Positions 1 to 64,000 of a stretch of DNA of 64,000 bases are shown here, one piece after another. Numbering within the stretch: the first letter of the stretch is position 1; every line of letters begins with the position of its first letter. A program made the translations under genes and the position numbers. The notes below the pieces were generated by a model. The model searched no databases, was not told where the DNA came from, and saw nothing but the letters and a program-made list of their open reading frames with translations. Source of the stretch: Gallionellaceae bacterium. GTDB lineage: Bacteria; Pseudomonadota; Gammaproteobacteria; Burkholderiales; Gallionellaceae. The stretch spans positions 45,556 to 109,555 of the forward strand of contig JBBIIN010000001.1 in assembly GCA_037446515.1 (NCBI GenBank), given 5' to 3'.

Positions 1-1
1 G

Positions 2-268
2 AGTTGGCTGCGCATCAAGCTGGGCGGACATCGCAACTGTGCAGTGCGCTGGGCCAGCCTGTGGCAGCAGGACCTGTCGCAATATGACGTGGTGTTTGCC
101 TATCTATCCCCCGTCCCCATGCCTGCCCTGTGGGAAAAAGCCCGGCGCGAGATGCGCCCGGGCAGCCTGTTCATCAGCAACTCCTTCGCGGTTCCCGACC
201 AATCCCCGCATGAAGTTCTGCCAGTCAAAGACCTGCACGACTCCCGGTTATTCTTGTGGCGTTTTTGA
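2..268 (+). CDS. Class I SAM-dependent methyltransferase, C-terminal part (truncated by window start)
   Basis: Frame is open from position 2. YDVVFAYLSP...MRPGSLFISNSF resembles motifs of small class I methyltransferases. Confidence 0.6.
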   Translation, partial: SWLRIKLGGHRNCAVRWASLWQQDLSQYDVVFAYLSPVPMPALWEKARREMRPGSLFISNSFAVPDQSPHEVLPVKDLHDSRLFLWRF

Positions 269-402
269 CCTCGACAAAGTACAACCCCCTTCCCATGTCG
301 GATTTTTTTCGATAGGATGCCAACCCGATCCTGTACCACCTCACTGCGGCTAACGCCGCAACTATCTACCCGCCCCCCTATTCAACCCTAGCGAGAACCA
401 AT

Positions 403-729
403 ATGAGCGAACATATCCGTTATGTCACCGACGACACTTTCACTGCCGAAGTGCTGCAATCCCCAACCCCCGTCCTGGTGGATTACTGGGCAGAATGGTG
501 CGGCCCCTGCCGCATGATTGCCCCCATCCTCGACGAAGTAGCAAAGGAATATGCAGGCCGCCTCAACGTCGCCAAGCTGAACGTGGACGAGAACCAGCAG
601 ACCCCGCAGAAATATGGCGTGCGCGGCATCCCCACGCTAATGCTGTTCAAGAACGGCAACATTGAAGCCACCAAAGTCGGCGCGTTATCGAAATCCCAGT
701 TGACCGCTTTCATTGACAGCCACATCTGA
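403..729 (+). CDS. trxA: Thioredoxin 1
   Basis: WCGPC active site, 108 aa, directly upstream of rho as in the usual trxA-rho arrangement. Confidence 0.97.
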
Positions 730-893
730 ACCCTTTAGTCTCGTGCCCGCAACTGTCCTGATTCCGTCCCGCAACACCTAAAACAAAATAGCAGTCCAGC
801 GCTCAGGACAGATCGGTGCGGGTTTCCACCCGCAAGACCCGTAACACACCCCTTTCCAACCAATATCCCCGCGTTCACACGCCCTTCCCGCAT

Positions 894-2150
894 ATGCACC
901 TATCCGACCTCAAAACCAAGCACATCACCGAACTGGTGGAGATCGCCACCGCCAACCAGATCGACAACGCCAACCGTTTGCGCAAGCAGGACCTGATCTT
1001 CGCTCTGCTGAAGAACCAGGCCAAGAAGGGCGAGAGCATCTACGGCGACGGCACGCTGGAAGTGCTGCCGGATGGCTTCGGTTTCCTGCGCTCGCCGGAT
1101 ACCTCTTACCTCGCCGGGCCAGATGACATCTACGTCAGCCCCAGCCAGGTACGCCGCTTCAACCTGCACACCGGCGATTCTATCGAAGGCGAGATCCGCA
1201 CCCCGAAAGAAGGCGAACGTTACGTGGCACTGGTCAAGGTGGACAAGGTCAACGGCGAACCGCCGGAGAACGCCAAGAACAAGATCCTGTTCGAGAACCT
1301 GACGCCGCTGTTCCCCACGCAGCAGATCTGCCTGGAGCGCGACATCCGCTCGGACGAGAACCTCACCGGCCGCATCATCGACATCGTCGCCCCCATCGGC
1401 AAGGGCCAGCGCGGCCTGCTGGTGGCCTCGCCCAAGTCCGGCAAGACCGTGATGCTGCAACACATCGCCCACTCCATCGCTTCCAATAATCCGGAAGCCG
1501 TGCTGATCGTGCTGCTGATCGACGAGCGCCCCGAGGAAGTGACCGAGATGAGCCGCACCGTACGCGGCGAAGTGGTCGCCTCCACCTTCGACGAACCGGC
1601 CACGCGCCACGTGCAGGTCGCCGAGATGGTGCTGGAAAAAGCCAAGCGCCTGGTCGAACACAAGAAGGACGTGGTCATCCTGCTCGACTCCATCACCCGT
1701 CTGGCGCGCGCCTACAACACCGTCATCCCCTCCTCCGGCAAGGTACTGACCGGTGGCGTGGACGCCAACGCGTTGCAGCGTCCCAAGCGCTTCTTCGGCG
1801 CGGCGCGCAACGTGGAAGAAGGCGGCTCGCTGACCATCATCGCCACCGCGCTAGTGGATACCGGCAGCCGCATGGACGACGTGATCTACGAAGAATTCAA
1901 GGGTACCGGCAACATGGAGATCCACCTCGACCGCCGCATGGCCGAAAAGCGCATCTATCCTGCTATCAACGTCAACCGCTCCGGCACGCGCAAGGAAGAA
2001 CTGCTGATCAAGCCCGACCTGCTGCAGCGCATCTGGGTGCTGCGCAAGCTGCTCTACCCCATGGACGAGCTGGAAGCCATGGAATTCCTGCTGGACAAGG
2101 TCAAAGCAACCAAGAACAACGCCGAGTTCTTCGACTCCATGAAACGGTAA
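894..2150 (+). CDS. rho: Transcription termination factor Rho
   Basis: MHLSDLK start at ATG 894, [11 protein letters not shown]-binding motif, Walker-A-like [17 protein letters not shown]. Confidence 0.98.
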
Positions 2151-2159
2151 AAAAGGGTT

Positions 2160-2187
2160 TTGACGCAAAAGGCGATTTGGGTATAAT
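2160..2187 (+). promoter_or_regulatory. sigma70 promoter of rplU-rpmA
   Basis: TTGACG-N16-TATAAT followed by GC-rich GCGCGCC. Confidence 0.8.
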
Positions 2188-2225
2188 GCGCGCCTTTCGA
2201 AGAAACCGCATTAAGCGAGGTAGTC

Positions 2226-2537
2226 ATGTACGCAGTAATCAAGACCGGCGGCAAGCAATACCGTGTTGCCCAAGGCGAAACTCTCAAGATTGAATCCGTT
2301 GCCGGTGATGTCGGCAGCGCCATCGTTCTGGACAAGGTGCTGGCCGTGGGCAACGGCGACTCGCTCAAGGTCGGCAAGCCGCTGTTGAGCGGCGCCAGCG
2401 TGAAAGCGACCATCGTTTCCAATGGCCGCCACGACAAGGTCACCATCTTCAAGATGAAGCGCCGCAAGCATTACCAGAAGCATCAGGGGCATCGTCAAAA
2501 CTACACCGAAATCCGCATCGACGGCATCTCGGCCTAA
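2226..2537 (+). CDS. rplU: 50S ribosomal protein L21
   Basis: [14 protein letters not shown]...GHRQNYT, 103 aa. Confidence 0.98.
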
Positions 2538-2554
2538 GCACAAGGAGCTAGAAC

Positions 2555-2812
2555 ATGGCATCGAAAAAAGGTGGCGGTAGTACCAGTAACGGCCGCGACT
2601 CGCACTCGAAACGACTGGGTGTGAAGAGCTACGGCGGCGAACTGATCAACGCGGGCAGCATCATCGTGCGCCAGCGCGGCACACAGATCCACGCAGGCGA
2701 CAACGTCGGCATGGGCAAGGATCACACCCTGTTCGCCAAGATCACCGGCAAGGTGGTGTTCGCGATCAAGGGCGCAGCCAAGCGCAAGACCGTCAGCATC
2801 GTCGCGGCTTAA
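2555..2812 (+). CDS. rpmA: 50S ribosomal protein L27
   Basis: [21 protein letters not shown], 85 aa. Confidence 0.98.
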
Positions 2813-2833
2813 GCGCTGCAAGCAATCCGCAGG

Positions 2834-5073
<2,240 letters not shown>

Positions 5074-5113
5074 CCAGCCAAGCCTATGCGCAGCACCGCA
5101 ACTTGCTGGCTAC

Positions 5114-8100
5114 TCAATAGAACCGGAACGAATACACCAGATCGAGCGCATCTTCCAAGCCTGTGCGCGTCACCAGCGTGATGCGCGGCGTCAGCGTATA
5201 AGTGAGCTTGGTCACCCCCGACACATCGGAGAGTCCCTGTTCGTAGCTGAGGTAGGCGCGCCGGGAGAGGCGCTTGCCCACCGTCAGTTTCTGGTTCGCC
5301 AGCGGATCGCCCGTTCCCGCCTGCTGTTGCAATGACAGCTCATCCACTCCCAGCGCCCTGCCAAGCTGGCCCGCCGAGCTGCCGCCCATGATGTTGCCCG
5401 CTGCTGCGAGCAGCAGCGAAGAATCGATACCGTTGCTGTCGGGCACGCGCCCCAGCACGATCCACGAGAGTTTTTCCGCATCCGGCACGTTCGGCGTGGA
5501 CACCAGATGCACCTGGGGATTGCGCGCCGTACCGCCGATCTCCACGCCGGCCTCCACGCTCAACCCCTTGCGCAGAGCCAGGATGTTGAGACCGGGATCG
5601 TCCAGCGGACCGTTGAAGTTGACCAGGCCGCGCTCCACCTGCAATCTCTGCCCGTAAGCATCGAACACCGCATCCTGCGCCGCAATGATGCCCACCACGC
5701 GGATCTTCTCGCCGGGATCACCATGCATCTCCAGCTTGCCCGCCAGGCGCGCCTCCAGCCCGGAAGCACGCAGGAAGAAATGCTCGCCGAGGTCGAAGGT
5801 GGCGTTCACCGCGTTCTCCGTCCCGCCGCGCACCGCCTTTTCCTGACCGACGATCTGCACATCGTGGGACCAGCGCGGGCGATCGCTCACCGGCTGGTTG
5901 ATCAGCCCGGCATCCGCATGAATGTCGCCGCCCAGTTGCAAGGCATGCTGCGCATAGCGCGCATGTCCGGCACCGGAAACGACCACCCAACGGTCTGCGC
6001 GCTGCGCCAGCGGCACCTTGTCCGCCACGATGCGCAGATCGCCATCGCCGCCCTCCAGATCGATGCGTCCGCTCGCGCTCAGACTCCCCGCATTGCCCGG
6101 CAAGCGGAAATCGCCGAGCAGTCTGTCCTCCGGTGCCGCCTGGTAGGGAGCAACGAACGACAGGGTGTCCACATACAAAGAGCGCTCGTCCAGGCGCAGC
6201 GACAAGCTGCCTTGTTCCAGCCTGACGCCCTGATCCAGCAATGCCAGCATCAACCCCTTGCCTTGCACTGCACCGCGCAAACGCGGGGTCAGGAAAGTGC
6301 CCGTCACATCGGCATCCACACCAAGCTGCCCGGCGCTTTGCAGATTGCCATCCAGCATCGGCCCCAGCCAGGAAATGTCCGGCGCCTCCAGATGCACATG
6401 CCCTGCCAGGGGCGCTTCTGGCGCAATGCGCCATGCCTCGCCCGCCTGCGTCAAGGGCACGGCGACTTTTGCCGCCAATTCACCCAACCGCTCGCCACTG
6501 GCATCAAGCGCCGTCTCCAGTAAATCATGCTCGCAACGCGCAGACAGGCGCAAGCGGTGCAGGCCGAGACCAGTGCCCGCCTGTGCATCGGCCAGCCAGT
6601 CGCCGCTCTCGCGCCACATCTGCAAATCCCCACGCCAGTGCGCGTCCCTGTCCACTGCCCAGCGCCCGCCGAAGCGCATGGAGGCGAGCGCCTCGGTCGC
6701 AACTCCCGCATGCGCCAGATTCATGGCGCGCACACCGATGCCGTCAAAGCTGCCGCTACTGCGCCAGCGTTGCGGCGTCCATTGCGTCTCGGCCAGATGC
6801 ACCTGGCCACCACCTATGAGCAGATGCGCGCCACCGAGTGTGGCCGCATGCGCAGACAATCCCAGCGGTGCCGCTGCAAGCAGGCGGAATGCGATGGCGC
6901 CCGCCCCGTCGAAGCGACCAATCTCGCCGCGCCATTGCAACTCCTTCCAGTTGCCGGAAGGAACGCTGAAACCGCCCTGCGCCGACAGGTTCACCTGCTC
7001 CACGGCCTCGTTGCCCTGCGCGATCTGCGCAGCCATATCCAATTTATGCTGCGCGCGCGCGCCATGCAATTCCAGCTGGGCGCGCTGTACCGCCATGCCG
7101 CCCGGCCTGTGATACCCGCTCAGGTCGCCGCGCAGTTCCAGCGCCTGTTCGCCCAGGACGCCCGCCGCGTTGAACAGTTCCACGCTGTGCCCGGAGAACT
7201 GGAGCTCTTTGCCGGAGACGGAGAAGCGCCAGGCCGGGGCATCCTGCGCACCGGTCAGCACAGCTTCACCGGCAAGCTGGCCACCCATGCCGCTGCCCAG
7301 TTGTTCCAGCCTCGGCGCATCCAGCACGAATCTCAGGTGATCTGCCGCCGTGCCTTGCGCCACATCGAGGCTCAAGTGGTTGTCGCCCAACAGCGCCTGC
7401 ATCGTGCCGGCAAGGCGATGCGTCCCGGCAAACTCCAGATTGCCATTGCCGCCGATGGCGTAGCCTCCAAAGCGGCTGTCGGACAGGTCGAAGCGCAGCG
7501 CGCCCTGGGGTTCCGGCAGCAACGCGCCGGAAATCTCCAGCACGGCATTCAGGTCGGTGGGCGGTGTGGCGACATATTCGGCCAGGTTCAGTTTGCGCAG
7601 ACGGCTGGCCAGGCGGAAAGTGCGGCGCCTGTCGAACGCCAGATGGCCCTGCCCTTCCAGCACGGTGTCGCCATGCGTCAGACGCAGGCCGGACAATTCC
7701 AGTTGCGCGCCCTGCCGCAACAGTTCGGCATGCAGTGCATAGCGCGCATCGGCAAGCTCCAGCACGGCGCGTTGCTGCTTGCCGCCGCCCTGCAAGGCGA
7801 TGCTGCCCTGCAAACTCATCTGCGGCAGCCTGCCGTCCAGCGCCGCCGGGTCCAGCCCTTGCACCGTCAGTTGTGCCGTTCCCGCATCCTTTTCCGGTTG
7901 CCATTCCAGTTCGCCGCTGGCATCCCCGCCATGCTCCAGCGTGAGGTGCAGCTGAGTGACCTGCCAGCGCGCAGGAAAGAGATGCAGGTGCGCAACTGCC
8001 GAGAGCAGCGGCAAACCGTTCTGGTCGAGCGATGTCGCCGCGCTGTTGCTGAGATGCAGCGTGCCCTCCAGCAGCCCATCCTTGCCGCCGCGCAGTTCGA

Positions 8101-8953
8101 CCCGTCCAGATAACCTGGCCGCAGGGGCAGCGGCGTCGAACAGACGCGGGTCGGCAGCGTTGAAGTCCACACTCGCCCGCGTCACTGGATTGTTTGCATA
8201 CGGCGTCAATGTCGCCGCCGCAGCGATCTTCATCTGCTCCGCCCCACCCGCCAGCTGCAACTCAAACTGTTGCAGGTCGCCCCCGGCATTCGCCGACCAG
8301 TGCAGCGGGCCAGCGCGTCCCGGCAGCGTCAGGTCGCCCTTGCCCTGCGCTTGCAACACGAAGGGCCGTTGCGCCGCCAGCTGCATGCGGGCAGAGACCA
8401 CCCCCTCTGCCAAGTGCAGGCGCTCGATGGCCAGCTCATGCCGCTGTGCATCGCCGCGGTAATGCGCCTGGATGCCGCCGGCCTGCCAAGCGGGCGAGGT
8501 AGTGTGCTTCCCGTTAAATACATGCAGTTGCAGGACATCGATCTGCGCCACTTCCACTGCCAGCGGCAGACGCAAATTATCCGGCAACTGCGCGGGCTGG
8601 GAGGTGGACCACGACCATACCTCGGCTTGCTGTACAGTGAGATGCAATATGTCCAGCCGCCCGCGCCACAATGCCGAGGAGCGCCACTGCACCTGCACGC
8701 CATGCAGCACCATGCGCCAGCCATCGCCGCGCAAATCCAGCCGCTCCATATCCACGGCTTGCAGCAGCGCCCCCTGCACGCCCTGCACTGCCATGCTGCC
8801 GCCGCTCTGGCGTTCGGCAATGCCGATCAGCCAGCGCAAGCCCGAGGTGGTCGCCAGCAGCCACAGGCTGGTGCCGGCCAGCAGCGTGGCCGGCACCAGC
8901 ACGCCGAGCAGCCACTTGTTGCGCCGCGTCAGGTAAAAACCCGTCTGTTCCAT
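5114..8953 (-). CDS. tamB: Translocation and assembly module subunit TamB
   Basis: N-terminal TM anchor, long beta-taco-like body, DUF490-like C-terminus (GKRLSRRAYLSYEQG...YSFRFY); TGATG coupling to tamA. Confidence 0.88.
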   Translation of the reverse strand: MEQTGFYLTRRNKWLLGVLVPATLLAGTSLWLLATTSGLRWLIGIAERQSGGSMAVQGVQGALLQAVDMERLDLRGDGWRMVLHGVQVQWRSSALWRGRLDILHLTVQQAEVWSWSTSQPAQLPDNLRLPLAVEVAQIDVLQLHVFNGKHTTSPAWQAGGIQAHYRGDAQRHELAIERLHLAEGVVSARMQLAAQRPFVLQAQGKGDLTLPGRAGPLHWSANAGGDLQQFELQLAGGAEQMKIAAAATLTPYANNPVTRASVDFNAADPRLFDAAAPAARLSGRVELRGGKDGLLEGTLHLSNSAATSLDQNGLPLLSAVAHLHLFPARWQVTQLHLTLEHGGDASGELEWQPEKDAGTAQLTVQGLDPAALDGRLPQMSLQGSIALQGGGKQQRAVLELADARYALHAELLRQGAQLELSGLRLTHGDTVLEGQGHLAFDRRRTFRLASRLRKLNLAEYVATPPTDLNAVLEISGALLPEPQGALRFDLSDSRFGGYAIGGNGNLEFAGTHRLAGTMQALLGDNHLSLDVAQGTAADHLRFVLDAPRLEQLGSGMGGQLAGEAVLTGAQDAPAWRFSVSGKELQFSGHSVELFNAAGVLGEQALELRGDLSGYHRPGGMAVQRAQLELHGARAQHKLDMAAQIAQGNEAVEQVNLSAQGGFSVPSGNWKELQWRGEIGRFDGAGAIAFRLLAAAPLGLSAHAATLGGAHLLIGGGQVHLAETQWTPQRWRSSGSFDGIGVRAMNLAHAGVATEALASMRFGGRWAVDRDAHWRGDLQMWRESGDWLADAQAGTGLGLHRLRLSARCEHDLLETALDASGERLGELAAKVAVPLTQAGEAWRIAPEAPLAGHVHLEAPDISWLGPMLDGNLQSAGQLGVDADVTGTFLTPRLRGAVQGKGLMLALLDQGVRLEQGSLSLRLDERSLYVDTLSFVAPYQAAPEDRLLGDFRLPGNAGSLSASGRIDLEGGDGDLRIVADKVPLAQRADRWVVVSGAGHARYAQHALQLGGDIHADAGLINQPVSDRPRWSHDVQIVGQEKAVRGGTENAVNATFDLGEHFFLRASGLEARLAGKLEMHGDPGEKIRVVGIIAAQDAVFDAYGQRLQVERGLVNFNGPLDDPGLNILALRKGLSVEAGVEIGGTARNPQVHLVSTPNVPDAEKLSWIVLGRVPDSNGIDSSLLLAAAGNIMGGSSAGQLGRALGVDELSLQQQAGTGDPLANQKLTVGKRLSRRAYLSYEQGLSDVSGVTKLTYTLTPRITLVTRTGLEDALDLVYSFRFY

Positions 8954-10761
8954 CAGAACGCCACCTCGATGGCAAAGTGCGCGCGTGGCGACGGTTCGCC
9001 CTTGCCGCGCGCCACATCCAGCGCCAACGGCCCCACCGGACTGCGCCAGCGCAACCCCGCACCGTATCCCAGTTTGAGCATCAGCGCCGGTGCCGTATCC
9101 GCCGCATCGCCCGCATCGGTGAACAGCGCCATCCCAAGATTGCCGAACCAATGGGTGTATTCGATGCTCGTGGTGGCCATCACCCGTCCGCCCACCACGG
9201 CACCGCCTTCATGGTAACCCAGACTCTGGTAGGCAAAACCGCGCACAGTCTGCGTGCCCCCCGTGCGGAACAGATATTCCTGCGGGATACCGAGACGCGT
9301 CGTGGAAGCCGTGTAGCCGCCTTCGACACGCACCGCCAGTACATCTTCTTCCCCCAGCGGCAACCACACCTGATGCCGCAGGTAACTGCGCACAAAATCC
9401 TGGTCCGACGCCAGAGATTTGCTGGCTCCGCTGATGCGCACCTCGGTCAGCTCGCCCGACATCGGCGCCAGCGGATTGTCCACACGCGACCGGCGCCAGC
9501 GCCAATCCAGCACCAGCGCTTGGTTGGTCTGCTGTATCCCTGCCAGCGGCAGGCGGCGCTCCTGCTGCCAGCTCAGGCCAAGTCCGCTCTCGATGCCGAA
9601 CTGGTTGCGGCTGCGCATTACGCCGAATTTGTCGAGCCGGGTCTGCAAACCCTGTATCTGCGTCTTCTCCCCGCTGCCCTTCCAGGCCAGCCGGTAGCCC
9701 AGCGGATTGGGCGGTGTATCCAGACCGGCCGACACCGCCTGCCTGTTCTGCTCAACCACCAGCGCGCTGTTCAGCGTCCAGGCCTGGTCGAGGAAGTTAT
9801 AGCTCTGGTAATTGAGTTCCTTGCGTACGCCGTTGTTGGTGCTGTAGCCCAAGCCCACGGAAATCTTGCGCGACGGCGCTTCCGTCACCTTGACCCGGAT
9901 GGGCGCCGCGACTGCCTCTGGCACATCGGCCACAGACTGAGCACTGTCCGTGTCCAGGCTGACCACCACCGAGCTGAATTGCGGCAGGCTCTGCAACCGC
10001 GACTGGAAGCCCAGCAGCAGATCGCGCCGGTAAGGCTGCCCGCGCGCGAACCCGGCATGGCGCGCCACCAGATATTCTTCATAGCGCTCCAGCCCGTTCA
10101 CCTGCAATTCACCGAATACCACACGCGGGCCGGAATCGATGACCAGATGCAGCGCCGCGCTGGCCTTGGCGACATCCACGCTGGCGGCGCTTTCCACCAT
10201 GCGGGCCGCCGCATAATCCGCGCTGGACACCTGGCTCAACAGCACCGCCTTGGCATCGTCCCAGGCGGCGGCGCGGAAAGGCTTGCCGGAAGCAAGCGGC
10301 CAGGCGGCGCGCAACTGCCGCGCGCGCGCGCTGCGGGTGGGATCCGGCGATGCCAGATCGCCGCGGAACTCGATGTCCACCGTGCCAACCAGGGTGCGGG
10401 AACCCGGCAACACCTCCAGTTCCAGCACGCCCGCGCCGGTCACTTTGCGCAGCGCCACCTTGCCCGAAAAATATCCCTCGGTCGCCAGCAACTCGGGTAT
10501 CTCGCGCTGCGCACGGCGCATGAATAGGGCACGCTCCGCTTCGCTGCGCAACAGTTTGTCCGGCAGCGCGAAATGCTCGCGCAACACATCCCGCACCTCC
10601 TGCGGCGCGATCAACTCCACCGGCGGGATGCTGCCTCCCAGCGCCCAGGCGGAAAGCGTCCATCCGGCAAGCAGCAGGAACAGCAGCGTCCTGCGCCATT
10701 TCCCGCTCCACCTGCGGCAAGTCTGCGATGAGATTACCTCTGCCGTCACATCATTTACCAT
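8953..10761 (-). CDS. tamA: Omp85-family outer-membrane protein TamA
   Basis: POTRA-like N-terminus, GGTQTVRGF loop-6 motif, G.GLRWRSPVGP, C-terminal Phe. Start codon uncertain. Confidence 0.88.
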   Translation of the reverse strand: MVNDVTAEVISSQTCRRWSGKWRRTLLFLLLAGWTLSAWALGGSIPPVELIAPQEVRDVLREHFALPDKLLRSEAERALFMRRAQREIPELLATEGYFSGKVALRKVTGAGVLELEVLPGSRTLVGTVDIEFRGDLASPDPTRSARARQLRAAWPLASGKPFRAAAWDDAKAVLLSQVSSADYAAARMVESAASVDVAKASAALHLVIDSGPRVVFGELQVNGLERYEEYLVARHAGFARGQPYRRDLLLGFQSRLQSLPQFSSVVVSLDTDSAQSVADVPEAVAAPIRVKVTEAPSRKISVGLGYSTNNGVRKELNYQSYNFLDQAWTLNSALVVEQNRQAVSAGLDTPPNPLGYRLAWKGSGEKTQIQGLQTRLDKFGVMRSRNQFGIESGLGLSWQQERRLPLAGIQQTNQALVLDWRWRRSRVDNPLAPMSGELTEVRISGASKSLASDQDFVRSYLRHQVWLPLGEEDVLAVRVEGGYTASTTRLGIPQEYLFRTGGTQTVRGFAYQSLGYHEGGAVVGGRVMATTSIEYTHWFGNLGMALFTDAGDAADTAPALMLKLGYGAGLRWRSPVGPLALDVARGKGEPSPRAHFAIEVAF

Positions 10762-10871
10762 TGTTTTTGCAGCTTGGATTGTAGGAGGAAACGCCCAGTG
10801 CGGCGCGAACTTTCACGCCCCCTGCCGCCGTGCTAGCATTGCGCCGCTTCCTTAATCCAGCCCGCTTGCTT

Positions 10872-12161
10872 ATGCCCATTCAACCCCTCTCCCCCATCGG
10901 CCTCGCCGTGCTTGCCATTTTTTGCACCGGGATGCTGCTCATCGTCCTCGAAGCGAAGCTGCATATCGACAAGTTCAAATCCGCTTTGTTCATGCTGAGC
11001 GCATTTTTGCTGATCGGCCTCCACTACTGGACGAGCGGGGACGCCCCCGGGCGTTTCGAACCCTTCATCGAAATGCAAAAAGAGAACAAGGTCGAGCTGT
11101 TCTCGCTGATCGCCTTCATGGCCTTCATGTGGATGATCGTCGAGATCCTCGCGGAGCGCGGCGTGTTCAGCGCACTCAACAGCTGCCTGGTCAGCCGCGG
11201 GCTGGGCGCGGTACAGATGTTCTGGGCCACCGGCGCACTGGCCGCATTGCTGTCGCCCTTCATCAACAATATCACTGCCGCGATGATCTTCGGCAAGTCC
11301 ATCCAGGGCATCTCGCGCGATCAGCGCTACACCCATGCGGCGTTATGCAACATCATCATCGCCTCCAATTCCGGCGTGTGGTTCCTCGGCACCGCCACCA
11401 GCCTGATGGTGGTGCTGGCCGGCAAGATCAGCATCCTCGGCCTGCTCGCCCTGCTGCCCGCATCCCTGCTCGGTTGGGCGGCCAGCGCGGCAGTGCTGCA
11501 CAAGTTCTACCTGAACCGGCTGGAAGGCGATCTGATCGCGCGCAGCAGTGATGATGATGCCGCGCTTAAACAGGGGGGCTGGGGCATGGTGTTCTTCGGC
11601 GTGCTGGCGGTGGCTGCCGCCGTGCTGGTGAACATCGTGCTGCACATCGACATCGAATATGCCCTGGGCATGGGGCTGGGCATCATCGGGATCTATGCAT
11701 GGCGGCTGAAGCGGCAGGGCATAGACGTGAAAATGCTGGTGCAACTGCAAAAGGTGGAATGGAACACGCTACTGTTTTTCATCGGCATCATCAGCGGTGT
11801 GGCCGCGCTCAACCACACCGGCTGGCTGACCTATATCTCGCACCTGTTCGAGGTGTTGTCGCCCACTGCGGTGAACGTGCTGCTGGGCGTGCTGTCCGGC
11901 GTGCTGGACAATGTTCCGGTGGAAGCCGCAGCGCTGATGTCCGCCCCGAACCTAGGCGATTCGCAATGGGCGCTCAACGCGCTGATGGTCGGCATAGGCG
12001 GCAGCCTGACCGTGATCGGCTCGGCCGCCGGGGTGATGATGATGTCCATAGACAAGAGCTACAGCTTCGCCGCACACCTGCGTTTCCTGCCAGCCATCCT
12101 GGTCAACTTCTTCGTCTCGCTCGGCCTGTGGTATGTGCAATTCGAGATGCCGGGCTGGTGA
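10872..12161 (+). CDS. NhaD/ArsB-family (IT superfamily) cation:H+ antiporter-like transporter
   Basis: Many TM helices; SPFINNITAA, SGVLDNVP and GGSLTVIGSAAGV motifs typical of NhaD. Confidence 0.8.
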   Translation: MPIQPLSPIGLAVLAIFCTGMLLIVLEAKLHIDKFKSALFMLSAFLLIGLHYWTSGDAPGRFEPFIEMQKENKVELFSLIAFMAFMWMIVEILAERGVFSALNSCLVSRGLGAVQMFWATGALAALLSPFINNITAAMIFGKSIQGISRDQRYTHAALCNIIIASNSGVWFLGTATSLMVVLAGKISILGLLALLPASLLGWAASAAVLHKFYLNRLEGDLIARSSDDDAALKQGGWGMVFFGVLAVAAAVLVNIVLHIDIEYALGMGLGIIGIYAWRLKRQGIDVKMLVQLQKVEWNTLLFFIGIISGVAALNHTGWLTYISHLFEVLSPTAVNVLLGVLSGVLDNVPVEAAALMSAPNLGDSQWALNALMVGIGGSLTVIGSAAGVMMMSIDKSYSFAAHLRFLPAILVNFFVSLGLWYVQFEMPGW

Positions 12162-12167
12162 CACGCC

Positions 12168-12242
12168 ATGTTCATCGAATTGTTCATCCTGATCGTGCTG
12201 GTCGCCGTGGTGGTCATCGCGCTGCGGCCGCCCAGGCAATGA
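12168..12242 (+). CDS. Putative 24-aa single-TM small protein MFIELFILIVLVAVVVIALRPPRQ
   Basis: ATG 6 nt after the antiporter stop, GC3-rich codons, ~17 hydrophobic residues followed by a basic tail. Below the ORF-track size cutoff. Confidence 0.55.
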   Translation: MFIELFILIVLVAVVVIALRPPRQ

Positions 12243-12263
12243 AAAAGGGGGCTTGCGGCCCCC
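12242..12263 (-). terminator. Intrinsic terminator between convergent nhaD/sORF and pbpG
   Basis: GGGGGC/GCCCCC stem, with a T5 tract on the minus strand. Confidence 0.7.
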
Positions 12264-12289
12264 CCTTGCACACGCTGCTGTCAGCAGCC

Positions 12290-13198
12290 TCAACCGCGGC
12301 GGCTGACTATATCCGTGCGCACATTCGCGCTTTCCATCCAGCGCTTGATACGGTTGGCATCGCCCACGCGCGTATGCCTGCCCCAGGAGTCCAGCAGCAC
12401 GATCACCACCGGACGGCTGGAGATGTTCGCCTGCATTACCAGGCAACGCCCCGCTTCGCTGATGTAGCCCGTCTTGCTCAGGCCGATATCCCACGACGAG
12501 CTGCGCACCAGCGGATTGGTGTTGTTGAAACGCAAGGTGCGGCGCGCGGAAACCTGCACTACATGGGAATGGGAGGTGGTGCTGCGCTGGATGTCCTCAT
12601 AGCCCTGCGCGGCCATCACCATGCGCACCAAATCCTGCGCGGTGGAGACATTGCTGCTGTGCAAGCCGGTGGGATCATCGAAACGTGTGGAATTCATCCC
12701 CAACTCGCGCGCCTTGGCATTCATCATGGCCAGCGCGACCTGGGTGCCGCCGGGATAGGTGCGCGCCAGCGCGGCGGCGGCGGTGTTCTCGGAAGCCATC
12801 AGCGCCAGCTTGAGCAACTCGCCGCGCGTCAGCGTCATGCCCACGCGCATGCGCGTGCGCGTGCGCTTGAAATGATCCATGTCCTGTGCGCCGATGGTGA
12901 TGGGCTCGTCCAGCGGCAAGCGCGCATCCAGCACCACCATCGCCGTCATCAGCTTGGTGATGGAAGCGATCGGCACCACGTTGTCCACGTTCTTCGCGTA
13001 GATCGGCTGCTGTGCCTGCTCGTCATAAATCAAGGCGATCGCCGAAGCCAGGCGCGGCCCGGCTGATTTACCCGCTTGCGCGCCACTATCTGACTTGGTG
13101 TGATGGTGGGGTTGCGCATGGTGGTGTGGCAACGCCTGCGCAGACAAGGCATAGAAGGCATAGCCGGACAACACAACGGCGATCAACACATTACGCAT
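12290..13198 (-). CDS. pbpG: D-alanyl-D-alanine endopeptidase (PBP7, peptidase S11)
   Basis: Signal peptide; SITK, SEN and KTG motifs; SD AGGGGGAA before ATG 13198. Confidence 0.88.
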   Translation of the reverse strand: MRNVLIAVVLSGYAFYALSAQALPHHHAQPHHHTKSDSGAQAGKSAGPRLASAIALIYDEQAQQPIYAKNVDNVVPIASITKLMTAMVVLDARLPLDEPITIGAQDMDHFKRTRTRMRVGMTLTRGELLKLALMASENTAAAALARTYPGGTQVALAMMNAKARELGMNSTRFDDPTGLHSSNVSTAQDLVRMVMAAQGYEDIQRSTTSHSHVVQVSARRTLRFNNTNPLVRSSSWDIGLSKTGYISEAGRCLVMQANISSRPVVIVLLDSWGRHTRVGDANRIKRWMESANVRTDIVSRRG

Positions 13199-13279
13199 AC
13201 TTCCCCCTGATGTTCCCCCATGAACGGCGCGCAGCATACCCCAGAAACCCAATAAAAATCAACGCATGTCGCAAAACTG

Positions 13280-15061
13280 CTAATGCTCCTCCTGTTGCTG
13301 CAAAGACCACATCCGCGCATAAGCCCCCTGCCGCTCCAGCAATGCGCGATGGGTGCCGCGCTCGATGATGCGTCCTTGCTCCATCACCAGTATCTGTTCC
13401 GCCTCGACGATGGTGGACAGGCGGTGCGCGATGACCAGCGTGGTGCGGTCGCGCGCAATGCTGCGCAGTTCATCCTGGATGGCTTTCTCCGAATGCGAAT
13501 CCAGCGCCGAGGTCGCCTCGTCGAAGATCAGGATGGCCGGGTTCTTCAGGATGGCGCGCGCGATGGCCACGCGCTGCTTCTCTCCGCCCGACAGCTTGAG
13601 GCCGCGCTCACCTACCATGCTGTCATAGCCCTGCGGCAGCGACTCGATGAAGTGGTGGATGTGCGCCGACTGCGCGGCGCGCAGCACCTCTTCGCGCGTG
13701 GCGCCGGGACGGCCATAAGCGATGTTGTAATAGAGGGTGTCGTTGAACAGCACCGTGTCCTGCGGCACGATGCCGATGGCGGTGCGCAGGCTGGCCTGGG
13801 TCACGCTGCGGATGTCCTGCCCGTCTATCGTGATCGCCCCCGCATTCACGTCATAGAAACGGAACAGCAGCCGCGACAGCGTGGACTTGCCCGCACCGCT
13901 TGCCCCTACCACGGCCACCGTATGCCCAGCCGGTATCTCGAAATCCACTTGGTGCAGGATAGGGCGTTCCGGGTCATAGGCGAAGCCCACGCGGTCGAAA
14001 CGCACCGTACCCCGGCTGAGCTGCAAAGGCAGTGCATCCGGCGCATCCTCCACTTCACGGTGCACATCCAGCAGGCGGAACATGCGTTCCATGTCGGCCA
14101 GCGCATTCTTGATCTCGCGATAGACGAAACCGAGAAAATGCAGCGGCATGTAGAGTTGCAGCATGAACACATTGACCAGCACCAGGTCGCCCACCGTCAT
14201 TCTGCCCTGCGCCACCTCGTCCGCCGCCAGCAGCATGAGCAGCGTCAGACCGATGGCGATGATGATGCTCTGTCCCGCGTTCAGCGCCGCCAGCGAAGTC
14301 TGGTTCTTCACCGCCGACACTTCCCAGCGCTGCATCTGCTCGTCGTAACGCGCCACCTCGTACTGCTCGTTGCTGAAATACTTCACCGTCTCGTAATTGA
14401 GCAGACTGTCGATGGCGCGCGTGTTGGCCTTGGAATCCATGTCGTTCATGGTGCGGCGGAACACCATGCGCCATTCGGTGATCCACAGCGTGAAGCCGAT
14501 ATACAGCACCAGCGTAACGAAGGTGATGATGGCGAACCACGGGTCGTATTTGACGAACAGGATGCCCGCCACCAGGGCGATCTCCAGCAGCGTGGGCAGG
14601 ATGTTGAACAACATGAAGGTGAGCAGGAAACTGATGCCGCGCGTGCCGCGCTCGATGTCGCGCGACACCCCGCCGGTCTGCCGCTCCAGATGGAAGCGCA
14701 GCGAAAGGTTGTGCAGGTGCGCGAACACTTGCAGCGCCACACGGCGGATGGCGCGCTGCGTGACCTTGGCGAACAGGGCATCGCGCAACTCGCCGAACAA
14801 GGTGCTGAACAGGCGCAGCAAGCCGTAAGCGATGATGAGCGATACCGGCACCACCAGCATGGCGCGCGGCTGGCCCATCGCATCCACGACTTCCTTCAAC
14901 GCCAGCGGCACCGCCACATTGGCCAGTTTGGCCAGCACCAGCAGCACGACCACCGCGATGACGCGCCCCTTGAATTCCAGCAGATAGGGAACAAGACTGC
15001 GGATCACGCGCCAGTCAGTGCGGGCGGCGGCGGAGGTATGCGGAGAACTGAAGGAATGCAT
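13280..15061 (-). CDS. ABCB-type fused ABC transporter, Atm1/ABCB7-like
   Basis: TM domain + GASGAGKST, LSGGEKQRVAIAR, DEATSALD; NYETVKYF motif. Confidence 0.9.
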   Translation of the reverse strand: MHSFSSPHTSAAARTDWRVIRSLVPYLLEFKGRVIAVVVLLVLAKLANVAVPLALKEVVDAMGQPRAMLVVPVSLIIAYGLLRLFSTLFGELRDALFAKVTQRAIRRVALQVFAHLHNLSLRFHLERQTGGVSRDIERGTRGISFLLTFMLFNILPTLLEIALVAGILFVKYDPWFAIITFVTLVLYIGFTLWITEWRMVFRRTMNDMDSKANTRAIDSLLNYETVKYFSNEQYEVARYDEQMQRWEVSAVKNQTSLAALNAGQSIIIAIGLTLLMLLAADEVAQGRMTVGDLVLVNVFMLQLYMPLHFLGFVYREIKNALADMERMFRLLDVHREVEDAPDALPLQLSRGTVRFDRVGFAYDPERPILHQVDFEIPAGHTVAVVGASGAGKSTLSRLLFRFYDVNAGAITIDGQDIRSVTQASLRTAIGIVPQDTVLFNDTLYYNIAYGRPGATREEVLRAAQSAHIHHFIESLPQGYDSMVGERGLKLSGGEKQRVAIARAILKNPAILIFDEATSALDSHSEKAIQDELRSIARDRTTLVIAHRLSTIVEAEQILVMEQGRIIERGTHRALLERQGAYARMWSLQQQEEH

Positions 15062-15100
15062 GGCAGGCGGGCGCGATAGAACCGGCCCGCATTATAACGG

Positions 15101-17155
15101 CTAAGTATTATCCGGATGCGCCGCCTTGCCGTAGTAATAGCCCTGCGCGCAGCACACCCCGATCTCGGCCAGCATGCGCGCCGTCGCCTCGTCCTCGACG
15201 AATTCGGCGATGGATTTCATGCCGAACTCCTGGGCCACCTGATGGATATGGCGCACCATGATGCGGTCGCGCTCGTCCACCACCATGTGCTGCACGAAGC
15301 TGCCCTCGATCTTAATGAAGTCCACCGGCAGGTATTTGAGATACAGGAAGGAAGAGAAGCCGCTGCCGAAATCGTCCAGCGCGAACTGGATGCCGCACTC
15401 GCGCAGATATTCGATGACATGCCGCACATTGTTGATGTCGGGCAGCGCCTCGCGCTCGGTGACCTCCAGCACGACGTGGCGGCAGGGGATGCCGGCAGCG
15501 CGCAGTTGCGCCGGGATGCCGCGCATCCATTCATCATCGCGCAGCGTGAACGCCGACATATTGAAGAACAGCTTGGCAGCAGGATGCTTCGCCAGGATGG
15601 CCGGCAGGTATTTCAATCCCTTGGCGAACACGCGCTGGTCGATCTCCTTGACCATGCCCAGTTCGGACGCGGCCTCGATGAACTGGCCGGCCGCCATCAC
15701 GCTGTCGCCGTCGAGGATGCGCGCCAGCGTCTCGAACGCCATGATGTCGCCGCTGGCCACGCTGACGATGGGCTGCAGGTGCGCCTCCACGCGGTCTTCG
15801 ATCAACGCGCGGCGCAGATATTCGCCCTGCTGGAAGATCACCATCGCGCTGTTGTCCTCGCCGCCGCCGGTCAGCACCTGATTCTTGCCGCCGCGTTTGG
15901 CCTTGTACAGCAGCACATCCATCGCCGTCAGCAGCGCTTCCTTGCTGTCGCCGTCCTCCGGGAAATTTACCACGCTGAAGCTGGCCGACAGGGTTACGTT
16001 GCCCACGGGCAGGATCACCGGCTTCTGGCGCATCATTTCATGCAGTTTTTGCGCCACCTGCAAGCCGTTGGCGGCCGGGGTTTCCGGCAGGATCACGGCG
16101 AACTCGTCGCCGCCCAGCCGCGCCATCATGTCGCCCTTGCGCAGCTCGCCCTCCAGCATGGCGGTCAATGACTTCAGCGCGATGTCCCCCACCGGGTGGC
16201 CGTAGGTGTCGTTGATGAACTTGAAATCGTCCAGGTCAATCATGATCAGCGAGAACTGATGATGATGGCGCTGCGCGCGCGTAACTTCGTATTCCAGGAA
16301 CTCGTCGAACTTGCGCCGGTTAAATAGCCCGGTCAGCGGGTCGCGCACCGACAATTCCTCCAGGCGCGCGTTGTAATCCTGCATGGCCTGCAGCAGGCGG
16401 TTGAAGTATTCCGACAGGCGCCTGAGTTCGACGATCAGGTGGCCGCCCGCAACGCGCTGATTGAAATCCATCCCGTGGGTGACCTGTTGCATCACCGCCA
16501 CCAGTTCGCCTATCGGGCGCACCACCAGATAGCGCAGTTTGAAATACAACAACAAAAACACGCCGCCGATCACCAGCAAGGTGTAGCCCACCAGGCTGTT
16601 GATGACATAGCTGAACGACACCTTGATTTCGTTGACGGGGTAACTGACATCGATCACCCCATGCACGGCGCCGATATGGGACTGGGTATGGCAGGCCAGA
16701 CACTCCGCCTCGGCGCGCAAGGGATACAGATAGCGAATGTTGTTGCCCCCCTCCGGGAACAACAGGCGGTCATTGCCATCCTGCAACGCCGCCGCGAGCA
16801 GGGCATCGCGCGCGATCGCCTCCGCCTCGCCCGACATGGCGCCGAACTGTTGCGCGACGATGGCGCCGCGATAGACGCCGATCTTTACTCCCGGCATGGC
16901 GTGGTTCAGACGCGCAATGACCTCGTGAATCTCCTGCTTGTTCCAGCCTTTGCGCATGGCCGAATACAGGCTCTGGAACACCAGGCGGGAGGTTTGCTGG
17001 GCATCTTCCTTGGCCAGCGCATGCACGGCACGATCCCGCATCGCCCCCGACAGGGAAAAGATCAGCCCGAAGGCCAGCAGCAATGCCATGGCCGACAACA
17101 ACAACATCAAACGCCCCAGCGAGATTTCGCGGATAAAACCGAACAGCCGAGCCAT
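15101..17155 (-). CDS. Membrane GGDEF-EAL protein with periplasmic heme-c (CxxCH) sensor and HAMP-like linker
   Basis: Two TM segments flank a domain containing CLACH (16688-16702); intact GGDEF; ETL and DDFGSGFSS in the EAL domain. Confidence 0.88.
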   Translation of the reverse strand: MARLFGFIREISLGRLMLLLSAMALLLAFGLIFSLSGAMRDRAVHALAKEDAQQTSRLVFQSLYSAMRKGWNKQEIHEVIARLNHAMPGVKIGVYRGAIVAQQFGAMSGEAEAIARDALLAAALQDGNDRLLFPEGGNNIRYLYPLRAEAECLACHTQSHIGAVHGVIDVSYPVNEIKVSFSYVINSLVGYTLLVIGGVFLLLYFKLRYLVVRPIGELVAVMQQVTHGMDFNQRVAGGHLIVELRRLSEYFNRLLQAMQDYNARLEELSVRDPLTGLFNRRKFDEFLEYEVTRAQRHHHQFSLIMIDLDDFKFINDTYGHPVGDIALKSLTAMLEGELRKGDMMARLGGDEFAVILPETPAANGLQVAQKLHEMMRQKPVILPVGNVTLSASFSVVNFPEDGDSKEALLTAMDVLLYKAKRGGKNQVLTGGGEDNSAMVIFQQGEYLRRALIEDRVEAHLQPIVSVASGDIMAFETLARILDGDSVMAAGQFIEAASELGMVKEIDQRVFAKGLKYLPAILAKHPAAKLFFNMSAFTLRDDEWMRGIPAQLRAAGIPCRHVVLEVTEREALPDINNVRHVIEYLRECGIQFALDDFGSGFSSFLYLKYLPVDFIKIEGSFVQHMVVDERDRIMVRHIHQVAQEFGMKSIAEFVEDEATARMLAEIGVCCAQGYYYGKAAHPDNT

Positions 17156-17241
17156 GGAACGCTCCCTTTATAGTTATTTTTCTTACCCCTACTCAAAGTC
17201 GGGCATATTACCCCCCCCCGCGACACAACAACAGAATTTTT

Positions 17242-18414
17242 TCAGAAATCGTGGCGCTGGCGCGCATAGCCGGTAATGCCCAGCAGGGCGCGCACCAGGC
17301 CGTAGGCCAGCTTCAGTGCCAGCCGTTGCCACAGGGGCAGCGCCTGCCAATGCGCCGGCTCGATGCGCCGCGCATGGGCGGAAATCTCGTACCACAGGCT
17401 GCGCCGCAAGGCGGCGGCAAAAGCCGCGTCGCGTACCACCAGGTTGGCCTCGCGCGCCAGCAGCAGGCTGAAAGGATCGAGGTTGGAAGAGCCGACCGTG
17501 GCCCATGCGCCATCCACCACGCCCACCTTGGCATGCAGGTAACTGTCGCTGTATTCATGGATCTCCACCCCGGCCTTCAGCAACTGGCCATACAGCGCCA
17601 GCGTGGCAAAGTGCTGCAAGCGGTATTCCACGCGCCCCTGCAACAGCAGCACCACCCTGACCTCGCGTTGCGCCGCTTCCTTCAATGCCTGGCGGAACGC
17701 GCGCCCCGGCAGGAAATAGGCATTGGCGATGACGATCTCATGCTGCGCCATGGCGATGGCTTGCAGATAGGCGCGCTCGATGTCGCGCCGGTGCCCGAGG
17801 TTGTCACGCAACAGCAGTTGCACGGCAGCAGCATGTTTTTCCGTGCGGTGCAGGCGCTCGCGCAGGCTGGAAACGCGCCTGCGCAAGCTGGCCCAGCGCA
17901 GGGTGGCCCACAGGTGGTGCATCGCCTCCTGCACCTCGTGCGCGACCCTGCCCTGCACGCGCACGCCATAGTCCAGCCGCGGCCTGTCGAAATCCTGTTC
18001 GTCCGGGATGTCGTTGACGATGTTGATACCCCCGACGTAAGCGATCTCGCCATCGATGCAGGCCAGCTTGCGGTGCAGGCGGCGCAGGCGGTGGCGGCGC
18101 AGCCGCAATACCCCGCGTTCCGGACGGAACCACTGCACCTCGACACCGGACATGCGCAGCTCGTCCACCCAGGCTTGCGGCAAGCCGGATGAACCGAAAC
18201 CGTCCAGCAGCAGATGCACCGCGACATGGCGCGCCGCCGCGCGCTGCAAGGCGCGCGACACCATGCGCCCGGTCTCGTCGGCAGCAAAGATGTAGGTTTC
18301 CAGATAGATGCTGTGCTGCGCCGCGTCAATGTCCGCGCATAGCTGCGGGAAATAATGCGTGCCGTTCTGCAATAGCGCCAGCGTGTTGCCCGGCAGATGG
18401 AACGTCCTGCTCAT
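17242..18414 (-). CDS. clsB: Cardiolipin synthase ClsB
   Basis: Two HKD motifs (HRKLACID, HAKVGVVD), GSSNLD; downstream of an EEP-family gene as in ybhP-ybhO. Confidence 0.88.
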   Translation of the reverse strand: MSRTFHLPGNTLALLQNGTHYFPQLCADIDAAQHSIYLETYIFAADETGRMVSRALQRAAARHVAVHLLLDGFGSSGLPQAWVDELRMSGVEVQWFRPERGVLRLRRHRLRRLHRKLACIDGEIAYVGGINIVNDIPDEQDFDRPRLDYGVRVQGRVAHEVQEAMHHLWATLRWASLRRRVSSLRERLHRTEKHAAAVQLLLRDNLGHRRDIERAYLQAIAMAQHEIVIANAYFLPGRAFRQALKEAAQREVRVVLLLQGRVEYRLQHFATLALYGQLLKAGVEIHEYSDSYLHAKVGVVDGAWATVGSSNLDPFSLLLAREANLVVRDAAFAAALRRSLWYEISAHARRIEPAHWQALPLWQRLALKLAYGLVRALLGITGYARQRHDF

Positions 18415-19145
18415 AGCCCCTTCAGTTGCGCCATCAGCGCCGCATGGTCGGACATACGCCGTCCGCCATGCACCTGGCTCGCCAGCACTTCGAAGCCGCG
18501 CACATAGATACGGTCCAGCCTGAACAGCGGCAGCGCCGCCGGAAAGCTGCGCGCCAGCCTGCCATGCGCAAGATGAAACACATCGTTCAGCCCCAGCTCG
18601 CTCGACAGCGCCGGACTGAGCTGGTTGCGCCAGTCATTGAAATCGCCCGCCACGATCAGCGGCGCGTCCGGCGGGATCTGCTGCCGCACATGCTCGATCA
18701 GCTCATGCATCTGCGCGCGCCTCCCGCGCGCGAACAGCCCGAAATGCGCACACAGGCAATGCACGGACCGCCCCTTCAGTTCGATCTCGCAATGCAGCAG
18801 ACCGCGCTGCTCGAAACGGTGCGCCGAGACATCCTTGTTGACCGACTGCACGATGGGAAAACGGCTGAGGATGGCATTGCCGTGATGGCCGTGCTCATAC
18901 ACCGCGTTCATGCCATAAGCGTGGTGTCCCCAGCGTTCGCCCGCCAGGAACTCATGCTGCGGCCCGTCCGGGTAATCGGCGCGGCGCTCCACATGCCGCG
19001 CATGCGCCCCCTGCACCTCCTGCAAGAACACGATGTCCGCATCCAGTTCGCACAGCCGCTCGCGCAGCTCGGGCAGCACCACACGCCGATTGAAGGCTGA
19101 AAAGCCCTTGTGGATGTTGTAGGTGGCGACTTTGAGAGGGCTCAT
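18411..19145 (-). CDS. Endonuclease/exonuclease/phosphatase family protein (YbhP-like)
   Basis: [26 protein letters not shown] motifs. Confidence 0.88.
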
Positions 19146-20239
19146 GCGTTGCCGATGCCTTTGGTCGGCAGTTTGATCTGCTGCGCGAAATCAAGCATGC
19201 GTTTGATCGGCTGCACCGCGCGCGGGATGATGCCCGGATCGACGTGGATCTCGTTATGGCCGCGTTCCAGCACCTCGGCGAGATTCAGCAGACCGTTCAT
19301 TGCCATCCACGGGCAGTGGCTGCAACTGGTGCAGTTGGCGCCGCGTCCAGCGGTGGGGGCTTCGAGGAAGGTCTTGTCCGGGCACAAGGTGCGCATCTTG
19401 TGCAGGATGCCGTTATCGGTGGCGACGATGAATTCCCGGTTGGGTGCGGCCTGCGCAGCCTTGATGAGCTGGGTGGTGGAGCCGACCACGTCGGCCTGTT
19501 GCACCACGGCGCGCGGCGATTCGGGATGCACGAGCACCAGTGCGCCGGGATGCTGTGCCTTCAGTTCGATGAGCTCTTTCGCTTTGTATTCGTCATGCAC
19601 GATGCAGGAGCCTTGCCACAGCAGCATGTCGGCGCCGGTCTGTTCCTGCACATAGCTGCCGAGGTGGCGGTCGGGCGCCCACAGTATCTTCTTGCCCTGC
19701 TCGTGCAGGTGCTTCACCACCGGCAAGGCTATCGAACTGGTCACCATCCAGTCGGCGCGCGCCTTCACCGCCGCGCTGGTGTTGGCGTACACCACCACCA
19801 CACGATCCGGGTGCGCATCGCAGAACGCGCTGAATTCATCCGCCGGGCAGCCAAGATCGAGCGAGCATTCCGCTTCGAGGTCGGGCATCAGCACGCGTTT
19901 TTCGGGATTGAGAATCTTGGCAGTTTCGCCCATGAAGCGCACACCCGCAACGATGATGGTCCTGGCCGGATGCTGGTGGCCGAAGTTGGCCATGTCGAGC
20001 GAGTCGGACACGATGCCACCGGTGGCCTCGGCCAGGTCCTGCAGGTCGGGATGCACATAGTAATGCGACACCAGCACCGCATCCTGCTCTTTCAGCAGGC
20101 GCTTGATGCGCGCGATGAGCTCGGCCTTTTCTTGCGAGTCAGGGTCGCGCGGCTTCCTGGCCCAGGCATGCGCTGTGCTGCAAGTGTGCTGCGCCGCGTC
20201 GGGTTGTTCGTAGGCGATGGAGATGATGTCTTCAGCCAT
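19142..20239 (-). CDS. nadA: Quinolinate synthase
   Basis: [29 protein letters not shown] and CPWM motifs. Confidence 0.96.
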
Positions 20240-20684
20240 GCTGTACTCGTTGCGGTAGTTGCAATATCGCCGCGCGGTTGCTCGGTGAGAAGACTTTATC
20301 CGCCGCCTCGTGCCATGGCAACCACTGATAGCCGAGATGCTCGCGCGGCTCGACCTTCACCTCGACCCGTTGCGGAAGTTGCAGGCCGAACACATGCTCG
20401 GTGTTGTGCGTGGTACCGGGCGGATAGCGATGCACCCAGCGCGGGTAGATGTCGTACACGATCTGCTGTTGCCAGTCGCTCAACGCATAGCGCGTCGCAT
20501 CCAGTCCGGTCTCCTCGCCTACTTCGCGGATCGCCGTTTCGCGCAGCGTCTCTTCGCCATCGCGGCTGCCCGTGACCGACTGCCAATAGCCGGGGGAGTC
20601 GGCACGCTCCAGCAGCAGCACTTCCAGCGAGGCCGTATAGATGACCACCAGCGCGGAGATGGGTTGTTTGTAGCCGGATTTCAA
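20232..20684 (-). CDS. nudB: Dihydroneopterin triphosphate diphosphatase
   Basis: [18 protein letters not shown] and a Nudix box; probable TTG start overlapping the barstar stop (TTGA). Confidence 0.88.
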
Positions 20685-21091
20685 GCGATGAATATCCAGA
20701 ACGGCTTGCCTTCCGACTTCCAGAAAGATGCGGTCTCGCCGAAGATTTCCGTGACGGTATCGTAGTCGGCCTCGCTCAACCCCAACCGCTCGGCGCTGTG
20801 CAACAGCAACAGCACATAACCCGGACTCTCCTGCTCTCCCGTTTCCAGCCAGGACAGATCGCCCAGTGCATCGGCCAGCGCGTCGAAGTTGTGCCCGAAC
20901 CAGTCCGGTGCATGGATGGCCTTGGCGATGGCCGCGAGGAACTCGCCCTTGCCACGACACTCCGACAAATCTATCTCAAAAAAGCGCAATTCGGTCAGCG
21001 CCACATTGCCGCGCAGCACCTCCACCGGACAACTCAGTTCATACACACCCGATTCGCTGACATCCTGCAAGCGTGCACACAAATCGCTCAT
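20681..21091 (-). CDS. Barstar-family RNase inhibitor
   Basis: WFGHNFDALADALGDL motif; immediately downstream of an RNase gene. Confidence 0.88.
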   Translation of the reverse strand: MSDLCARLQDVSESGVYELSCPVEVLRGNVALTELRFFEIDLSECRGKGEFLAAIAKAIHAPDWFGHNFDALADALGDLSWLETGEQESPGYVLLLLHSAERLGLSEADYDTVTEIFGETASFWKSEGKPFWIFIA

Positions 21092-21094
21092 GGC

Positions 21095-21466
21095 TCACTC
21101 CTTGATGCGTTGGAAGGTCTGGTAATGGTCGCCAGTGTAATAGCACTCCGGCACGATGCCGCACACGATGCGCCGCGCGCCACGGTTGCGCGCGCCCGGC
21201 GTCTTCACCGTGTATTCGTGGTAATAGCCTCGCGGCTGCCGGGGCAAAACGCGCTCGAAGTTGCTGAACACCACGCCATCGCGCGCATAAGGGAAAGGCC
21301 CGCCTTGCCTGATGAGGCGCAGCGTATCGCGTGCCTCGGGAGGGAGTTCGGCGACCGCGACCGTCGCCAAGGCAACGTTTTCTGAAAAATATCTTGCTTG
21401 CGCGACGGGCTGCCAGGATAGCAGCCCTGCCAAAACCAACCACAGCGTAATTACGCCGCGCCGCAT
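21095..21466 (-). CDS. Secreted guanyl-specific ribonuclease (barnase/RNase Sa family)
   Basis: Signal peptide; GPFPY..DG..F.N.E..LP, YHEYTV, RGARRIV, YYTGDHY. Confidence 0.9.
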   Translation of the reverse strand: MRRGVITLWLVLAGLLSWQPVAQARYFSENVALATVAVAELPPEARDTLRLIRQGGPFPYARDGVVFSNFERVLPRQPRGYYHEYTVKTPGARNRGARRIVCGIVPECYYTGDHYQTFQRIKE

Positions 21467-21469
21467 GCC

Positions 21470-23263
21470 TTATTCCTTGGCCGCCTCAGTCGGTGCGGAT
21501 TGGCGCAGGCGGATATGCAGCTCGCGCAACTGCTTCTCGTCCACGGGAGACGGCGCTTGCGTGAGCAGGCATTGCGCACGCTGGGTCTTGGGGAAGGCGA
21601 TCACGTCGCGGATGGATTCCGCGCCCGTCATCATGGTGACGATGCGATCCAGACCGAAGGCCAGACCGCCGTGCGGCGGTGCGCCATATTGCAGCGCGTC
21701 GAGCAGGAAGCCAAACTTGAGCTGGGCTTCTTCCGCGCCGATGTTGAGCGCACGGAACACCTGGCTCTGCACTTCTTCCTTGTGGATACGCACCGAGCCG
21801 CCGCCGATCTCCCATCCGTTCAGCGCCAGATCGTAGGCCTTGGCCAGACACTTGCCGGGATCGCTTTCAAGGAACTGCACATGCTCGTCCTTGGGCGAGG
21901 TGAACGGATGGTGGCAGGCCGTCCAGCGCTTGTCTTCCTCGTCGTATTCGAACATGGGGAAGTCCACCACCCACAGCGGCTCCCACGCCTTGCCGTTGGT
22001 GTAACCCTTTTCGTGGCCGATCTTGCTGCGCAGTGCGCCGAGCGCGTCGTTGACGATTTTGGTCTTGTCCGCGCCGAAGAAGATCAGGTCGCCGTTCTGC
22101 GCACCAGTGCGTTGCATGATGGCTTGCAGCGCGGCTTCATGCAGGTTCTTGACGATGGGCGATTGCAGGCCGGTCTCGTTCAGCTGGGTAACATCGTTCA
22201 CCTTAATGTAGGCCAGCCCCTTCGCGCCATAGATAGACACGAACTTGGTGTATTCGTCTATCTCGCCGCGCGTCAACGTCGCACCGCCGGGGATGCACAG
22301 CGCCGCCACACGGCCGCCGCTGTTGGCCACGCCGCTGAACACCTTGAACGCCACCTCCTTCACCGCATCGGTCACCTCGGTGATCTCCAGCGTCACGCGC
22401 AGGTCCGGCTTGTCGGAACCGAAACGCGACATCGCCTCGCCATAGCTCATGCGCGGGAAGGGATTGGGCAGCGTGACATTGAGCACATCCTTGAACACGG
22501 TGCGGATCATGTTCTCCATGATCGCCATGATCTGTTCTTCGTTCAGGAATGAAGTCTCGATATCCACTTGGGTGAATTCGGGCTGGCGGTCGGCGCGCAG
22601 ATCCTCGTCGCGGAAACACTTGGTGATCTGGTAGTAGCGGTCAAAGCCCGCCACCATCAGCATCTGCTTGAACAATTGCGGCGACTGCGGCAACGCGAAG
22701 AACTCGCCCACATGCACGCGTGACGGCACCAGATAGTCGCGTGCGCCTTCCGGCGTGGACTTAGTCAGCATCGGCGTCTCGATGTCGATGAAGCCGGCAT
22801 CGTCGAGGAAGCGGCGGAACGCGCGCGCCGTCTTGTAGCGCAGCATCATATTGTGTTGCATCTGCGGGCGGCGCAGGTCGATCACGCGATGTGTCAGGCG
22901 CACGTTCTCGGACAGGTTCTCGTCGTCCAGTTGGAACGGCGGCGTGACGGAGGTGTTCAGCACCTCGATCTCGTGGCACAGCAGCTCGATCTCGCCGCTG
23001 GGGATGTTCTTGTTCTCAGTGCCTTCGGGGCGGCGGCGCACGCGCCCGATGACCTTGAGCACGAACTCGTTGCGCACCGATTCGGCGATCTTGAACATTT
23101 CGGCGCGGTCGGGGTCGCACACCACCTGCGCCAATCCCTCACGGTCGCGCAGGTCAATGAAGATCACCCCGCCATGGTCGCGGCGGCGGTGCGCCCAGCC
23201 GCACAGGGTGACGGTGTTGCCCAGATGATTGACGTTGAGTTGTCCGCAATAATGAGTACGCAT
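21470..23263 (-). CDS. aspS: Aspartyl-tRNA synthetase
   Basis: [48 protein letters not shown]. Confidence 0.98.
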
Positions 23264-23296
23264 GGTTGTTCTTGATTGAAAGGTGTTACGGGAAAA

Positions 23297-23917
23297 CTAT
23301 TTTTGATCGGGCAAGGCGGCAACGGCTTCTTCGGTAGCCACCACCACGCCCATCGAGACGATGGCCTTGAACGCCGCATCCACCGACATATCCAACTCGA
23401 CGGTCTCGGACTTCTTCACATAGAAATAAAAGCCGTTGACCGGGCTGGGCGTGGTCGGCACGAACACGCCGACATATTCGTCGCCGGAAAGCACGCGCGA
23501 CACCTCGCCCGGCACGCTGGTCAGAAAGGCCAACGACCAGGATTGCGCGTGCGGATAGCGCACCAGCAGCACCTTGCGAAAGGAGTTCCCGCTTTCGGAA
23601 AGCAAGGTGTCGCTCACCTGCTTCACGCTGTTGTAGATCGCGTTCACGAACGGGATGCGGCGCAGCAACCCTTCCCACCATTCCAGCAACTGCCGGCCGA
23701 ACACATTGCGCACCAGCAACCCGGTGAGCAGGATGGTGCCGACCGTGAGGATCACGCCCAGGCCGGGGATGTGCACCCCGAGCAGATTGTCCGGGTGCCA
23801 CGCCTGCGGCAACAACAACAGGCTCTTGTCCAGCGTGCCAATGATCAGGCTCAACACCCACAGCGTGATCGCCAGGGGAACCAGCACCAGCAGGCCGGTG
23901 ATGAGATATTTCTTCAC
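23297..23917 (-). CDS. DUF502 family membrane protein
   Basis: KKYLITGLLVLVP, RIPFVNAIY, FVPTTPSPVNG; GTG start overlapping the upstream stop. Confidence 0.85.
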   Translation of the reverse strand: MKKYLITGLLVLVPLAITLWVLSLIIGTLDKSLLLLPQAWHPDNLLGVHIPGLGVILTVGTILLTGLLVRNVFGRQLLEWWEGLLRRIPFVNAIYNSVKQVSDTLLSESGNSFRKVLLVRYPHAQSWSLAFLTSVPGEVSRVLSGDEYVGVFVPTTPSPVNGFYFYVKKSETVELDMSVDAAFKAIVSMGVVVATEEAVAALPDQK

Positions 23918-24168
23918 GCGTTGCCTTGGGCAGCCGGACAGGAACCAGCCGCCGCGCATGGTGCGCAGGCAGGCTCGGACTTGGGCTTGTCCTTGAAGTC
24001 AGTCGCGTAATAACCGTTTCCTTTGAGCTGGAAAGCGGCGGCGGAAAGTTGCTTGCCGAACGTCTGCTGGCCACACTCCGGGCAAACGGTCAATGGCGCA
24101 TCGCTGACTTTCTGCATCACATCCTTCTGCGCCCCGCAGCTACTGCATCGATATTCGTAAATTGGCAT
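23914..24168 (-). CDS. FmdB-family zinc-ribbon regulatory protein
   Basis: MPIYEYRC..C, CPEC, FQLKGNGYYATDF. Confidence 0.9.
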   Translation of the reverse strand: MPIYEYRCSSCGAQKDVMQKVSDAPLTVCPECGQQTFGKQLSAAAFQLKGNGYYATDFKDKPKSEPACAPCAAAGSCPAAQGNA

Positions 24169-24173
24169 GTTGA

Positions 24174-27002
<2,829 letters not shown>

Positions 27003-27019
27003 CAGCACGCCCAGAAAAC

Positions 27020-27052
27020 AAAAAACCCGACGCTTTCACGTCGGGCTTTTTT
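27020..27052. terminator. Bidirectional intrinsic terminator between icd and csp
   Basis: A-tract, CCCGACG/CGTCGGG stem, then T6. Confidence 0.8.
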
Positions 27053-27073
27053 AGCGCAACAAAAAACCGCTAA

Positions 27074-27277
27074 TTAGGCGGCTTGGATGTTGGAGGCTTG
27101 CTTGCCCTTGGGGCCTTGCACCACTTCGAAAGAGACCTTCTGACCTTCTTTCAGGGTCTTGAAACCGCTCATGTTGATGGCGGAGAAATGTGCGAACAGA
27201 TCTTCGCTGCCATCATCGGGAGTGATGAAACCAAAACCCTTTGCGTCGTTGAACCACTTGACTGTACCGTTTGCCAT
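27074..27277 (-). CDS. Cold-shock domain protein (divergent from clpS, the cspD position)
   Basis: GTVKWFN, KGFGFI, LFAHFS; 67 aa. Confidence 0.95.
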
Positions 27278-27401
27278 GCTTTGCTTCCTTACAAAAAACG
27301 ACGGGTGGAATCCCGTCAAATTGCTTGAACCTGAAAGACCGCGTGGGACCGCACATGGCAAAACCAGCACTGCAGATACTTTGATTCAAACACCCGCGCG
27401 C

Positions 27402-27431
27402 TTTTTACCCCACGACAACTAAGGCCGTCAA
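27402..27431 (-). promoter_or_regulatory. Putative sigma70 promoter of csp
   Basis: Minus strand TTGACG-N18-TAAAAA followed by GCGCGCGGG. Confidence 0.5.
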
Positions 27432-27520
27432 GCGCAAAATGCAAATATTTCCAGAACAGGCTTGAAAAAGGCACCCTAATCGTCAAATATGCGGTAACAG
27501 GCAATGCAAGAATGAAACGT

Positions 27521-27823
27521 ATGGCCACGAAGCAAGAAAACCTGAGCCTGCTGGAGCGCAGCAAAACCAAACCGCCGAAGCTATACAAAGTCGTTCTGCT
27601 GAACGATGATTACACCACGATGGAGTTCGTGGTCGAAGTCCTGAAAGTGTTTTTTGCGATGGGGGTGGAACAAGCCATGCAGGTCATGCTCAAAGTCCAC
27701 AACGAAGGCTCGGCGGTATGCGGCCTTTACCCCAGGGACATCGCGGAGACCAAGGTGCAGCAGGTTATCGGGTATGCAACACAGCATGGGCATCCTTTGC
27801 AATGCCGCATGGAGGAAAATTAA
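27521..27823 (+). CDS. clpS: ClpAP adaptor ClpS
   Basis: [26 protein letters not shown]. Confidence 0.96.
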
Positions 27824-30085
27824 ATGATCGCGCAAGAACTGGAAGTCAGCCTGCATCTCGCTTTTGTCGAAGCCCGGCAAAAACGCCACGAGTTCATCAC
27901 CGTGGAACATCTGCTGCTGGCGATGCTGGACAACCCCTCTGCCGCGCACGTGCTGCGCGCCTGCGGTGCGGATATTGAGGAGCTGCGCGCGGTGCTGGTC
28001 AACCACATCGAGACGCACACGCCTGTCGTGCCCGGCACGGGCGAAGTGGACACCCAGCCCACAGTGGGCTTCCAGCGCGTCATCCAGCGCGCCATCCTGC
28101 ATGTGCAGTCCACCAACAAGAAGGAAGTGACCGGAGCCAACATCCTGGTCGCGCTGTTCGGCGAGAAGGAATCGCACGCAGTGTATTTCCTCAACCAGCG
28201 CGCCATCACCCGCCTCGACGTGGTGAACTATATCTCCCACGGCATCAACAAGGCCGCGGAGGCGCAACCCGCCGCGCAGAAGACCGCGAACGAAACCGAG
28301 GAAGAACAGGAAAGCAAGAACGACGGCGCGCTCGCCAACTACACCCTGGATCTCAACGCACATGCACAGGCGGGCAAGGTTGACCCGCTGATCGGGCGCG
28401 ACTTGGAGCTGGAACGGGTGATCCAGACCCTGTGCCGCCGCCGCAAGAACAATCCACTGCTGGTGGGCGAGGCCGGTGTCGGCAAGACCGCCATCGCCGA
28501 GGGCTTGGCACGCCGCATCACTGAAGGGGACGTGCCCGACATCCTCAAGGATGCCCATGTGTATGCGCTGGACATGGGCTCGCTGCTGGCAGGCACCAAA
28601 TATCGCGGCGACTTTGAGCAACGCCTGAAGGCGGTGCTGAAGGAGTTGAAGGATGCGCCCAACGCAGTGTTGTTCATCGACGAGATCCACACCCTGATCG
28701 GCGCGGGCGCGGCCTCCGGCGGCACCATGGACGCCTCCAACCTGCTCAAGCCAGCGCTCTCCAGCGGCACGCTGAAGTGCATAGGCGCGACCACCTATCA
28801 GGAATATCGCGGCATCTTCGAGAAAGATTCCGCGCTGTCGCGCCGTTTCCAGAAGATAGACGTACCCGAGCCTTCGGTGGAGCAGACTATCGAGATATTA
28901 AAGGGGTTGAAGACGCGCTTCGAGGAACACCATAGCGTCAAGTTCAGCGCCGCCGCGCTCACCAGCGCCGCCGAGCTTTCCGCGCGCTTCATCAACGACC
29001 GCCACCTGCCGGACAAAGCCATCGACGTACTGGACGAGGCCGGTGCCGCACAGCGCATCCTGCCCAAATCCAGGCAAAAGAAGACCATAGGCAAGCACGA
29101 GATCGAAGAGATCATCGCCAAGATCGCGCGCATCCCGGCGCGCACCGTATCGCACGACGACAAGAACGCGTTGAAGAACCTGGAACGCGACCTGAAAGCC
29201 ACCGTGTTCGGCCAGGACAAGGCCCTCGAAGTGCTGTCCCGCGCCATCAAGATGTCGCGCAGCGGCCTAGGCAACCCACAGAAACCCATCGGCAGCTTCC
29301 TGTTCTCCGGCCCCACAGGCGTGGGCAAGACCGAAGTGGCGCGCCAGCTCGCTTTCATCATGGGTATGCCCATCCACCGCTTTGACATGTCCGAATACAT
29401 GGAACGCCATGCGGTGTCCCGCCTGATCGGCGCACCGCCCGGCTATATCGGCTTCGAGCAGGGCGGCCTGCTCACCGAGGCCATCAGCAAACAGCCGCAT
29501 TGCGTGCTGCTGCTGGACGAGATCGAGAAGGCACACCCTGATATCTTCAACATCCTGTTGCAGGTGATGGACCACGGCACGTTGACCGACAACAATGGGC
29601 GCAAGGCTGATTTCCGCAACGTAGTCCTCATCATGACCACCAACGCAGGCGCGGAAGCACTGAATAAGGCGCAGATTGGCTTCACCAAGACTGCTGTTGC
29701 CGGTGACGAAATGACCGACATCAAACGCCTGTTCACACCCGAGTTCCGCAACCGCCTGGACGCCATCGTATCCTTCGCCCCGCTATCGAAGGAGATTATC
29801 CTGCGCGTGGTGGACAAATTCCTCATACAACTGGAAGAACAGTTGCACGAGAAAAAAGTGGAGGTCGAATTCACCGCCGCACTCAAGGACTATCTCGCCG
29901 AGCACGGCTTCGACCCGCTGATGGGCGCCCGCCCCATGGCACGCCTGATCCAGGACACCATCCGCTCCGCATTGGCCGACGAACTGTTGTTCGGCAAACT
30001 GGCGAACGGCGGCAAGGTCACCGTGGATGTGAAGGATGGTAAGGTGGCGCTGGAGTTCGACGAAGAAGAAGTTGTCACTGCCTGA
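27824..30085 (+). CDS. clpA: ATP-dependent Clp protease ATP-binding subunit ClpA
   Basis: Two AAA+ modules (GEAGVGKT, GPTGVGKT), follows clpS. Confidence 0.97.
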   Translation: MIAQELEVSLHLAFVEARQKRHEFITVEHLLLAMLDNPSAAHVLRACGADIEELRAVLVNHIETHTPVVPGTGEVDTQPTVGFQRVIQRAILHVQSTNKKEVTGANILVALFGEKESHAVYFLNQRAITRLDVVNYISHGINKAAEAQPAAQKTANETEEEQESKNDGALANYTLDLNAHAQAGKVDPLIGRDLELERVIQTLCRRRKNNPLLVGEAGVGKTAIAEGLARRITEGDVPDILKDAHVYALDMGSLLAGTKYRGDFEQRLKAVLKELKDAPNAVLFIDEIHTLIGAGAASGGTMDASNLLKPALSSGTLKCIGATTYQEYRGIFEKDSALSRRFQKIDVPEPSVEQTIEILKGLKTRFEEHHSVKFSAAALTSAAELSARFINDRHLPDKAIDVLDEAGAAQRILPKSRQKKTIGKHEIEEIIAKIARIPARTVSHDDKNALKNLERDLKATVFGQDKALEVLSRAIKMSRSGLGNPQKPIGSFLFSGPTGVGKTEVARQLAFIMGMPIHRFDMSEYMERHAVSRLIGAPPGYIGFEQGGLLTEAISKQPHCVLLLDEIEKAHPDIFNILLQVMDHGTLTDNNGRKADFRNVVLIMTTNAGAEALNKAQIGFTKTAVAGDEMTDIKRLFTPEFRNRLDAIVSFAPLSKEIILRVVDKFLIQLEEQLHEKKVEVEFTAALKDYLAEHGFDPLMGARPMARLIQDTIRSALADELLFGKLANGGKVTVDVKDGKVALEFDEEEVVTA

Positions 30086-31007
30086 TTCCGGCTATCGGGG
30101 AAGGTTTGCACCTTCCCCCACTGGCTGCCTCCACTTCGGTTCGCTCGTCGCTGCGGTCGGCAGTTACCTCGATGCAAAGCACAACAACGGAACTTGGCTG
30201 GTGCGCATGGAAGACCTCGACATGCCACGCTGCGTGCCGGGCACGGCGGAAGGCATCCTGCATACGCTGGAGAGGTTCAGCCTGATCAGCGACGAGCCTG
30301 TGATGTACCAGAGCCAGCGCAAGGCGTTCTACGAGGAGGCGCTGCAACGGTTGAAAGATTCGGGTGCGGCCTATCCCTGCTGCTGCACGCGCAAGAAGAT
30401 CGCGGATTCAGCTTTGCACGGCATCGAGGGGTTTGTCTATCCCGGAACGTGCCGGAGGGGCATGATTCATCAGCACACCATGCCCGCTTGGCGCGTGCGA
30501 ACGGATGCCACCCCCACCTGTTTCGACGATACCCTGCAAGGCCGCATCACCCAGCACCTCGAACGCGAGATCGGCGATTTCGTGGTGAAGCGCGCGGATG
30601 GCCTATTCGCCTATCAACTCGCGGTGGTGGTGGACGATGCTGCGCAGGGCATCACGCATGTGGTGCGCGGTTCCGACTTGCTCGCATCCACGCCGCGCCA
30701 GATCCACCTGCAACGCCTGCTCGGCCTGCCCGTGCCGCACTACATGCACCTGCCTGTCGTCGTGGATGATGCAGGAGAAAAACTGAGTAAGCAGACATTG
30801 GCTGCCCCGGTGGATGTGTCGCAACCCACCGCAACGCTGCTGAGCGTACTGAATTTTCTGAGACAGGAGGTGCCTGCCGGTGTGGCAGACGGCGGGGTGT
30901 GCTCGATACTGGAGAGCGCAGCGCACAACTGGCAGCCGCAGCGGCTAGCCGGTCTGCTTGCGCTGCCTGCGGTGGCGGATGAACTCGCGCAGCGCGGGAA
31001 TGAATGA
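30072..31007 (+). CDS. gluQ: Glutamyl-Q tRNA(Asp) synthetase
   Basis: GRFAPSPTG.LHFGS, KLSKQ, no anticodon-binding domain. Start (TTG 30072 or CTG 30078) is uncertain. Confidence 0.9.
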   Translation: MSLPDSGYRGRFAPSPTGCLHFGSLVAAVGSYLDAKHNNGTWLVRMEDLDMPRCVPGTAEGILHTLERFSLISDEPVMYQSQRKAFYEEALQRLKDSGAAYPCCCTRKKIADSALHGIEGFVYPGTCRRGMIHQHTMPAWRVRTDATPTCFDDTLQGRITQHLEREIGDFVVKRADGLFAYQLAVVVDDAAQGITHVVRGSDLLASTPRQIHLQRLLGLPVPHYMHLPVVVDDAGEKLSKQTLAAPVDVSQPTATLLSVLNFLRQEVPAGVADGGVCSILESAAHNWQPQRLAGLLALPAVADELAQRGNE

Positions 31008-31586
31008 GATGAAGATAATGGCGACGATCATCAAGGTGAGGTTATTCTTGATGAACGGGATGTTGCCGAAGAAATATCCCGCCAGTGTCAGGCTGCTGAT
31101 CCAGGCCGCGCTGCCCATCGCGCTGAAAGTGACGAACAGGCGATAGCGCATGGAACCGATACCCGCCACGAAGGGCGCGAAGGTGCGGATGATGGGCAGG
31201 AAACGCGCGAAGAGAATCGTCTTGCCACCGTGCCTGGCGTAGAACGACTGGGTTTTCTCCAGGTTCTCATGCTTGAAAAAGCGCGAGTCGTGCTTGAACA
31301 GCTTGATGCCGAAACGGCGGCCTATCCAGTAGTTGGTGTTGTCGCCGAGGAAGGCGGCCAGCATCAGCAGCGGCATCAGCACCTGCAATTCCAGTGAGCC
31401 CATGCCGCACAGCGCGCCGGCCACGAACAGCAGCGAATCGCCCGGCAGGAAGGGCGCAACCACCAGGCCAGTCTCGGCAAAGATGATAGCGAACAGGATG
31501 GCATAGACCCACACGCCATAGTCATGCACCAGCGCGAGCAGGTGCGTATCCAGATGCAGGACGATGTCGAGCAAGACCAGGCTCAA
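30945..31586 (-). CDS. DedA family membrane protein
   Basis: FAETGL..PFLPGDSLLF, ARFLPIIRTFAPF. Confidence 0.92.
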   Translation of the reverse strand: MSLVLLDIVLHLDTHLLALVHDYGVWVYAILFAIIFAETGLVVAPFLPGDSLLFVAGALCGMGSLELQVLMPLLMLAAFLGDNTNYWIGRRFGIKLFKHDSRFFKHENLEKTQSFYARHGGKTILFARFLPIIRTFAPFVAGIGSMRYRLFVTFSAMGSAAWISSLTLAGYFFGNIPFIKNNLTLMIVAIIFISFIPALREFIRHRRQRKQTG

Positions 31587-32515
31587 GGCAGCACTTCTTC
31601 GGCTTCAGTCTTTTCCGGCTTGATGAAGTCTTCGCGCGACACGCCGAACATCAGCAGCAAGGGACTGGCCACCAGCACCGAGGAATAGATGCTGAACAGG
31701 ATGCCGATGGTCAGCGCCAGCGCAAAGTAATGCAGCGTCTCCCCGCCGAGAAACAACATGGAGGTAACCATGATCTGCGTGCAGCCGTGGGTGATAATGG
31801 TGCGCGACATGGTGCGCGTGATGGCGTTGTCAATGATCTCCGCCACTTCGGTTTTGCGCATCTTGCGGAAGTTCTCGCGGATCCGGTCGAACACCACGAC
31901 CGATTCGTTCACCGAGTAGCCCAGCACGGCCAGCACAGCCGCCAGCACGGAGAGCGAGAACTCCCACTGAAAAAAGGCAAAGCAGCCGAGGATGATGACC
32001 ACGTCGTGCAGGTTGGCGATGATCGCCGCCACGCCGAACTTCCACTCGAAGCGCAGCCACAGATAGCCGACGATGCCCAGCGAGACCAGCAACAGTGCCA
32101 TCGAGCCGTTCTCCACCAGATCCTTGCCGACCTGCGGGCCGACGAACTCGACGCGGCGCAGTTCGGCGCTGGCGTCCTGCGCCTTCAGCGTCACCATCAC
32201 CTGCTCGGAAAGTTTGGCGCCCACCTTGTTCTGCTTGAGCGGCACCTGGATCAGCACGTCCTTGCTGGAGCCGAAGTTCTGCACCAGCGCATCGTTGAGA
32301 CCGATGCCGCCCAGTTGCGCGCGCACCTTGTCCAGATCGGCGGACTGCGCGTAATGCACTTCCATCACCGTGCCACCGGTGAAGTCCACACCGAAGTTCA
32401 ACCCCTTGGTGGCAAGGAAAAACACGGCCAGCAGGAAAGTCACCAGCGAGATGCTGGTCGTCACTTTCCCGTAACTCATGAAGGGGATGTCTTTTTTGAT
32501 CCTGAAGAATTCCAT
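31583..32515 (-). CDS. secF: Protein translocase subunit SecF
   Basis: GVDFTGG, VGPQVG, GYSVNESVVVFDRIRE. Confidence 0.96.
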   Translation of the reverse strand: MEFFRIKKDIPFMSYGKVTTSISLVTFLLAVFFLATKGLNFGVDFTGGTVMEVHYAQSADLDKVRAQLGGIGLNDALVQNFGSSKDVLIQVPLKQNKVGAKLSEQVMVTLKAQDASAELRRVEFVGPQVGKDLVENGSMALLLVSLGIVGYLWLRFEWKFGVAAIIANLHDVVIILGCFAFFQWEFSLSVLAAVLAVLGYSVNESVVVFDRIRENFRKMRKTEVAEIIDNAITRTMSRTIITHGCTQIMVTSMLFLGGETLHYFALALTIGILFSIYSSVLVASPLLLMFGVSREDFIKPEKTEAEEVLP

Positions 32516-32526
32516 GTCGTTTCCCT

Positions 32527-34338
32527 TTAACCGATGGACACCTTGTTCAACCGCGTCTTGCGACCGTAGAACAGGTTGACCATTGCACGCGACACCAGCA
32601 CGGCGCTGAACATCGAGGTCAGGATGCCGAGACACAGCACCACGGCGAAGCCCTTGATCGGGCCGGAACCGAACATGAACAGCGCGATACCGGCGATCAG
32701 CGTGGTGATGTTGGAGTCGAGGATGGTGGCGAAGGCATTGTCGTAGCCGGCATGGATGGCCGCCTGTGGCGGTACGCCGTTGCGCAGCTCTTCACGGATG
32801 CGCTCGTTGATCAGCACGTTGGCGTCAATCGCCATACCCAGCGTCAGCGCGATACCCGCCATGCCCGGCAAAGTCAGCGTGGCCTGCAACATGGACAGCA
32901 ACGCCACCAGCAACAACAGATTGGCCAGCAGCGCCAGCACCGAGATGGCGCCGAACATCAGGTAGTACACCGCCATGAAGACCGTGATCGCGATGAAGCC
33001 GATCTTGGTCGAATCGAAACCGCGCTTGATGTTGTCCGCGCCCAGGCTGGGTCCGACGGTGCGCTCCTCCACGATCTCCATCGGCGCGGCCAATGCGCCG
33101 GCGCGCAGCAACAGCGCGGTATCCTGCGCCTCTTCGCTACTCATGCGGCCACTGATCTGCACGCGCCCGCCGCCGATCTCCTCGCGGATTACCGGCGCGG
33201 TGACGACCTCGCCCTTGCCTTTCTCGAACAGAATGATGGCCATGCGCTTGCCCACGTTCTCGCGCGTCGCTTCCTTAAACTTGCGCGCACCGACCGCGTC
33301 GAGGTTGATATGCACCGCCGGTTCGTTGCTGCGGTTGTCGAAACCGGGCTGCGCGTCGTTGATGCGTTCGCCGGTCAGGATCACGCCCTTCTTCACCAGC
33401 AGCGGCGTGCCGTCGCGGTCCTTGAACAGTTCGGTGCCAAAGGGGGCCGCCCCGCCCATGCCGACCTGGTGCTCGTCATCCACCAGCCGCACCTCCAGCG
33501 TGGCGGTGCGTCCCAGGATATCCTTGGCACGCGCGGTATCCTGCACACCCGGCAATTGCACCACCACGCGATCCGCTCCCTGCTGCTGGATAACCGGCTC
33601 GGCCACGCCGAGTTCGTTGACGCGGTTGCGCAGCGTCATCAGATTCTGCTGCACGGCGGAATCCTGGATGCGCAATTGCTCCTGTTGCTTGAGCGTCGCC
33701 ACCAGCAGGTATTCGCCGCCTTCCTCGCGCGGCACGAATTCCAGCCCGGCGAAGCGCTGCTTCAGTTCCGCATCGCCCTTGCTGCGCGCTGCCGCGTCGC
33801 GGAAGCGGGTGGTGATCGAACCACCTTCGCGGGTCACCCCGGCGTAGGCGATGTTGGCGTCACGCAAGGTGCTGCGGATATCGCCGGAGAACGACTCCAG
33901 CGCCTTGTCCAGGGCCGCCTTCATGTCCACCTGCATCAGGAAGTGCACGCCGCCGCGCAGGTCAAGACCGAGATACATCGGCAGCGCATTCAGCGAGGCC
34001 AGCCATTGCGGCGAGCGCGACAACAGGTTGAGCGCCACCACATAGTCGTCACCCAGTTGTGTATGCAGCACATCCTTGGCCTTGAGCTGGCTGTCGGTGT
34101 CGGCGAAGCGCGCCTTCACGCTGGTCGCGTCCAGCGACAGCGCTTCTGGCGTCAACTGCGCAGCACGCAACGCCTCGTCCACGCGCTTCAGCAGGGCGGC
34201 ATCCGCTTTCAGGCTGGAGCGCAACGGCAACACCTGCACTGCGGGCGACTCGCCATACAGGTTGGGCAGGGCATATACCAGACCGGCAACAATCGTGAAC
34301 AGAATCAGCAGGTATTTCCAGAGCGGGTAACGGTTCAT
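32527..34338 (-). CDS. secD: Protein translocase subunit SecD
   Basis: LGLDLRGG, VGPSLG, GMAIDANVLINERIREE. Confidence 0.96.
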   Translation of the reverse strand: MNRYPLWKYLLILFTIVAGLVYALPNLYGESPAVQVLPLRSSLKADAALLKRVDEALRAAQLTPEALSLDATSVKARFADTDSQLKAKDVLHTQLGDDYVVALNLLSRSPQWLASLNALPMYLGLDLRGGVHFLMQVDMKAALDKALESFSGDIRSTLRDANIAYAGVTREGGSITTRFRDAAARSKGDAELKQRFAGLEFVPREEGGEYLLVATLKQQEQLRIQDSAVQQNLMTLRNRVNELGVAEPVIQQQGADRVVVQLPGVQDTARAKDILGRTATLEVRLVDDEHQVGMGGAAPFGTELFKDRDGTPLLVKKGVILTGERINDAQPGFDNRSNEPAVHINLDAVGARKFKEATRENVGKRMAIILFEKGKGEVVTAPVIREEIGGGRVQISGRMSSEEAQDTALLLRAGALAAPMEIVEERTVGPSLGADNIKRGFDSTKIGFIAITVFMAVYYLMFGAISVLALLANLLLLVALLSMLQATLTLPGMAGIALTLGMAIDANVLINERIREELRNGVPPQAAIHAGYDNAFATILDSNITTLIAGIALFMFGSGPIKGFAVVLCLGILTSMFSAVLVSRAMVNLFYGRKTRLNKVSIG

Positions 34339-34370
34339 TGCGGCACCTTGCTTGCTGCTTCAGGAATCGG

Positions 34371-34709
34371 TTAAAGAGACTTGATGGAGCCCTTGGGCAG
34401 CACAGTCTGCATGGCAGACTTCTGCACCTGCACCACCACGTTGTCGGCGATCTCGATCGCCACATTGTCTTCACCGACCTTGACCACCTTGCCCAGCACG
34501 CCGCCGGCGGTGGCAACCTCATCCCCCTTTTGCAACGCATCCATCATCGCCCTGTGTTCCTTGGCGCGTTTCTGCTGCGGACGCAGGACAAGGAAATAAA
34601 ACACCGCCAGCAAGGCGATCAGGGGCAGGAAATCCATGAAACTGCCGCCCTGTGGCGCGCCGCCGTCGGCATAGGCATTACTGATGAACAATTCGCTGAT
34701 GGAAACCAT
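34371..34709 (-). CDS. yajC: Preprotein translocase subunit YajC
   Basis: FYFLVLRPQQKR, GDEVATAGG; SD GAGGAG. Confidence 0.93.
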   Translation of the reverse strand: MVSISELFISNAYADGGAPQGGSFMDFLPLIALLAVFYFLVLRPQQKRAKEHRAMMDALQKGDEVATAGGVLGKVVKVGEDNVAIEIADNVVVQVQKSAMQTVLPKGSIKSL

Positions 34710-34783
34710 GATGACTCCTCTTGGATAAACCGGGTTCAAAAAATCAAAGGCGCGCATTCTAGCACGGAAGGAAGGGCCGCCTG

Positions 34784-36918
<2,135 letters not shown>

Positions 36919-36957
36919 GCCTGCAAGAGAAACGAAAAATCGGGTCGCGCATTGTAG

Positions 36958-36986
36958 TTGATGAAGCCGGGCGTTTCATGGATAAT
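36958..36986 (+). promoter_or_regulatory. sigma70 promoter of tRNA-Leu, back to back with the queA -10
   Basis: TTGATG-N17-GATAAT; minus-strand TACAAT at 36951-36956. Confidence 0.6.
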
Positions 36987-37038
36987 TCGCGCCCTTCCGC
37001 ATCGGCTTGCCATGATGCGCGATATAGATAGCACCCTT

Positions 37039-37125
37039 GCCGGGGTGATGGAACTGGTAGACGTGCCGGACTCAAAATCCGGTGCCAGAGATGGCGTGAG
37101 GGTTCGAGTCCCTCCCCCGGCACCA
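37039..37125 (+). tRNA. tRNA-Leu(CAA)
   Basis: 87 nt; GCCGGGG acceptor stem, anticodon arm CCGGA-CTCAAAA-TCCGG, long variable arm, GGTTCGAGTCC, encoded CCA. Confidence 0.96.
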
Positions 37126-37139
37126 AGACACATACAAAC

Positions 37140-37162
37140 AACCCGCTCCTTGCGGGTTTTTT
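37140..37162 (+). terminator. Terminator after tRNA-Leu
   Basis: AACCCGC/GCGGGTT stem followed by a T-tract. Confidence 0.8.
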
Positions 37163-37402
37163 GTGACCTGAATACCAACAAACCCCAATAGGCACAAGCC
37201 TTTCATCAGTTCGCCATCGTTCGAGAAAGTTCGCCCTCGTTCACCCTTAACCTCTTCCTTCTTTTGGGGAAATTGGGGGTAGCCCCCCACCAATTCAACA
37301 TTGCTATTCCTGCCTGCCGTGTCAACCCTCTCATGCACGATTGCGTTACTAGGCGCGACACAGTCGTGTCATGAACGTTTATCAACTTACTGGAGCTCCA
37401 AC

Positions 37403-37615
37403 ATGAAATTGCTGTCCACTCTGATCGCCGCTGTTTTCGCTGCTGTTTCCTTCTCCGCTGCTGCTGCCGAGGCTGCCAAGCCCGCTGCTGCTCCTGCTGC
37501 CGCCGCCGCTCCTGCTGCCGCCGCTCCGGCCAAGGAAGAAGCCAAGCCTGCCAAGAAGGCCAAGGCTCACAAGAAGTCCAAGAAGTCCAAGAAGGCTGAC
37601 GCAGCTGCCAAGTAA
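37403..37615 (+). CDS. Small exported Ala/Lys-rich low-complexity protein (Asr-like composition)
   Basis: Signal peptide MKLLSTLIAAVFAAVSFSAAA, then PAAA repeats and a Lys-rich tail; SD GGAG; own terminator. Confidence 0.8.
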   Translation: MKLLSTLIAAVFAAVSFSAAAAEAAKPAAAPAAAAAPAAAAPAKEEAKPAKKAKAHKKSKKSKKADAAAK

Positions 37616-37630
37616 TCATCGGCAACTGGG

Positions 37631-37658
37631 AAAAGGCAGGGGCAACCCTGCCTTTTTT
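37631..37658 (+). terminator. Intrinsic terminator
   Basis: AAAAGGCAGGG-GCAA-CCCTGCCTTTT(TT). Confidence 0.88.
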
Positions 37659-37676
37659 ATTTGGTAAAATCCCGAC

Positions 37677-38123
37677 ATGATCTGGAAACCTCACGCAACC
37701 GTCGCAGCCGTTCTTGAACAGGAAGGCAAATTCCTTTTGGTCGAAGAAGAGACCGAACAGGGCATCCGCTTCAACCAGCCCGCAGGCCACTGGGAGCCGA
37801 ACGAAACGCTGACCGCCGGTGCGGTGCGCGAGGTGCTGGAAGAATCGGCCTATGATTTCGAGCCAGAATATCTGATCGGCGTCTATCGCTGGCATTCGGT
37901 GAAAGCCAATGTCACCTACCTGCGCTTCGCCTTCGGCGGCAAGATCCTCGGCCATCATCCTAAACGCAAACTGGACAACGGCATCCTGCGCGCGGTGTGG
38001 ATGACGCCGGACGAGATCCGCGCCACCCAAGCGCGCCACCGCAGCCCGCTGATCCTGCGCTGCGTGGAAGACTACCTGGCAGGCAAGCGCTATCCGCTCG
38101 ATCTGATCACGCATTATGCGTAA
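37677..38123 (+). CDS. nudJ: Nudix hydrolase, NudJ-like
   Basis: WKPHATVAAV, NQPAGH.E, REVLEE, HRSPL; upstream of mnmA. Confidence 0.8.
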   Translation: MIWKPHATVAAVLEQEGKFLLVEEETEQGIRFNQPAGHWEPNETLTAGAVREVLEESAYDFEPEYLIGVYRWHSVKANVTYLRFAFGGKILGHHPKRKLDNGILRAVWMTPDEIRATQARHRSPLILRCVEDYLAGKRYPLDLITHYA

Positions 38124-38130
38124 GCAGCAG

Positions 38131-38165
38131 TCCCTCACCCGAACCCTCTCCCGGGGGGAGAGGGG
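38131..38165. repeat. REP-like palindromic repeat, copy 1
   Basis: TCCCTCACCCGAACCCTCTCCC-GGGG-GGGAGAGGG hairpin family; 31/35 identical to 52521-52555. Confidence 0.8.
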
Positions 38166-38171
38166 CCAATC

Positions 38172-39257
38172 GTGAACAGCAATCGTAAGACCCCAGTCGT
38201 CGTCGGCATGTCCGGCGGCGTCGACTCTTCCGTTACTGCGCTGCTGTTGAAGGAGCAGGGCTATGAGGTCATCGGCCTGTTCATGAAGAACTGGGAAGAC
38301 GATGACGACAACGAATATTGCTCCTCCAGACAAGACCTGATCGATGCTGTGTCAGTCGCCGACACCATCGGCATCCCCATCGAGGCGGTGAACTTCGCCA
38401 AGGAGTACAAGGACCGCGTGTTCAGCTATTTCCTGCGCGAATACGAAGCGGGCCGCACGCCCAACCCGGACATCCTGTGCAACTCGGAAATCAAGTTCAA
38501 AGCCTTCCTCGACCATGCCCTGCGCCTAGGCGCGGAAAAGATCGCCACCGGCCACTATGCCAAGGTGCGCGAACAGGACGGCTTGTTCCAGCTGCTCAAG
38601 GCGGACGACGACAGCAAGGACCAGAGCTACTTCCTGCACCGCCTGAACCAGCAGCAGTTATCGAAGTCGATGTTTCCCTTGGGTGACATCCCGAAGTCGA
38701 AAGTGCGCGAGATCGCACGCCAGCACAGCCTGTCCAACGCCGCGAAGAAAGACAGCACCGGCATCTGCTTCATCGGCGAGCGGCCGTTCCGCGAGTTCCT
38801 TAACCGCTACCTGCCGACCAAACCGGGCGACATGGTCACCCCCGATGGCAAAGTGATGGGACGGCACATGGGCCTGTCGTTCTACACCTACGGCCAGCGT
38901 CAGGGGCTGGGCATAGGCGGCGGCAAGGATAGCAGCGGCGAGCCGTGGTTCGTCGCCGGCAAGGACATGCCCAATAACCGCCTGATCGTAGTGCAGGGGC
39001 ACAACCATCCGCTCTTGCTCAAGCTGCAACTGGACGCGTCGGAGATGCACTGGATCAGCGGCCATGCGCCCGACACCACGCGCGCCTACGCCGCCAAGAC
39101 GCGCTACCGCCAGCAGGATGCCGCCTGCCGCATCACCTTGACCGGAAGCGATTCCGCCCGTTTCACTTTCGCCGAGGCACAATGGGCGGTGACACCGGGC
39201 CAGTCGGCGGTCGCTTATGACGGCGACATTTGCCTCGGCGGCGGCATCATCGAATAA
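38172..39257 (+). CDS. mnmA: tRNA 2-thiouridine synthase
   Basis: [34 protein letters not shown]. Confidence 0.97.
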
Positions 39258-39266
39258 GGAACCACC

Positions 39267-40301
39267 ATGACACCTGAAATCACCCGTTTGTTCATTGTGC
39301 TGCTCGTCACCCTTGCTGCCCACTACTTGGCGCGGCGCGCCCTGCAAAAAGCCGAAGAGGTCGCCGCGCGCACCGACAATCCCTGGGATGATGCGCTGAT
39401 CGCCGCCGCGCGCTGGCCGCTGCCCGTGCTGATCTGGCTGGCCGGCATCTCGTTCGTCCTGCACCTGGTGCACCGCCAGACCGGCGAGCAGATGCTGGAA
39501 TATCTGCCGACAGCCCGCAACATCGGCGTCATCCTGTGCATCGCCTGGTTCCTGTTCCGGCTGATCGGCGAACTCGCCGACAATGTCGTGGCGGCGCGTG
39601 GGCGCGCCGGTGAAACGGTGGACCGCACCACCATAGATGGCCTGGGCAAGGTCTCGCGCATCATCGTGGTGGTCGTCACCCTGCTGGGCATCATGCAAAC
39701 ACTGGGCTTCAGCATTTCCGGCGTGCTGGCCTTCGGCGGCATGGGCGGTATCGCGGTGGGCTTCGCCGCCAAGGATCTGCTGGCCAATTTCTTCGGCGGC
39801 CTGATGATCCATCTGGACCGTCCTTTCAATGTGGGGGATGTCGTGCGCTCGCCGGACAGCCAGATCGAGGGCAAGGTGGAACACATCGGCTGGCGGCAGA
39901 CGGTGATCCGCTCGCCCAACATGACCGCACTTTATGTGCCCAACGCGCTATTCACCTCCATCGTGGTGGAGAATCCTTCGCGCATGACGCACCGCCGCAT
40001 CCGCGAGACCATCGGCCTGCGTTATGAAGATCTGGACAAGGTGCAGGCCATTGTCGAGGCGGTGCGCAATCTGCTGAACCGGCATGCGCAAATTGACACG
40101 CAACAGGCCGTGGTCGTCGCTTTCGACCAGTTCGCCGACTCCTCGCTCAACCTGCTGGTGCAGGCTTACACCAGCACCACCGACCTGCGCGAATTCCACG
40201 CGGTCAAGCAGGACGTGATGCTGAACATCGCGGCCATCATCAAGGAACACGGCGCGGACATGGCCTTCCCCACCCGTACGCTGCACATCGTGCAGGATTG
40301 A
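39267..40301 (+). CDS. MscS-family mechanosensitive channel
   Basis: GGMGGIAVGFAAKDLLANFFGG, PFNVGD, VPN, AFPTRT. Confidence 0.92.
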   Translation: MTPEITRLFIVLLVTLAAHYLARRALQKAEEVAARTDNPWDDALIAAARWPLPVLIWLAGISFVLHLVHRQTGEQMLEYLPTARNIGVILCIAWFLFRLIGELADNVVAARGRAGETVDRTTIDGLGKVSRIIVVVVTLLGIMQTLGFSISGVLAFGGMGGIAVGFAAKDLLANFFGGLMIHLDRPFNVGDVVRSPDSQIEGKVEHIGWRQTVIRSPNMTALYVPNALFTSIVVENPSRMTHRRIRETIGLRYEDLDKVQAIVEAVRNLLNRHAQIDTQQAVVVAFDQFADSSLNLLVQAYTSTTDLREFHAVKQDVMLNIAAIIKEHGADMAFPTRTLHIVQD

Positions 40302-40311
40302 TTTCACGTAA

Positions 40312-41718
<1,407 letters not shown>

Positions 41719-41740
41719 CGTTGCAACGACTCCGCAAAGC

Positions 41741-41766
41741 ACAAGCCCCGCCGCAGCGGGGCTTGT
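41741..41766. terminator. Hairpin between convergent purB and the giant gene
   Basis: ACAAGCCCCGC-CGCA-GCGGGGCTTGT. Confidence 0.75.
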
Positions 41767-41784
41767 TCCTTTCCGGGACAACGC

Positions 41785-44700
41785 TCAGCGATGGAATGCC
41801 GTCACGCCCGATACCACATTGCTGCCGTTCTGCAAGCCATAAGCCATCACCGCGCCGATCGCCCCTGCGCCGCTGAACTTGCCTACCACCGTCCCACCCA
41901 AGGTCGCGCCGCAAGTGCCGGCACAGCTCACATTCAGGTGCGAGGTGGTGCCCGCAGGTTCCTGGCTAGAGGCATAGAAAACCGTCCTCTGGATGATGGG
42001 GACATTGTTGCCTACCGCATTCAGCGTAGCGCCCGCCACCGTGACATTGACACCCATATTCACGGTGCGCGCCGTAAAGTCCGCCGTGAGGGTGGCCGAA
42101 TTCAATGTGCCGAGGTTACCCAGATTGTCCGTGGGCGTGGTGCCTCCCGCATTGACATAAGTGTAGGTCCCCACCACCGGCAACGTGGTCGCGCTGGTCG
42201 CTGCCGGCTCGGCAATCCAGTGCAGGCTGCCGGGTTGGGTCACTGGTGTGACAACACTGCTCAGGCGATCCGTGGCATTCATCGTGCCGCCCGCCCAGCG
42301 CCCCCAACTGATGCCGGTCGTTGCATCCGACCCGTGATCGGTCAATGTGCTGGTGTTGTTGGCAAAGGTCAGCGACGACCCGCCATTATTCTGGATGAAT
42401 TGTGTATCGAACTGGGTCAGGTTGCCCGCCACATCCTGGGTAACGCGTGTTGTGTTGTTGGCCCCGAATCCCAGCTCGGGCTGCGGAACCGGTCGGAAAG
42501 GATCATAGAACGAGACCGCGACATAACGATGGGAAGTGGCGGTATTCTGTGCCGGGCCGGTGAACGCTGCCACCCCGTTGATATTCTCGAACGAGGGCGA
42601 AGCCGCTGCCGGAGATATCTGCCCGCCCAACTGAAAACTCATGATGGCGCCATTCAGCCCAGCGCCCGTCAGTTGTCCGCTGATATTGGCGTTCGCATTC
42701 GCCACTGCCGTGGCTCCACCGTCCACCGTCACGTTCAGCAACCCCGACCCGCCGCCACCGCCAAAACTGGACGCATGGAAAGCTGCCGAACCTATTCCCT
42801 GGCCCATCCCCAAGACGGCTTCGCCACCTGCCGGGGTGCTGACTGCCCAGGTATGCGCGGCTGGCGTCGGAGCAACGCTGTTGACACTCACCGCCAAATT
42901 GATACCCACGGCCTGCCGGTTGAAATCCAGCGTCAGTGCGGTGGTACCCAGGATGGTGCCCGCCACGCCCGCATTGTTGCTGACCTGCCCGCCATTGAAG
43001 GTGTAACTGGCCGTGCCGGTCAGCGCCTGCGGCAAATAGAGCGGCCCGGCTTCCGGTCCGGTGATCCAGTAAGCAGGCGGCATCACACCGGCAGCCAAGG
43101 TGGAAGTATAGGACTGCAACCAGGAACCTGCCGTCCAGTTGCCGTAATAAATGCCGCTGCTCGCCACCTGTCCGGCGGCGGTGGAGGTACAGGTCGGGCA
43201 AGTCACCGTGGTGGTATAGCTGAACGTGTTGGGGGGAGTGCCGCTGCTTTGCCCGTAAGCCGTCAGCACATTGCCGGTCGTCGTCGTGGACAGTGCAGGA
43301 TAAGGAGCGATGTTGCCGCCATAATCCGCCACCAGAATGTTTCCGGTCGGCGCGGCTACGCCTTTCGCCACCACAGGGTTGGTGTTGCCCGCGAACTGCG
43401 AGGTCAGCGCCACATGTCCCGATGCATCCGTGCCGCCATTCGCATTGTTATGCAGAATGTAGCTAAGCATCGCCCCCTGGAAATTCTGCCCGGTGAACGC
43501 GCCATTCAGATTCCCGTCGCAAGTGCCGCAAGCCGTAAGCGGCACTGCCGCACCCACGCTGTGGGAAATCGTCATGGTGTTGGCAGGATTGCCGGGATTG
43601 GCAAAGCCATAGAACGCAGCGCCATTGCCCACCGCAAAATTGATGGGCACATTGGCCGCGCTGACCGCCCAGTTGTCGTTGCCCGGCATGGTCAGCGCCA
43701 GGTTGACCCCCGCCAGCATGGTGGCGAAATTGGCCGTCAGCGTGGCGATGCTCAAGGTGCCGCGCAAGCCGGTCAGATGACTATAAGGTGCGGTCGCGCC
43801 ATCCATCTGGTAAGTGAAGGTGGCCGCCATCGTCCCGCTCAACGCTGTCGCGGGCGCTACCGGCATATAGGCTGCGTCCACATAACCTTGCGGCCCGAAC
43901 ATCCAATCGAGCACACCTGGCCCGCCCCTTCCTCCCAACGTCATACTGTCATTGAAGGATAGCCCGGTATAGCCGGTCCACTGGCCATACTGGATGCCAG
44001 TCGTGGCAAAAGCAGGCGAATTGGCGCTGGTTGCCGTACCGCCCGTCGTGCTGTGAGTCGAGGTGTATGCGGCACCACCGCCCAAGTCGCGGAAGGTCAT
44101 GGACTGCAATGCGCCACTCGCCGCAGCGCCGCCCGCCGCCCCCGTCACATAGACCAGATCAGCCGGACTGGCCAACCCGGAGAAACCGTTCCCAATTTCC
44201 ACGGCGATATGGTTCGGGTTGTAAGCCTTATCCGGCCCCGGCGTCGGCGCGGTGCCGGTATAGAACGCCACGACGCCCTGGATGAGGTCCGTCACCAGCG
44301 AGTCCGCCGGGGCGGTCGGCCAGATCTTATAGGCCAGTTCCGCGCTCGTCGCCTGCGCACCGGCAAGGCCGCCGGTCAGCCAGCCAAGATAGCCTCCGGC
44401 ATTACATGCTCCTGCAACCACATTGCCACAAGTAACTGTCGGCGCAGTGTTGAGTTCCAGTGATCCCTCGAAGGACTCGGTGCCTGCAACAATCGGTATC
44501 GCCCCATTCGCAATGTTCATGTTTTTGTTGGCGATGGTGAACGCCACGCTGGCATTGACGGTCTGGGCAGTGAAGTTAACCGACAGCGACGACACCGGCA
44601 GCGTGCCGACATTGCCAAGCGAGTCGGTCGGCAAGGTGGCGCCCCCCTGGGTGTAGGTGGTGGTGCCCACCAGTTGTGGCACGTAGTCTGTCGGCACCGC

Positions 44701-47700
44701 TGCGGTCATGAACCAGTACGAGCTGGTTGCGCCCAGGTTTTTCACCAGCGTAGGCAAGACGCGCAGGTTGTCGGCGATGGTCATCTGCCCGCCGGTCCAG
44801 CGACCGATGATCAGGTTGTTGTCCGGCGTGATGTAACGGTCGCTGGCCACACCGCCGCTGTAGCTGACCAGCGCATCGGTAAACTGGTTGGCCGGTAACG
44901 ACGTTGCCGTTTGCAGGGAGCGTTCGTTATAGTTGGCGTGCAAGGAACGCACTAGGTTGCCACTGCCGTCCAGGATGAAGTTGGTTTCGGGAAATAACAA
45001 CCCCCCGTTGTTGAATCTGCCTCTTTCCCACGCATTGGTCGTCCCTACCAGCATATGTCCGCCAGCAAACCAGTTGCCTGCAGGCGGGAAGGTCGGCCCG
45101 GTCGGCGCAGTAGTTGCCGTGAACGCCACGACGCCCTGCACTAGATCGGTAACTGGCGATCCGGGCGTAACGGTGGGCCATAGGTTATAACCCACCACCA
45201 CACTGGCCGCAGCATTTCCGGTAAAGGTGCCGCCCACGTCCGCGCTGTACCCGGCAGCACCAGCCGCACAGGTGCCCGTGGTGCCCGTGCAAGAAACAGT
45301 CGGCGTGATATTGCCGCCGAACCCGCCATAGCCTTGGCCGGTAGCAACGGTGTTGATCGCCATGCCATTGGCCGTGATGGCATAAGTGCCGGCCATGCTG
45401 GAAGCGACAGGCATCGTGAGATTGAGTGCGGCATTGACCAACTGACTGGTGAAGTCGGCCACCAGGGTCGCGGAATTCAGCGTACCCACATGGCCGGCGG
45501 TATCGAACGGCGCGACCGCACCAGCCTGAACATAGGTCGTCGTTCCGATCAATGATTGGACATAGCCCACGTTCGGCGTCAACAGCACGCCCCACAAGCT
45601 GCTCGCGGGCGTATAGGTGTACAGGGTCAAATTGCTGATGGGATCTTTCACGGTGATGGTCGGATTCACCCAGCGACCGAAATAGATGCTGTTATCCGCC
45701 AGCTTGAAGGTGTCTGCCGCCGTGCCGCCGCTCCAGGTCATGTCGACATTGCCAATGCTGAGCGTCGGCGTTGTCAGCAACGGCTGGATGGCGAATGCCG
45801 TGCTGCGCATTTCGACCAGGTTGCCGTTGCCATCCAGGACATAGGTCGTATGGGCAAGCTGGGTGTTGCTGTACTCCTGCGCCATGTCGAAACCGCCGCC
45901 TGTCCGCGGCACCGGCATCGCAAAATGACCGAGGAAATTGTTGCTGACCACCGCCGGGTTGTTGTAGGCGGCAATGGGTGCATTAGCCGCAACAGTGGCA
46001 GCATTGGTGTTGATGCCAGCCAACGGTGCAGAGGTATTGGCCAGTGCGGTGGCAGCAGCGCCGGCTGCCGTGGTAGCGTTGCCCGCCGCAGTCTGGGCGC
46101 TGGCGGCTGCCGTGCTGGCGTTGCCCGCCGCAGTAACCGCAGCGTTGACCAAGGTGGCAGCAGTATTATTTGCGGTTTGCGCAGTAGCCAGTAAATTGAC
46201 CAGCGCTGTGCTGGCGCTCTGCGCGATGGCAAGCTGCTGCCCGGCCTTGGCCTGCTCCTGCTGGGCGATTGCCAATTGCGCCGCCGCACCGGTCAAATCG
46301 CCCGCAGATTGCAAGGCTGCCGCCTGGGTTGCGGCAGTCTGCGCAGCTTGCGCGGCCGCTGCGGCGAGATTGGCTGCTGCCTGGGCATTGTTCGCCAAGG
46401 TGGCGGCGTTAGTCTGGGCACTGGTAATGGCTGTATTCTGCGCCGCGACTGCGCCCACGTTATTGTTCGCCGTAGTCAGGCTGCCGTTGGCCGCTGCAAG
46501 CGCGCTATTGGCCGCTGTCTGCGCATTGCCCAAAGCGGTGTTCTGGCTGGTAACGGCTGCCGCATTGGTTTGCACACCGGTATTGGCGGTTTGCAGGGCA
46601 GTGTTGGCGGTTTGCAGGGCAGTGTTGGCGGTAGGCGCTGTCACATCGGCGAAAGCGCCATGCGCCGTAATGGCGGCCTGTGCCGCCGTTGCCTGGCTGC
46701 CCGCCGTCGTCGCCGCAGTTTGCGCAGTCGTTTTGTTGGCGGCAGCCGCCACCGCATTTGCTGGCTGCAAAGCGGTTGCATTGGCTACGGCCAGCGTGGC
46801 GCCTGTCGTCGTGGTGCCAATGGCGGTCGTGGCATTATTGATCGCTGTCACGGCAGGCGCAGTGCTGACCAGGCTGATCGCCAAGAGCACGGCCTTGGCA
46901 GAAGCAGCGGCAGCCGCAGCCGCAGCCGCATTTTGCGCAGCCTGCGCCGCAGCCAGGGCAGCGGCGTCCGCCTGTGTTGCATAGATCCCGTTCTGCACCG
47001 AGGTAACCGTTGTGCCCGACGAGATCGTTTGGGCCGAGGCGTTCAGGCTGAGCGCGCCATTGGAGGCAGTTACCGGTATCGTCTGCTCAATGCCGGGAGC
47101 CAGGCTGACGGCGCGAATGACCGCAGCGGGAGCGGGTGCAACAGCGGCCTGCACTGCCGCTGCGGGCGTGGTGTTGTCCACGACGGCGGTATTACGCACT
47201 GTCTGTTGCGCGCTTTCTTGCGGGGCATTGCCCGCGTCGGCCTGCGGCGCTGCCCCCCGCTCGTCACCATCCGCCCTTTCTTGCGGGGCATTGCCAGCGT
47301 GGGTCTGGGATGCCTCACCCTGCCCAGCCTTATCCTTTGCCGCGATGCGCTCCTCGCGCGGCGCCGCCGCCACGGTAAAGATGGCGGTGTTGACCGGTCG
47401 TATCTGCGGCATCTGGTCCATGCCCCCGGCAAATCCCATCTGGTTGGGCAAGACGTTGATGGTGCCCAGCCGGGTTGTCAGCGTCGTCTCGCCGATATTC
47501 ACCTTGCTGTAAGCGCCGGCCTGCGCACCGGGCAACCCGCTGGGCAGATAGAGGGTCTCATGGTCGGTGCCGCGTATGCCTATGGTGGCCACAGGTGTGT
47601 TGATACGGTAGTCCTGTTTGTTGACGCGCCCGATCAATCCGGTAATCGCGCGGAAGCCACCCTTAAACAAGGAATAGACGCTGCGCTCGGGTTCCCCGAC

Positions 47701-47988
47701 CCTGCCGGAAAACTTGAAACTGTCGAACTTGAGTTGGGTGTCCGGGCGCACCGCGATGAATCCGCCATCCTTCATCTTGATCTGCACCGAGGCGTTCGCC
47801 GCAGTACGCACGGTGTCGCCTTCTTCTATCGTTGCACCCTTCTGCAAAGCACGTATTGAACCGCTTGCCGGTACCAGAGTGGCCTGCCCGTTCACGAATT
47901 GCACATAGCCGGCGGTCGCTGCCCACGCGGATTGCGCCAGCACCATCGTTGCCGAGGCAACCATCAAGATAAGTTTGCTGTTTTGCAT
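41785..47988 (-). CDS. 2067-aa exported protein: signal peptide, FecR-like domain, Ala-rich stalk, five TbpB-like handle/beta-barrel modules
   Basis: AWA cleavage site with no lipobox; FecR-like GDTVRT..A...DG..I.V.P.T.L and TP.A.IGIRGT; five repeats of G.W..G...W....G..TY...GTL..A.L..DF....V...G..AF. Confidence 0.8.
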   Translation of the reverse strand: MQNSKLILMVASATMVLAQSAWAATAGYVQFVNGQATLVPASGSIRALQKGATIEEGDTVRTAANASVQIKMKDGGFIAVRPDTQLKFDSFKFSGRVGEPERSVYSLFKGGFRAITGLIGRVNKQDYRINTPVATIGIRGTDHETLYLPSGLPGAQAGAYSKVNIGETTLTTRLGTINVLPNQMGFAGGMDQMPQIRPVNTAIFTVAAAPREERIAAKDKAGQGEASQTHAGNAPQERADGDERGAAPQADAGNAPQESAQQTVRNTAVVDNTTPAAAVQAAVAPAPAAVIRAVSLAPGIEQTIPVTASNGALSLNASAQTISSGTTVTSVQNGIYATQADAAALAAAQAAQNAAAAAAAAASAKAVLLAISLVSTAPAVTAINNATTAIGTTTTGATLAVANATALQPANAVAAAANKTTAQTAATTAGSQATAAQAAITAHGAFADVTAPTANTALQTANTALQTANTGVQTNAAAVTSQNTALGNAQTAANSALAAANGSLTTANNNVGAVAAQNTAITSAQTNAATLANNAQAAANLAAAAAQAAQTAATQAAALQSAGDLTGAAAQLAIAQQEQAKAGQQLAIAQSASTALVNLLATAQTANNTAATLVNAAVTAAGNASTAAASAQTAAGNATTAAGAAATALANTSAPLAGINTNAATVAANAPIAAYNNPAVVSNNFLGHFAMPVPRTGGGFDMAQEYSNTQLAHTTYVLDGNGNLVEMRSTAFAIQPLLTTPTLSIGNVDMTWSGGTAADTFKLADNSIYFGRWVNPTITVKDPISNLTLYTYTPASSLWGVLLTPNVGYVQSLIGTTTYVQAGAVAPFDTAGHVGTLNSATLVADFTSQLVNAALNLTMPVASSMAGTYAITANGMAINTVATGQGYGGFGGNITPTVSCTGTTGTCAAGAAGYSADVGGTFTGNAAASVVVGYNLWPTVTPGSPVTDLVQGVVAFTATTAPTGPTFPPAGNWFAGGHMLVGTTNAWERGRFNNGGLLFPETNFILDGSGNLVRSLHANYNERSLQTATSLPANQFTDALVSYSGGVASDRYITPDNNLIIGRWTGGQMTIADNLRVLPTLVKNLGATSSYWFMTAAVPTDYVPQLVGTTTYTQGGATLPTDSLGNVGTLPVSSLSVNFTAQTVNASVAFTIANKNMNIANGAIPIVAGTESFEGSLELNTAPTVTCGNVVAGACNAGGYLGWLTGGLAGAQATSAELAYKIWPTAPADSLVTDLIQGVVAFYTGTAPTPGPDKAYNPNHIAVEIGNGFSGLASPADLVYVTGAAGGAAASGALQSMTFRDLGGGAAYTSTHSTTGGTATSANSPAFATTGIQYGQWTGYTGLSFNDSMTLGGRGGPGVLDWMFGPQGYVDAAYMPVAPATALSGTMAATFTYQMDGATAPYSHLTGLRGTLSIATLTANFATMLAGVNLALTMPGNDNWAVSAANVPINFAVGNGAAFYGFANPGNPANTMTISHSVGAAVPLTACGTCDGNLNGAFTGQNFQGAMLSYILHNNANGGTDASGHVALTSQFAGNTNPVVAKGVAAPTGNILVADYGGNIAPYPALSTTTTGNVLTAYGQSSGTPPNTFSYTTTVTCPTCTSTAAGQVASSGIYYGNWTAGSWLQSYTSTLAAGVMPPAYWITGPEAGPLYLPQALTGTASYTFNGGQVSNNAGVAGTILGTTALTLDFNRQAVGINLAVSVNSVAPTPAAHTWAVSTPAGGEAVLGMGQGIGSAAFHASSFGGGGGSGLLNVTVDGGATAVANANANISGQLTGAGLNGAIMSFQLGGQISPAAASPSFENINGVAAFTGPAQNTATSHRYVAVSFYDPFRPVPQPELGFGANNTTRVTQDVAGNLTQFDTQFIQNNGGSSLTFANNTSTLTDHGSDATTGISWGRWAGGTMNATDRLSSVVTPVTQPGSLHWIAEPAATSATTLPVVGTYTYVNAGGTTPTDNLGNLGTLNSATLTADFTARTVNMGVNVTVAGATLNAVGNNVPIIQRTVFYASSQEPAGTTSHLNVSCAGTCGATLGGTVVGKFSGAGAIGAVMAYGLQNGSNVVSGVTAFHR
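46583..46632. repeat. Exact 21-bp tandem repeat (2.4 copies) in the stalk
   Basis: TTGGCGGTTTGCAGGGCAGTG x2 + TTGGCGGT, encoding heptads TALQTAN. Confidence 0.95.
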
Positions 47989-48013
47989 ATCTCACCTCAC
48001 TGCGATAAAGGAG

Positions 48014-49534
48014 TCATCTGAAGTCGTAATGCAACGCGACCGACACGTCGGCGCGGCTGAAGCTGTATATGGGGATGTTGGAGCTGTTGCGGGACACGCT
48101 AATCTGGGGCTTGAACGTCCAAGCCTTGTCCACATGCCAGTTTGCGCCCACGCTGACATCCCACAACTGGTCGTTGCGCGTAATCAAGAACGCCAGGTTC
48201 TGCCTGTTGTATTTGCCGCGCTGCCAGCCTATGCCACCGAAACAGTCCCAAGCCTCATTCAAGGTCAACTGCCCGCCAGCGCGCAAGCCGAACAGGGCCT
48301 TGTTGCCATCCGGGCGACCGCCATTGGGATTCAGCGTAGTAACCGGCGCAACGGCAGATTCGCGTCCGCCAAAAAAACTGCCAAAGACTGACGATTTGCC
48401 TTCGGCAAGGACGTGCAGCCAGCTTTCACCAAACAGAAAGAGATTATGGTTCTGCGGCTCCATAGCGTTGGTGATGAAACGGTTCTGGGTAAATTGGCCA
48501 AATATGGCCAATTGATCCGCCGGCCCGGCGGGATGCCGCCATTCCAGCGACAACCCGCTGGTGTCGCGATTGACTTTGTAGCCCTGTCCGAGACGGTACT
48601 GGTCGCCGCTGATCCCCAGCCGCACCGTGTCGCCCTCTTGGTTGTAGAACACGCCGGCATGTGCGGCGAGGTCAACCGAGTTAAAGGTGTTCTGCTTGAC
48701 GTGGCCGCGCATGCGCGCATCTGCCCCGGCATAAATCCCCAGCGCCTCTCCCAGCAAATGGGTAACCTCGGCGCCTCCCGCAAAGCTGCCGTAACTGTCG
48801 GCAGTCTTGAGGCTGGTCGGATTCAGCGTGAACACCAGATTGCCGAATGCAGGGACGGGTATCTGCGCCTGGCTGGTCGCCCCGTTCACATTGCTGTCAT
48901 GCCCAAGCGCTTCTTCAAAATAAGCGGTGACCCGAGTCTTCCTGGCCTGTTCCTGCGCGCGGATGGCATTCAGGTATTTCTGGATGGTGGCGCGCGCCAT
49001 CTCCGGCGGATTCTGTCTCATCACCGTATTGAATTCGGTTTTGGCACGCTCCAGGTCGCCCAGCTGGTAATAGGCTCGCGCCATATCCAGACGCGCCCCC
49101 GCGAAATTGGGATCCACTGCCAGCACGCGCTCGAATGCCAAGGTCGCCTTGTCTGGCTTGCCGCTATCAAGGGCCGAGATACCGAGCAGATAGTCGAAAT
49201 GGACCTCCCCCGAGCGCTCGAACTCGTGGGGCAACAACAACTCATACGCTTCCCCTGGCCGGTTCGCACGCATCAGCGACTCGGCGTCGTTGAGCAGCTT
49301 TGCCTTGGCCTGCGCTTCTTTTTTCATCGCTTCGGCTTTGGCACGATCTTCCGCCTCCATTTCCGCCCTGATCCTTGCCGTTTCTGCGTCAACCGCAGAC
49401 GTGTCCGACGCTGATTGCGCAAGGCCGGATGAAGCAGCCGGAACGGGCATTGTTTCCTCGGGAAAAGCCATTCCTGAAAACAGCGACATGGCAAACCATA
49501 ACAACCCGCATCCAGACATCTGCATTTTTGACAT
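48014..49534 (-). CDS. TPR + outer-membrane beta-barrel protein, Slam/DUF560 (type XI secretion)-like
   Basis: Signal peptide; TPRs (A..AFERVLAVDPNFAGARLDMARAYYQLG); GHDSNVN barrel start; amphipathic strands; ends HYDFR. Confidence 0.78.
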   Translation of the reverse strand: MSKMQMSGCGLLWFAMSLFSGMAFPEETMPVPAASSGLAQSASDTSAVDAETARIRAEMEAEDRAKAEAMKKEAQAKAKLLNDAESLMRANRPGEAYELLLPHEFERSGEVHFDYLLGISALDSGKPDKATLAFERVLAVDPNFAGARLDMARAYYQLGDLERAKTEFNTVMRQNPPEMARATIQKYLNAIRAQEQARKTRVTAYFEEALGHDSNVNGATSQAQIPVPAFGNLVFTLNPTSLKTADSYGSFAGGAEVTHLLGEALGIYAGADARMRGHVKQNTFNSVDLAAHAGVFYNQEGDTVRLGISGDQYRLGQGYKVNRDTSGLSLEWRHPAGPADQLAIFGQFTQNRFITNAMEPQNHNLFLFGESWLHVLAEGKSSVFGSFFGGRESAVAPVTTLNPNGGRPDGNKALFGLRAGGQLTLNEAWDCFGGIGWQRGKYNRQNLAFLITRNDQLWDVSVGANWHVDKAWTFKPQISVSRNSSNIPIYSFSRADVSVALHYDFR

Positions 49535-49684
49535 AGCACCGCGCCCCTATAACACCATGCTCGACTTATTAACCACCACGCAAAAAATGCTAGGCTTCTC
49601 CACTGCCCCAGTCAAATAATCCCGACGAAATTGATGCAGAATTGGCTCTGCGCATCTGACATCAATTTGCCGGCAGCACAAACA

Positions 49685-49710
49685 ACAAGCCCCGCTCTCG
49701 CGGGGCTTGT
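49685..49710 (-). terminator. panD terminator hairpin
   Basis: ACAAGCCCCGC-TCTC-GCGGGGCTTGT, with TGTTTG downstream on the minus strand. Confidence 0.75.
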
Positions 49711-49728
49711 GCATTGGAGTTTTGCCAT

Positions 49729-50112
49729 TCAGGCTGCGGCCTGCACGGGTATCTTGTCGCGCTTCTCGATGATGCGGTTATGCTCGTCCACATAGACCAG
49801 GGTGGGATGGTATTTCTGCATCTCCATCTCGGAATAGATGGCATAGGCCGCGATGATGAGGATGTCGCCGGGGTTCGCCTTGTGCGCCGCCGCGCCATTC
49901 ACCGAGATGGTGCGCGAGCCGCGTTCGGCACGGATGGCATAAGTGGTAAAACGCTCGCCGTTGCTCACGTTGTAGATGTCGATCTGCTGGTATTCCTTGA
50001 TGCCGGACGCATCCAGCAGATCATCGTCGATGGCGCACGAACCCTCGTAATGCAGTTCGGACCGCGTTACGCGCACGCGGTGCAATTTCGCTTGTAGCAT
50101 GGTTCGCTGCAT
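49729..50112 (-). CDS. panD: Aspartate 1-decarboxylase
   Basis: KLHR, YEGS cleavage site, [13 protein letters not shown]. Confidence 0.97.
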
Positions 50113-50165
50113 GGTCACCTCCAGCCCTTGAACGACAAGGGGCGCGCATTATAGACGTTTGGGCA

Positions 50166-50993
50166 CTAAAGACAAAATTCCAGATTGTCTATCAACCGCG
50201 TTGCCCCCAGCCGCGCTGCCGCCAATACCGCCAGCCTGCGTTCGCCAGCACCCGGAACAACCAACCCGGCCTGCGCGCGGATGGATACATATTCCACTTG
50301 CCAGCCGCGCCTGGCAAGCGCTTCCTTGGCCTTGGCCTCCAGCCCGGCGAGGTCTTGTTCCCCCGCCTGTAACGCCTGCCCTGTGGCCGCCAGCGTTTGA
50401 TACAAGAATGCCGCTTCGGTTCGCTGCGCCGCATTCAAATACTGGTTGCGCGAGGACAGCGCCAAGCCGTCCGCCGCCCGCACCGTCTCGCCACCGATGA
50501 TGCGGATGGGCAGGTTAAACTGCGTCACCATCTGGCGAATGATGGCCAGTTGCTGGTAATCCTTCTTGCCGAACAGCGCCACTTGCGGCTGCACCAGGTT
50601 GAACAGCTTCAGCACCACCGTCGCCATGCCGCGGAAATGGCCGGGACGAAACGCGCCGCACAGCTCATTGGCGATGGGCGGCGGCTCGACGAACAACGTC
50701 TGCTGCTCGGGATACATCTCGGCTACCGAGGGCGCGAACACCACATCCGCCAAGCCTTGCAACTTCTCGCAGTCCGCCTGCAAGGTGCGCGGATACTTGT
50801 CGAAATCCTCGGACGGCCCGAACTGCAAGGGATTCACGAAGATGCTCACCACCACGCATGAGCCCTGCCCGCGCGCCTGCCGCACCAAGGCCACATGCCC
50901 CTCGTGCAGATTGCCCATGGTGGGGACGAAGGCGATGGCCTTTTCCTGTGCCAGACAAGCTCGCAGTTCGGGGACGGAGTGGATTATTTGCAT
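50166..50993 (-). CDS. panC: Pantoate-beta-alanine ligase
   Basis: [41 protein letters not shown]. Confidence 0.97.
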
Positions 50994-51037
50994 GGTTTAA
51001 TCATTGCAGGTGAGCAATCAAGAACGCCCTCATCGGA

Positions 51038-51763
51038 CTAATTCAGGTTGTGAAATTCACGCTTCGATGCGATGCCGAACAATCCCTTAATGCGTCTCTT
51101 GCCCATATAGGAAAGAGCTCTGGTCACCAAGCGCACGCGGCGCATGAGATTGGGCAACGGCGGTGGCGCAGCGAATGGACTGGGCAAATAGTAAGCCGCA
51201 TTGACAGCGCCGATGCCCTCGCATTGCTCCGTAATGAGGGTACCGCCAGGAGGTGCGCCGCCCAGGGCCTGCTCAAAGGCTTCGGTCAGCAATACATATT
51301 CGTGCAGCGGCACACTATTCTTCAGCAGGCGATGGGCAATGATCACCGACGTACCAGAAATCTCTTCGAACTGCCGCACCTGCCTCACCACCACGCCGCC
51401 AAAATTCAAGACTGCCTTGATATTCAAATGCACGGCCTCGGTGCAAGCGCCACAATTACACAAGGCATCCACTCCGATTTCTTTTTTGCGCGCGCTGAAG
51501 GCATGGAAGAACCCGTTCACCTGGCGCAAGGCACTCTCGGCCACGGCTTGCGGGTTTGCATCAGTCAATGCATAGAATAATGCGGCATCTCCCTCCAGTT
51601 TATTCAGGGTAAGGGGATGCTCGGTGTGTTCGATGATACTGTCCAGCAACTCGGTAATAATGCTCTCCGCATGCACGAGTGCCTTGCCATGCAATTTCAT
51701 GAAGCGCGTATAGCCGCTGATGTCAGCCAGTACGATGACCGCATTTTGCATCTGTATTGTCAT
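51038..51763 (-). CDS. DUF2652 / class III nucleotidyl-cyclase-like protein
   Basis: LADISGYTRF, KLEGDAALFY, C.CGAC, G.SVIIAHRLLKN; SD GGAGAGG. Confidence 0.7.
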   Translation of the reverse strand: MTIQMQNAVIVLADISGYTRFMKLHGKALVHAESIITELLDSIIEHTEHPLTLNKLEGDAALFYALTDANPQAVAESALRQVNGFFHAFSARKKEIGVDALCNCGACTEAVHLNIKAVLNFGGVVVRQVRQFEEISGTSVIIAHRLLKNSVPLHEYVLLTEAFEQALGGAPPGGTLITEQCEGIGAVNAAYYLPSPFAAPPPLPNLMRRVRLVTRALSYMGKRRIKGLFGIASKREFHNLN

Positions 51764-51974
51764 ACCCTCTCCCCGACGTCCTGCACGAACAAATGGCCAA
51801 TCCAGAATCATAATAAAGTACGGGGCGCAAATTCGTTCGCAGCATCATGCTTTTCTTGTAAGCAACCGCGCCACCCTACCCGCCCATCCCGGCACGGTCA
51901 ATATGCCGTTGGCCTATGTCCCCCGCTGCACGGCAAGCCATCCTCGCCACTTTCTTGTTAAGATGCGCGGCACT

Positions 51975-53201
51975 ATGGAACAAGCCCAGACAAAGCACAT
52001 CGTGCTCGGCGTCACCGGCGGCATCGCGGCCTACAAGGCGGCGGAGCTGGCGCGCCTGCTGGTGCAGCAAGGCATCACGGTGCGTGTGGCGATGACACAG
52101 GCGGCGACGCATTTCATCACGCCCGCCACGATGCAGGCACTCACCGGCCAGCCGGTGCTGCTCGACCAGTGGCAGGACGACAAAGGCATGGCGCACATCC
52201 ATTCCAGCCGTATCGCGGATGCTATCGTGATCGCGCCAGCCACGGCGGATTTCATCGCCAAGCTGGCGCTGGGCATTGCGGATGATCTGCTTTCCACCTT
52301 ATGTCTGGCACGCGATTGCCCCTTGCTAGTGGCGCCCGCGATGAACAAACAGATGTGGGCGAATGCGGCCACGCAACGCAATGTGCAGCAGCTCGCCGCC
52401 GATGGTGTGACGCTGCTGGGCCCGGCCAGCGGCGTGCAGGCCTGCGGCGAGGAAGGCATGGGGCGCATGTTGGAGGCGGAAGAGTTGGCGCGGGAGATTC
52501 TGGCAACTCTGAACGGGAATTCCCTCACCCCAACCCTCTCCCGAGGGGAGAGAGAGTTAAGTGGTGTGCGTGTGCTGATCACCGCCGGGCCAACCTACGA
52601 ACCTATTGATGCAGTGCGCGGCATCACCAACCGCAGCAGCGGCAAGATGGGTTATGCCATCGCGCAAGCCGCGCTGGCAATGGGTGCACAGGTCACACTG
52701 GTGTCCGGGCCAGTGTCGTTGACGCCGCCAGCAGGTGCGAATCTCGTCAAGGTGAACACTGCGACCGAGATGTTCGAGGCGGTGAAACAGCATGTGGTGC
52801 AAACAGATATGTTCATCGGCGTAGCAGCCGTGGCCGATTACCGCGTGGCGCAGCCAAGCGCACAGAAGATCAAGAAGAGCGAGGTCGCGCTGACGCTGGA
52901 GCTGATCCCCAATCCGGACATTCTGGCTTATGTCGCCGGCCTGCCCGATGCGCCTTTCTGCGTGGGCTTCGCGGCGGAGAGCGAGAAGCTGCGCAAACAC
53001 GCGATCGAGAAGCGCAAGAAGAAACGCCTCCCGCTGCTTGCCGCCAACCTGGTACAGAACGCCATCGGCAGCGACGACAATGCGCTGGTGCTGTTCGATG
53101 AGGCCGGAGAGCATGCCTTGCCGCACGCCGACAAGCCCGCTGTGGCACGACTACTGTTGCGGCACGCCGCCGCGCTCTACGCAAAGAGGAAAGCGAAATG
53201 A
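51975..53201 (+). CDS. coaBC: Bifunctional phosphopantothenoylcysteine decarboxylase/synthetase
   Basis: [52 protein letters not shown]. Confidence 0.96.
52521..52555. repeat. REP-like palindromic repeat, copy 2, in frame within coaBC
   Basis: TCCCTCACCCCAACCCTCTCCCGAGGGGAGAGAGA, read as [12 protein letters not shown]. Confidence 0.8.
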
Positions 53202-53647
53202 AGAAAGTGGATGTGAAGGTACTCGACCCGCGCTTGCACGACCATCCGCCCGGCTATGCCACGCCCGGCTCGGCGGGCATCGACCTGCGCGCCTGCATAG
53301 ACAGTGCGATCACCATCCAGCCGGGGCAATGCGAGCTGATCCCCAGTGGCATCGCGCTGCACCTGGACGACCCTCGTTATGCGGCACTGATCCTGCCGCG
53401 CTCAGGCCTCGGCCACAAGCACGGCATCGTGTTGGGCAACCTGGTGGGTCTGATCGATTCGGATTACCAGGGGCAGATATTCATCTCGGTGTGGAACCGC
53501 GGCCATCACCCCTTCGCGCTGATGCCGATGGAGCGCATCGCGCAACTGGTGGTGGTGCCGGTGGCGCAGGTGCAGTTCAACATCGTGGAAGAGTTCCCCA
53601 TGAGCCAGCGCGGCGCGGGCGGCTTCGGCAGCACAGGAAAACATTGA
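53198..53647 (+). CDS. dut: dUTP diphosphatase
   Basis: [35 protein letters not shown]. Confidence 0.97.
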
Positions 53648-53665
53648 AGGCTGAAGGTTCCCGAT

Positions 53666-53696
53666 AAAAAAGGCCCGCATCATGCGGGCCTTTTTT
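53666..53696. terminator. Bidirectional intrinsic terminator
   Basis: AAAAAAGGCCCGCA-TCA-TGCGGGCCTTTTTT. Confidence 0.9.
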
Positions 53697-53716
53697 ATGC
53701 TTAAGACAGCAACGGG

Positions 53717-54670
53717 TCAGCGTTGCAGCTTCATCTCCAGTTCGGTGTTCTCGCCTTTGCGAACCGAGACTTTCTCCGATGCCGGCTTATGGCCGTCCAG
53801 CCTGACGCTGACCTCATGCACACCCGCAACGGCCTCGGCGCGCAACGGGGTCAGCCCGAAATAGATGCCATCCACATAGACCTTGGCGCGGGAGGGCGCT
53901 GAAACCACCACCAGCGTGCCGCCAGCGGTTTCCGCCGCCGGGGCTGCCACAACCGAAGACGCTGCCGCGACCTCATTGCTGAGGATGGAAACCCCCTGCA
54001 CCGGCTTGATGCCGACCACCATGTGGAACAGTTCTGGACGGGTGGCCATCAGCACGGACAGGATGGAATCCGCCGTCTTGCCCATCACGATGCCCAGTTC
54101 TTTCTTCAGGTATTCCGCCACATCCTTCTTGTTGTTGCCGGAGACCCCGGCAAAGCGATCGCCTTTTTCCACGACCACGCCAGACCAGATCACCTTGCCG
54201 CTGGCCGTCTCGGTGAGCGTGGACTCGATGGCGATGCTGACATAGTCGCGCTCCTTCACGTTGATGGTCAGGTCTTTCACCGTACCGCTCAACTGGAATT
54301 GGGCGGGCGTTTCACCTTCTGTCAGCACCTGCATGCCGGCCTTGGTGAAATGCCTCCTGGCCGCAGCGGCAACCACCTCGGCAACGTCGCGATCCAACAT
54401 GATGTCCCGGCCTGCCATTCCCAAGATGCGGCTGGTGGCGACACCGGCACGGCGCGGGCTGTCCAGGTTGCGCGCATCGGCATAGGTGCCGACGCGCAAG
54501 GTGAGCGGATATTCCCCACGCTTGGCCAAGGCAGCGTTGCCATCTTCGCGCACATGGATCTCGTTGCCGGAATCGGCCATGTCGCCCGGCAACATGGCAC
54601 AGCCCGTAAGAATGAGCAGCAACGCCCCCGCAGTGGCGCGCAAATAGCCTGGCATGCGGGACAAAAGCAT
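53717..54670 (-). CDS. Lipoprotein with YajG-like N-domain and C-terminal PEGA domain
   Basis: Lipobox LTGC; PEGA pattern S.PSRAKVYVDG..FG.TP...G.H.V.V...G.K. Start may be 54655. Confidence 0.7.
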   Translation of the reverse strand: MLLSRMPGYLRATAGALLLILTGCAMLPGDMADSGNEIHVREDGNAALAKRGEYPLTLRVGTYADARNLDSPRRAGVATSRILGMAGRDIMLDRDVAEVVAAAARRHFTKAGMQVLTEGETPAQFQLSGTVKDLTINVKERDYVSIAIESTLTETASGKVIWSGVVVEKGDRFAGVSGNNKKDVAEYLKKELGIVMGKTADSILSVLMATRPELFHMVVGIKPVQGVSILSNEVAAASSVVAAPAAETAGGTLVVVSAPSRAKVYVDGIYFGLTPLRAEAVAGVHEVSVRLDGHKPASEKVSVRKGENTELEMKLQR

Positions 54671-54674
54671 AATA

Positions 54675-55271
54675 TCAGCCTCGCGCGATGACGGCTTCGA
54701 TCTCGGCGAAGGTGCGGGCCAGCTCGAAACTCTGCACTTGTGCGCCCAGCTGACGCGCGATCTGCGTGATGGAGAACAGGCCGCAGATGGCCTGCTGCCC
54801 GTCAGCTGCGGTGGACACCACCAGCGTGTGCTGGCGATGTGCCTTTTTCAGGCTGGCGACGATGTCGCCGACCTTGGCATTCTGCACGTCCTTGATGTTC
54901 AATACTTCCATCTCGCGCTGCGTGGTCATCACGTCGCGCACCATGATGTCAGCATGCGTGCCACCCATATTCTGCAGGAAGCGCATCGGCTTCTCGCCCA
55001 GGATGTCGGACGCGGTGATCAGCCCCGCCACCTGCTCGTTGTCATCCAGCACCAGCAGCATGCGCACGCCATACTTGATCATCTTGGCGTTGGCCTTGTC
55101 CATCGGCGTCTTGGCGCGCACACTGATCACCGAGACCTTGGTCAGGTCGGTCATCACGTCGGTGGCCGGGTTGCCGAGCTTGACCCGCTCCGGCAATACA
55201 TGCACCGGGCGCAAGAAGGAAGAACCCGTTTTCAGCGGGACGGAAGGCAGTGCAGTGTAGTTGGTCGTCAT
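54675..55271 (-). CDS. CBS-domain protein
   Basis: ATDVMTD, VAGLITASDI, VRDVMT; SD GGAG. Confidence 0.8.
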   Translation of the reverse strand: MTTNYTALPSVPLKTGSSFLRPVHVLPERVKLGNPATDVMTDLTKVSVISVRAKTPMDKANAKMIKYGVRMLLVLDDNEQVAGLITASDILGEKPMRFLQNMGGTHADIMVRDVMTTQREMEVLNIKDVQNAKVGDIVASLKKAHRQHTLVVSTAADGQQAICGLFSITQIARQLGAQVQSFELARTFAEIEAVIARG

Positions 55272-55305
55272 GTTTTCTCCTGATTGGTACATCTTGTGTT
55301 TGTTT

Positions 55306-55821
55306 TCAGCATTGCCGGCGCAGCGGCAACGCATGGGTACTCTGCCGTTCCACCGGCAGATACCGCACCAGTTCGTTCAGCGCCATGCGGTACACCTCGC
55401 GCTTGAACTCGATCACGCTTTCCATCTCGACCCAATAGTCGCTCCAACGCCAGGCATCGAATTCCGGGTGCTCGGTCGCCCGCAGTGACACGTCGCAGTC
55501 GCGCCCCGTCAGGCGCAACAGGAACCATATCTGCTTTTGCCCCTTGTAATGCGAGCGCGATTCCCTCTTTCCCCAGCTCTGCGGCACGTCGTAGCGCATC
55601 CAGTCGCGTGTGCGGCCCAGGATGCGGACATGGCACGAATGCAGGCCGACCTCCTCGTGCAGCTCGCGGTACATCGCCTGCTCCGGCGTTTCGCCATGTT
55701 GGATGCCGCCCTGCGGAAACTGCCACGCATCCTGCTTGATGCGCTTGCCCCAAAACACCTGATTCTTTGCGTTGGCCAGAATGATGCCGACATTCGGGCG
55801 ATAACCTTCGCGGTCTATCAT
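55306..55821 (-). CDS. rppH: RNA pyrophosphohydrolase
   Basis: [43 protein letters not shown]. Confidence 0.96.
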
Positions 55822-55944
55822 GATTCGCCCCACCCTGTTTTTCAATGGAGCGGATTGTTCCATATTTCCCCCCGGCTGGAAAGACGCCAAGCGCGTCATG
55901 CAGTAGAATCGCGCCCTCCCAACCAGCCCGACGAGTACCGGAAC

Positions 55945-57645
55945 ATGCGCGTTTCACAATTTTTCATTTCCACCCTCAAAGAAGCCCCGTCCGAGGCCGA
56001 ACTGCCCAGCCATCGCCTGATGCTGCGCGCCGGTTACATCAAGAAATTGGCCAGCGGCCTCTATACCTGGATGCCGCTGGGCTTGCGCGTGTTGCGCAAG
56101 GTCGAGCGTGTTGTGCGTGAAGAGATGGACCGCAGCGGAGCGATCGAACTGCTGATGCCCGCGGTGCAACCGGCTGAACTGTGGCAAGAGACGGGACGCT
56201 GGGAAGTGTTCGGCCCGCAGATGCTGAAGATCAAGGATAGACACGACAACCAGTTCTGCTTCGGCCCCACGCACGAGGAAGTCATCACCGACATCGCGCG
56301 CCGCGAGATCAGGAGCTATCGCCAGTTGCCGGTGAATTTTTATCAAATACAAACCAAATTCCGTGACGAGGTGCGCCCGCGCTTCGGCGTGATGCGCGCA
56401 CGCGAGTTCGTGATGAAGGATGCCTATTCCTTCCATGCCAACTTTGACAGCCTGGAGCAGACCTACCGCGTGATGTACGACACCTACAGTCGCATCTTCA
56501 CGCGTCTGGGCTTACAGTTCCGCGCCGTCGCTGCCGACACCGGCGCCATCGGCGGTTCCGGCTCGCATGAGTTCCATGTGCTGGCCGATTCCGGCGAGGA
56601 CGCGCTGGCGTTCTGCCCGGATTCCGATTACGCCGCCAACGTGGAGTTGGCGGAAGCCGTCGCACCTGCGTCCCAACGCGCAGCGGCCACTCAAGAAATG
56701 CAGAAGGTCGTCACGCCTGGACAGAAGACCATCGAGGAGGTCGCTGCTTTCTTCGGTGTCTCCGCTCAAAAAGTGCTGAAGGCCATCGCCGTGATGACGC
56801 ATGACAACGAATTCGTGTTGCTGCTGTTGCGCGGCGACCATCAACTCAACGAGATTAAGGCCGGCAAGGTGCTGGGCGAGTTCCGCTTCGCCACTGATGA
56901 CGAAATCAGGCAGCACGTCGGATGCCGCGCCGGCTACATCGGCCCGGTGAACGCCAGAGTACGCATGCTGTTCGACCGCGCAACCGCCACCATGAGCGAT
57001 TTTATCTGCGGCGCGAACGATGACGGCTTCCACCACAGTGGCGTGAACTTCGGCCGCGACGTGCATCTGGACGAATCCAGCGTGCATGACCTGCGCAACG
57101 TGGTCGCCGACGACGCTTCGCCGGATGGCAAAGGCACGCTGGAAATCTGCCGTGGCATCGAAGTGGGTCACATCTTCCAGTTGCGCACCAAGTATTCAGA
57201 AGCGCTGAACGCCACCTATCTCGACGAGGGCGGCAAAGCGCAAGTGATGGAGATGGGGTGTTACGGCATCGGCGTGTCGCGCATCGTGGCCGCTGCCATC
57301 GAGCAGAACTTTGACGAGCGCGGCATCACCCTCCCGGCAGCCATGGCACCATTCCAAGTCGCCATCGCCCCTATCGGCTACAAGAAAAGCGCTGCAGTGC
57401 GCGAGGCGGCGGAGAAGCTATATGCGGAACTTTCGGCGGCGGGTATCGAGGTGCTGCTGGACGACCGCGACGAGCGCCCCGGCGTGATGTTCGCCGATCT
57501 TGAACTGATCGGCATCCCGCACCGCATCACCATCGGCGAACGCAGCCTGAAGGAAGGCCAGGTGGAATATCAGGGGCGCCGCGATGCAGCCGCGCAACCG
57601 CTTCCCTTGCACGATATAGCCAAGTTCGTAAAATCGAGCCTATGA
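55945..57645 (+). CDS. proS: Prolyl-tRNA synthetase
   Basis: [40 protein letters not shown]. Confidence 0.97.
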
Positions 57646-58274
57646 AGCCTTCTATTTCTCTCGTCCGGCATCTGTTCGCGCTGCCCCTGATCGCAGCAAC
57701 CTTGTCCTGCGCGTTGCCCGCCCAGGCGGGCGCGCAGCGCGAAGAGCGGCTATCGGCCAGTGTGCGCGCCATGATGCAACGCAGCGTGTCCGACCAGGCG
57801 GCGCCCAAGCTGGCCTTCGCCACACAGCAGGAAGCGCAGGTCTGGCTGGACGAGATGTCGAAACGGCTGGCCAGCCGCATACCCGATGCAGAATACCGCT
57901 TCGATTTCCTCAGCACGGTGCATTACGAAGCCACGCGCGCCGGCCTCGATCCGCAACTGGTGCTGGGCTTGATTGAAGTGGAAAGCGGGTTCAGAAAATA
58001 TGCAATCTCGAAATCCGGCGCGCGCGGCTATATGCAGGTCATGCCGTTCTGGCCGCGCAACATCGGCGCACCCGACCACAATCTGTTCCATCTGCGCACC
58101 AACCTGCGTTACGGCTGCACCATCCTGCGCCACTATCTGGACCGGGAGAACGGCGACCTGTACCGTGCTCTGGGCCGTTACAACGGCAGCCTGGGCAAAC
58201 CCGAATATCCCAACCTGGTGAAAGCCGCCTGGCACAAGCACTGGGAGAGGAATCACCTGGTGCAGAATGGCTAA
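57642..58274 (+). CDS. SLT-domain lytic transglycosylase
   Basis: Signal peptide, LIEVES (catalytic Glu), [15 protein letters not shown]. Confidence 0.9.
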
Positions 58275-58738
58275 TTCCTGCTCTTGCTTTTGATGTAGGC
58301 CTCGACGCTGGCGCGCGTCAGTCCGCCTTCTTGGTAACTCACCAGTTCTCCTTGCGGGTTGTAAAGATAGGAGGTCGGCAACACCTCGACTTCGCCGACC
58401 TGCGCCGCCTGATCGTAATCGCTGACCACCACCGGGTAACTGACACGGCGCTTGGCGACGAATTCACGCACGGACTTTTCGGTGGAATCCAGCGCCACGC
58501 CGATCACGACCAGGTCGGTTTGTTTGTGCGCCTCGTGCAACTGCACCAAGTCCGGCACCTCTTCCAGGCAGGGCGGGCACCAGGTCGCCCAGAAATTCAC
58601 CAGCACCCACTTGCCGCGGTAATCCAGCAAACGCTGCTCGCGCCCCTGGATGTCCTTGAACACGAACGGCTCTGCCGCACTTGCGCTGGCGCCGCACAAG
58701 GCGAGGGTGGCGCACAACAGCGCGGCGGCAAAGCGCAT
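58271..58738 (-). CDS. TlpA-family thiol:disulfide reductase
   Basis: NFWATWCPPC, LPTSYL; signal peptide. Confidence 0.9.
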   Translation of the reverse strand: MRFAAALLCATLALCGASASAAEPFVFKDIQGREQRLLDYRGKWVLVNFWATWCPPCLEEVPDLVQLHEAHKQTDLVVIGVALDSTEKSVREFVAKRRVSYPVVVSDYDQAAQVGEVEVLPTSYLYNPQGELVSYQEGGLTRASVEAYIKSKSRN

Positions 58739-59334
58739 CAGTGCCCCGCTTTCTCTTCGTGCTCCGCTTCGATATCGGTCGCTTCGTGATCTTTCGCAGC
58801 GGCGTGTCCGTCCGCCGCGTGCGTCCAGTACAGCGCCAGTGCGATCAGGGCGATGCTCGCGCCGAGATATAACAGGTCCAGAGGGCCGCTCATGTGCATG
58901 TTGATCGCCTGCTCGAACAGGGTCACGATCATGATCATCAGGATCACCTTGGCCAGGCGCGCTTTCAGATCGTCCAGACTGTCAATCACCAGTATCTTGC
59001 TCGAGGACCTGCTGCCGTGCGCCTGATCGATGTCGCTGATGAACAACTCATAGATGCCCAGCGAGAAGATCAGCATCACCGTTGCCAGCAGGTAGCCATC
59101 CACCACCTCGACGATGTGCGTGATGGTGTCATCATGCAACTGCTTGCGGGCAACCTCGGTAATGTCGGCATCGCCGTAATGCACCACGTGCATGAGCAGA
59201 TTCCACACATCCACCGTCGCCATGTAAAAAATGGCGAAACCGGCGACCAGACTGCCTATCACCGCCGCCATCACGACAAAGCGGCTGTTCCACAATGTGC
59301 CTTCAAAAATATTTTCGAGAAATTTCACGGTCAT
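58738..59334 (-). CDS. YqhA/UPF0114-family membrane protein
   Basis: VDGYLLATVMLIFSLGIYELFIS, LDDLKARL; SD AAGGAG. Confidence 0.85.
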   Translation of the reverse strand: MTVKFLENIFEGTLWNSRFVVMAAVIGSLVAGFAIFYMATVDVWNLLMHVVHYGDADITEVARKQLHDDTITHIVEVVDGYLLATVMLIFSLGIYELFISDIDQAHGSRSSSKILVIDSLDDLKARLAKVILMIMIVTLFEQAINMHMSGPLDLLYLGASIALIALALYWTHAADGHAAAKDHEATDIEAEHEEKAGH

Positions 59335-59407
59335 CTCCTTACAAATGATTGGTCCATACAAAAAAACGGGCGGCGCGCATTAAAACCGAAAAGCCGCGCA
59401 GCGGCAA

Positions 59408-60613
59408 TCACTTCGCCCAAATGTCGTGCAGGCTCAGGCTTCCAGCCTCATCCATGCGCTTCTCCAGCGCAACGAACCAGGCTCGGATATCGCTGTCGCC
59501 CCGGGGCAACTGGCTGCTGTCCAGCAGGAACAATGTGGTCAACTCTGATAATTGGATACGTTCTGGCGCGCGCACCATACCCCATCCCAGCCCGGACAAT
59601 TTACCGACGATCTTCGCCCTCACCAGCTTACCCAGGATGCGCTCGACATCTTCGTAGCCGATGCGCAGCTGGCGCGACAGGCCGGGCAAATTCTGCACCT
59701 CCCCCTTTTGCAGCCCCTTGTACATCAGCTTCAACATCGCCAGCGCAAAATAAAGCTGCGCGGCCTGATCGAGTTTCAGCGCATGGGTGCTGCGCCAATG
59801 CGAGATGGACGCGGTAATGATGGCGCCGAACAGCAAGGTCAGCCAGGACAGGTAAATCCACAGCAGGAAGATCGGCACGCTGGCGAAAGCGCCATAGACC
59901 AGCTTGTAGGTGGGAAAATGCGCGATGTAGTAGGCGAACGCCTGGTTCATCGACTCGAACGTGATCGATGCAATCACGCCGCCGATGAGCGCATGGCGCA
60001 TCGGCACATAACGGTTGGGCACCACGCGGAACAGCAGGGTGAACGCCGCCGTGGTGAGCACGACCGGAAGCAGCTTGAGCAGTTCCACCCCAGCCTCGGA
60101 TATCTGCTGGAAGTACCCCAGCGACAGCCCTGCCAGCCACGAGGTCGCCGACAGGCTGCCGCCCACCAGGATGGGGGCCAGCGTGATGACCGCCCAATAC
60201 ACCAGCACGCGCTGCAACATGCTGCGCTGGCGCGACACGCGGAAGATGCGGTGAAAGGCATTATCTATGGTCAATATCATCCACATTGCCGTGAAGGCGA
60301 GGAAGGCGATGCCGACCGCCGTCAGGCGCGACGCGCTCTCGGCGAACTGCTCCATGTAACGCGTGATCATCCTGCCGCCGGTTTCCGGCAGCATGTTGGA
60401 CAGAATGAACTCCTTGAGATGCATGGAAATATCCGCGAAGACCGGAAACGCGGAAAACACGGTCAGTATGATGGTGAGCAGCGGCACCACCGACAGTAAG
60501 GTGGTAAAAGTCAGGCTGGCCGCCATCTCGGTACAGCGGTCTTGGCGCAAGCGCACCCCGACAAAATGCAGGAAGCGCAACGCATCTAGGATACCTAAAT
60601 TGGGAAGTTTCAT
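59408..60613 (-). CDS. YihY/BrkB-family inner-membrane protein with C-terminal wHTH-like extension
   Basis: AASLTFTTLLSVVP, Y..VYGAFA..PIFLLWIYLSW, helix-turn-helix-like tail. Confidence 0.88.
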   Translation of the reverse strand: MKLPNLGILDALRFLHFVGVRLRQDRCTEMAASLTFTTLLSVVPLLTIILTVFSAFPVFADISMHLKEFILSNMLPETGGRMITRYMEQFAESASRLTAVGIAFLAFTAMWMILTIDNAFHRIFRVSRQRSMLQRVLVYWAVITLAPILVGGSLSATSWLAGLSLGYFQQISEAGVELLKLLPVVLTTAAFTLLFRVVPNRYVPMRHALIGGVIASITFESMNQAFAYYIAHFPTYKLVYGAFASVPIFLLWIYLSWLTLLFGAIITASISHWRSTHALKLDQAAQLYFALAMLKLMYKGLQKGEVQNLPGLSRQLRIGYEDVERILGKLVRAKIVGKLSGLGWGMVRAPERIQLSELTTLFLLDSSQLPRGDSDIRAWFVALEKRMDEAGSLSLHDIWAK

Positions 60614-60642
60614 ACGGTTCGATATGCCCATACAATGCTCAC

Positions 60643-61350
60643 ATGATACCCGACAAAATCCCCTCCCAAAGCAATGCCCGCACAGCGCGGCAGTTGCTGC
60701 GCACGCACCGCTACGGCGCGCTCTCTACCCTGTCGAAAAAATATGACGGCCACCCATTCGGCTCCATCACGCCTTACCTGGTTGACCACGACGGCAGCCT
60801 GCTCATCTTCATCAGCGACTTGGCCGAACACACCAAAAATATCAAGCATGACCCGCGCGTCAGCCTGGTCACGCACAACCAGCACGACCCGCGTATCCAG
60901 ACACAGGGGCGCGTCACCGTGATCGGCATGGCCGCGCATGTGGCCGCACGCGAACAGGCTGGCAGGCGTTACCTGCGCCATTTCCCGGAAGCACAAACGT
61001 ATTACGACATGCAGGATTTCCAGTTCTACCGCATCACGCCGCAAGCCATCCGCTATATCGGCGGCTTCGGCGACATCCACTGGATGCAAGCCGAAAACTA
61101 CCGGATACCTCCCTATCCCCTGATCCTCGAGGAGGAACGTTTAATCGAAGAGATCAACCGCGACCACGCTGCGGCACTGGCCGCAAAGTTGGCCTCACCT
61201 GCCAGGGACGCTACACAATTGATCGGGGTGGATTGCGATGGTTTCGATCTGCGCGCAGGGGATCTCACGCTACGCAGCGAATTCCCCGCCATGATGCTGG
61301 ATGCCGCACGGGCACATGGGGCACTGCTGGACATGCTTGCAAAAGGCTAA
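60643..61350 (+). CDS. HugZ/PNPOx-like split-barrel protein with DUF2470-like C-domain
   Basis: PFGS, SDLAEHTKN, RYIGGFG, GVDCDG.DL. Confidence 0.82.
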   Translation: MIPDKIPSQSNARTARQLLRTHRYGALSTLSKKYDGHPFGSITPYLVDHDGSLLIFISDLAEHTKNIKHDPRVSLVTHNQHDPRIQTQGRVTVIGMAAHVAAREQAGRRYLRHFPEAQTYYDMQDFQFYRITPQAIRYIGGFGDIHWMQAENYRIPPYPLILEEERLIEEINRDHAAALAAKLASPARDATQLIGVDCDGFDLRAGDLTLRSEFPAMMLDAARAHGALLDMLAKG

Positions 61351-61625
61351 GGAACCTCTGATTAAGTCCGCCATGAACCGCGTTGCTATCCAAATAGCGA
61401 TGATTGCAAGGCGCGCGACGAAGGTCGTAGCCGTGACTACGATGCCGAGGAGCGCAACCCCGTGAGCGTGCAATTTGGAAACAACCCGCATGGGCACTGG
61501 TTTTGCGGGCGGTATGCGGCGTTGGACTCGTTGCGAAGGGCATCAACCATTCACTGCCTCGTCCGCCTTGCATTCCATCCCGCAAAACCAAGTGCGCGGT
61601 CATGTGGGGCTTAATCAGAGGTTCG
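61351..61625. mobile_element. 275-bp non-autonomous MITE, IS5-like (4-bp CTAA duplication)
   Basis: Perfect 15-bp TIR GAACCTCTGATTAAG (61352-61366 / 61610-61624), imperfect to ~31 bp; CTAA at 61347-61350 and 61626-61629. Confidence 0.85.
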
Positions 61626-61934
61626 CTAACCGCGCACGCCTTTAATCTCCACAGGGGCAGTCTCCTCCCCGTCGGGCTGGGCTTCCTGCGGTGCGGGGCT
61701 GGCTGGAGCCACACTCTCCTTTTGCAGCGGTGGCACCGGCACATCCGCCTTGGCAGGCAACGGTTCCACGGTTTTCACCCGGCGCGTGGCGTGTGTGCGC
61801 CCGGACGCGGCGGTGTGCTCCGATGACACGGCAGCCAAGCTAGACACAGCATCGGTGGGCATGGAAGCGGCAGCCAGCGCATCGCCTGCGCCCCACGCCG
61901 CCGCCAGCCACATCAGCCACATTCCCCGTCCCAT
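61626..61934 (-). CDS. Hypothetical exported low-complexity protein downstream of leuA
   Basis: SD GGAGG before ATG 61934, signal-peptide-like N-terminus, Pro/Ala/Glu-rich, ends VEIKGVRG. Confidence 0.55.
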   Translation of the reverse strand: MGRGMWLMWLAAAWGAGDALAAASMPTDAVSSLAAVSSEHTAASGRTHATRRVKTVEPLPAKADVPVPPLQKESVAPASPAPQEAQPDGEETAPVEIKGVRG

Positions 61935-61954
61935 GCCCCCTCCTGGCATCCGCA

Positions 61955-63490
61955 TCAAAGCTGCGGATGAGCTCGCTCCGCGCCCGCATGCAGCTTGTTC
62001 AGCGCGTTCAGATAGGCTTTGGCTGAAGCCACCACGATGTCGGTATCCGCGCCCTGCCCGTTGACCACGCGCCCGCCCCTGGACAGACGCACCGTCACCT
62101 CGCCCTGCGCATCGGTGCCGCTGGTGATGTTGTTCACCGAGTACAGCAACAGTTCGGTATTACTTTGCGTGATCTGCTCGATAGCCTTGAAGGTCGCATC
62201 CACCGGCCCGCCGCCTTGTGCATCAGACTGGCGTTCCTTGCCGCCGACATTCAATATCACGCGCGCCACCGGCAACGCCCCGGTCTCGGAATGCGCGCCC
62301 ATCGCCACTAGGCGGTAATGCTCGCTCACTTGCATCGTCTCTTCGTTGCTGACCAGCGCCTGCAAGTCCTCGTCGAAGATCTCGTGCTTCTTGTCGGCCA
62401 GATCCTTGAAACGCGCGAAGGCCGCGTTCACTGCCTCTTCGCCTTCCAGCACGATGCCCAATTCCTGCAAACGCGCGCGGAACGCCGCGCGGCCCGAGTG
62501 CTTGCCCATCACCATCTTGTTGGCACCCCAACCCACGTCCTCGGCACGCATGATCTCGTAGGTCTCGCGGTGCTTGAGCACGCCGTCCTGATGGATACCG
62601 GACTCGTGCGCGAAGGCGTTGGCGCCAACGATGGCCTTGTTCGGCTGAATCGGGTAGCCGGTGATGCTGGATACCAGCTTGGAGGTCGGCACGATCTGCG
62701 TCGCATCGATGTGGCAATCGCACTTGAAGATGTCGCGGCGCGTGCGCACCGCCATCACCACCTCTTCCAGCGAAGCGTTGCCCGCGCGTTCTCCCAAGCC
62801 ATTGATGGTGCATTCCACTTGGCGCGCGCCGTTCATCACCGCAGCCAGCGAATTGGCCGAGGCCATGCCTAGGTCGTTGTGGCAATGCGTGGACCAGATC
62901 ACCTTGTCCGAACCCGGCACACGCGCGATCAGCTCCCTGAAGCGCTCGCCCCACAACACCGGGATGCTGTAGCCCACCGTGTCCGGCACGTTCAGCGTGG
63001 TGGCGCCCGCCTGGATGACCTCGGTGAAGATGCGCACCAGGAAATCCATCTCGGAGCGCACCGCATCCTCGGCGGAGAATTCCACATCGTCGGTATATTC
63101 GCGCGCCCACTTCACCGCCTGGACCGCGCGCTCCACCACCTGGTCCTCGGTCATGCGCAACTTGTGCTGCATGTGGATGGGCGAGGTGGCGATGAAAGTA
63201 TGGATGCGACCGCGCTTGGCCGGCTTGATCGCCTCTCCCGCCACGCGCACATCGCGTTCGTTGGCGCGCGCCAGTGAGCACACGATCGAATGCTCGATCA
63301 CCTTGGCGATGCTGTGGATCGCGTCGGCATCGCCGGGGCTGGCCGCCGCAAAGCCCGCCTCGATCACATCCACGCCCAGCTTCTCCAGCTGGCGCGCGAT
63401 GCGCAACTTCTCTTCCTTGGTCATGGACGCGCCGGGACTCTGCTCGCCGTCGCGCAAAGTGGTGTCGAATATGATCAATTTGTCAGTCAT
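61955..63490 (-). CDS. leuA: 2-isopropylmalate synthase
   Basis: [32 protein letters not shown]-terminal regulatory domain. Confidence 0.97.
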
Positions 63491-63514
63491 GTCGGTACTC
63501 CGGTGCAATTCCTC

Positions 63515-63540
63515 AAAAGCGGCCATCACGCAGATGCCGC
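63515..63540 (-). terminator. Putative leuA attenuator hairpin
   Basis: Minus strand GCGGCATC-TGCGT-GATGGCCGC-TTTT, 25 nt upstream of the leuA ATG. Confidence 0.6.
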
Positions 63541-63571
63541 CTGTCCTTGATGCAAGATGGGATGGGAAGGA

Positions 63572-63652
63572 TTAGCGCGCGACGCGCAGCTTCAGCGCCG
63601 CCAGCAGGCTGAAGGTGGAGTGCAAAAGCGAGAGGTGTCTGGAAAAATGCAT
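63572..63652 (-). CDS. Putative leu leader peptide MHFSRHLSLLHSTFSLLAALKLRVAR
   Basis: 26 aa with 7 Leu codons, lying between the promoter and the attenuator hairpin. Confidence 0.65.
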   Translation of the reverse strand: MHFSRHLSLLHSTFSLLAALKLRVAR

Positions 63653-63658
63653 GGTTGG

Positions 63659-63687
63659 AATATAGCGGCTTTTGCAGGGGGCTGCAA
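63659..63687 (-). promoter_or_regulatory. sigma70 promoter of the leu leader/leuA
   Basis: Minus strand TTGCAG-N17-TATATT. Confidence 0.65.
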
Positions 63688-63712
63688 CAAAACCAATGCG
63701 GCACCACCTGTT

Positions 63713-63917
63713 CCGGCGCTTTGTATTCGATGGCAAAGTGGCTGTGCTTGCTGCCGGTCTTGCTCACGCCACCTTCGTAACAGTAGCTGTCCGCCGTGAC
63801 GGCGACTGGGGGTGGTCTGCCCGATGAGGGCGCACAGGTCGGAGAAATGCGACTGGTAGCTCTGCCGTTCGTCGAGGGGGCTGCTTGCCACTTGTCAATG
63901 AATGCGCTCGGAATCAT
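63713..63917 (-). pseudogene. Degenerate 5' fragment of an MmeI-like (type IIL/IIG) restriction-modification gene
   Basis: Splicing two frames gives MIPSAFIDKWQAA/LDERQSYQSHFSDLCALIGQTTP/TADSYCYEGGVSKTG-KHSHFAIEYK. Confidence 0.65.
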
Positions 63918-64000
63918 GGCCGTTCCGTTTTTTGGAGTAGGCGCATCTTGCGGAAAATCAGGGCACGGGACGAGCGGCCATGAAAAAGCCCGGCGCAAGG

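Follow-up and report, generated by a model that had tools for sequence, protein, structure and literature searches.

Two co-oriented genes lie on the minus strand of the window, by which we mean the whole 64-kb stretch of DNA that was analysed. A gene for a predicted outer-membrane protein of 506 aa is followed by a gene for a probable cargo protein of 2067 aa, with 25 bp between the stop of the former and the start of the latter, as the sequence-only reading of this DNA had reported. The pair and its putative control sites are as follows:

48014..49534, minus strand: outer-membrane protein gene, Slam/T11SS type (ORF; 506 aa, 55 kDa)
41785..47988, minus strand: cargo protein gene (ORF; 2067 aa, mature mass 203.7 kDa, pI 5.3)
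47989..48013, minus strand: 25-bp intergenic spacer; its Shine-Dalgarno sequence GAGGTGA precedes the cargo start codon (ATG) by 5 nt
49587..49615, minus strand: promoter-like site TTGACT-17-TAGCAT (consensus scan), ~50 nt upstream of the outer-membrane gene
49685..49710, no strand assigned: hairpin ACAAGCCCCGC-N4-GCGGGGCTTGT in the gap from panD to the cassette, resembling a terminator on the minus strand
41741..41766, no strand assigned: second copy of the hairpin ACAAGCCCCGC-N4-GCGGGGCTTGT, where purB and the cargo gene converge, between their stop codons

The two genes are probably a single transcription unit, and a scan for consensus sites and hairpins found no promoter-like or terminator-like site inside the 25-bp spacer. 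The count of promoter-like sites such as the one upstream of the pair is not above shuffle expectation. The two hairpin copies are the only ones in the 64-kb window (0 expected in shuffles), and the copy at 41741..41766 is a probable bidirectional terminator.

The pair is flanked on one side by mnmA, mscS and purB and on the other by panD, panC, a DUF2652 gene, coaBC and dut. The annotated neighbours include no sigma factor, polysaccharide synthase or T1SS genes and, in line with the sequence-only reading, no TonB-dependent receptor. That reading had also described the pair as low in GC relative to a purB gene at 67%, which proved incorrect: GC content is 62.3% in the cargo gene, 58.4% in the outer-membrane gene, 62.1% in purB and 61.5% in the whole window, and only 16% of the 60-bp lines of the cargo gene are at or below 55%. 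The source is a relative of iron bacteria from groundwater, and within the read archive the sequence occurs only in DNA runs from a subsurface metagenome.

The outer-membrane protein

Three parts were distinguished in the first protein:

49463..49534, minus strand: probable Sec signal peptide (~aa 1-24), with the hydrophobic stretch GLLWFAMSLFSGMA, read from the sequence
48944..49384, minus strand: periplasmic helical/TPR domain (aa 51-197), from Pfam TPR matches and AF2 helices at 51-197
48020..48937, minus strand: beta-barrel of the DUF560/SlipAM type (aa 200-505), 14 strands in the AF2 model

Slam proteins have been defined by a TPR N-terminal domain and a predicted 14-stranded DUF560 barrel (PMC5449769), and Pfam and AF2 between them place both a periplasmic TPR N-terminus and a C-terminal 14-stranded barrel in this protein, as expected from its earlier description as a TPR plus beta-barrel protein. 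The N-terminal domain matches Pfam TPR_19 (E 1.3e-11) as well as TPR_2 and TPR_16, with a weak TPR_Slam match below cut-off, and AF2 places exactly 14 strands at residues 200-505, with pLDDT >90 over most of the barrel. The database gene call for this protein (P0001) begins at Met59 and thus omits the signal peptide.

A search with DUF560/Slam profiles, proposed with the sequence-only reading, gave a positive result for the relatives and a negative one for the protein itself: Pfam SlipAM (PF04575) was matched by 26 of 27 scanned sequences (best E 1.6e-13), which share 48-68% identity with the window protein, while the window protein was the exception, with no match at E <= 0.1. Individual rescans of three relatives scored 32.7 (P0030), 37.9 (P0067) and 29.3 bits (P0012) against a cut-off of 22 bits, spanning model positions 6-288, which is the whole model. 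Moreover, a homologue search with the outer-membrane protein recovered >1000 homologues (E down to 1e-224), most of them with a precomputed PF04575 assignment. On these comparisons, the window protein is a PF04575 homologue by transitive homology only.

The probable giant cargo and its family

The cargo is organized, from its N-terminus, as a signal peptide, a FecR head, a 461-aa spacer and five handle-plus-barrel modules:

47920..47988, minus strand: Sec (SPase I) signal peptide (aa 1-23), MQNSKLILMVASATMVLAQSAWA before ATAGY, ending AWA with A following; judged by eye
47344..47919, minus strand: FecR-domain head (aa 24-215), from Pfam FecR, with an invariant GIRGT(D) motif
45961..47343, minus strand: low-complexity spacer or 'stalk' (aa 216-676, 461 aa), Ala/Thr/Asn/Gln-rich by composition
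45091..45960, minus strand: module 1, handle plus barrel (aa 677-966), Cys900/Cys907; alignment, profile E 1.3e-25
44230..45090, minus strand: module 2 (aa 967-1253), Cys1187/Cys1195; alignment, profile E 3.2e-30
43372..44229, minus strand: module 3 (aa 1254-1539), Cys1487/Cys1490; alignment, profile E 3.3e-15
42541..43371, minus strand: module 4 (aa 1540-1816), Cys1597/Cys1600; alignment, profile E 6.9e-10
41788..42540, minus strand: module 5, C-terminal handle plus barrel (aa 1817-2067), AF2; ends GVTAFHR

The signal peptide is conserved among cargo relatives in an alignment of the heads, and the cargo has no lipobox because its first Cys is residue 900. Pfam FecR (PF04773) matches residues 58-142 at 30.6 bits (cut-off 24); the head by itself scores 35.4 bits, and 31/31 aligned heads match. 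At the sequence level, the head profile also matches the RIN plug domain of MpIBP (PDB 5ix9; E 8.5e-6, 94.7% in hhalign) over only about 65-75 residues, and the RIN segment in turn gives a marginal match to Pfam FecR (E 0.096). The spacer is 37% Ala and 15% Thr over residues 301-690, its DNA holds no substantial tandem array, and its length in relatives varies from 35 to 866 aa. The outline drawn from the sequence by itself, of a Sec-exported protein of about 200 kDa without a lipobox, with a FecR-like head, a long stalk, five lobes and a C-terminal VSGVTAFHR, agrees with these results throughout.

Alignment and the family profile show modules 1-4 to be homologues of module 5, which itself matches the profile with a domain E of 9e-122. 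Module 5, the sole module modelled, was predicted by AF2 as a handle plus barrel (pLDDT 94.1, pTM 0.91), and all 50 of the 50 matches listed by Foldseek in the PDB are hemophilin/HphA, fHbp, TbpB or LbpB, the best listed being HphA (8gmm, E 7.7e-7), with hemophilin (7re4) also among them; TM-scores are modest (0.33-0.42). The structural check suggested with the sequence-only reading thus came out positive for module 5, to which the other four are homologous. At the sequence level, neither the whole cargo nor any module matches Pfam TbpB_B_D (PF01298) or FHBP_C (PF08794), the modules find nothing in the PDB by sequence profile at E <= 10, and hhalign gives no significant match to the canonical TbpB_B_D barrel segment. 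Only structure and context therefore connect the modules with TbpB-like cargo, and the cargo is filed by fold and context as T11SS cargo, not as a PF01298 member. A relative of the same architecture (P0152) carries one canonical Pfam TbpB_B_D barrel (46.9 bits). The GV(A/T)AFHR end is conserved among relatives, and module 5 is presumed to be the T11SS targeting domain.

To describe the linkage of exporter and cargo, we used 60 GTDB-species loci found with a cargo module, about 51 of which had upstream DNA. A DUF560 gene lies directly upstream on the same strand in every one of the latter (about 51/51). Similarly, in reciprocal look-ups from the exporter side, 3/3 homologues are followed by a FecR protein (1731, 808 and 1142 aa) after a gap of 32-86 bp, and the flanking genes of these three pairs differ from genome to genome. 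The co-occurrence of FecR-barrel proteins with DUF560, raised as a check by the sequence-only reading, thus extends to essentially every evaluable locus, from both sides. The cargo family comprises about 1600 clusters at 50% identity, with 1 to 8 modules and lengths up to 3351 aa, and the exporter clade belongs to groundwater and sediment Beta- and Gammaproteobacteria. In the literature searched we found no description of this cargo type, which is widespread and, within that scope, undescribed. The earlier proposal of an undescribed class stands to that extent; the cargo is not unique in its repeated lobes, since Grossman et al. 2025 (PMC12282271) describe T11SS cargo in which the handle-barrel pair occurs 2-3 times.

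A CHASE2-cyclase gene lies beside the cassette in about 16 of the 60 related loci, and also in a Gallionella locus (L062). Among the related loci it often belongs to what looks like a four-gene operon, together with the gene for a single protein in which cNMP-binding, pyridine-nucleotide-disulfide oxidoreductase and 4Fe-4S domains are combined. The 64-kb window contains no CHASE2 or cNMP gene, and most Gallionellaceae loci have no CHASE2 gene within 10 kb.

Proposed export of the lobes and placement of the head

Collectively, these data indicate that the two genes probably form a type 11 (Slam/DUF560) secretion cassette, and the earlier interpretation of a Slam pair with a giant multi-lobed cargo is supported, the computational checks that were run having come out in its favour. 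That the outer-membrane protein exports the adjacent cargo is, in our judgement, very likely, and the best explanation as a whole, a T11SS cassette with surface lobes and a periplasmic head acting as a stopper, is a likely one. Sec would carry both proteins to the periplasm, as their signal peptides suggest, and the 506-aa protein would insert in the outer membrane with a 14-stranded barrel and a periplasmic TPR domain; this architecture is that of the model, and the predicted outer-membrane location comes from knowledge of the family. From the fold similarity, the side-by-side gene order kept among relatives and what has been published on Slam biochemistry, we infer that the exporter would recognise the C-terminal handle-plus-barrel module and move the unfolded chain outward, after which the five hemophilin/TbpB-like modules would fold at the cell surface. 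The FecR-like head would fold in the periplasm as the stopper of a cargo without a lipid anchor and may fix the protein in the cell envelope. With the Ala/Thr-rich spacer threaded through or past the translocon, the cell would carry a long, multi-lobed fibre on a tether. The likeliest role of the lobes, by analogy with every characterised T11SS cargo, is binding or adhesive, and the roles proposed earlier (adhesin, mineral or haem capture) are candidates.

Retention of the FecR-like head in the periplasm is a tentative element of this scheme, suggested because the head resembles the RIN plug and CHASE2 cyclases lie beside some relatives. The findings that Slam1 translocates TbpB only when unfolded (PMC9090332) and that other bacteria have periplasmic CHASE2 sensors with periplasmic FecR-domain proteins as partners also count for it, while the brevity of the RIN likeness, the missing CHASE2 gene in the window and the release of known soluble T11SS cargo, for example hemophilin, count against. 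The same T11SS pair might instead release the cargo entirely, so that it is soluble like hemophilin and serves as a multi-lobed scavenger or as matrix, with the FecR-like head as an extracellular binding domain. We consider this possible, if rather doubtful: the lack of a lipobox, best structural matches to the secreted hemophores HphA and hemophilin, and well-documented soluble Sec-dependent T11SS cargo (PMC12282271) speak for it, but the head looks like a domain for retention in the periplasm, the FecR domains characterised so far are periplasmic, and relatives are linked to periplasm-sensing CHASE2 cyclases. These cyclases also raise the prospect of trans-outer-membrane signalling, in which the lobes would detect a ligand or contact at the surface and pass the signal through the periplasmic FecR head to a CHASE2 adenylate/guanylate cyclase acting via a cNMP-binding effector. 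The adjacent cyclase genes in related loci, including the one in Gallionella, and the pairing of FecR-domain proteins with CHASE2 kinases in Burkholderia (PMC5192318) are in keeping with such a relay, which is nonetheless unlikely here, where the partner would have to be encoded elsewhere in the genome; the scarcity of cyclase genes near Gallionellaceae loci argues against it, and an experimental FecR-CHASE2 link was not found in the literature searched.

Two further readings deny secretion by the pair. The giant protein could stay in the periplasm, where FecR domains reside in known proteins, next to an outer-membrane protein that is unrelated to it or a mere docking site, but the T11SS cargo proteins listed as structural relatives of the modules are found on the surface or secreted, the barrel-terminal GV(A/T)AFHR end is conserved and the DUF560 pairing is obligate, so that this is very improbable. 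It is hardly credible that the outer-membrane protein is a BcsC/PelB/PgaA-like polysaccharide porin whose adjacency to the giant protein is unrelated to protein secretion. Foldseek did return its lowest E-values for BcsC (3e-13) and PelBC, yet it could not return a Slam because the PDB set searched contains no sequence-detectable Slam entry, and the top TM-scores were with OmpG and CymA. The 14 strands in the model, the homologues above the SlipAM cut-off and the strict pairing with the cargo gene across differing genomic flanks all disfavour a porin, as does the lack of polysaccharide synthase genes among the annotated neighbours.

Relation to known systems

The proposed surface fibre recalls the LapA/MpIBP RTX adhesins (RIN, 5IX9), in which a small beta domain at the N-terminus and then a spacer come before a very long extracellular part that is exported C-terminus first; the present cargo would share this layout, the export being proposed and the plug role hypothetical. 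RTX adhesins use type 1 secretion through a TolC-like pore, with a C-terminal T1SS signal and no Sec signal, whereas the cargo here is Sec-exported and Slam-paired. Pfam finds no RTX or Ig-like repeats in it, and with a Sec signal and no adjacent T1SS genes, a type 1-secreted RTX adhesin was ruled out. With FecR-type anti-sigma factors (FecR, FoxR, PupR) and the CHASE2-paired COG4254 LysM-FecR proteins, the cargo shares a FecR domain above cut-off; the Gly-Thr of GIRGT(D) recalls the FoxR self-cleavage site as a candidate likeness, and some cargo relatives likewise lie beside a CHASE2 gene. Unlike the anti-sigma factors, the cargo lacks both a cytoplasmic anti-sigma domain and a transmembrane helix, and its FecR domain forms the tip of a 200-kDa protein, immediately after a cleavable signal peptide. 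With no ECF sigma or TonB-dependent transducer gene adjacent, a FecR-type anti-sigma factor was likewise ruled out.

The Slam family (DUF560; Neisseria Slam1/2, Xenorhabdus NilB, Acinetobacter HsmA) has a TPR domain and a 14-stranded barrel, as here, and its genes adjoin those of Sec-dependent cargo with a C-terminal handle and 8-stranded barrel. The characterised members are all from the animal-associated cluster 1 (PMC8406197), whereas this clade is from groundwater and sediment, the window protein is divergent enough to miss the Pfam model, and there is no adjacent TonB-dependent receptor. Like hemophilin/HphA, TbpB, LbpB and fHbp, each cargo module is predicted to consist of a beta 'handle' and then an 8-stranded barrel, with similar strand motifs at the start (G.Y.G...G.L..A.L..DF) and end (G.F.G....G...Y......GV.AF), but it differs from them in having no TbpB_B_D or FHBP_C sequence match. 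Hemophilin/TbpB-type cargo has one or two lobes; here there are five, with no lipid anchor, and a FecR head and 461-aa low-complexity spacer precede them. The multi-TbpBBD 'Sphingomonas' and 'Psychrobacter' surface proteins and Pls-like cargo are predicted or proven T11SS cargo with 2-3 repeated pairs or with long repetitive N-terminal spacers before the barrel (PMC12282271). Their N-termini consist of Pro-Thr or PTD repeats or of alpha-helical EEARKA repeats, and they are mostly lipoproteins (PMC12282271). None of them has a FecR head, while the present family, with its FecR-headed cargo, extends to 8 modules and 3351 aa.

The two-gene cassette and its genomic setting

A sequence-only reading of this DNA had proposed a type 11 (Slam/DUF560) secretion system with a giant cargo, encoded by two co-oriented genes 25 bp apart, and the open reading frames bear out that arrangement:

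48014-49534, minus strand: outer-membrane protein of 506 aa (the probable exporter)
41785-47988, minus strand: giant protein of 2067 aa (the probable cargo)
5 nt before the cargo start codon, minus strand: ribosome-binding site GAGGTGA

The public gene call for the exporter (P0001, 448 aa) begins at Met59 and carries no signal peptide, the stretch in question being 49358-49534; judged by its sequence, the longer reading frame with its hydrophobic N-terminus is a better fit to an outer-membrane protein and agrees with homologue lengths of 470-540 aa.

Core housekeeping genes flank the cassette (mnmA, mscS and purB on one side, panD, panC, coaBC and dut on the other), with TamB, IDH, ClpA-like, SecD, aspS and proS farther away in the window, and no TonB receptor occurs among the annotated genes around it, as had been noted. 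The same reading had described the cassette as low in GC (45-55% in sample lines) relative to purB (67%), which proved incorrect: the giant gene has 62.3% GC, the exporter gene 58.4%, purB 62.1% and the window 61.5%, and the idea of a foreign, low-GC island was dropped on this basis. The cassette sequence is present in DNA runs and contigs of a subsurface metagenome, and the run search found no RNA runs carrying it, the matches being subsurface metagenome DNA contigs only.

A hairpin, ACAAGCCCCGC-N4-GCGGGGCTTGT, occurs at 41741-41766 and 49685-49710 and exactly brackets the two genes; these are its only two copies in the window, where shuffled sequence gave an expectation of 0. The 11-mer GCGCATCTGAC lies ~21-24 nt upstream of each hairpin copy (~41709-41719 and ~49652-49662), and its left copy forms the extreme 3' terminus of purB. 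The right hairpin copy resembles a purB end and terminator that have been duplicated, which hints at insertion of the cassette at the terminator of purB; the promoter and terminator calls are consensus matches only. An identical hairpin follows the cargo stop codon at two related loci (L003 and L024). Elsewhere in the window are:

2534-3955, minus strand: ORF of 473 aa
13283-15079, plus strand: ORF of 598 aa
15101-17155, minus strand: HAMP-GGDEF-EAL c-di-GMP signalling protein, ~25 kb from the cassette
53717-55334, minus strand: PEGA-domain protein beside a CBS-domain protein, ~4 kb upstream of the cassette

The first two match no Pfam family at E <= 1e-5, have the lowest GC3 among the large ORFs of the window (0.64-0.65), and could encode unannotated proteins or be spurious.

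Architecture of the probable exporter and its cargo

In Pfam the exporter itself matches TPR repeats only, together with a TPR_Slam match below threshold, and has no SlipAM (PF04575/DUF560) match at E <= 0.1. It has more than 1000 homologues (E down to 1e-224), with named sources including Gallionella, Sideroxydans, Nitrosomonadales and Georgfuchsia. The HMM search against DUF560/Slam that had been recommended was made on an alignment of the window protein with 26 homologues, 48-68% identical to it: SlipAM was matched by all 26 (best E 1.6e-13), the window protein itself being unmatched, and three homologues scanned singly exceeded the 22-bit cut-off with 29-38 bits over the whole 288-position model. 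The AlphaFold2 model built on that alignment (mean pLDDT 82, most of the barrel >90) has helices over residues 51-197 and then a barrel of exactly 14 strands, in agreement with the proposed TPR and barrel architecture, and thus shares the plan of the published Slam proteins, a TPR N-terminal domain and a predicted 14-stranded DUF560 barrel (PMC5449769). Foldseek comparison of this model with the PDB returned generic barrels, with the lowest E-values for BcsC and PelBC and the best TM-scores for OmpG and CymA; a 16-stranded polysaccharide porin is not favoured by this result for the predicted model. The comparison cannot itself confirm the exporter family, since the PDB set searched has no Slam entry that is detectable by sequence (the exporter search returned TPR proteins only).

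The cargo begins with a Sec-type signal peptide (residues 1-23, ending AWA|A; signal peptides were assessed by eye) and, because its first cysteine comes only at residue 900, has no lipobox, as the sequence-only reading had stated for this exported protein. The FecR-like head that it had described is a FecR domain within residues 24-215, scoring 30.6 bits in the full protein and 35.4 bits as the head alone (cut-off 24), and all 31 heads aligned from relatives match FecR. Across these heads the G-I-R-G at the motif IRGTDH (aa 137-142; window 47563-47580) is invariant and the next Thr-Asp nearly so; FoxR, a FecR-type anti-sigma factor, undergoes self-cleavage at a periplasmic Gly-Thr, the Gly191-Thr192 site (PMC11637429). 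The supposed stalk is a low-complexity spacer rich in Ala, Thr, Asn and Gln (residues 216-676); its DNA contains no sizeable tandem array, Tandem Repeats Finder detecting just short ones with two to four copies.

The five lobes are five homologous modules of 251-290 aa (residues 677-2067), 24-35% identical to the first module and compared by motif anchors, MAFFT and HMM. Common to them are the anchors G-x-W, G-T-x-T-Y, G-T-L…L…(D/N)-F and G-V-x-A-F, and each has one close cysteine pair. A profile from relatives of module 5 matches the five modules in order at E 1e-25, 3e-30, 3e-15, 7e-10 and 9e-122. Pfam and NCBIfam searches of the giant protein and of each module gave FecR and a weak Lsa33 match and nothing more, and PDB sequence and profile searches with the same proteins gave no match.

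Structure prediction, which covers module 5 and the outer-membrane protein only, is what decides the question of the module fold. The AlphaFold2 prediction for module 5, with 27 relatives aligned (pLDDT 94.1, pTM 0.91), has an all-beta handle followed by a barrel. In the Foldseek comparison that had been proposed for the lobes, all 50 of the PDB matches listed for module 5 are known type 11 cargo, among them HphA (8gmm, E 7.7e-7), Acinetobacter hemophilin, fHbp, TbpB and LbpB; TM-scores are modest (0.33-0.42) and the rmsd large, possibly because the two sub-domains differ in relative orientation. Alignment by hhalign of the module profile with the canonical TbpB_B_D segment of a relative (P0140) was not significant, with the GxFxG motifs aligned. 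A Gallionellaceae protein of 2808 aa (P0152) combines a head and modules like those of the window cargo with a Pfam TbpB_B_D barrel (46.9 bits). That canonical barrel is placed before its last module, and its spacer consists of a Lys/Glu/Ala-rich stretch and then a repeated Cys-bracketed motif, C..P..GCSAVLP; from its matching head sequence, this is probably the protein of related locus L010.

Linkage and distribution of the pair

We scanned one genome per GTDB species with a module profile made from 8 closer sequences, which gave 60 loci, mostly in Gallionellaceae MAGs; the others belong to Burkholderiales, Noviherbaspirillum and Ramlibacter, and to Gammaproteobacteria such as Woeseiaceae, Halieaceae and Nevskiaceae. 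The co-occurrence with DUF560 for which a check had been suggested is strict: in every locus with upstream DNA (~51) the gene immediately upstream, on the same strand, encodes a DUF560-type protein, and the four exceptions that the automated count seemed to show trace back to a frameshift, to contig ends and to an overlap filter. Over the 60 loci the cargo plan is constant: the FecR head is followed by a low-complexity spacer, 35-866 aa long, and by between one and six modules (one in 19 loci, two in 8, three in 18, four in 12 and six in 3). Locus L011 carries a tandem duplication (2511-10774): a DUF560 gene and a 280-codon ORF for a FecR head alone come first, then another DUF560 gene with a complete cargo gene of four modules. 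In locus L005 an additional DUF560 gene lies downstream of the cargo.

Starting from the exporter, we looked at three homologues on long contigs, and for each the next gene, 32-86 bp further on, encodes a FecR protein (1731, 808 and 1142 aa), one of these pairs being that of the cultured Georgfuchsia toluolica. The genes flanking the three pairs differ from genome to genome, so what is conserved is the two-gene unit and not its place in the genome. A word-index search had found 31 relatives of module 5, and the impression of rarity was abandoned when 1.84 billion representatives, searched exhaustively with the profile, yielded 1623 clusters (defined at 50% identity) at E <= 0.001, 963 of them at E <= 1e-10. 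The family extends from Gallionellaceae to other Betaproteobacteria and sediment Gammaproteobacteria, its largest member has 3351 aa with 8 matched stretches, and its proteins are named 'hypothetical' or 'FecR domain-containing' in databases. Collectively, family architecture, fold and linkage indicate that the pair is probably a type 11 secretion system with its cargo.

Possible retention and signalling, and relation to known systems

The missing lipid anchor raises the question of whether the cargo is retained or released. The RIN domain at the N-terminus of the Marinomonas ice-binding adhesin is matched by the head profile (PDB 5IX9; E 8.5e-6, hhalign 94.7%), and this domain has been described as the periplasmic plug, or retention module, by which giant RTX adhesins stay lodged in their outer-membrane pore (Guo et al., Smith et al.). 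Moreover, Slam1 translocates only unfolded TbpB (PMC9090332), so an early-folding head could not follow the rest of the chain, and the FecR domains characterised to date are periplasmic and, in the genomes of other bacteria, are paired with CHASE2 sensors that are likewise periplasmic. These three observations suggest a putative mechanism, which we put forward tentatively and at somewhat below even confidence, in which the lobes would be exported while the folded FecR/RIN-like head is held in the periplasm as a stopper, the cargo then spanning the outer membrane through or beside the Slam barrel. Full release of the cargo, as for hemophilin, is a serious rival by analogy: the cargo lacks a lipid anchor, and hemophores are among the proteins that type 11 systems export, with the RIN match, the Slam1 requirement and the periplasmic location of FecR domains on the side of retention.

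Retention of the head would also bear on signalling. Next to the cassette, ~16 of the 60 loci carry a CHASE2 adenylate/guanylate cyclase gene, as does another Gallionella locus (L062). Often this gene belongs to a tight same-strand array of four genes, which encode the CHASE2 cyclase, the DUF560 protein, the FecR-headed cargo and a redox protein in which cNMP-binding, pyridine-nucleotide-disulfide oxidoreductase and 4Fe-4S domains are joined; the 64-kb window contains neither a CHASE2 gene nor a gene for such a redox protein.

Loci noted for the array: L037-L039, L042, L043, L047-L051, L053 (also L013, L015, L028, L055, L060, L062)
Example of the array: L048, 5584-13047

To our knowledge, no ligand is known for CHASE2, a common sensor domain. 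The gene order of these arrays suggests a link to cyclic-nucleotide signalling, and a signalling role of the cassette is possible. In lineages with CHASE2 operons, the head could be the missing periplasmic input to CHASE2, by which surface events would be coupled to cyclic-nucleotide signalling. That the family is a new fibre tether to the outer membrane, possibly also signalling across it, built on a type 11 translocon is a speculative proposal, which, like such an input to CHASE2, we consider less likely than not. If confirmed, these readings would extend type 11 secretion to multi-lobed proteins of 50-340 kDa in iron-cycling groundwater bacteria, offer a principle of anchoring without lipid that is taken over from the plugs of RTX adhesins, and could give CHASE2 a testable partner; experiments are feasible, since the cultured G. 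toluolica carries the pair.

All type 11 systems verified by experiment come from animal-associated bacteria, and their cargo consists of small lipoproteins or hemophores with one or two lobes; surveys divide DUF560 proteins into ten clusters with characterised members in the animal-associated cluster 1 only, the other nine having none and cargo being predicted for the marine cluster 3 alone (PMC8406197, PMC12282271). The predicted cargo architectures include hemophilin-, TbpB-, fHbp- and LbpB-like, disordered-N-terminus and Pls-like, with two to three handle-barrel pairs in predicted cargo of Sphingomonas and Psychrobacter (PMC8406197, PMC12282271). These two main bioinformatic surveys mention neither FecR nor Gallionella nor Sideroxydans (PMC8406197, PMC12282271); a hemophilin preprint has FecR as a neighbouring regulator gene only, never as a cargo domain, no paper in the literature searched treats DUF560 and Gallionella together, and one supplementary file of a Sideroxydans ES-1 transcriptome paper has no FecR or DUF560 entries. 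The cargo architecture, large and widespread, is thus undescribed in the literature searched, in line with the undescribed class of large type 11 protein originally proposed. Taken together, the type of secretion system is a known one, here in an uncharacterised environmental clade, and the locus differs from the characterised type 11 systems in belonging to a large environmental clade with a strictly linked cargo of new architecture.

What the first reader, a model, noticed from the sequence alone, without database searches (positions are those of the whole stretch)
61347..61629. 275-bp MITE inserted exactly into the shared stop codons of two convergent genes
It has a perfect 15-bp TIR (imperfect to ~31 bp) and a CTAA direct repeat on both sides. 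The left CTAA holds the TAA of the HugZ-like gene; the right CTAA holds, on the minus strand, the TAG of the gene ending the leuA unit. Removing the element and one CTAA restores two genes overlapping at their stops, so the insertion is coding-neutral. The interior has no transposase but is highly structured: hairpins at 61385-61398 and 61425-61442, and a 12+4-bp inverted repeat at 61494-61509/61579-61595. YTAR 4-bp duplications are typical of IS5-subgroup elements. It may now act as a 3' UTR, terminator or sRNA for both transcripts (inference).
Basis: partly seen in the sequence, partly recalled or inferred. Interest (0 to 1): 0.65.

Follow-up and report, generated by a model that had tools for sequence, protein, structure and literature searches.

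The report
IS5-type MITE in two stop codons
A 275-bp non-coding "hitch-hiker" transposon of the IS5 type landed in the four bases CTAA where two convergent genes shared their stop codons and rebuilt both stops; the insertion is ordinary, but its folded core is conserved in relatives that carry quite different ends.

Summary
The element is 61351-61625 (275 bp) with a perfect 15-bp terminal inverted repeat (TIR; 16-bp family consensus GGAACCTCTGATTAAG) and CTAA on both sides. The left CTAA holds the TAA of the HugZ-like gene. The right CTAA holds the minus-strand TAG of a small conserved gene after leuA.

- **Empty site:** three relatives read ...GCTAACCGCGCACGCC..., with the two genes overlapping by 4 nt.
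- **Copies:** the same ends occur in at least 119 stretches of Gallionellaceae, Nitrotoga, Methylophilaceae and other betaproteobacterial genomes. Of 44 copies with identical 4-nt flanks, 37 are YTAR.
- **Partner:** 1.2-kb IS5-family insertion sequences (315-aa transposase) carry ends identical at 15 of 16 bases.

It is therefore an IS5-group MITE, and the coding-neutral insertion follows from the YTAR target plus selection. Any role as terminator or sRNA is untested: there was no Rfam match, no terminator motif and no RNA data.

The family's roughly 230-nt core is unusual. It occurs with at least eight different end types and shows strong compensatory base-pair changes, with no strand or orientation bias. 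Its function is unknown.

The parts
60643..61350 (+). HugZ-like gene (pyridoxamine-5'-phosphate-oxidase fold plus DUF2470), 235 aa. Its stop TAA is at 61348-61350.
   Evidence: ORF list. Pfam PF13883, PF01243 and PF10615. Homologues are named HugZ family or heme iron utilization protein.
61347..61350 (.). Left copy of the 4-bp target-site duplication, CTAA.
   Evidence: Sequence. Relatives have a single CTAA at this position.
61351..61625 (.). The MITE: 275 bp, non-coding, IS5-group type.
   Evidence: The internal ORFs show no codon periodicity.
61351..61366 (+). Left terminal inverted repeat, GGAACCTCTGATTAAG.
   Evidence: It is identical to the family consensus.
61378..61485 (.). Core hairpin arm 1. 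It includes the conserved tip hairpin at 61425-61442.
   Evidence: Fold. Compensatory changes occur in helices 2-4 of A1 and in helices 2-6 of A4.
61494..61600 (.). Core hairpin arm 2. It holds the near-invariant motifs TTTGCGGGCGGTaTGC (61502-61517) and CCCGCAAA (61579-61586).
   Evidence: (I3).
61610..61625 (-). Right terminal inverted repeat. 15 of 16 bases match the left one; the outermost base is changed.
61626..61629 (.). Right copy of the target-site duplication, CTAA. On the minus strand it supplies the TAG at 61626-61628.
61626..61958 (-). Small conserved gene (110 aa, no Pfam match) that overlaps the end of leuA by 4 nt. Its C-terminus KGVRG* is invariant.
61955..63529 (-). leuA (2-isopropylmalate synthase).
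   Evidence: Pfam PF00682, PF22617 and PF08502.

Best explanation

**Mobilisation (inferred).** An IS5-group DDE transposase supplied in trans binds the 16-bp ends GGAACCTCTGATTAAG. I infer this from IS copies elsewhere that carry near-identical ends.

**Integration.** The transposase integrates the element at a YTAR tetranucleotide by a 4-nt staggered cut. Repair duplicates the 4 nt. The staggered cut follows from established IS5 biology. The duplication is shown here by CTAA on both sides, against a single CTAA in relatives.

**Why both genes stay intact.** The target was the CTAA in which the TAA of the HugZ-like gene and the minus-strand TAG of the small gene after leuA overlapped. Every YTAR site holds a stop triplet on both strands, and the site is duplicated. 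Each gene therefore keeps its own stop and an unchanged protein. The only effect is 279 extra bases between the two gene ends.

**Why such copies persist (inferred).** Such a neutral insertion escapes purifying selection. This fits the family's enrichment at gene ends.

**The core.** The interior folds into two long hairpin arms closed by the ends. That fold is conserved by compensatory changes across the family. It most likely serves the element's own propagation or tolerance, not a specific task at this locus (inferred).
For: **Ends and duplication**
- The perfect 15-bp ends occur only twice in the window, against 0.01 expected.
- CTAA flanks both sides.

**Empty site**
- Three relatives (HugZ homologue 71-74% identical) have a single CTAA followed by the same CCGCGCACGCC.
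- In the relative where the small gene is called (L004), the two genes overlap by 4 nt.

**Family**
- At least 119 genomic stretches carry the same ends. They yield 82 complete elements, most commonly 273-275 bp.
- Among the aligned full-length copies identity to this one is about 69-88%.
- Of 82 elements, 44 have identical 4-nt flanks, and 37 of those are YTAR.
- In the source metagenome, summed contig depth rises from about 25 in the flank to about 330 over the ends. Other contigs at host-like depth (22-25) carry diverged copies with other flanks.

**Autonomous partners**
- 1.17-1.24-kb elements encode a 315-aa transposase (NCBIfam NF033581 IS5 family, 331 bits against a cut-off of 140).
- Their ends are GGAATCTCTGATTAAG, GGAAGCTCTGATTAAG or GGAACCTCTGATCAAG, with TTAA or CTAA-type flanks.
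- IS1384 in pCAR1 has GGAAACTCTGAAAAAG with CTAA flanks.
- IS5 targets Py-T-A-Pu (PMC5493358).

**Gene ends**
- In 17 of 164 element flanks the duplicated TAR is the stop of an open frame of at least 120 codons, against 4.0% of control YTAR sites (p = 3e-4).

**Not coding, not a known RNA**
- The internal ORFs show no codon periodicity.
- No Rfam family matches.
Against: - No second copy and no transposase gene could be shown in the host genome itself.
- The copies seen at host-like depth in the metagenome could belong to other organisms of similar abundance.
- The empty sites come from relatives of another species or genus (71-74% protein identity), not from a strain of the same species.
- The IS partners found differ from the MITE ends at one base per end and come from other, lower-G+C organisms.
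- In the source run, IS5-like sequence related to the one IS tested appears only at depth 5, against 25 for the host.
- Transposition was not observed.
Confidence: 0.9

Rival explanations
1. The element is kept here because it now does something for the host at the RNA level. It could be a two-way barrier, 3'-end stabiliser or terminator between the two convergent transcripts, or the source of a small RNA. The insertion would then be adaptive, not merely tolerated.
For: - Both strands fold very stably (z = -6.6 and -8.3).
- The fold is conserved with many compensatory changes.
- Before insertion the two genes overlapped, with no room for any 3' signal.
- Family copies lie between convergent genes more often than between divergent ones (11 against 5).
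- MITE transcripts are known to form stable stem-loops and have been proposed as terminators or sRNA sources (PMC10969869).
Against: - There is no hairpin followed by a T-run on either strand, and no promoter-like site.
- No Rfam match.
- The family shows no orientation bias relative to neighbouring genes (14 against 9, p = 0.40).
- The pairs show no G-U over A-C excess that would mark a transcribed strand (25 against 23, and 46 against 38).
- The convergent excess is not significant (p = 0.21).
- No RNA data exist for this organism.
Confidence: 0.15
2. The conserved two-arm fold acts at the DNA level for the element's own benefit. Extruded hairpins or a cruciform would bring the two ends of a short, stiff 275-bp DNA together, or would recruit a host DNA-bending protein. 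Any IS5-family transposase whose ends are attached could then move it efficiently. This concerns the core's function and is compatible with the main explanation.
For: - The same core occurs with at least eight different end sequences at nearly constant length, 266-279 bp.
- Pairing is conserved symmetrically on both strands, with no G-U bias and no orientation bias.
- The stems change sequence completely between subfamilies yet still pair: 638 cells changed on both sides, against 228 +/- 12 in shuffles.
Against: - There is no experimental precedent that I can cite for IS5-family MITEs.
- Cruciform extrusion of imperfect 100-nt arms is energetically costly.
- Near-invariant unpaired motifs suggest sequence-specific recognition, not only geometry.
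- Strand-symmetric conservation is also expected if the RNA works in both orientations.
Confidence: 0.2
3. The 275 bp is an old intergenic spacer, and the relatives lost it by deletion between the two CTAA repeats. On this reading there was no insertion.
For: A 4-bp direct repeat could in principle mediate a deletion. The empty sites come from fairly distant relatives.
Against: - The same element, with the same ends and YTAR flanks, sits at more than 80 unrelated loci in many genera.
- It shares its ends with transposase-encoding IS copies.
- Three separate relatives would each need the same precise deletion.
Confidence: 0.02

Closest known systems
IS5-family insertion sequences of the IS5 group (IS5, IS1384, ISPst7)
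   Same: - 16-bp ends of the pattern GGAAnnTCTGAnnnAG. IS1384 in pCAR1 has GGAAACTCTGAAAAAG, identical at 13 of 16 bases.
- A 4-bp target duplication at Py-T-A-Pu.
- The partner IS with near-identical ends encodes an NF033581 IS5-family DDE transposase about 50% identical to those of IS1384 and ISPst7.
   Different: - This element is 275 bp and has no transposase gene.
- Beyond roughly the first 24 bases its interior is unrelated to the IS interior.
- It depends on a transposase supplied in trans, which was not found in the host.
Bacterial MITEs derived from insertion sequences (for example the P. syringae MITEs, Coxiella QMITE1/2, Neisseria Correia elements, ERIC)
   Same: Small size, terminal inverted repeats, target-site duplication, many copies, intergenic or gene-end location, and very stable predicted stem-loop folds of the whole element (PMC10969869).
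   Different: - In textbook MITEs the ends are the conserved part and the core drifts. Here the core is the conserved part. It carries strong compensatory base-pair changes and appears with many unrelated end sequences.
- From my own knowledge, Correia elements duplicate TA and have 26-bp ends, and ERIC has different ends. No sequence comparison with them was made.
Rho-independent terminators and REP-type 3' stabilisers between convergent genes
   Same: A strongly folded sequence lies directly after two convergent stop codons.
   Different: There is no T-run after any stem. The length is 275 nt, not 30-40. Transposon ends and a target duplication are present. No transcript data are available.

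Membership tests
MITE (non-autonomous IS derivative) | Terminal inverted repeats at both ends | tested here: met
   A perfect 15-bp repeat, 16 bp in the family consensus.
MITE (non-autonomous IS derivative) | Target-site duplication, and an empty site elsewhere | tested here: met
   CTAA on both sides. L002, L003 and L004 have a single CTAA with the same right flank.
MITE (non-autonomous IS derivative) | Small and without a transposase gene or other coding capacity | tested here: met
   The element is 275 bp. tblastn with the partner transposase finds nothing in the window. Variation by codon position in the internal ORF is 160/139/166, p = 0.27.
MITE (non-autonomous IS derivative) | Multiple copies in the same genome | tested here: inconclusive
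   The 64-kb window holds one copy. In the source metagenome, contigs break in the element, depth rises about 13-fold over the ends, and at least three other contigs at host-like depth carry diverged copies. Multiple copies within other single genomes are shown, for example CAVVAD01 and CAZRAL01.
MITE (non-autonomous IS derivative) | An autonomous IS with matching ends | tested here: met
   L032, L056, L126, L127 and L128 carry ends identical at 15 of 16 bases around a 315-aa IS5-family transposase. Such an IS was not shown in the host genome.
IS5 family, IS5 group | 4-bp duplication of a YTAR target | tested here: met
   This copy duplicates CTAA. Across the family, 37 of 44 identical flank pairs are TTAA, CTAA/TTAG or CTAG. 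The IS5 target table is in PMC5493358.
IS5 family, IS5 group | End sequence of the GGAA...CTGA...AAG type | tested here: met
   13 of 16 bases match the left end of IS1384, and 12 of 16 match the left end of a Nitrobacter IS5-family IS.
IS5 family, IS5 group | DDE transposase of the IS5 family encoded in the element | tested here: not met
   The element has no such gene, as expected for a MITE. It is a derivative or dependant of the family, not an IS.
Any described structured RNA (Rfam 15) | Match to a covariance model | tested here: not met
   No match with E <= 1 in window 60500-62500. No match on the element in five other family members.
Intrinsic (Rho-independent) terminator | G+C-rich hairpin followed by a T-run | tested here: not met
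   No site on either strand in 61000-62000.

The most novel reading that the evidence does not exclude
The roughly 230-nt two-arm core is a functional structured nucleic-acid module in its own right, not passive filler. It is absent from Rfam. It is kept by selection on base pairing and on a few invariant unpaired motifs. It has repeatedly acquired the ends of different IS5-family transposases, so it can ride on whichever transposase a genome holds. Its task is unknown. It could promote synapsis or recruit a host factor at the DNA level, or act as a two-way RNA element at gene ends.
Probability: 0.3. Interest if true: 0.75.

Novelty: new variant of a known kind. Interest (0 to 1): 0.5.

Why it matters
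**At this locus.** The finding is a clean natural example of how target choice and selection together yield harmless transposon insertions. A YTAR target is a stop codon on both strands and is duplicated on insertion. A MITE can therefore split two overlapping convergent stop codons without changing either protein. For annotation, the 279-nt gap and its spurious ORFs should not be called genes.

**At family level.** A non-coding core is conserved more strongly than the transposon ends. It has abundant compensatory changes and carries many interchangeable end types. This is not what the standard view of MITEs as decayed IS copies predicts. If the core proves functional, it would be a new widespread structured element of Betaproteobacteria, including iron-oxidising Gallionellaceae, Nitrotoga and methylotrophs. 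It would also make testable how a MITE can switch transposase partners.

Tried and rejected
- **Plasmid BLAST of the element.** It gave only a 43-nt core match in a Comamonas plasmid. That match later proved to be the same core with other ends.
- **Rfam.** Nothing was found. One sub-threshold miRNA hit lay outside the element and was dismissed as chance.
- **Promoter and terminator scan.** Nothing was found.
- **RNA runs.** None is listed.
- **Small protein hypothesis.** Many copies have open frames of 79-84 codons from the ATG at element position 23. I rejected coding because there is no codon-position periodicity and 1-nt indels separate the subfamilies.
- **Strand test by G-U against A-C.** No asymmetry.
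- **Orientation test against neighbouring genes.** No bias.
- **Search for the transposase in the window and in 119 family loci.** It was found only in OZ255726.1.
- **Laying the IS from L126 on the runs.** The IS from L032 was laid instead.
- **No empty allele.** No joint spanning 61350 to 61626 appeared in the three runs.

Full report
**1. The observation**

Window 61340-61640 reads ...CAAAAGG CTAA GGAACCTCTGATTAAGTCCGCCATGA ... TCATGTGGGGCTTAATCAGAGGTTCG CTAA CCGCGCACGCC....

- The 15-mer GAACCTCTGATTAAG occurs exactly twice in the 64-kb window, at 61352-61366 (+) and 61610-61624 (-). Shuffles expect 0.01 matches.
- The inverted repeat extends imperfectly to 32 nt.
- With the family's 16-bp ends, the element is 61351-61625, or 275 bp. 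The CTAA copies lie at 61347-61350 and 61626-61629. The outermost base of the right end is G, where the family has C.
- The 235-aa ORF 60643-61350 (+) has a PNPOx-like fold plus DUF2470, and its homologues are named HugZ family. It ends with TAA inside the left CTAA.
- The 110-aa ORF 61626-61958 (-) overlaps the end of leuA (61955-63529) by 4 nt. It ends with TAG inside the right CTAA.
- The small ORF is a real, weakly conserved gene. It is 33% identical to the corresponding ORFs of two relatives and has an invariant C-terminus KGVRG*.

**2. Insertion, not an old spacer**

The HugZ-like protein's nearest relatives are 71-74% identical. They come from MAGs related to Gallionella, Sideroxydans and other Nitrosomonadales. 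I fetched three such loci, and all keep the same gene order: SLT, redoxin, UPF0114, BrkB, HugZ, then the small gene and leuA convergent.

At the junction they read GCAGGCTAACCGCGCACGCCC (L004) and GCAAGCTAACCGCGCACGCCC (L003, L002). That is a single CTAA followed by the same right flank as in the window. In L004 the called genes occupy 3001-3711 (+) and 3708-4055 (-), an overlap of exactly CTAA. No empty allele of the same species was seen in the three runs that hold the organism.

**3. A multi-copy family with YTAR duplications**

A scan of one genome per prokaryotic species used the end plus its subterminal bases (GAACCTCTGATTAAGNCCNNNATG). The records are labelled Gallionella, Sideroxydans, Gallionellaceae, Candidatus Nitrotoga, Methylophilaceae, Methylotenera, Thiobacillus, Sulfuricella, Hydrogenophilaceae, Nitrosomonadales and Burkholderiales, with a few others.

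- Pairing the ends gives 82 complete elements. The most common length is 273-275 bp (34 copies), with longer and shorter variants.
- Among the aligned full-length copies, identity to the window copy is about 69-88%.
- Of the 82, 44 have identical 4-nt flanks. Of these, 37 are YTAR: TTAA 17, CTAA/TTAG 18, CTAG 2. Most unequal flank pairs are one change away from YTAR.

The window has no second copy. Indirect evidence comes from the source subsurface metagenome.

- A Logan contig carrying the identical HugZ gene ends 30 nt inside the element.
- Summed contig depth rises from about 25 in the flank to about 330 over the ends.
- At least three other contigs at host-like depth (22-25) carry diverged copies. 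They differ at 7-17 of about 100-130 nt and have other flanks. The loose ends read ...CTAG and TTAG....
- These copies may or may not belong to the same genome.

**4. The autonomous partner**

In the complete MAG chromosome OZ255726.1, elements of 1,206-1,236 bp are bounded by GGAATCTCTGATTAAG and GGAAGCTCTGATTAAG. These match the MITE end at 15 of 16 bases. They encode a 315-aa protein with DDE_Tnp_1 and DUF772 domains. It scores 331 bits on NCBIfam NF033581 (IS5 family transposase), against a cut-off of 140. There the IS and MITE copies lie head to tail and share YTAR sites.

The protein has thousands of relatives at 70-76% identity. Fetched copies again have matching ends.

- L126 is 1,172 bp, with GGAATCTCTGATTAAGTCC on the left, GGAACCTCTGATCAAG on the right and TTAA flanks.
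- L127 and L128 have GAACCTCTGATTAAG preceded by A in place of G.
- One variant occurs on at least 60 contigs.

Similarity between the MITE and the left end of the IS runs to about base 24 and then stops.

The nearest named relatives are IS1384 and ISPst7, at about 50% protein identity. IS1384 in pCAR1 has GGAAACTCTGAAAAAG with CTAA on both sides. IS5 itself targets Py-T-A-Pu (PMC5493358).

In the source study's runs, 1,183-nt IS5-like contigs exist in X2 and X3, and one has an end matching 20 of 21 bases. In the run that holds the host, only a 742-nt contig at depth 5 was seen, against 25 for the host. This was a weak test, made by DNA similarity to a single IS. No autonomous copy can be assigned to the host.

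**5. Why the insertion is coding-neutral**

Every YTAR site contains a stop triplet on both strands, and the site is duplicated on insertion. When the target is the overlap of two convergent stops, each gene keeps a stop and an unchanged protein.

Across the family, the duplicated TAR is the stop of an open frame of at least 120 codons at 17 of 164 element flanks. The rate for other YTAR sites in the same loci is 4.0% (p = 3e-4). Ten more long frames end at the TGA or TAA inside the end sequence itself. Three elements, like this one, have gene ends on both sides. Most copies are simply intergenic. The pattern fits target preference filtered by selection. No special mechanism is needed.

**6. 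The core**

The window copy folds far better than shuffles on both strands (z = -6.6 and -8.3). The fold is a stem formed by the two ends, closing two long hairpin arms.

*Copies chosen by their ends (39 sequences, alignment A1).*
- 74 consensus pairs are 96% paired.
- 35 pairs show compensatory changes, against 18.7 +/- 1.6 in shuffles (0 of 500 reach it) and 7-18 when the partners are slid.

*The same core with other ends.*
- A 43-nt BLAST match in a Comamonas plasmid turned out to be the same core bounded by a different 18-bp end, GAACGTGTTTACGATCTC.
- Of these, 37 complete and 15 partial hits carry IS5-group-like ends. Another 40 complete and 11 partial hits carry the GARCSTGTT..CGATCTC type.
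- Eleven more carry at least six further end sequences.
- All are 266-279 bp long.

*Copies across end types (58 sequences, alignment A4).*
- Whole stems are replaced by different sequences that still pair.
- 43 of 63 pairs show compensatory changes.
- 638 cells are changed on both sides, against 228 +/- 12 in shuffles (0 of 500) and 94-174 when slid.
- The two search motifs are invariant in A4 by construction. They are also near-invariant in A1, which was chosen by the ends alone.

*What the core is not.*
- It matches no Rfam family.
- It is not coding.
- Pairs predicted on both strands show no excess of G-U over A-C: 25 against 23 in A1 and 46 against 38 in A4.
- It has no orientation bias relative to neighbouring genes: 14 against 9 in tandem contexts.

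The fold is under selection, but nothing marks one transcribed strand. This favours one of two roles. The fold may act at the DNA level for the element itself, or it may work in either orientation as RNA. Neither was tested.

**7. Function at this locus**

The region has no terminator-like or promoter-like site, and no RNA run holds the stretch. The most economical reading is a tolerated insertion.

**8. Comparison with what is known, and novelty**

All the defining features of an IS-derived MITE that could be tested are met: inverted ends, a target duplication with an empty site, no coding capacity, many copies, and a partner IS. The IS5-group signatures are also met: the GGAA..CTGA..AAG type of end and the 4-bp YTAR duplication. 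The one gap is proof of several copies within the host genome.

The insertion is therefore an ordinary new member of a known kind. What departs from the usual picture is the family's core. It is better conserved than the ends, it is strongly supported by covariation, and it is combined with many end types. I re-derived it here from independent searches. I found no paper describing this family in the library searched, but that search was limited.

Noticed in passing
L135 (Comamonas odontotermitis plasmid NZ_CP083452.1, 53653-54495), locus positions about 270-560: An intergenic element between an organic hydroperoxide resistance gene and an SMR transporter gene has the same core as the window's MITE. 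It is bounded by a different perfect 18-bp inverted repeat, GAACGTGTTTACGATCTC, with TAA-like flanks.
   Followed up: yes
L032 5033-7773, L056 439-2272 and L063 4399-7074 (OZ255726.1): MITE and full-length IS copies lie head to tail, separated only by one shared YTAR tetranucleotide. It looks as if each insertion's duplicated target became the target of the next.
   Followed up: partly
window 38132-38173, and L111 3064-3330 (element positions 106-150): One family member in another genome carries a 45-nt stretch 78% identical to the window's small palindromic repeat between nudJ and mnmA. This suggests a second, much smaller mobile palindrome nested inside some MITE copies.
   Followed up: no
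window 61626-61958 (-): The 110-aa ORF after leuA has no Pfam match and a hydrophobic N-terminal stretch. It is only about 33% identical to its counterparts, yet all end in KGVRG. It may be a small exported protein co-translated with leuA.
   Followed up: partly
L002 3580-3720: In one relative the HugZ homologue is called 212 aa long and stops early at 3637-3639. DNA for the usual C-terminus continues to the CTAA at 3717-3720. This is probably a frameshift or an assembly error.
   Followed up: no
window 61085 to 61952, run X2: One contig from a related organism (24 differences in 149 nt) joins the HugZ region to the start of the leuA region, skipping 866 nt. The relative may lack the HugZ C-terminus and the small gene, or be arranged differently.
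   Followed up: no
A1 columns 53/133; A4 columns 54/137 and 181/250: Two positions inside conserved stems are kept as non-Watson-Crick pairs: T-G in 41 of 58 copies and A-C in 56 of 58. One favours each strand. These conserved mismatches may be recognition points.
   Followed up: no
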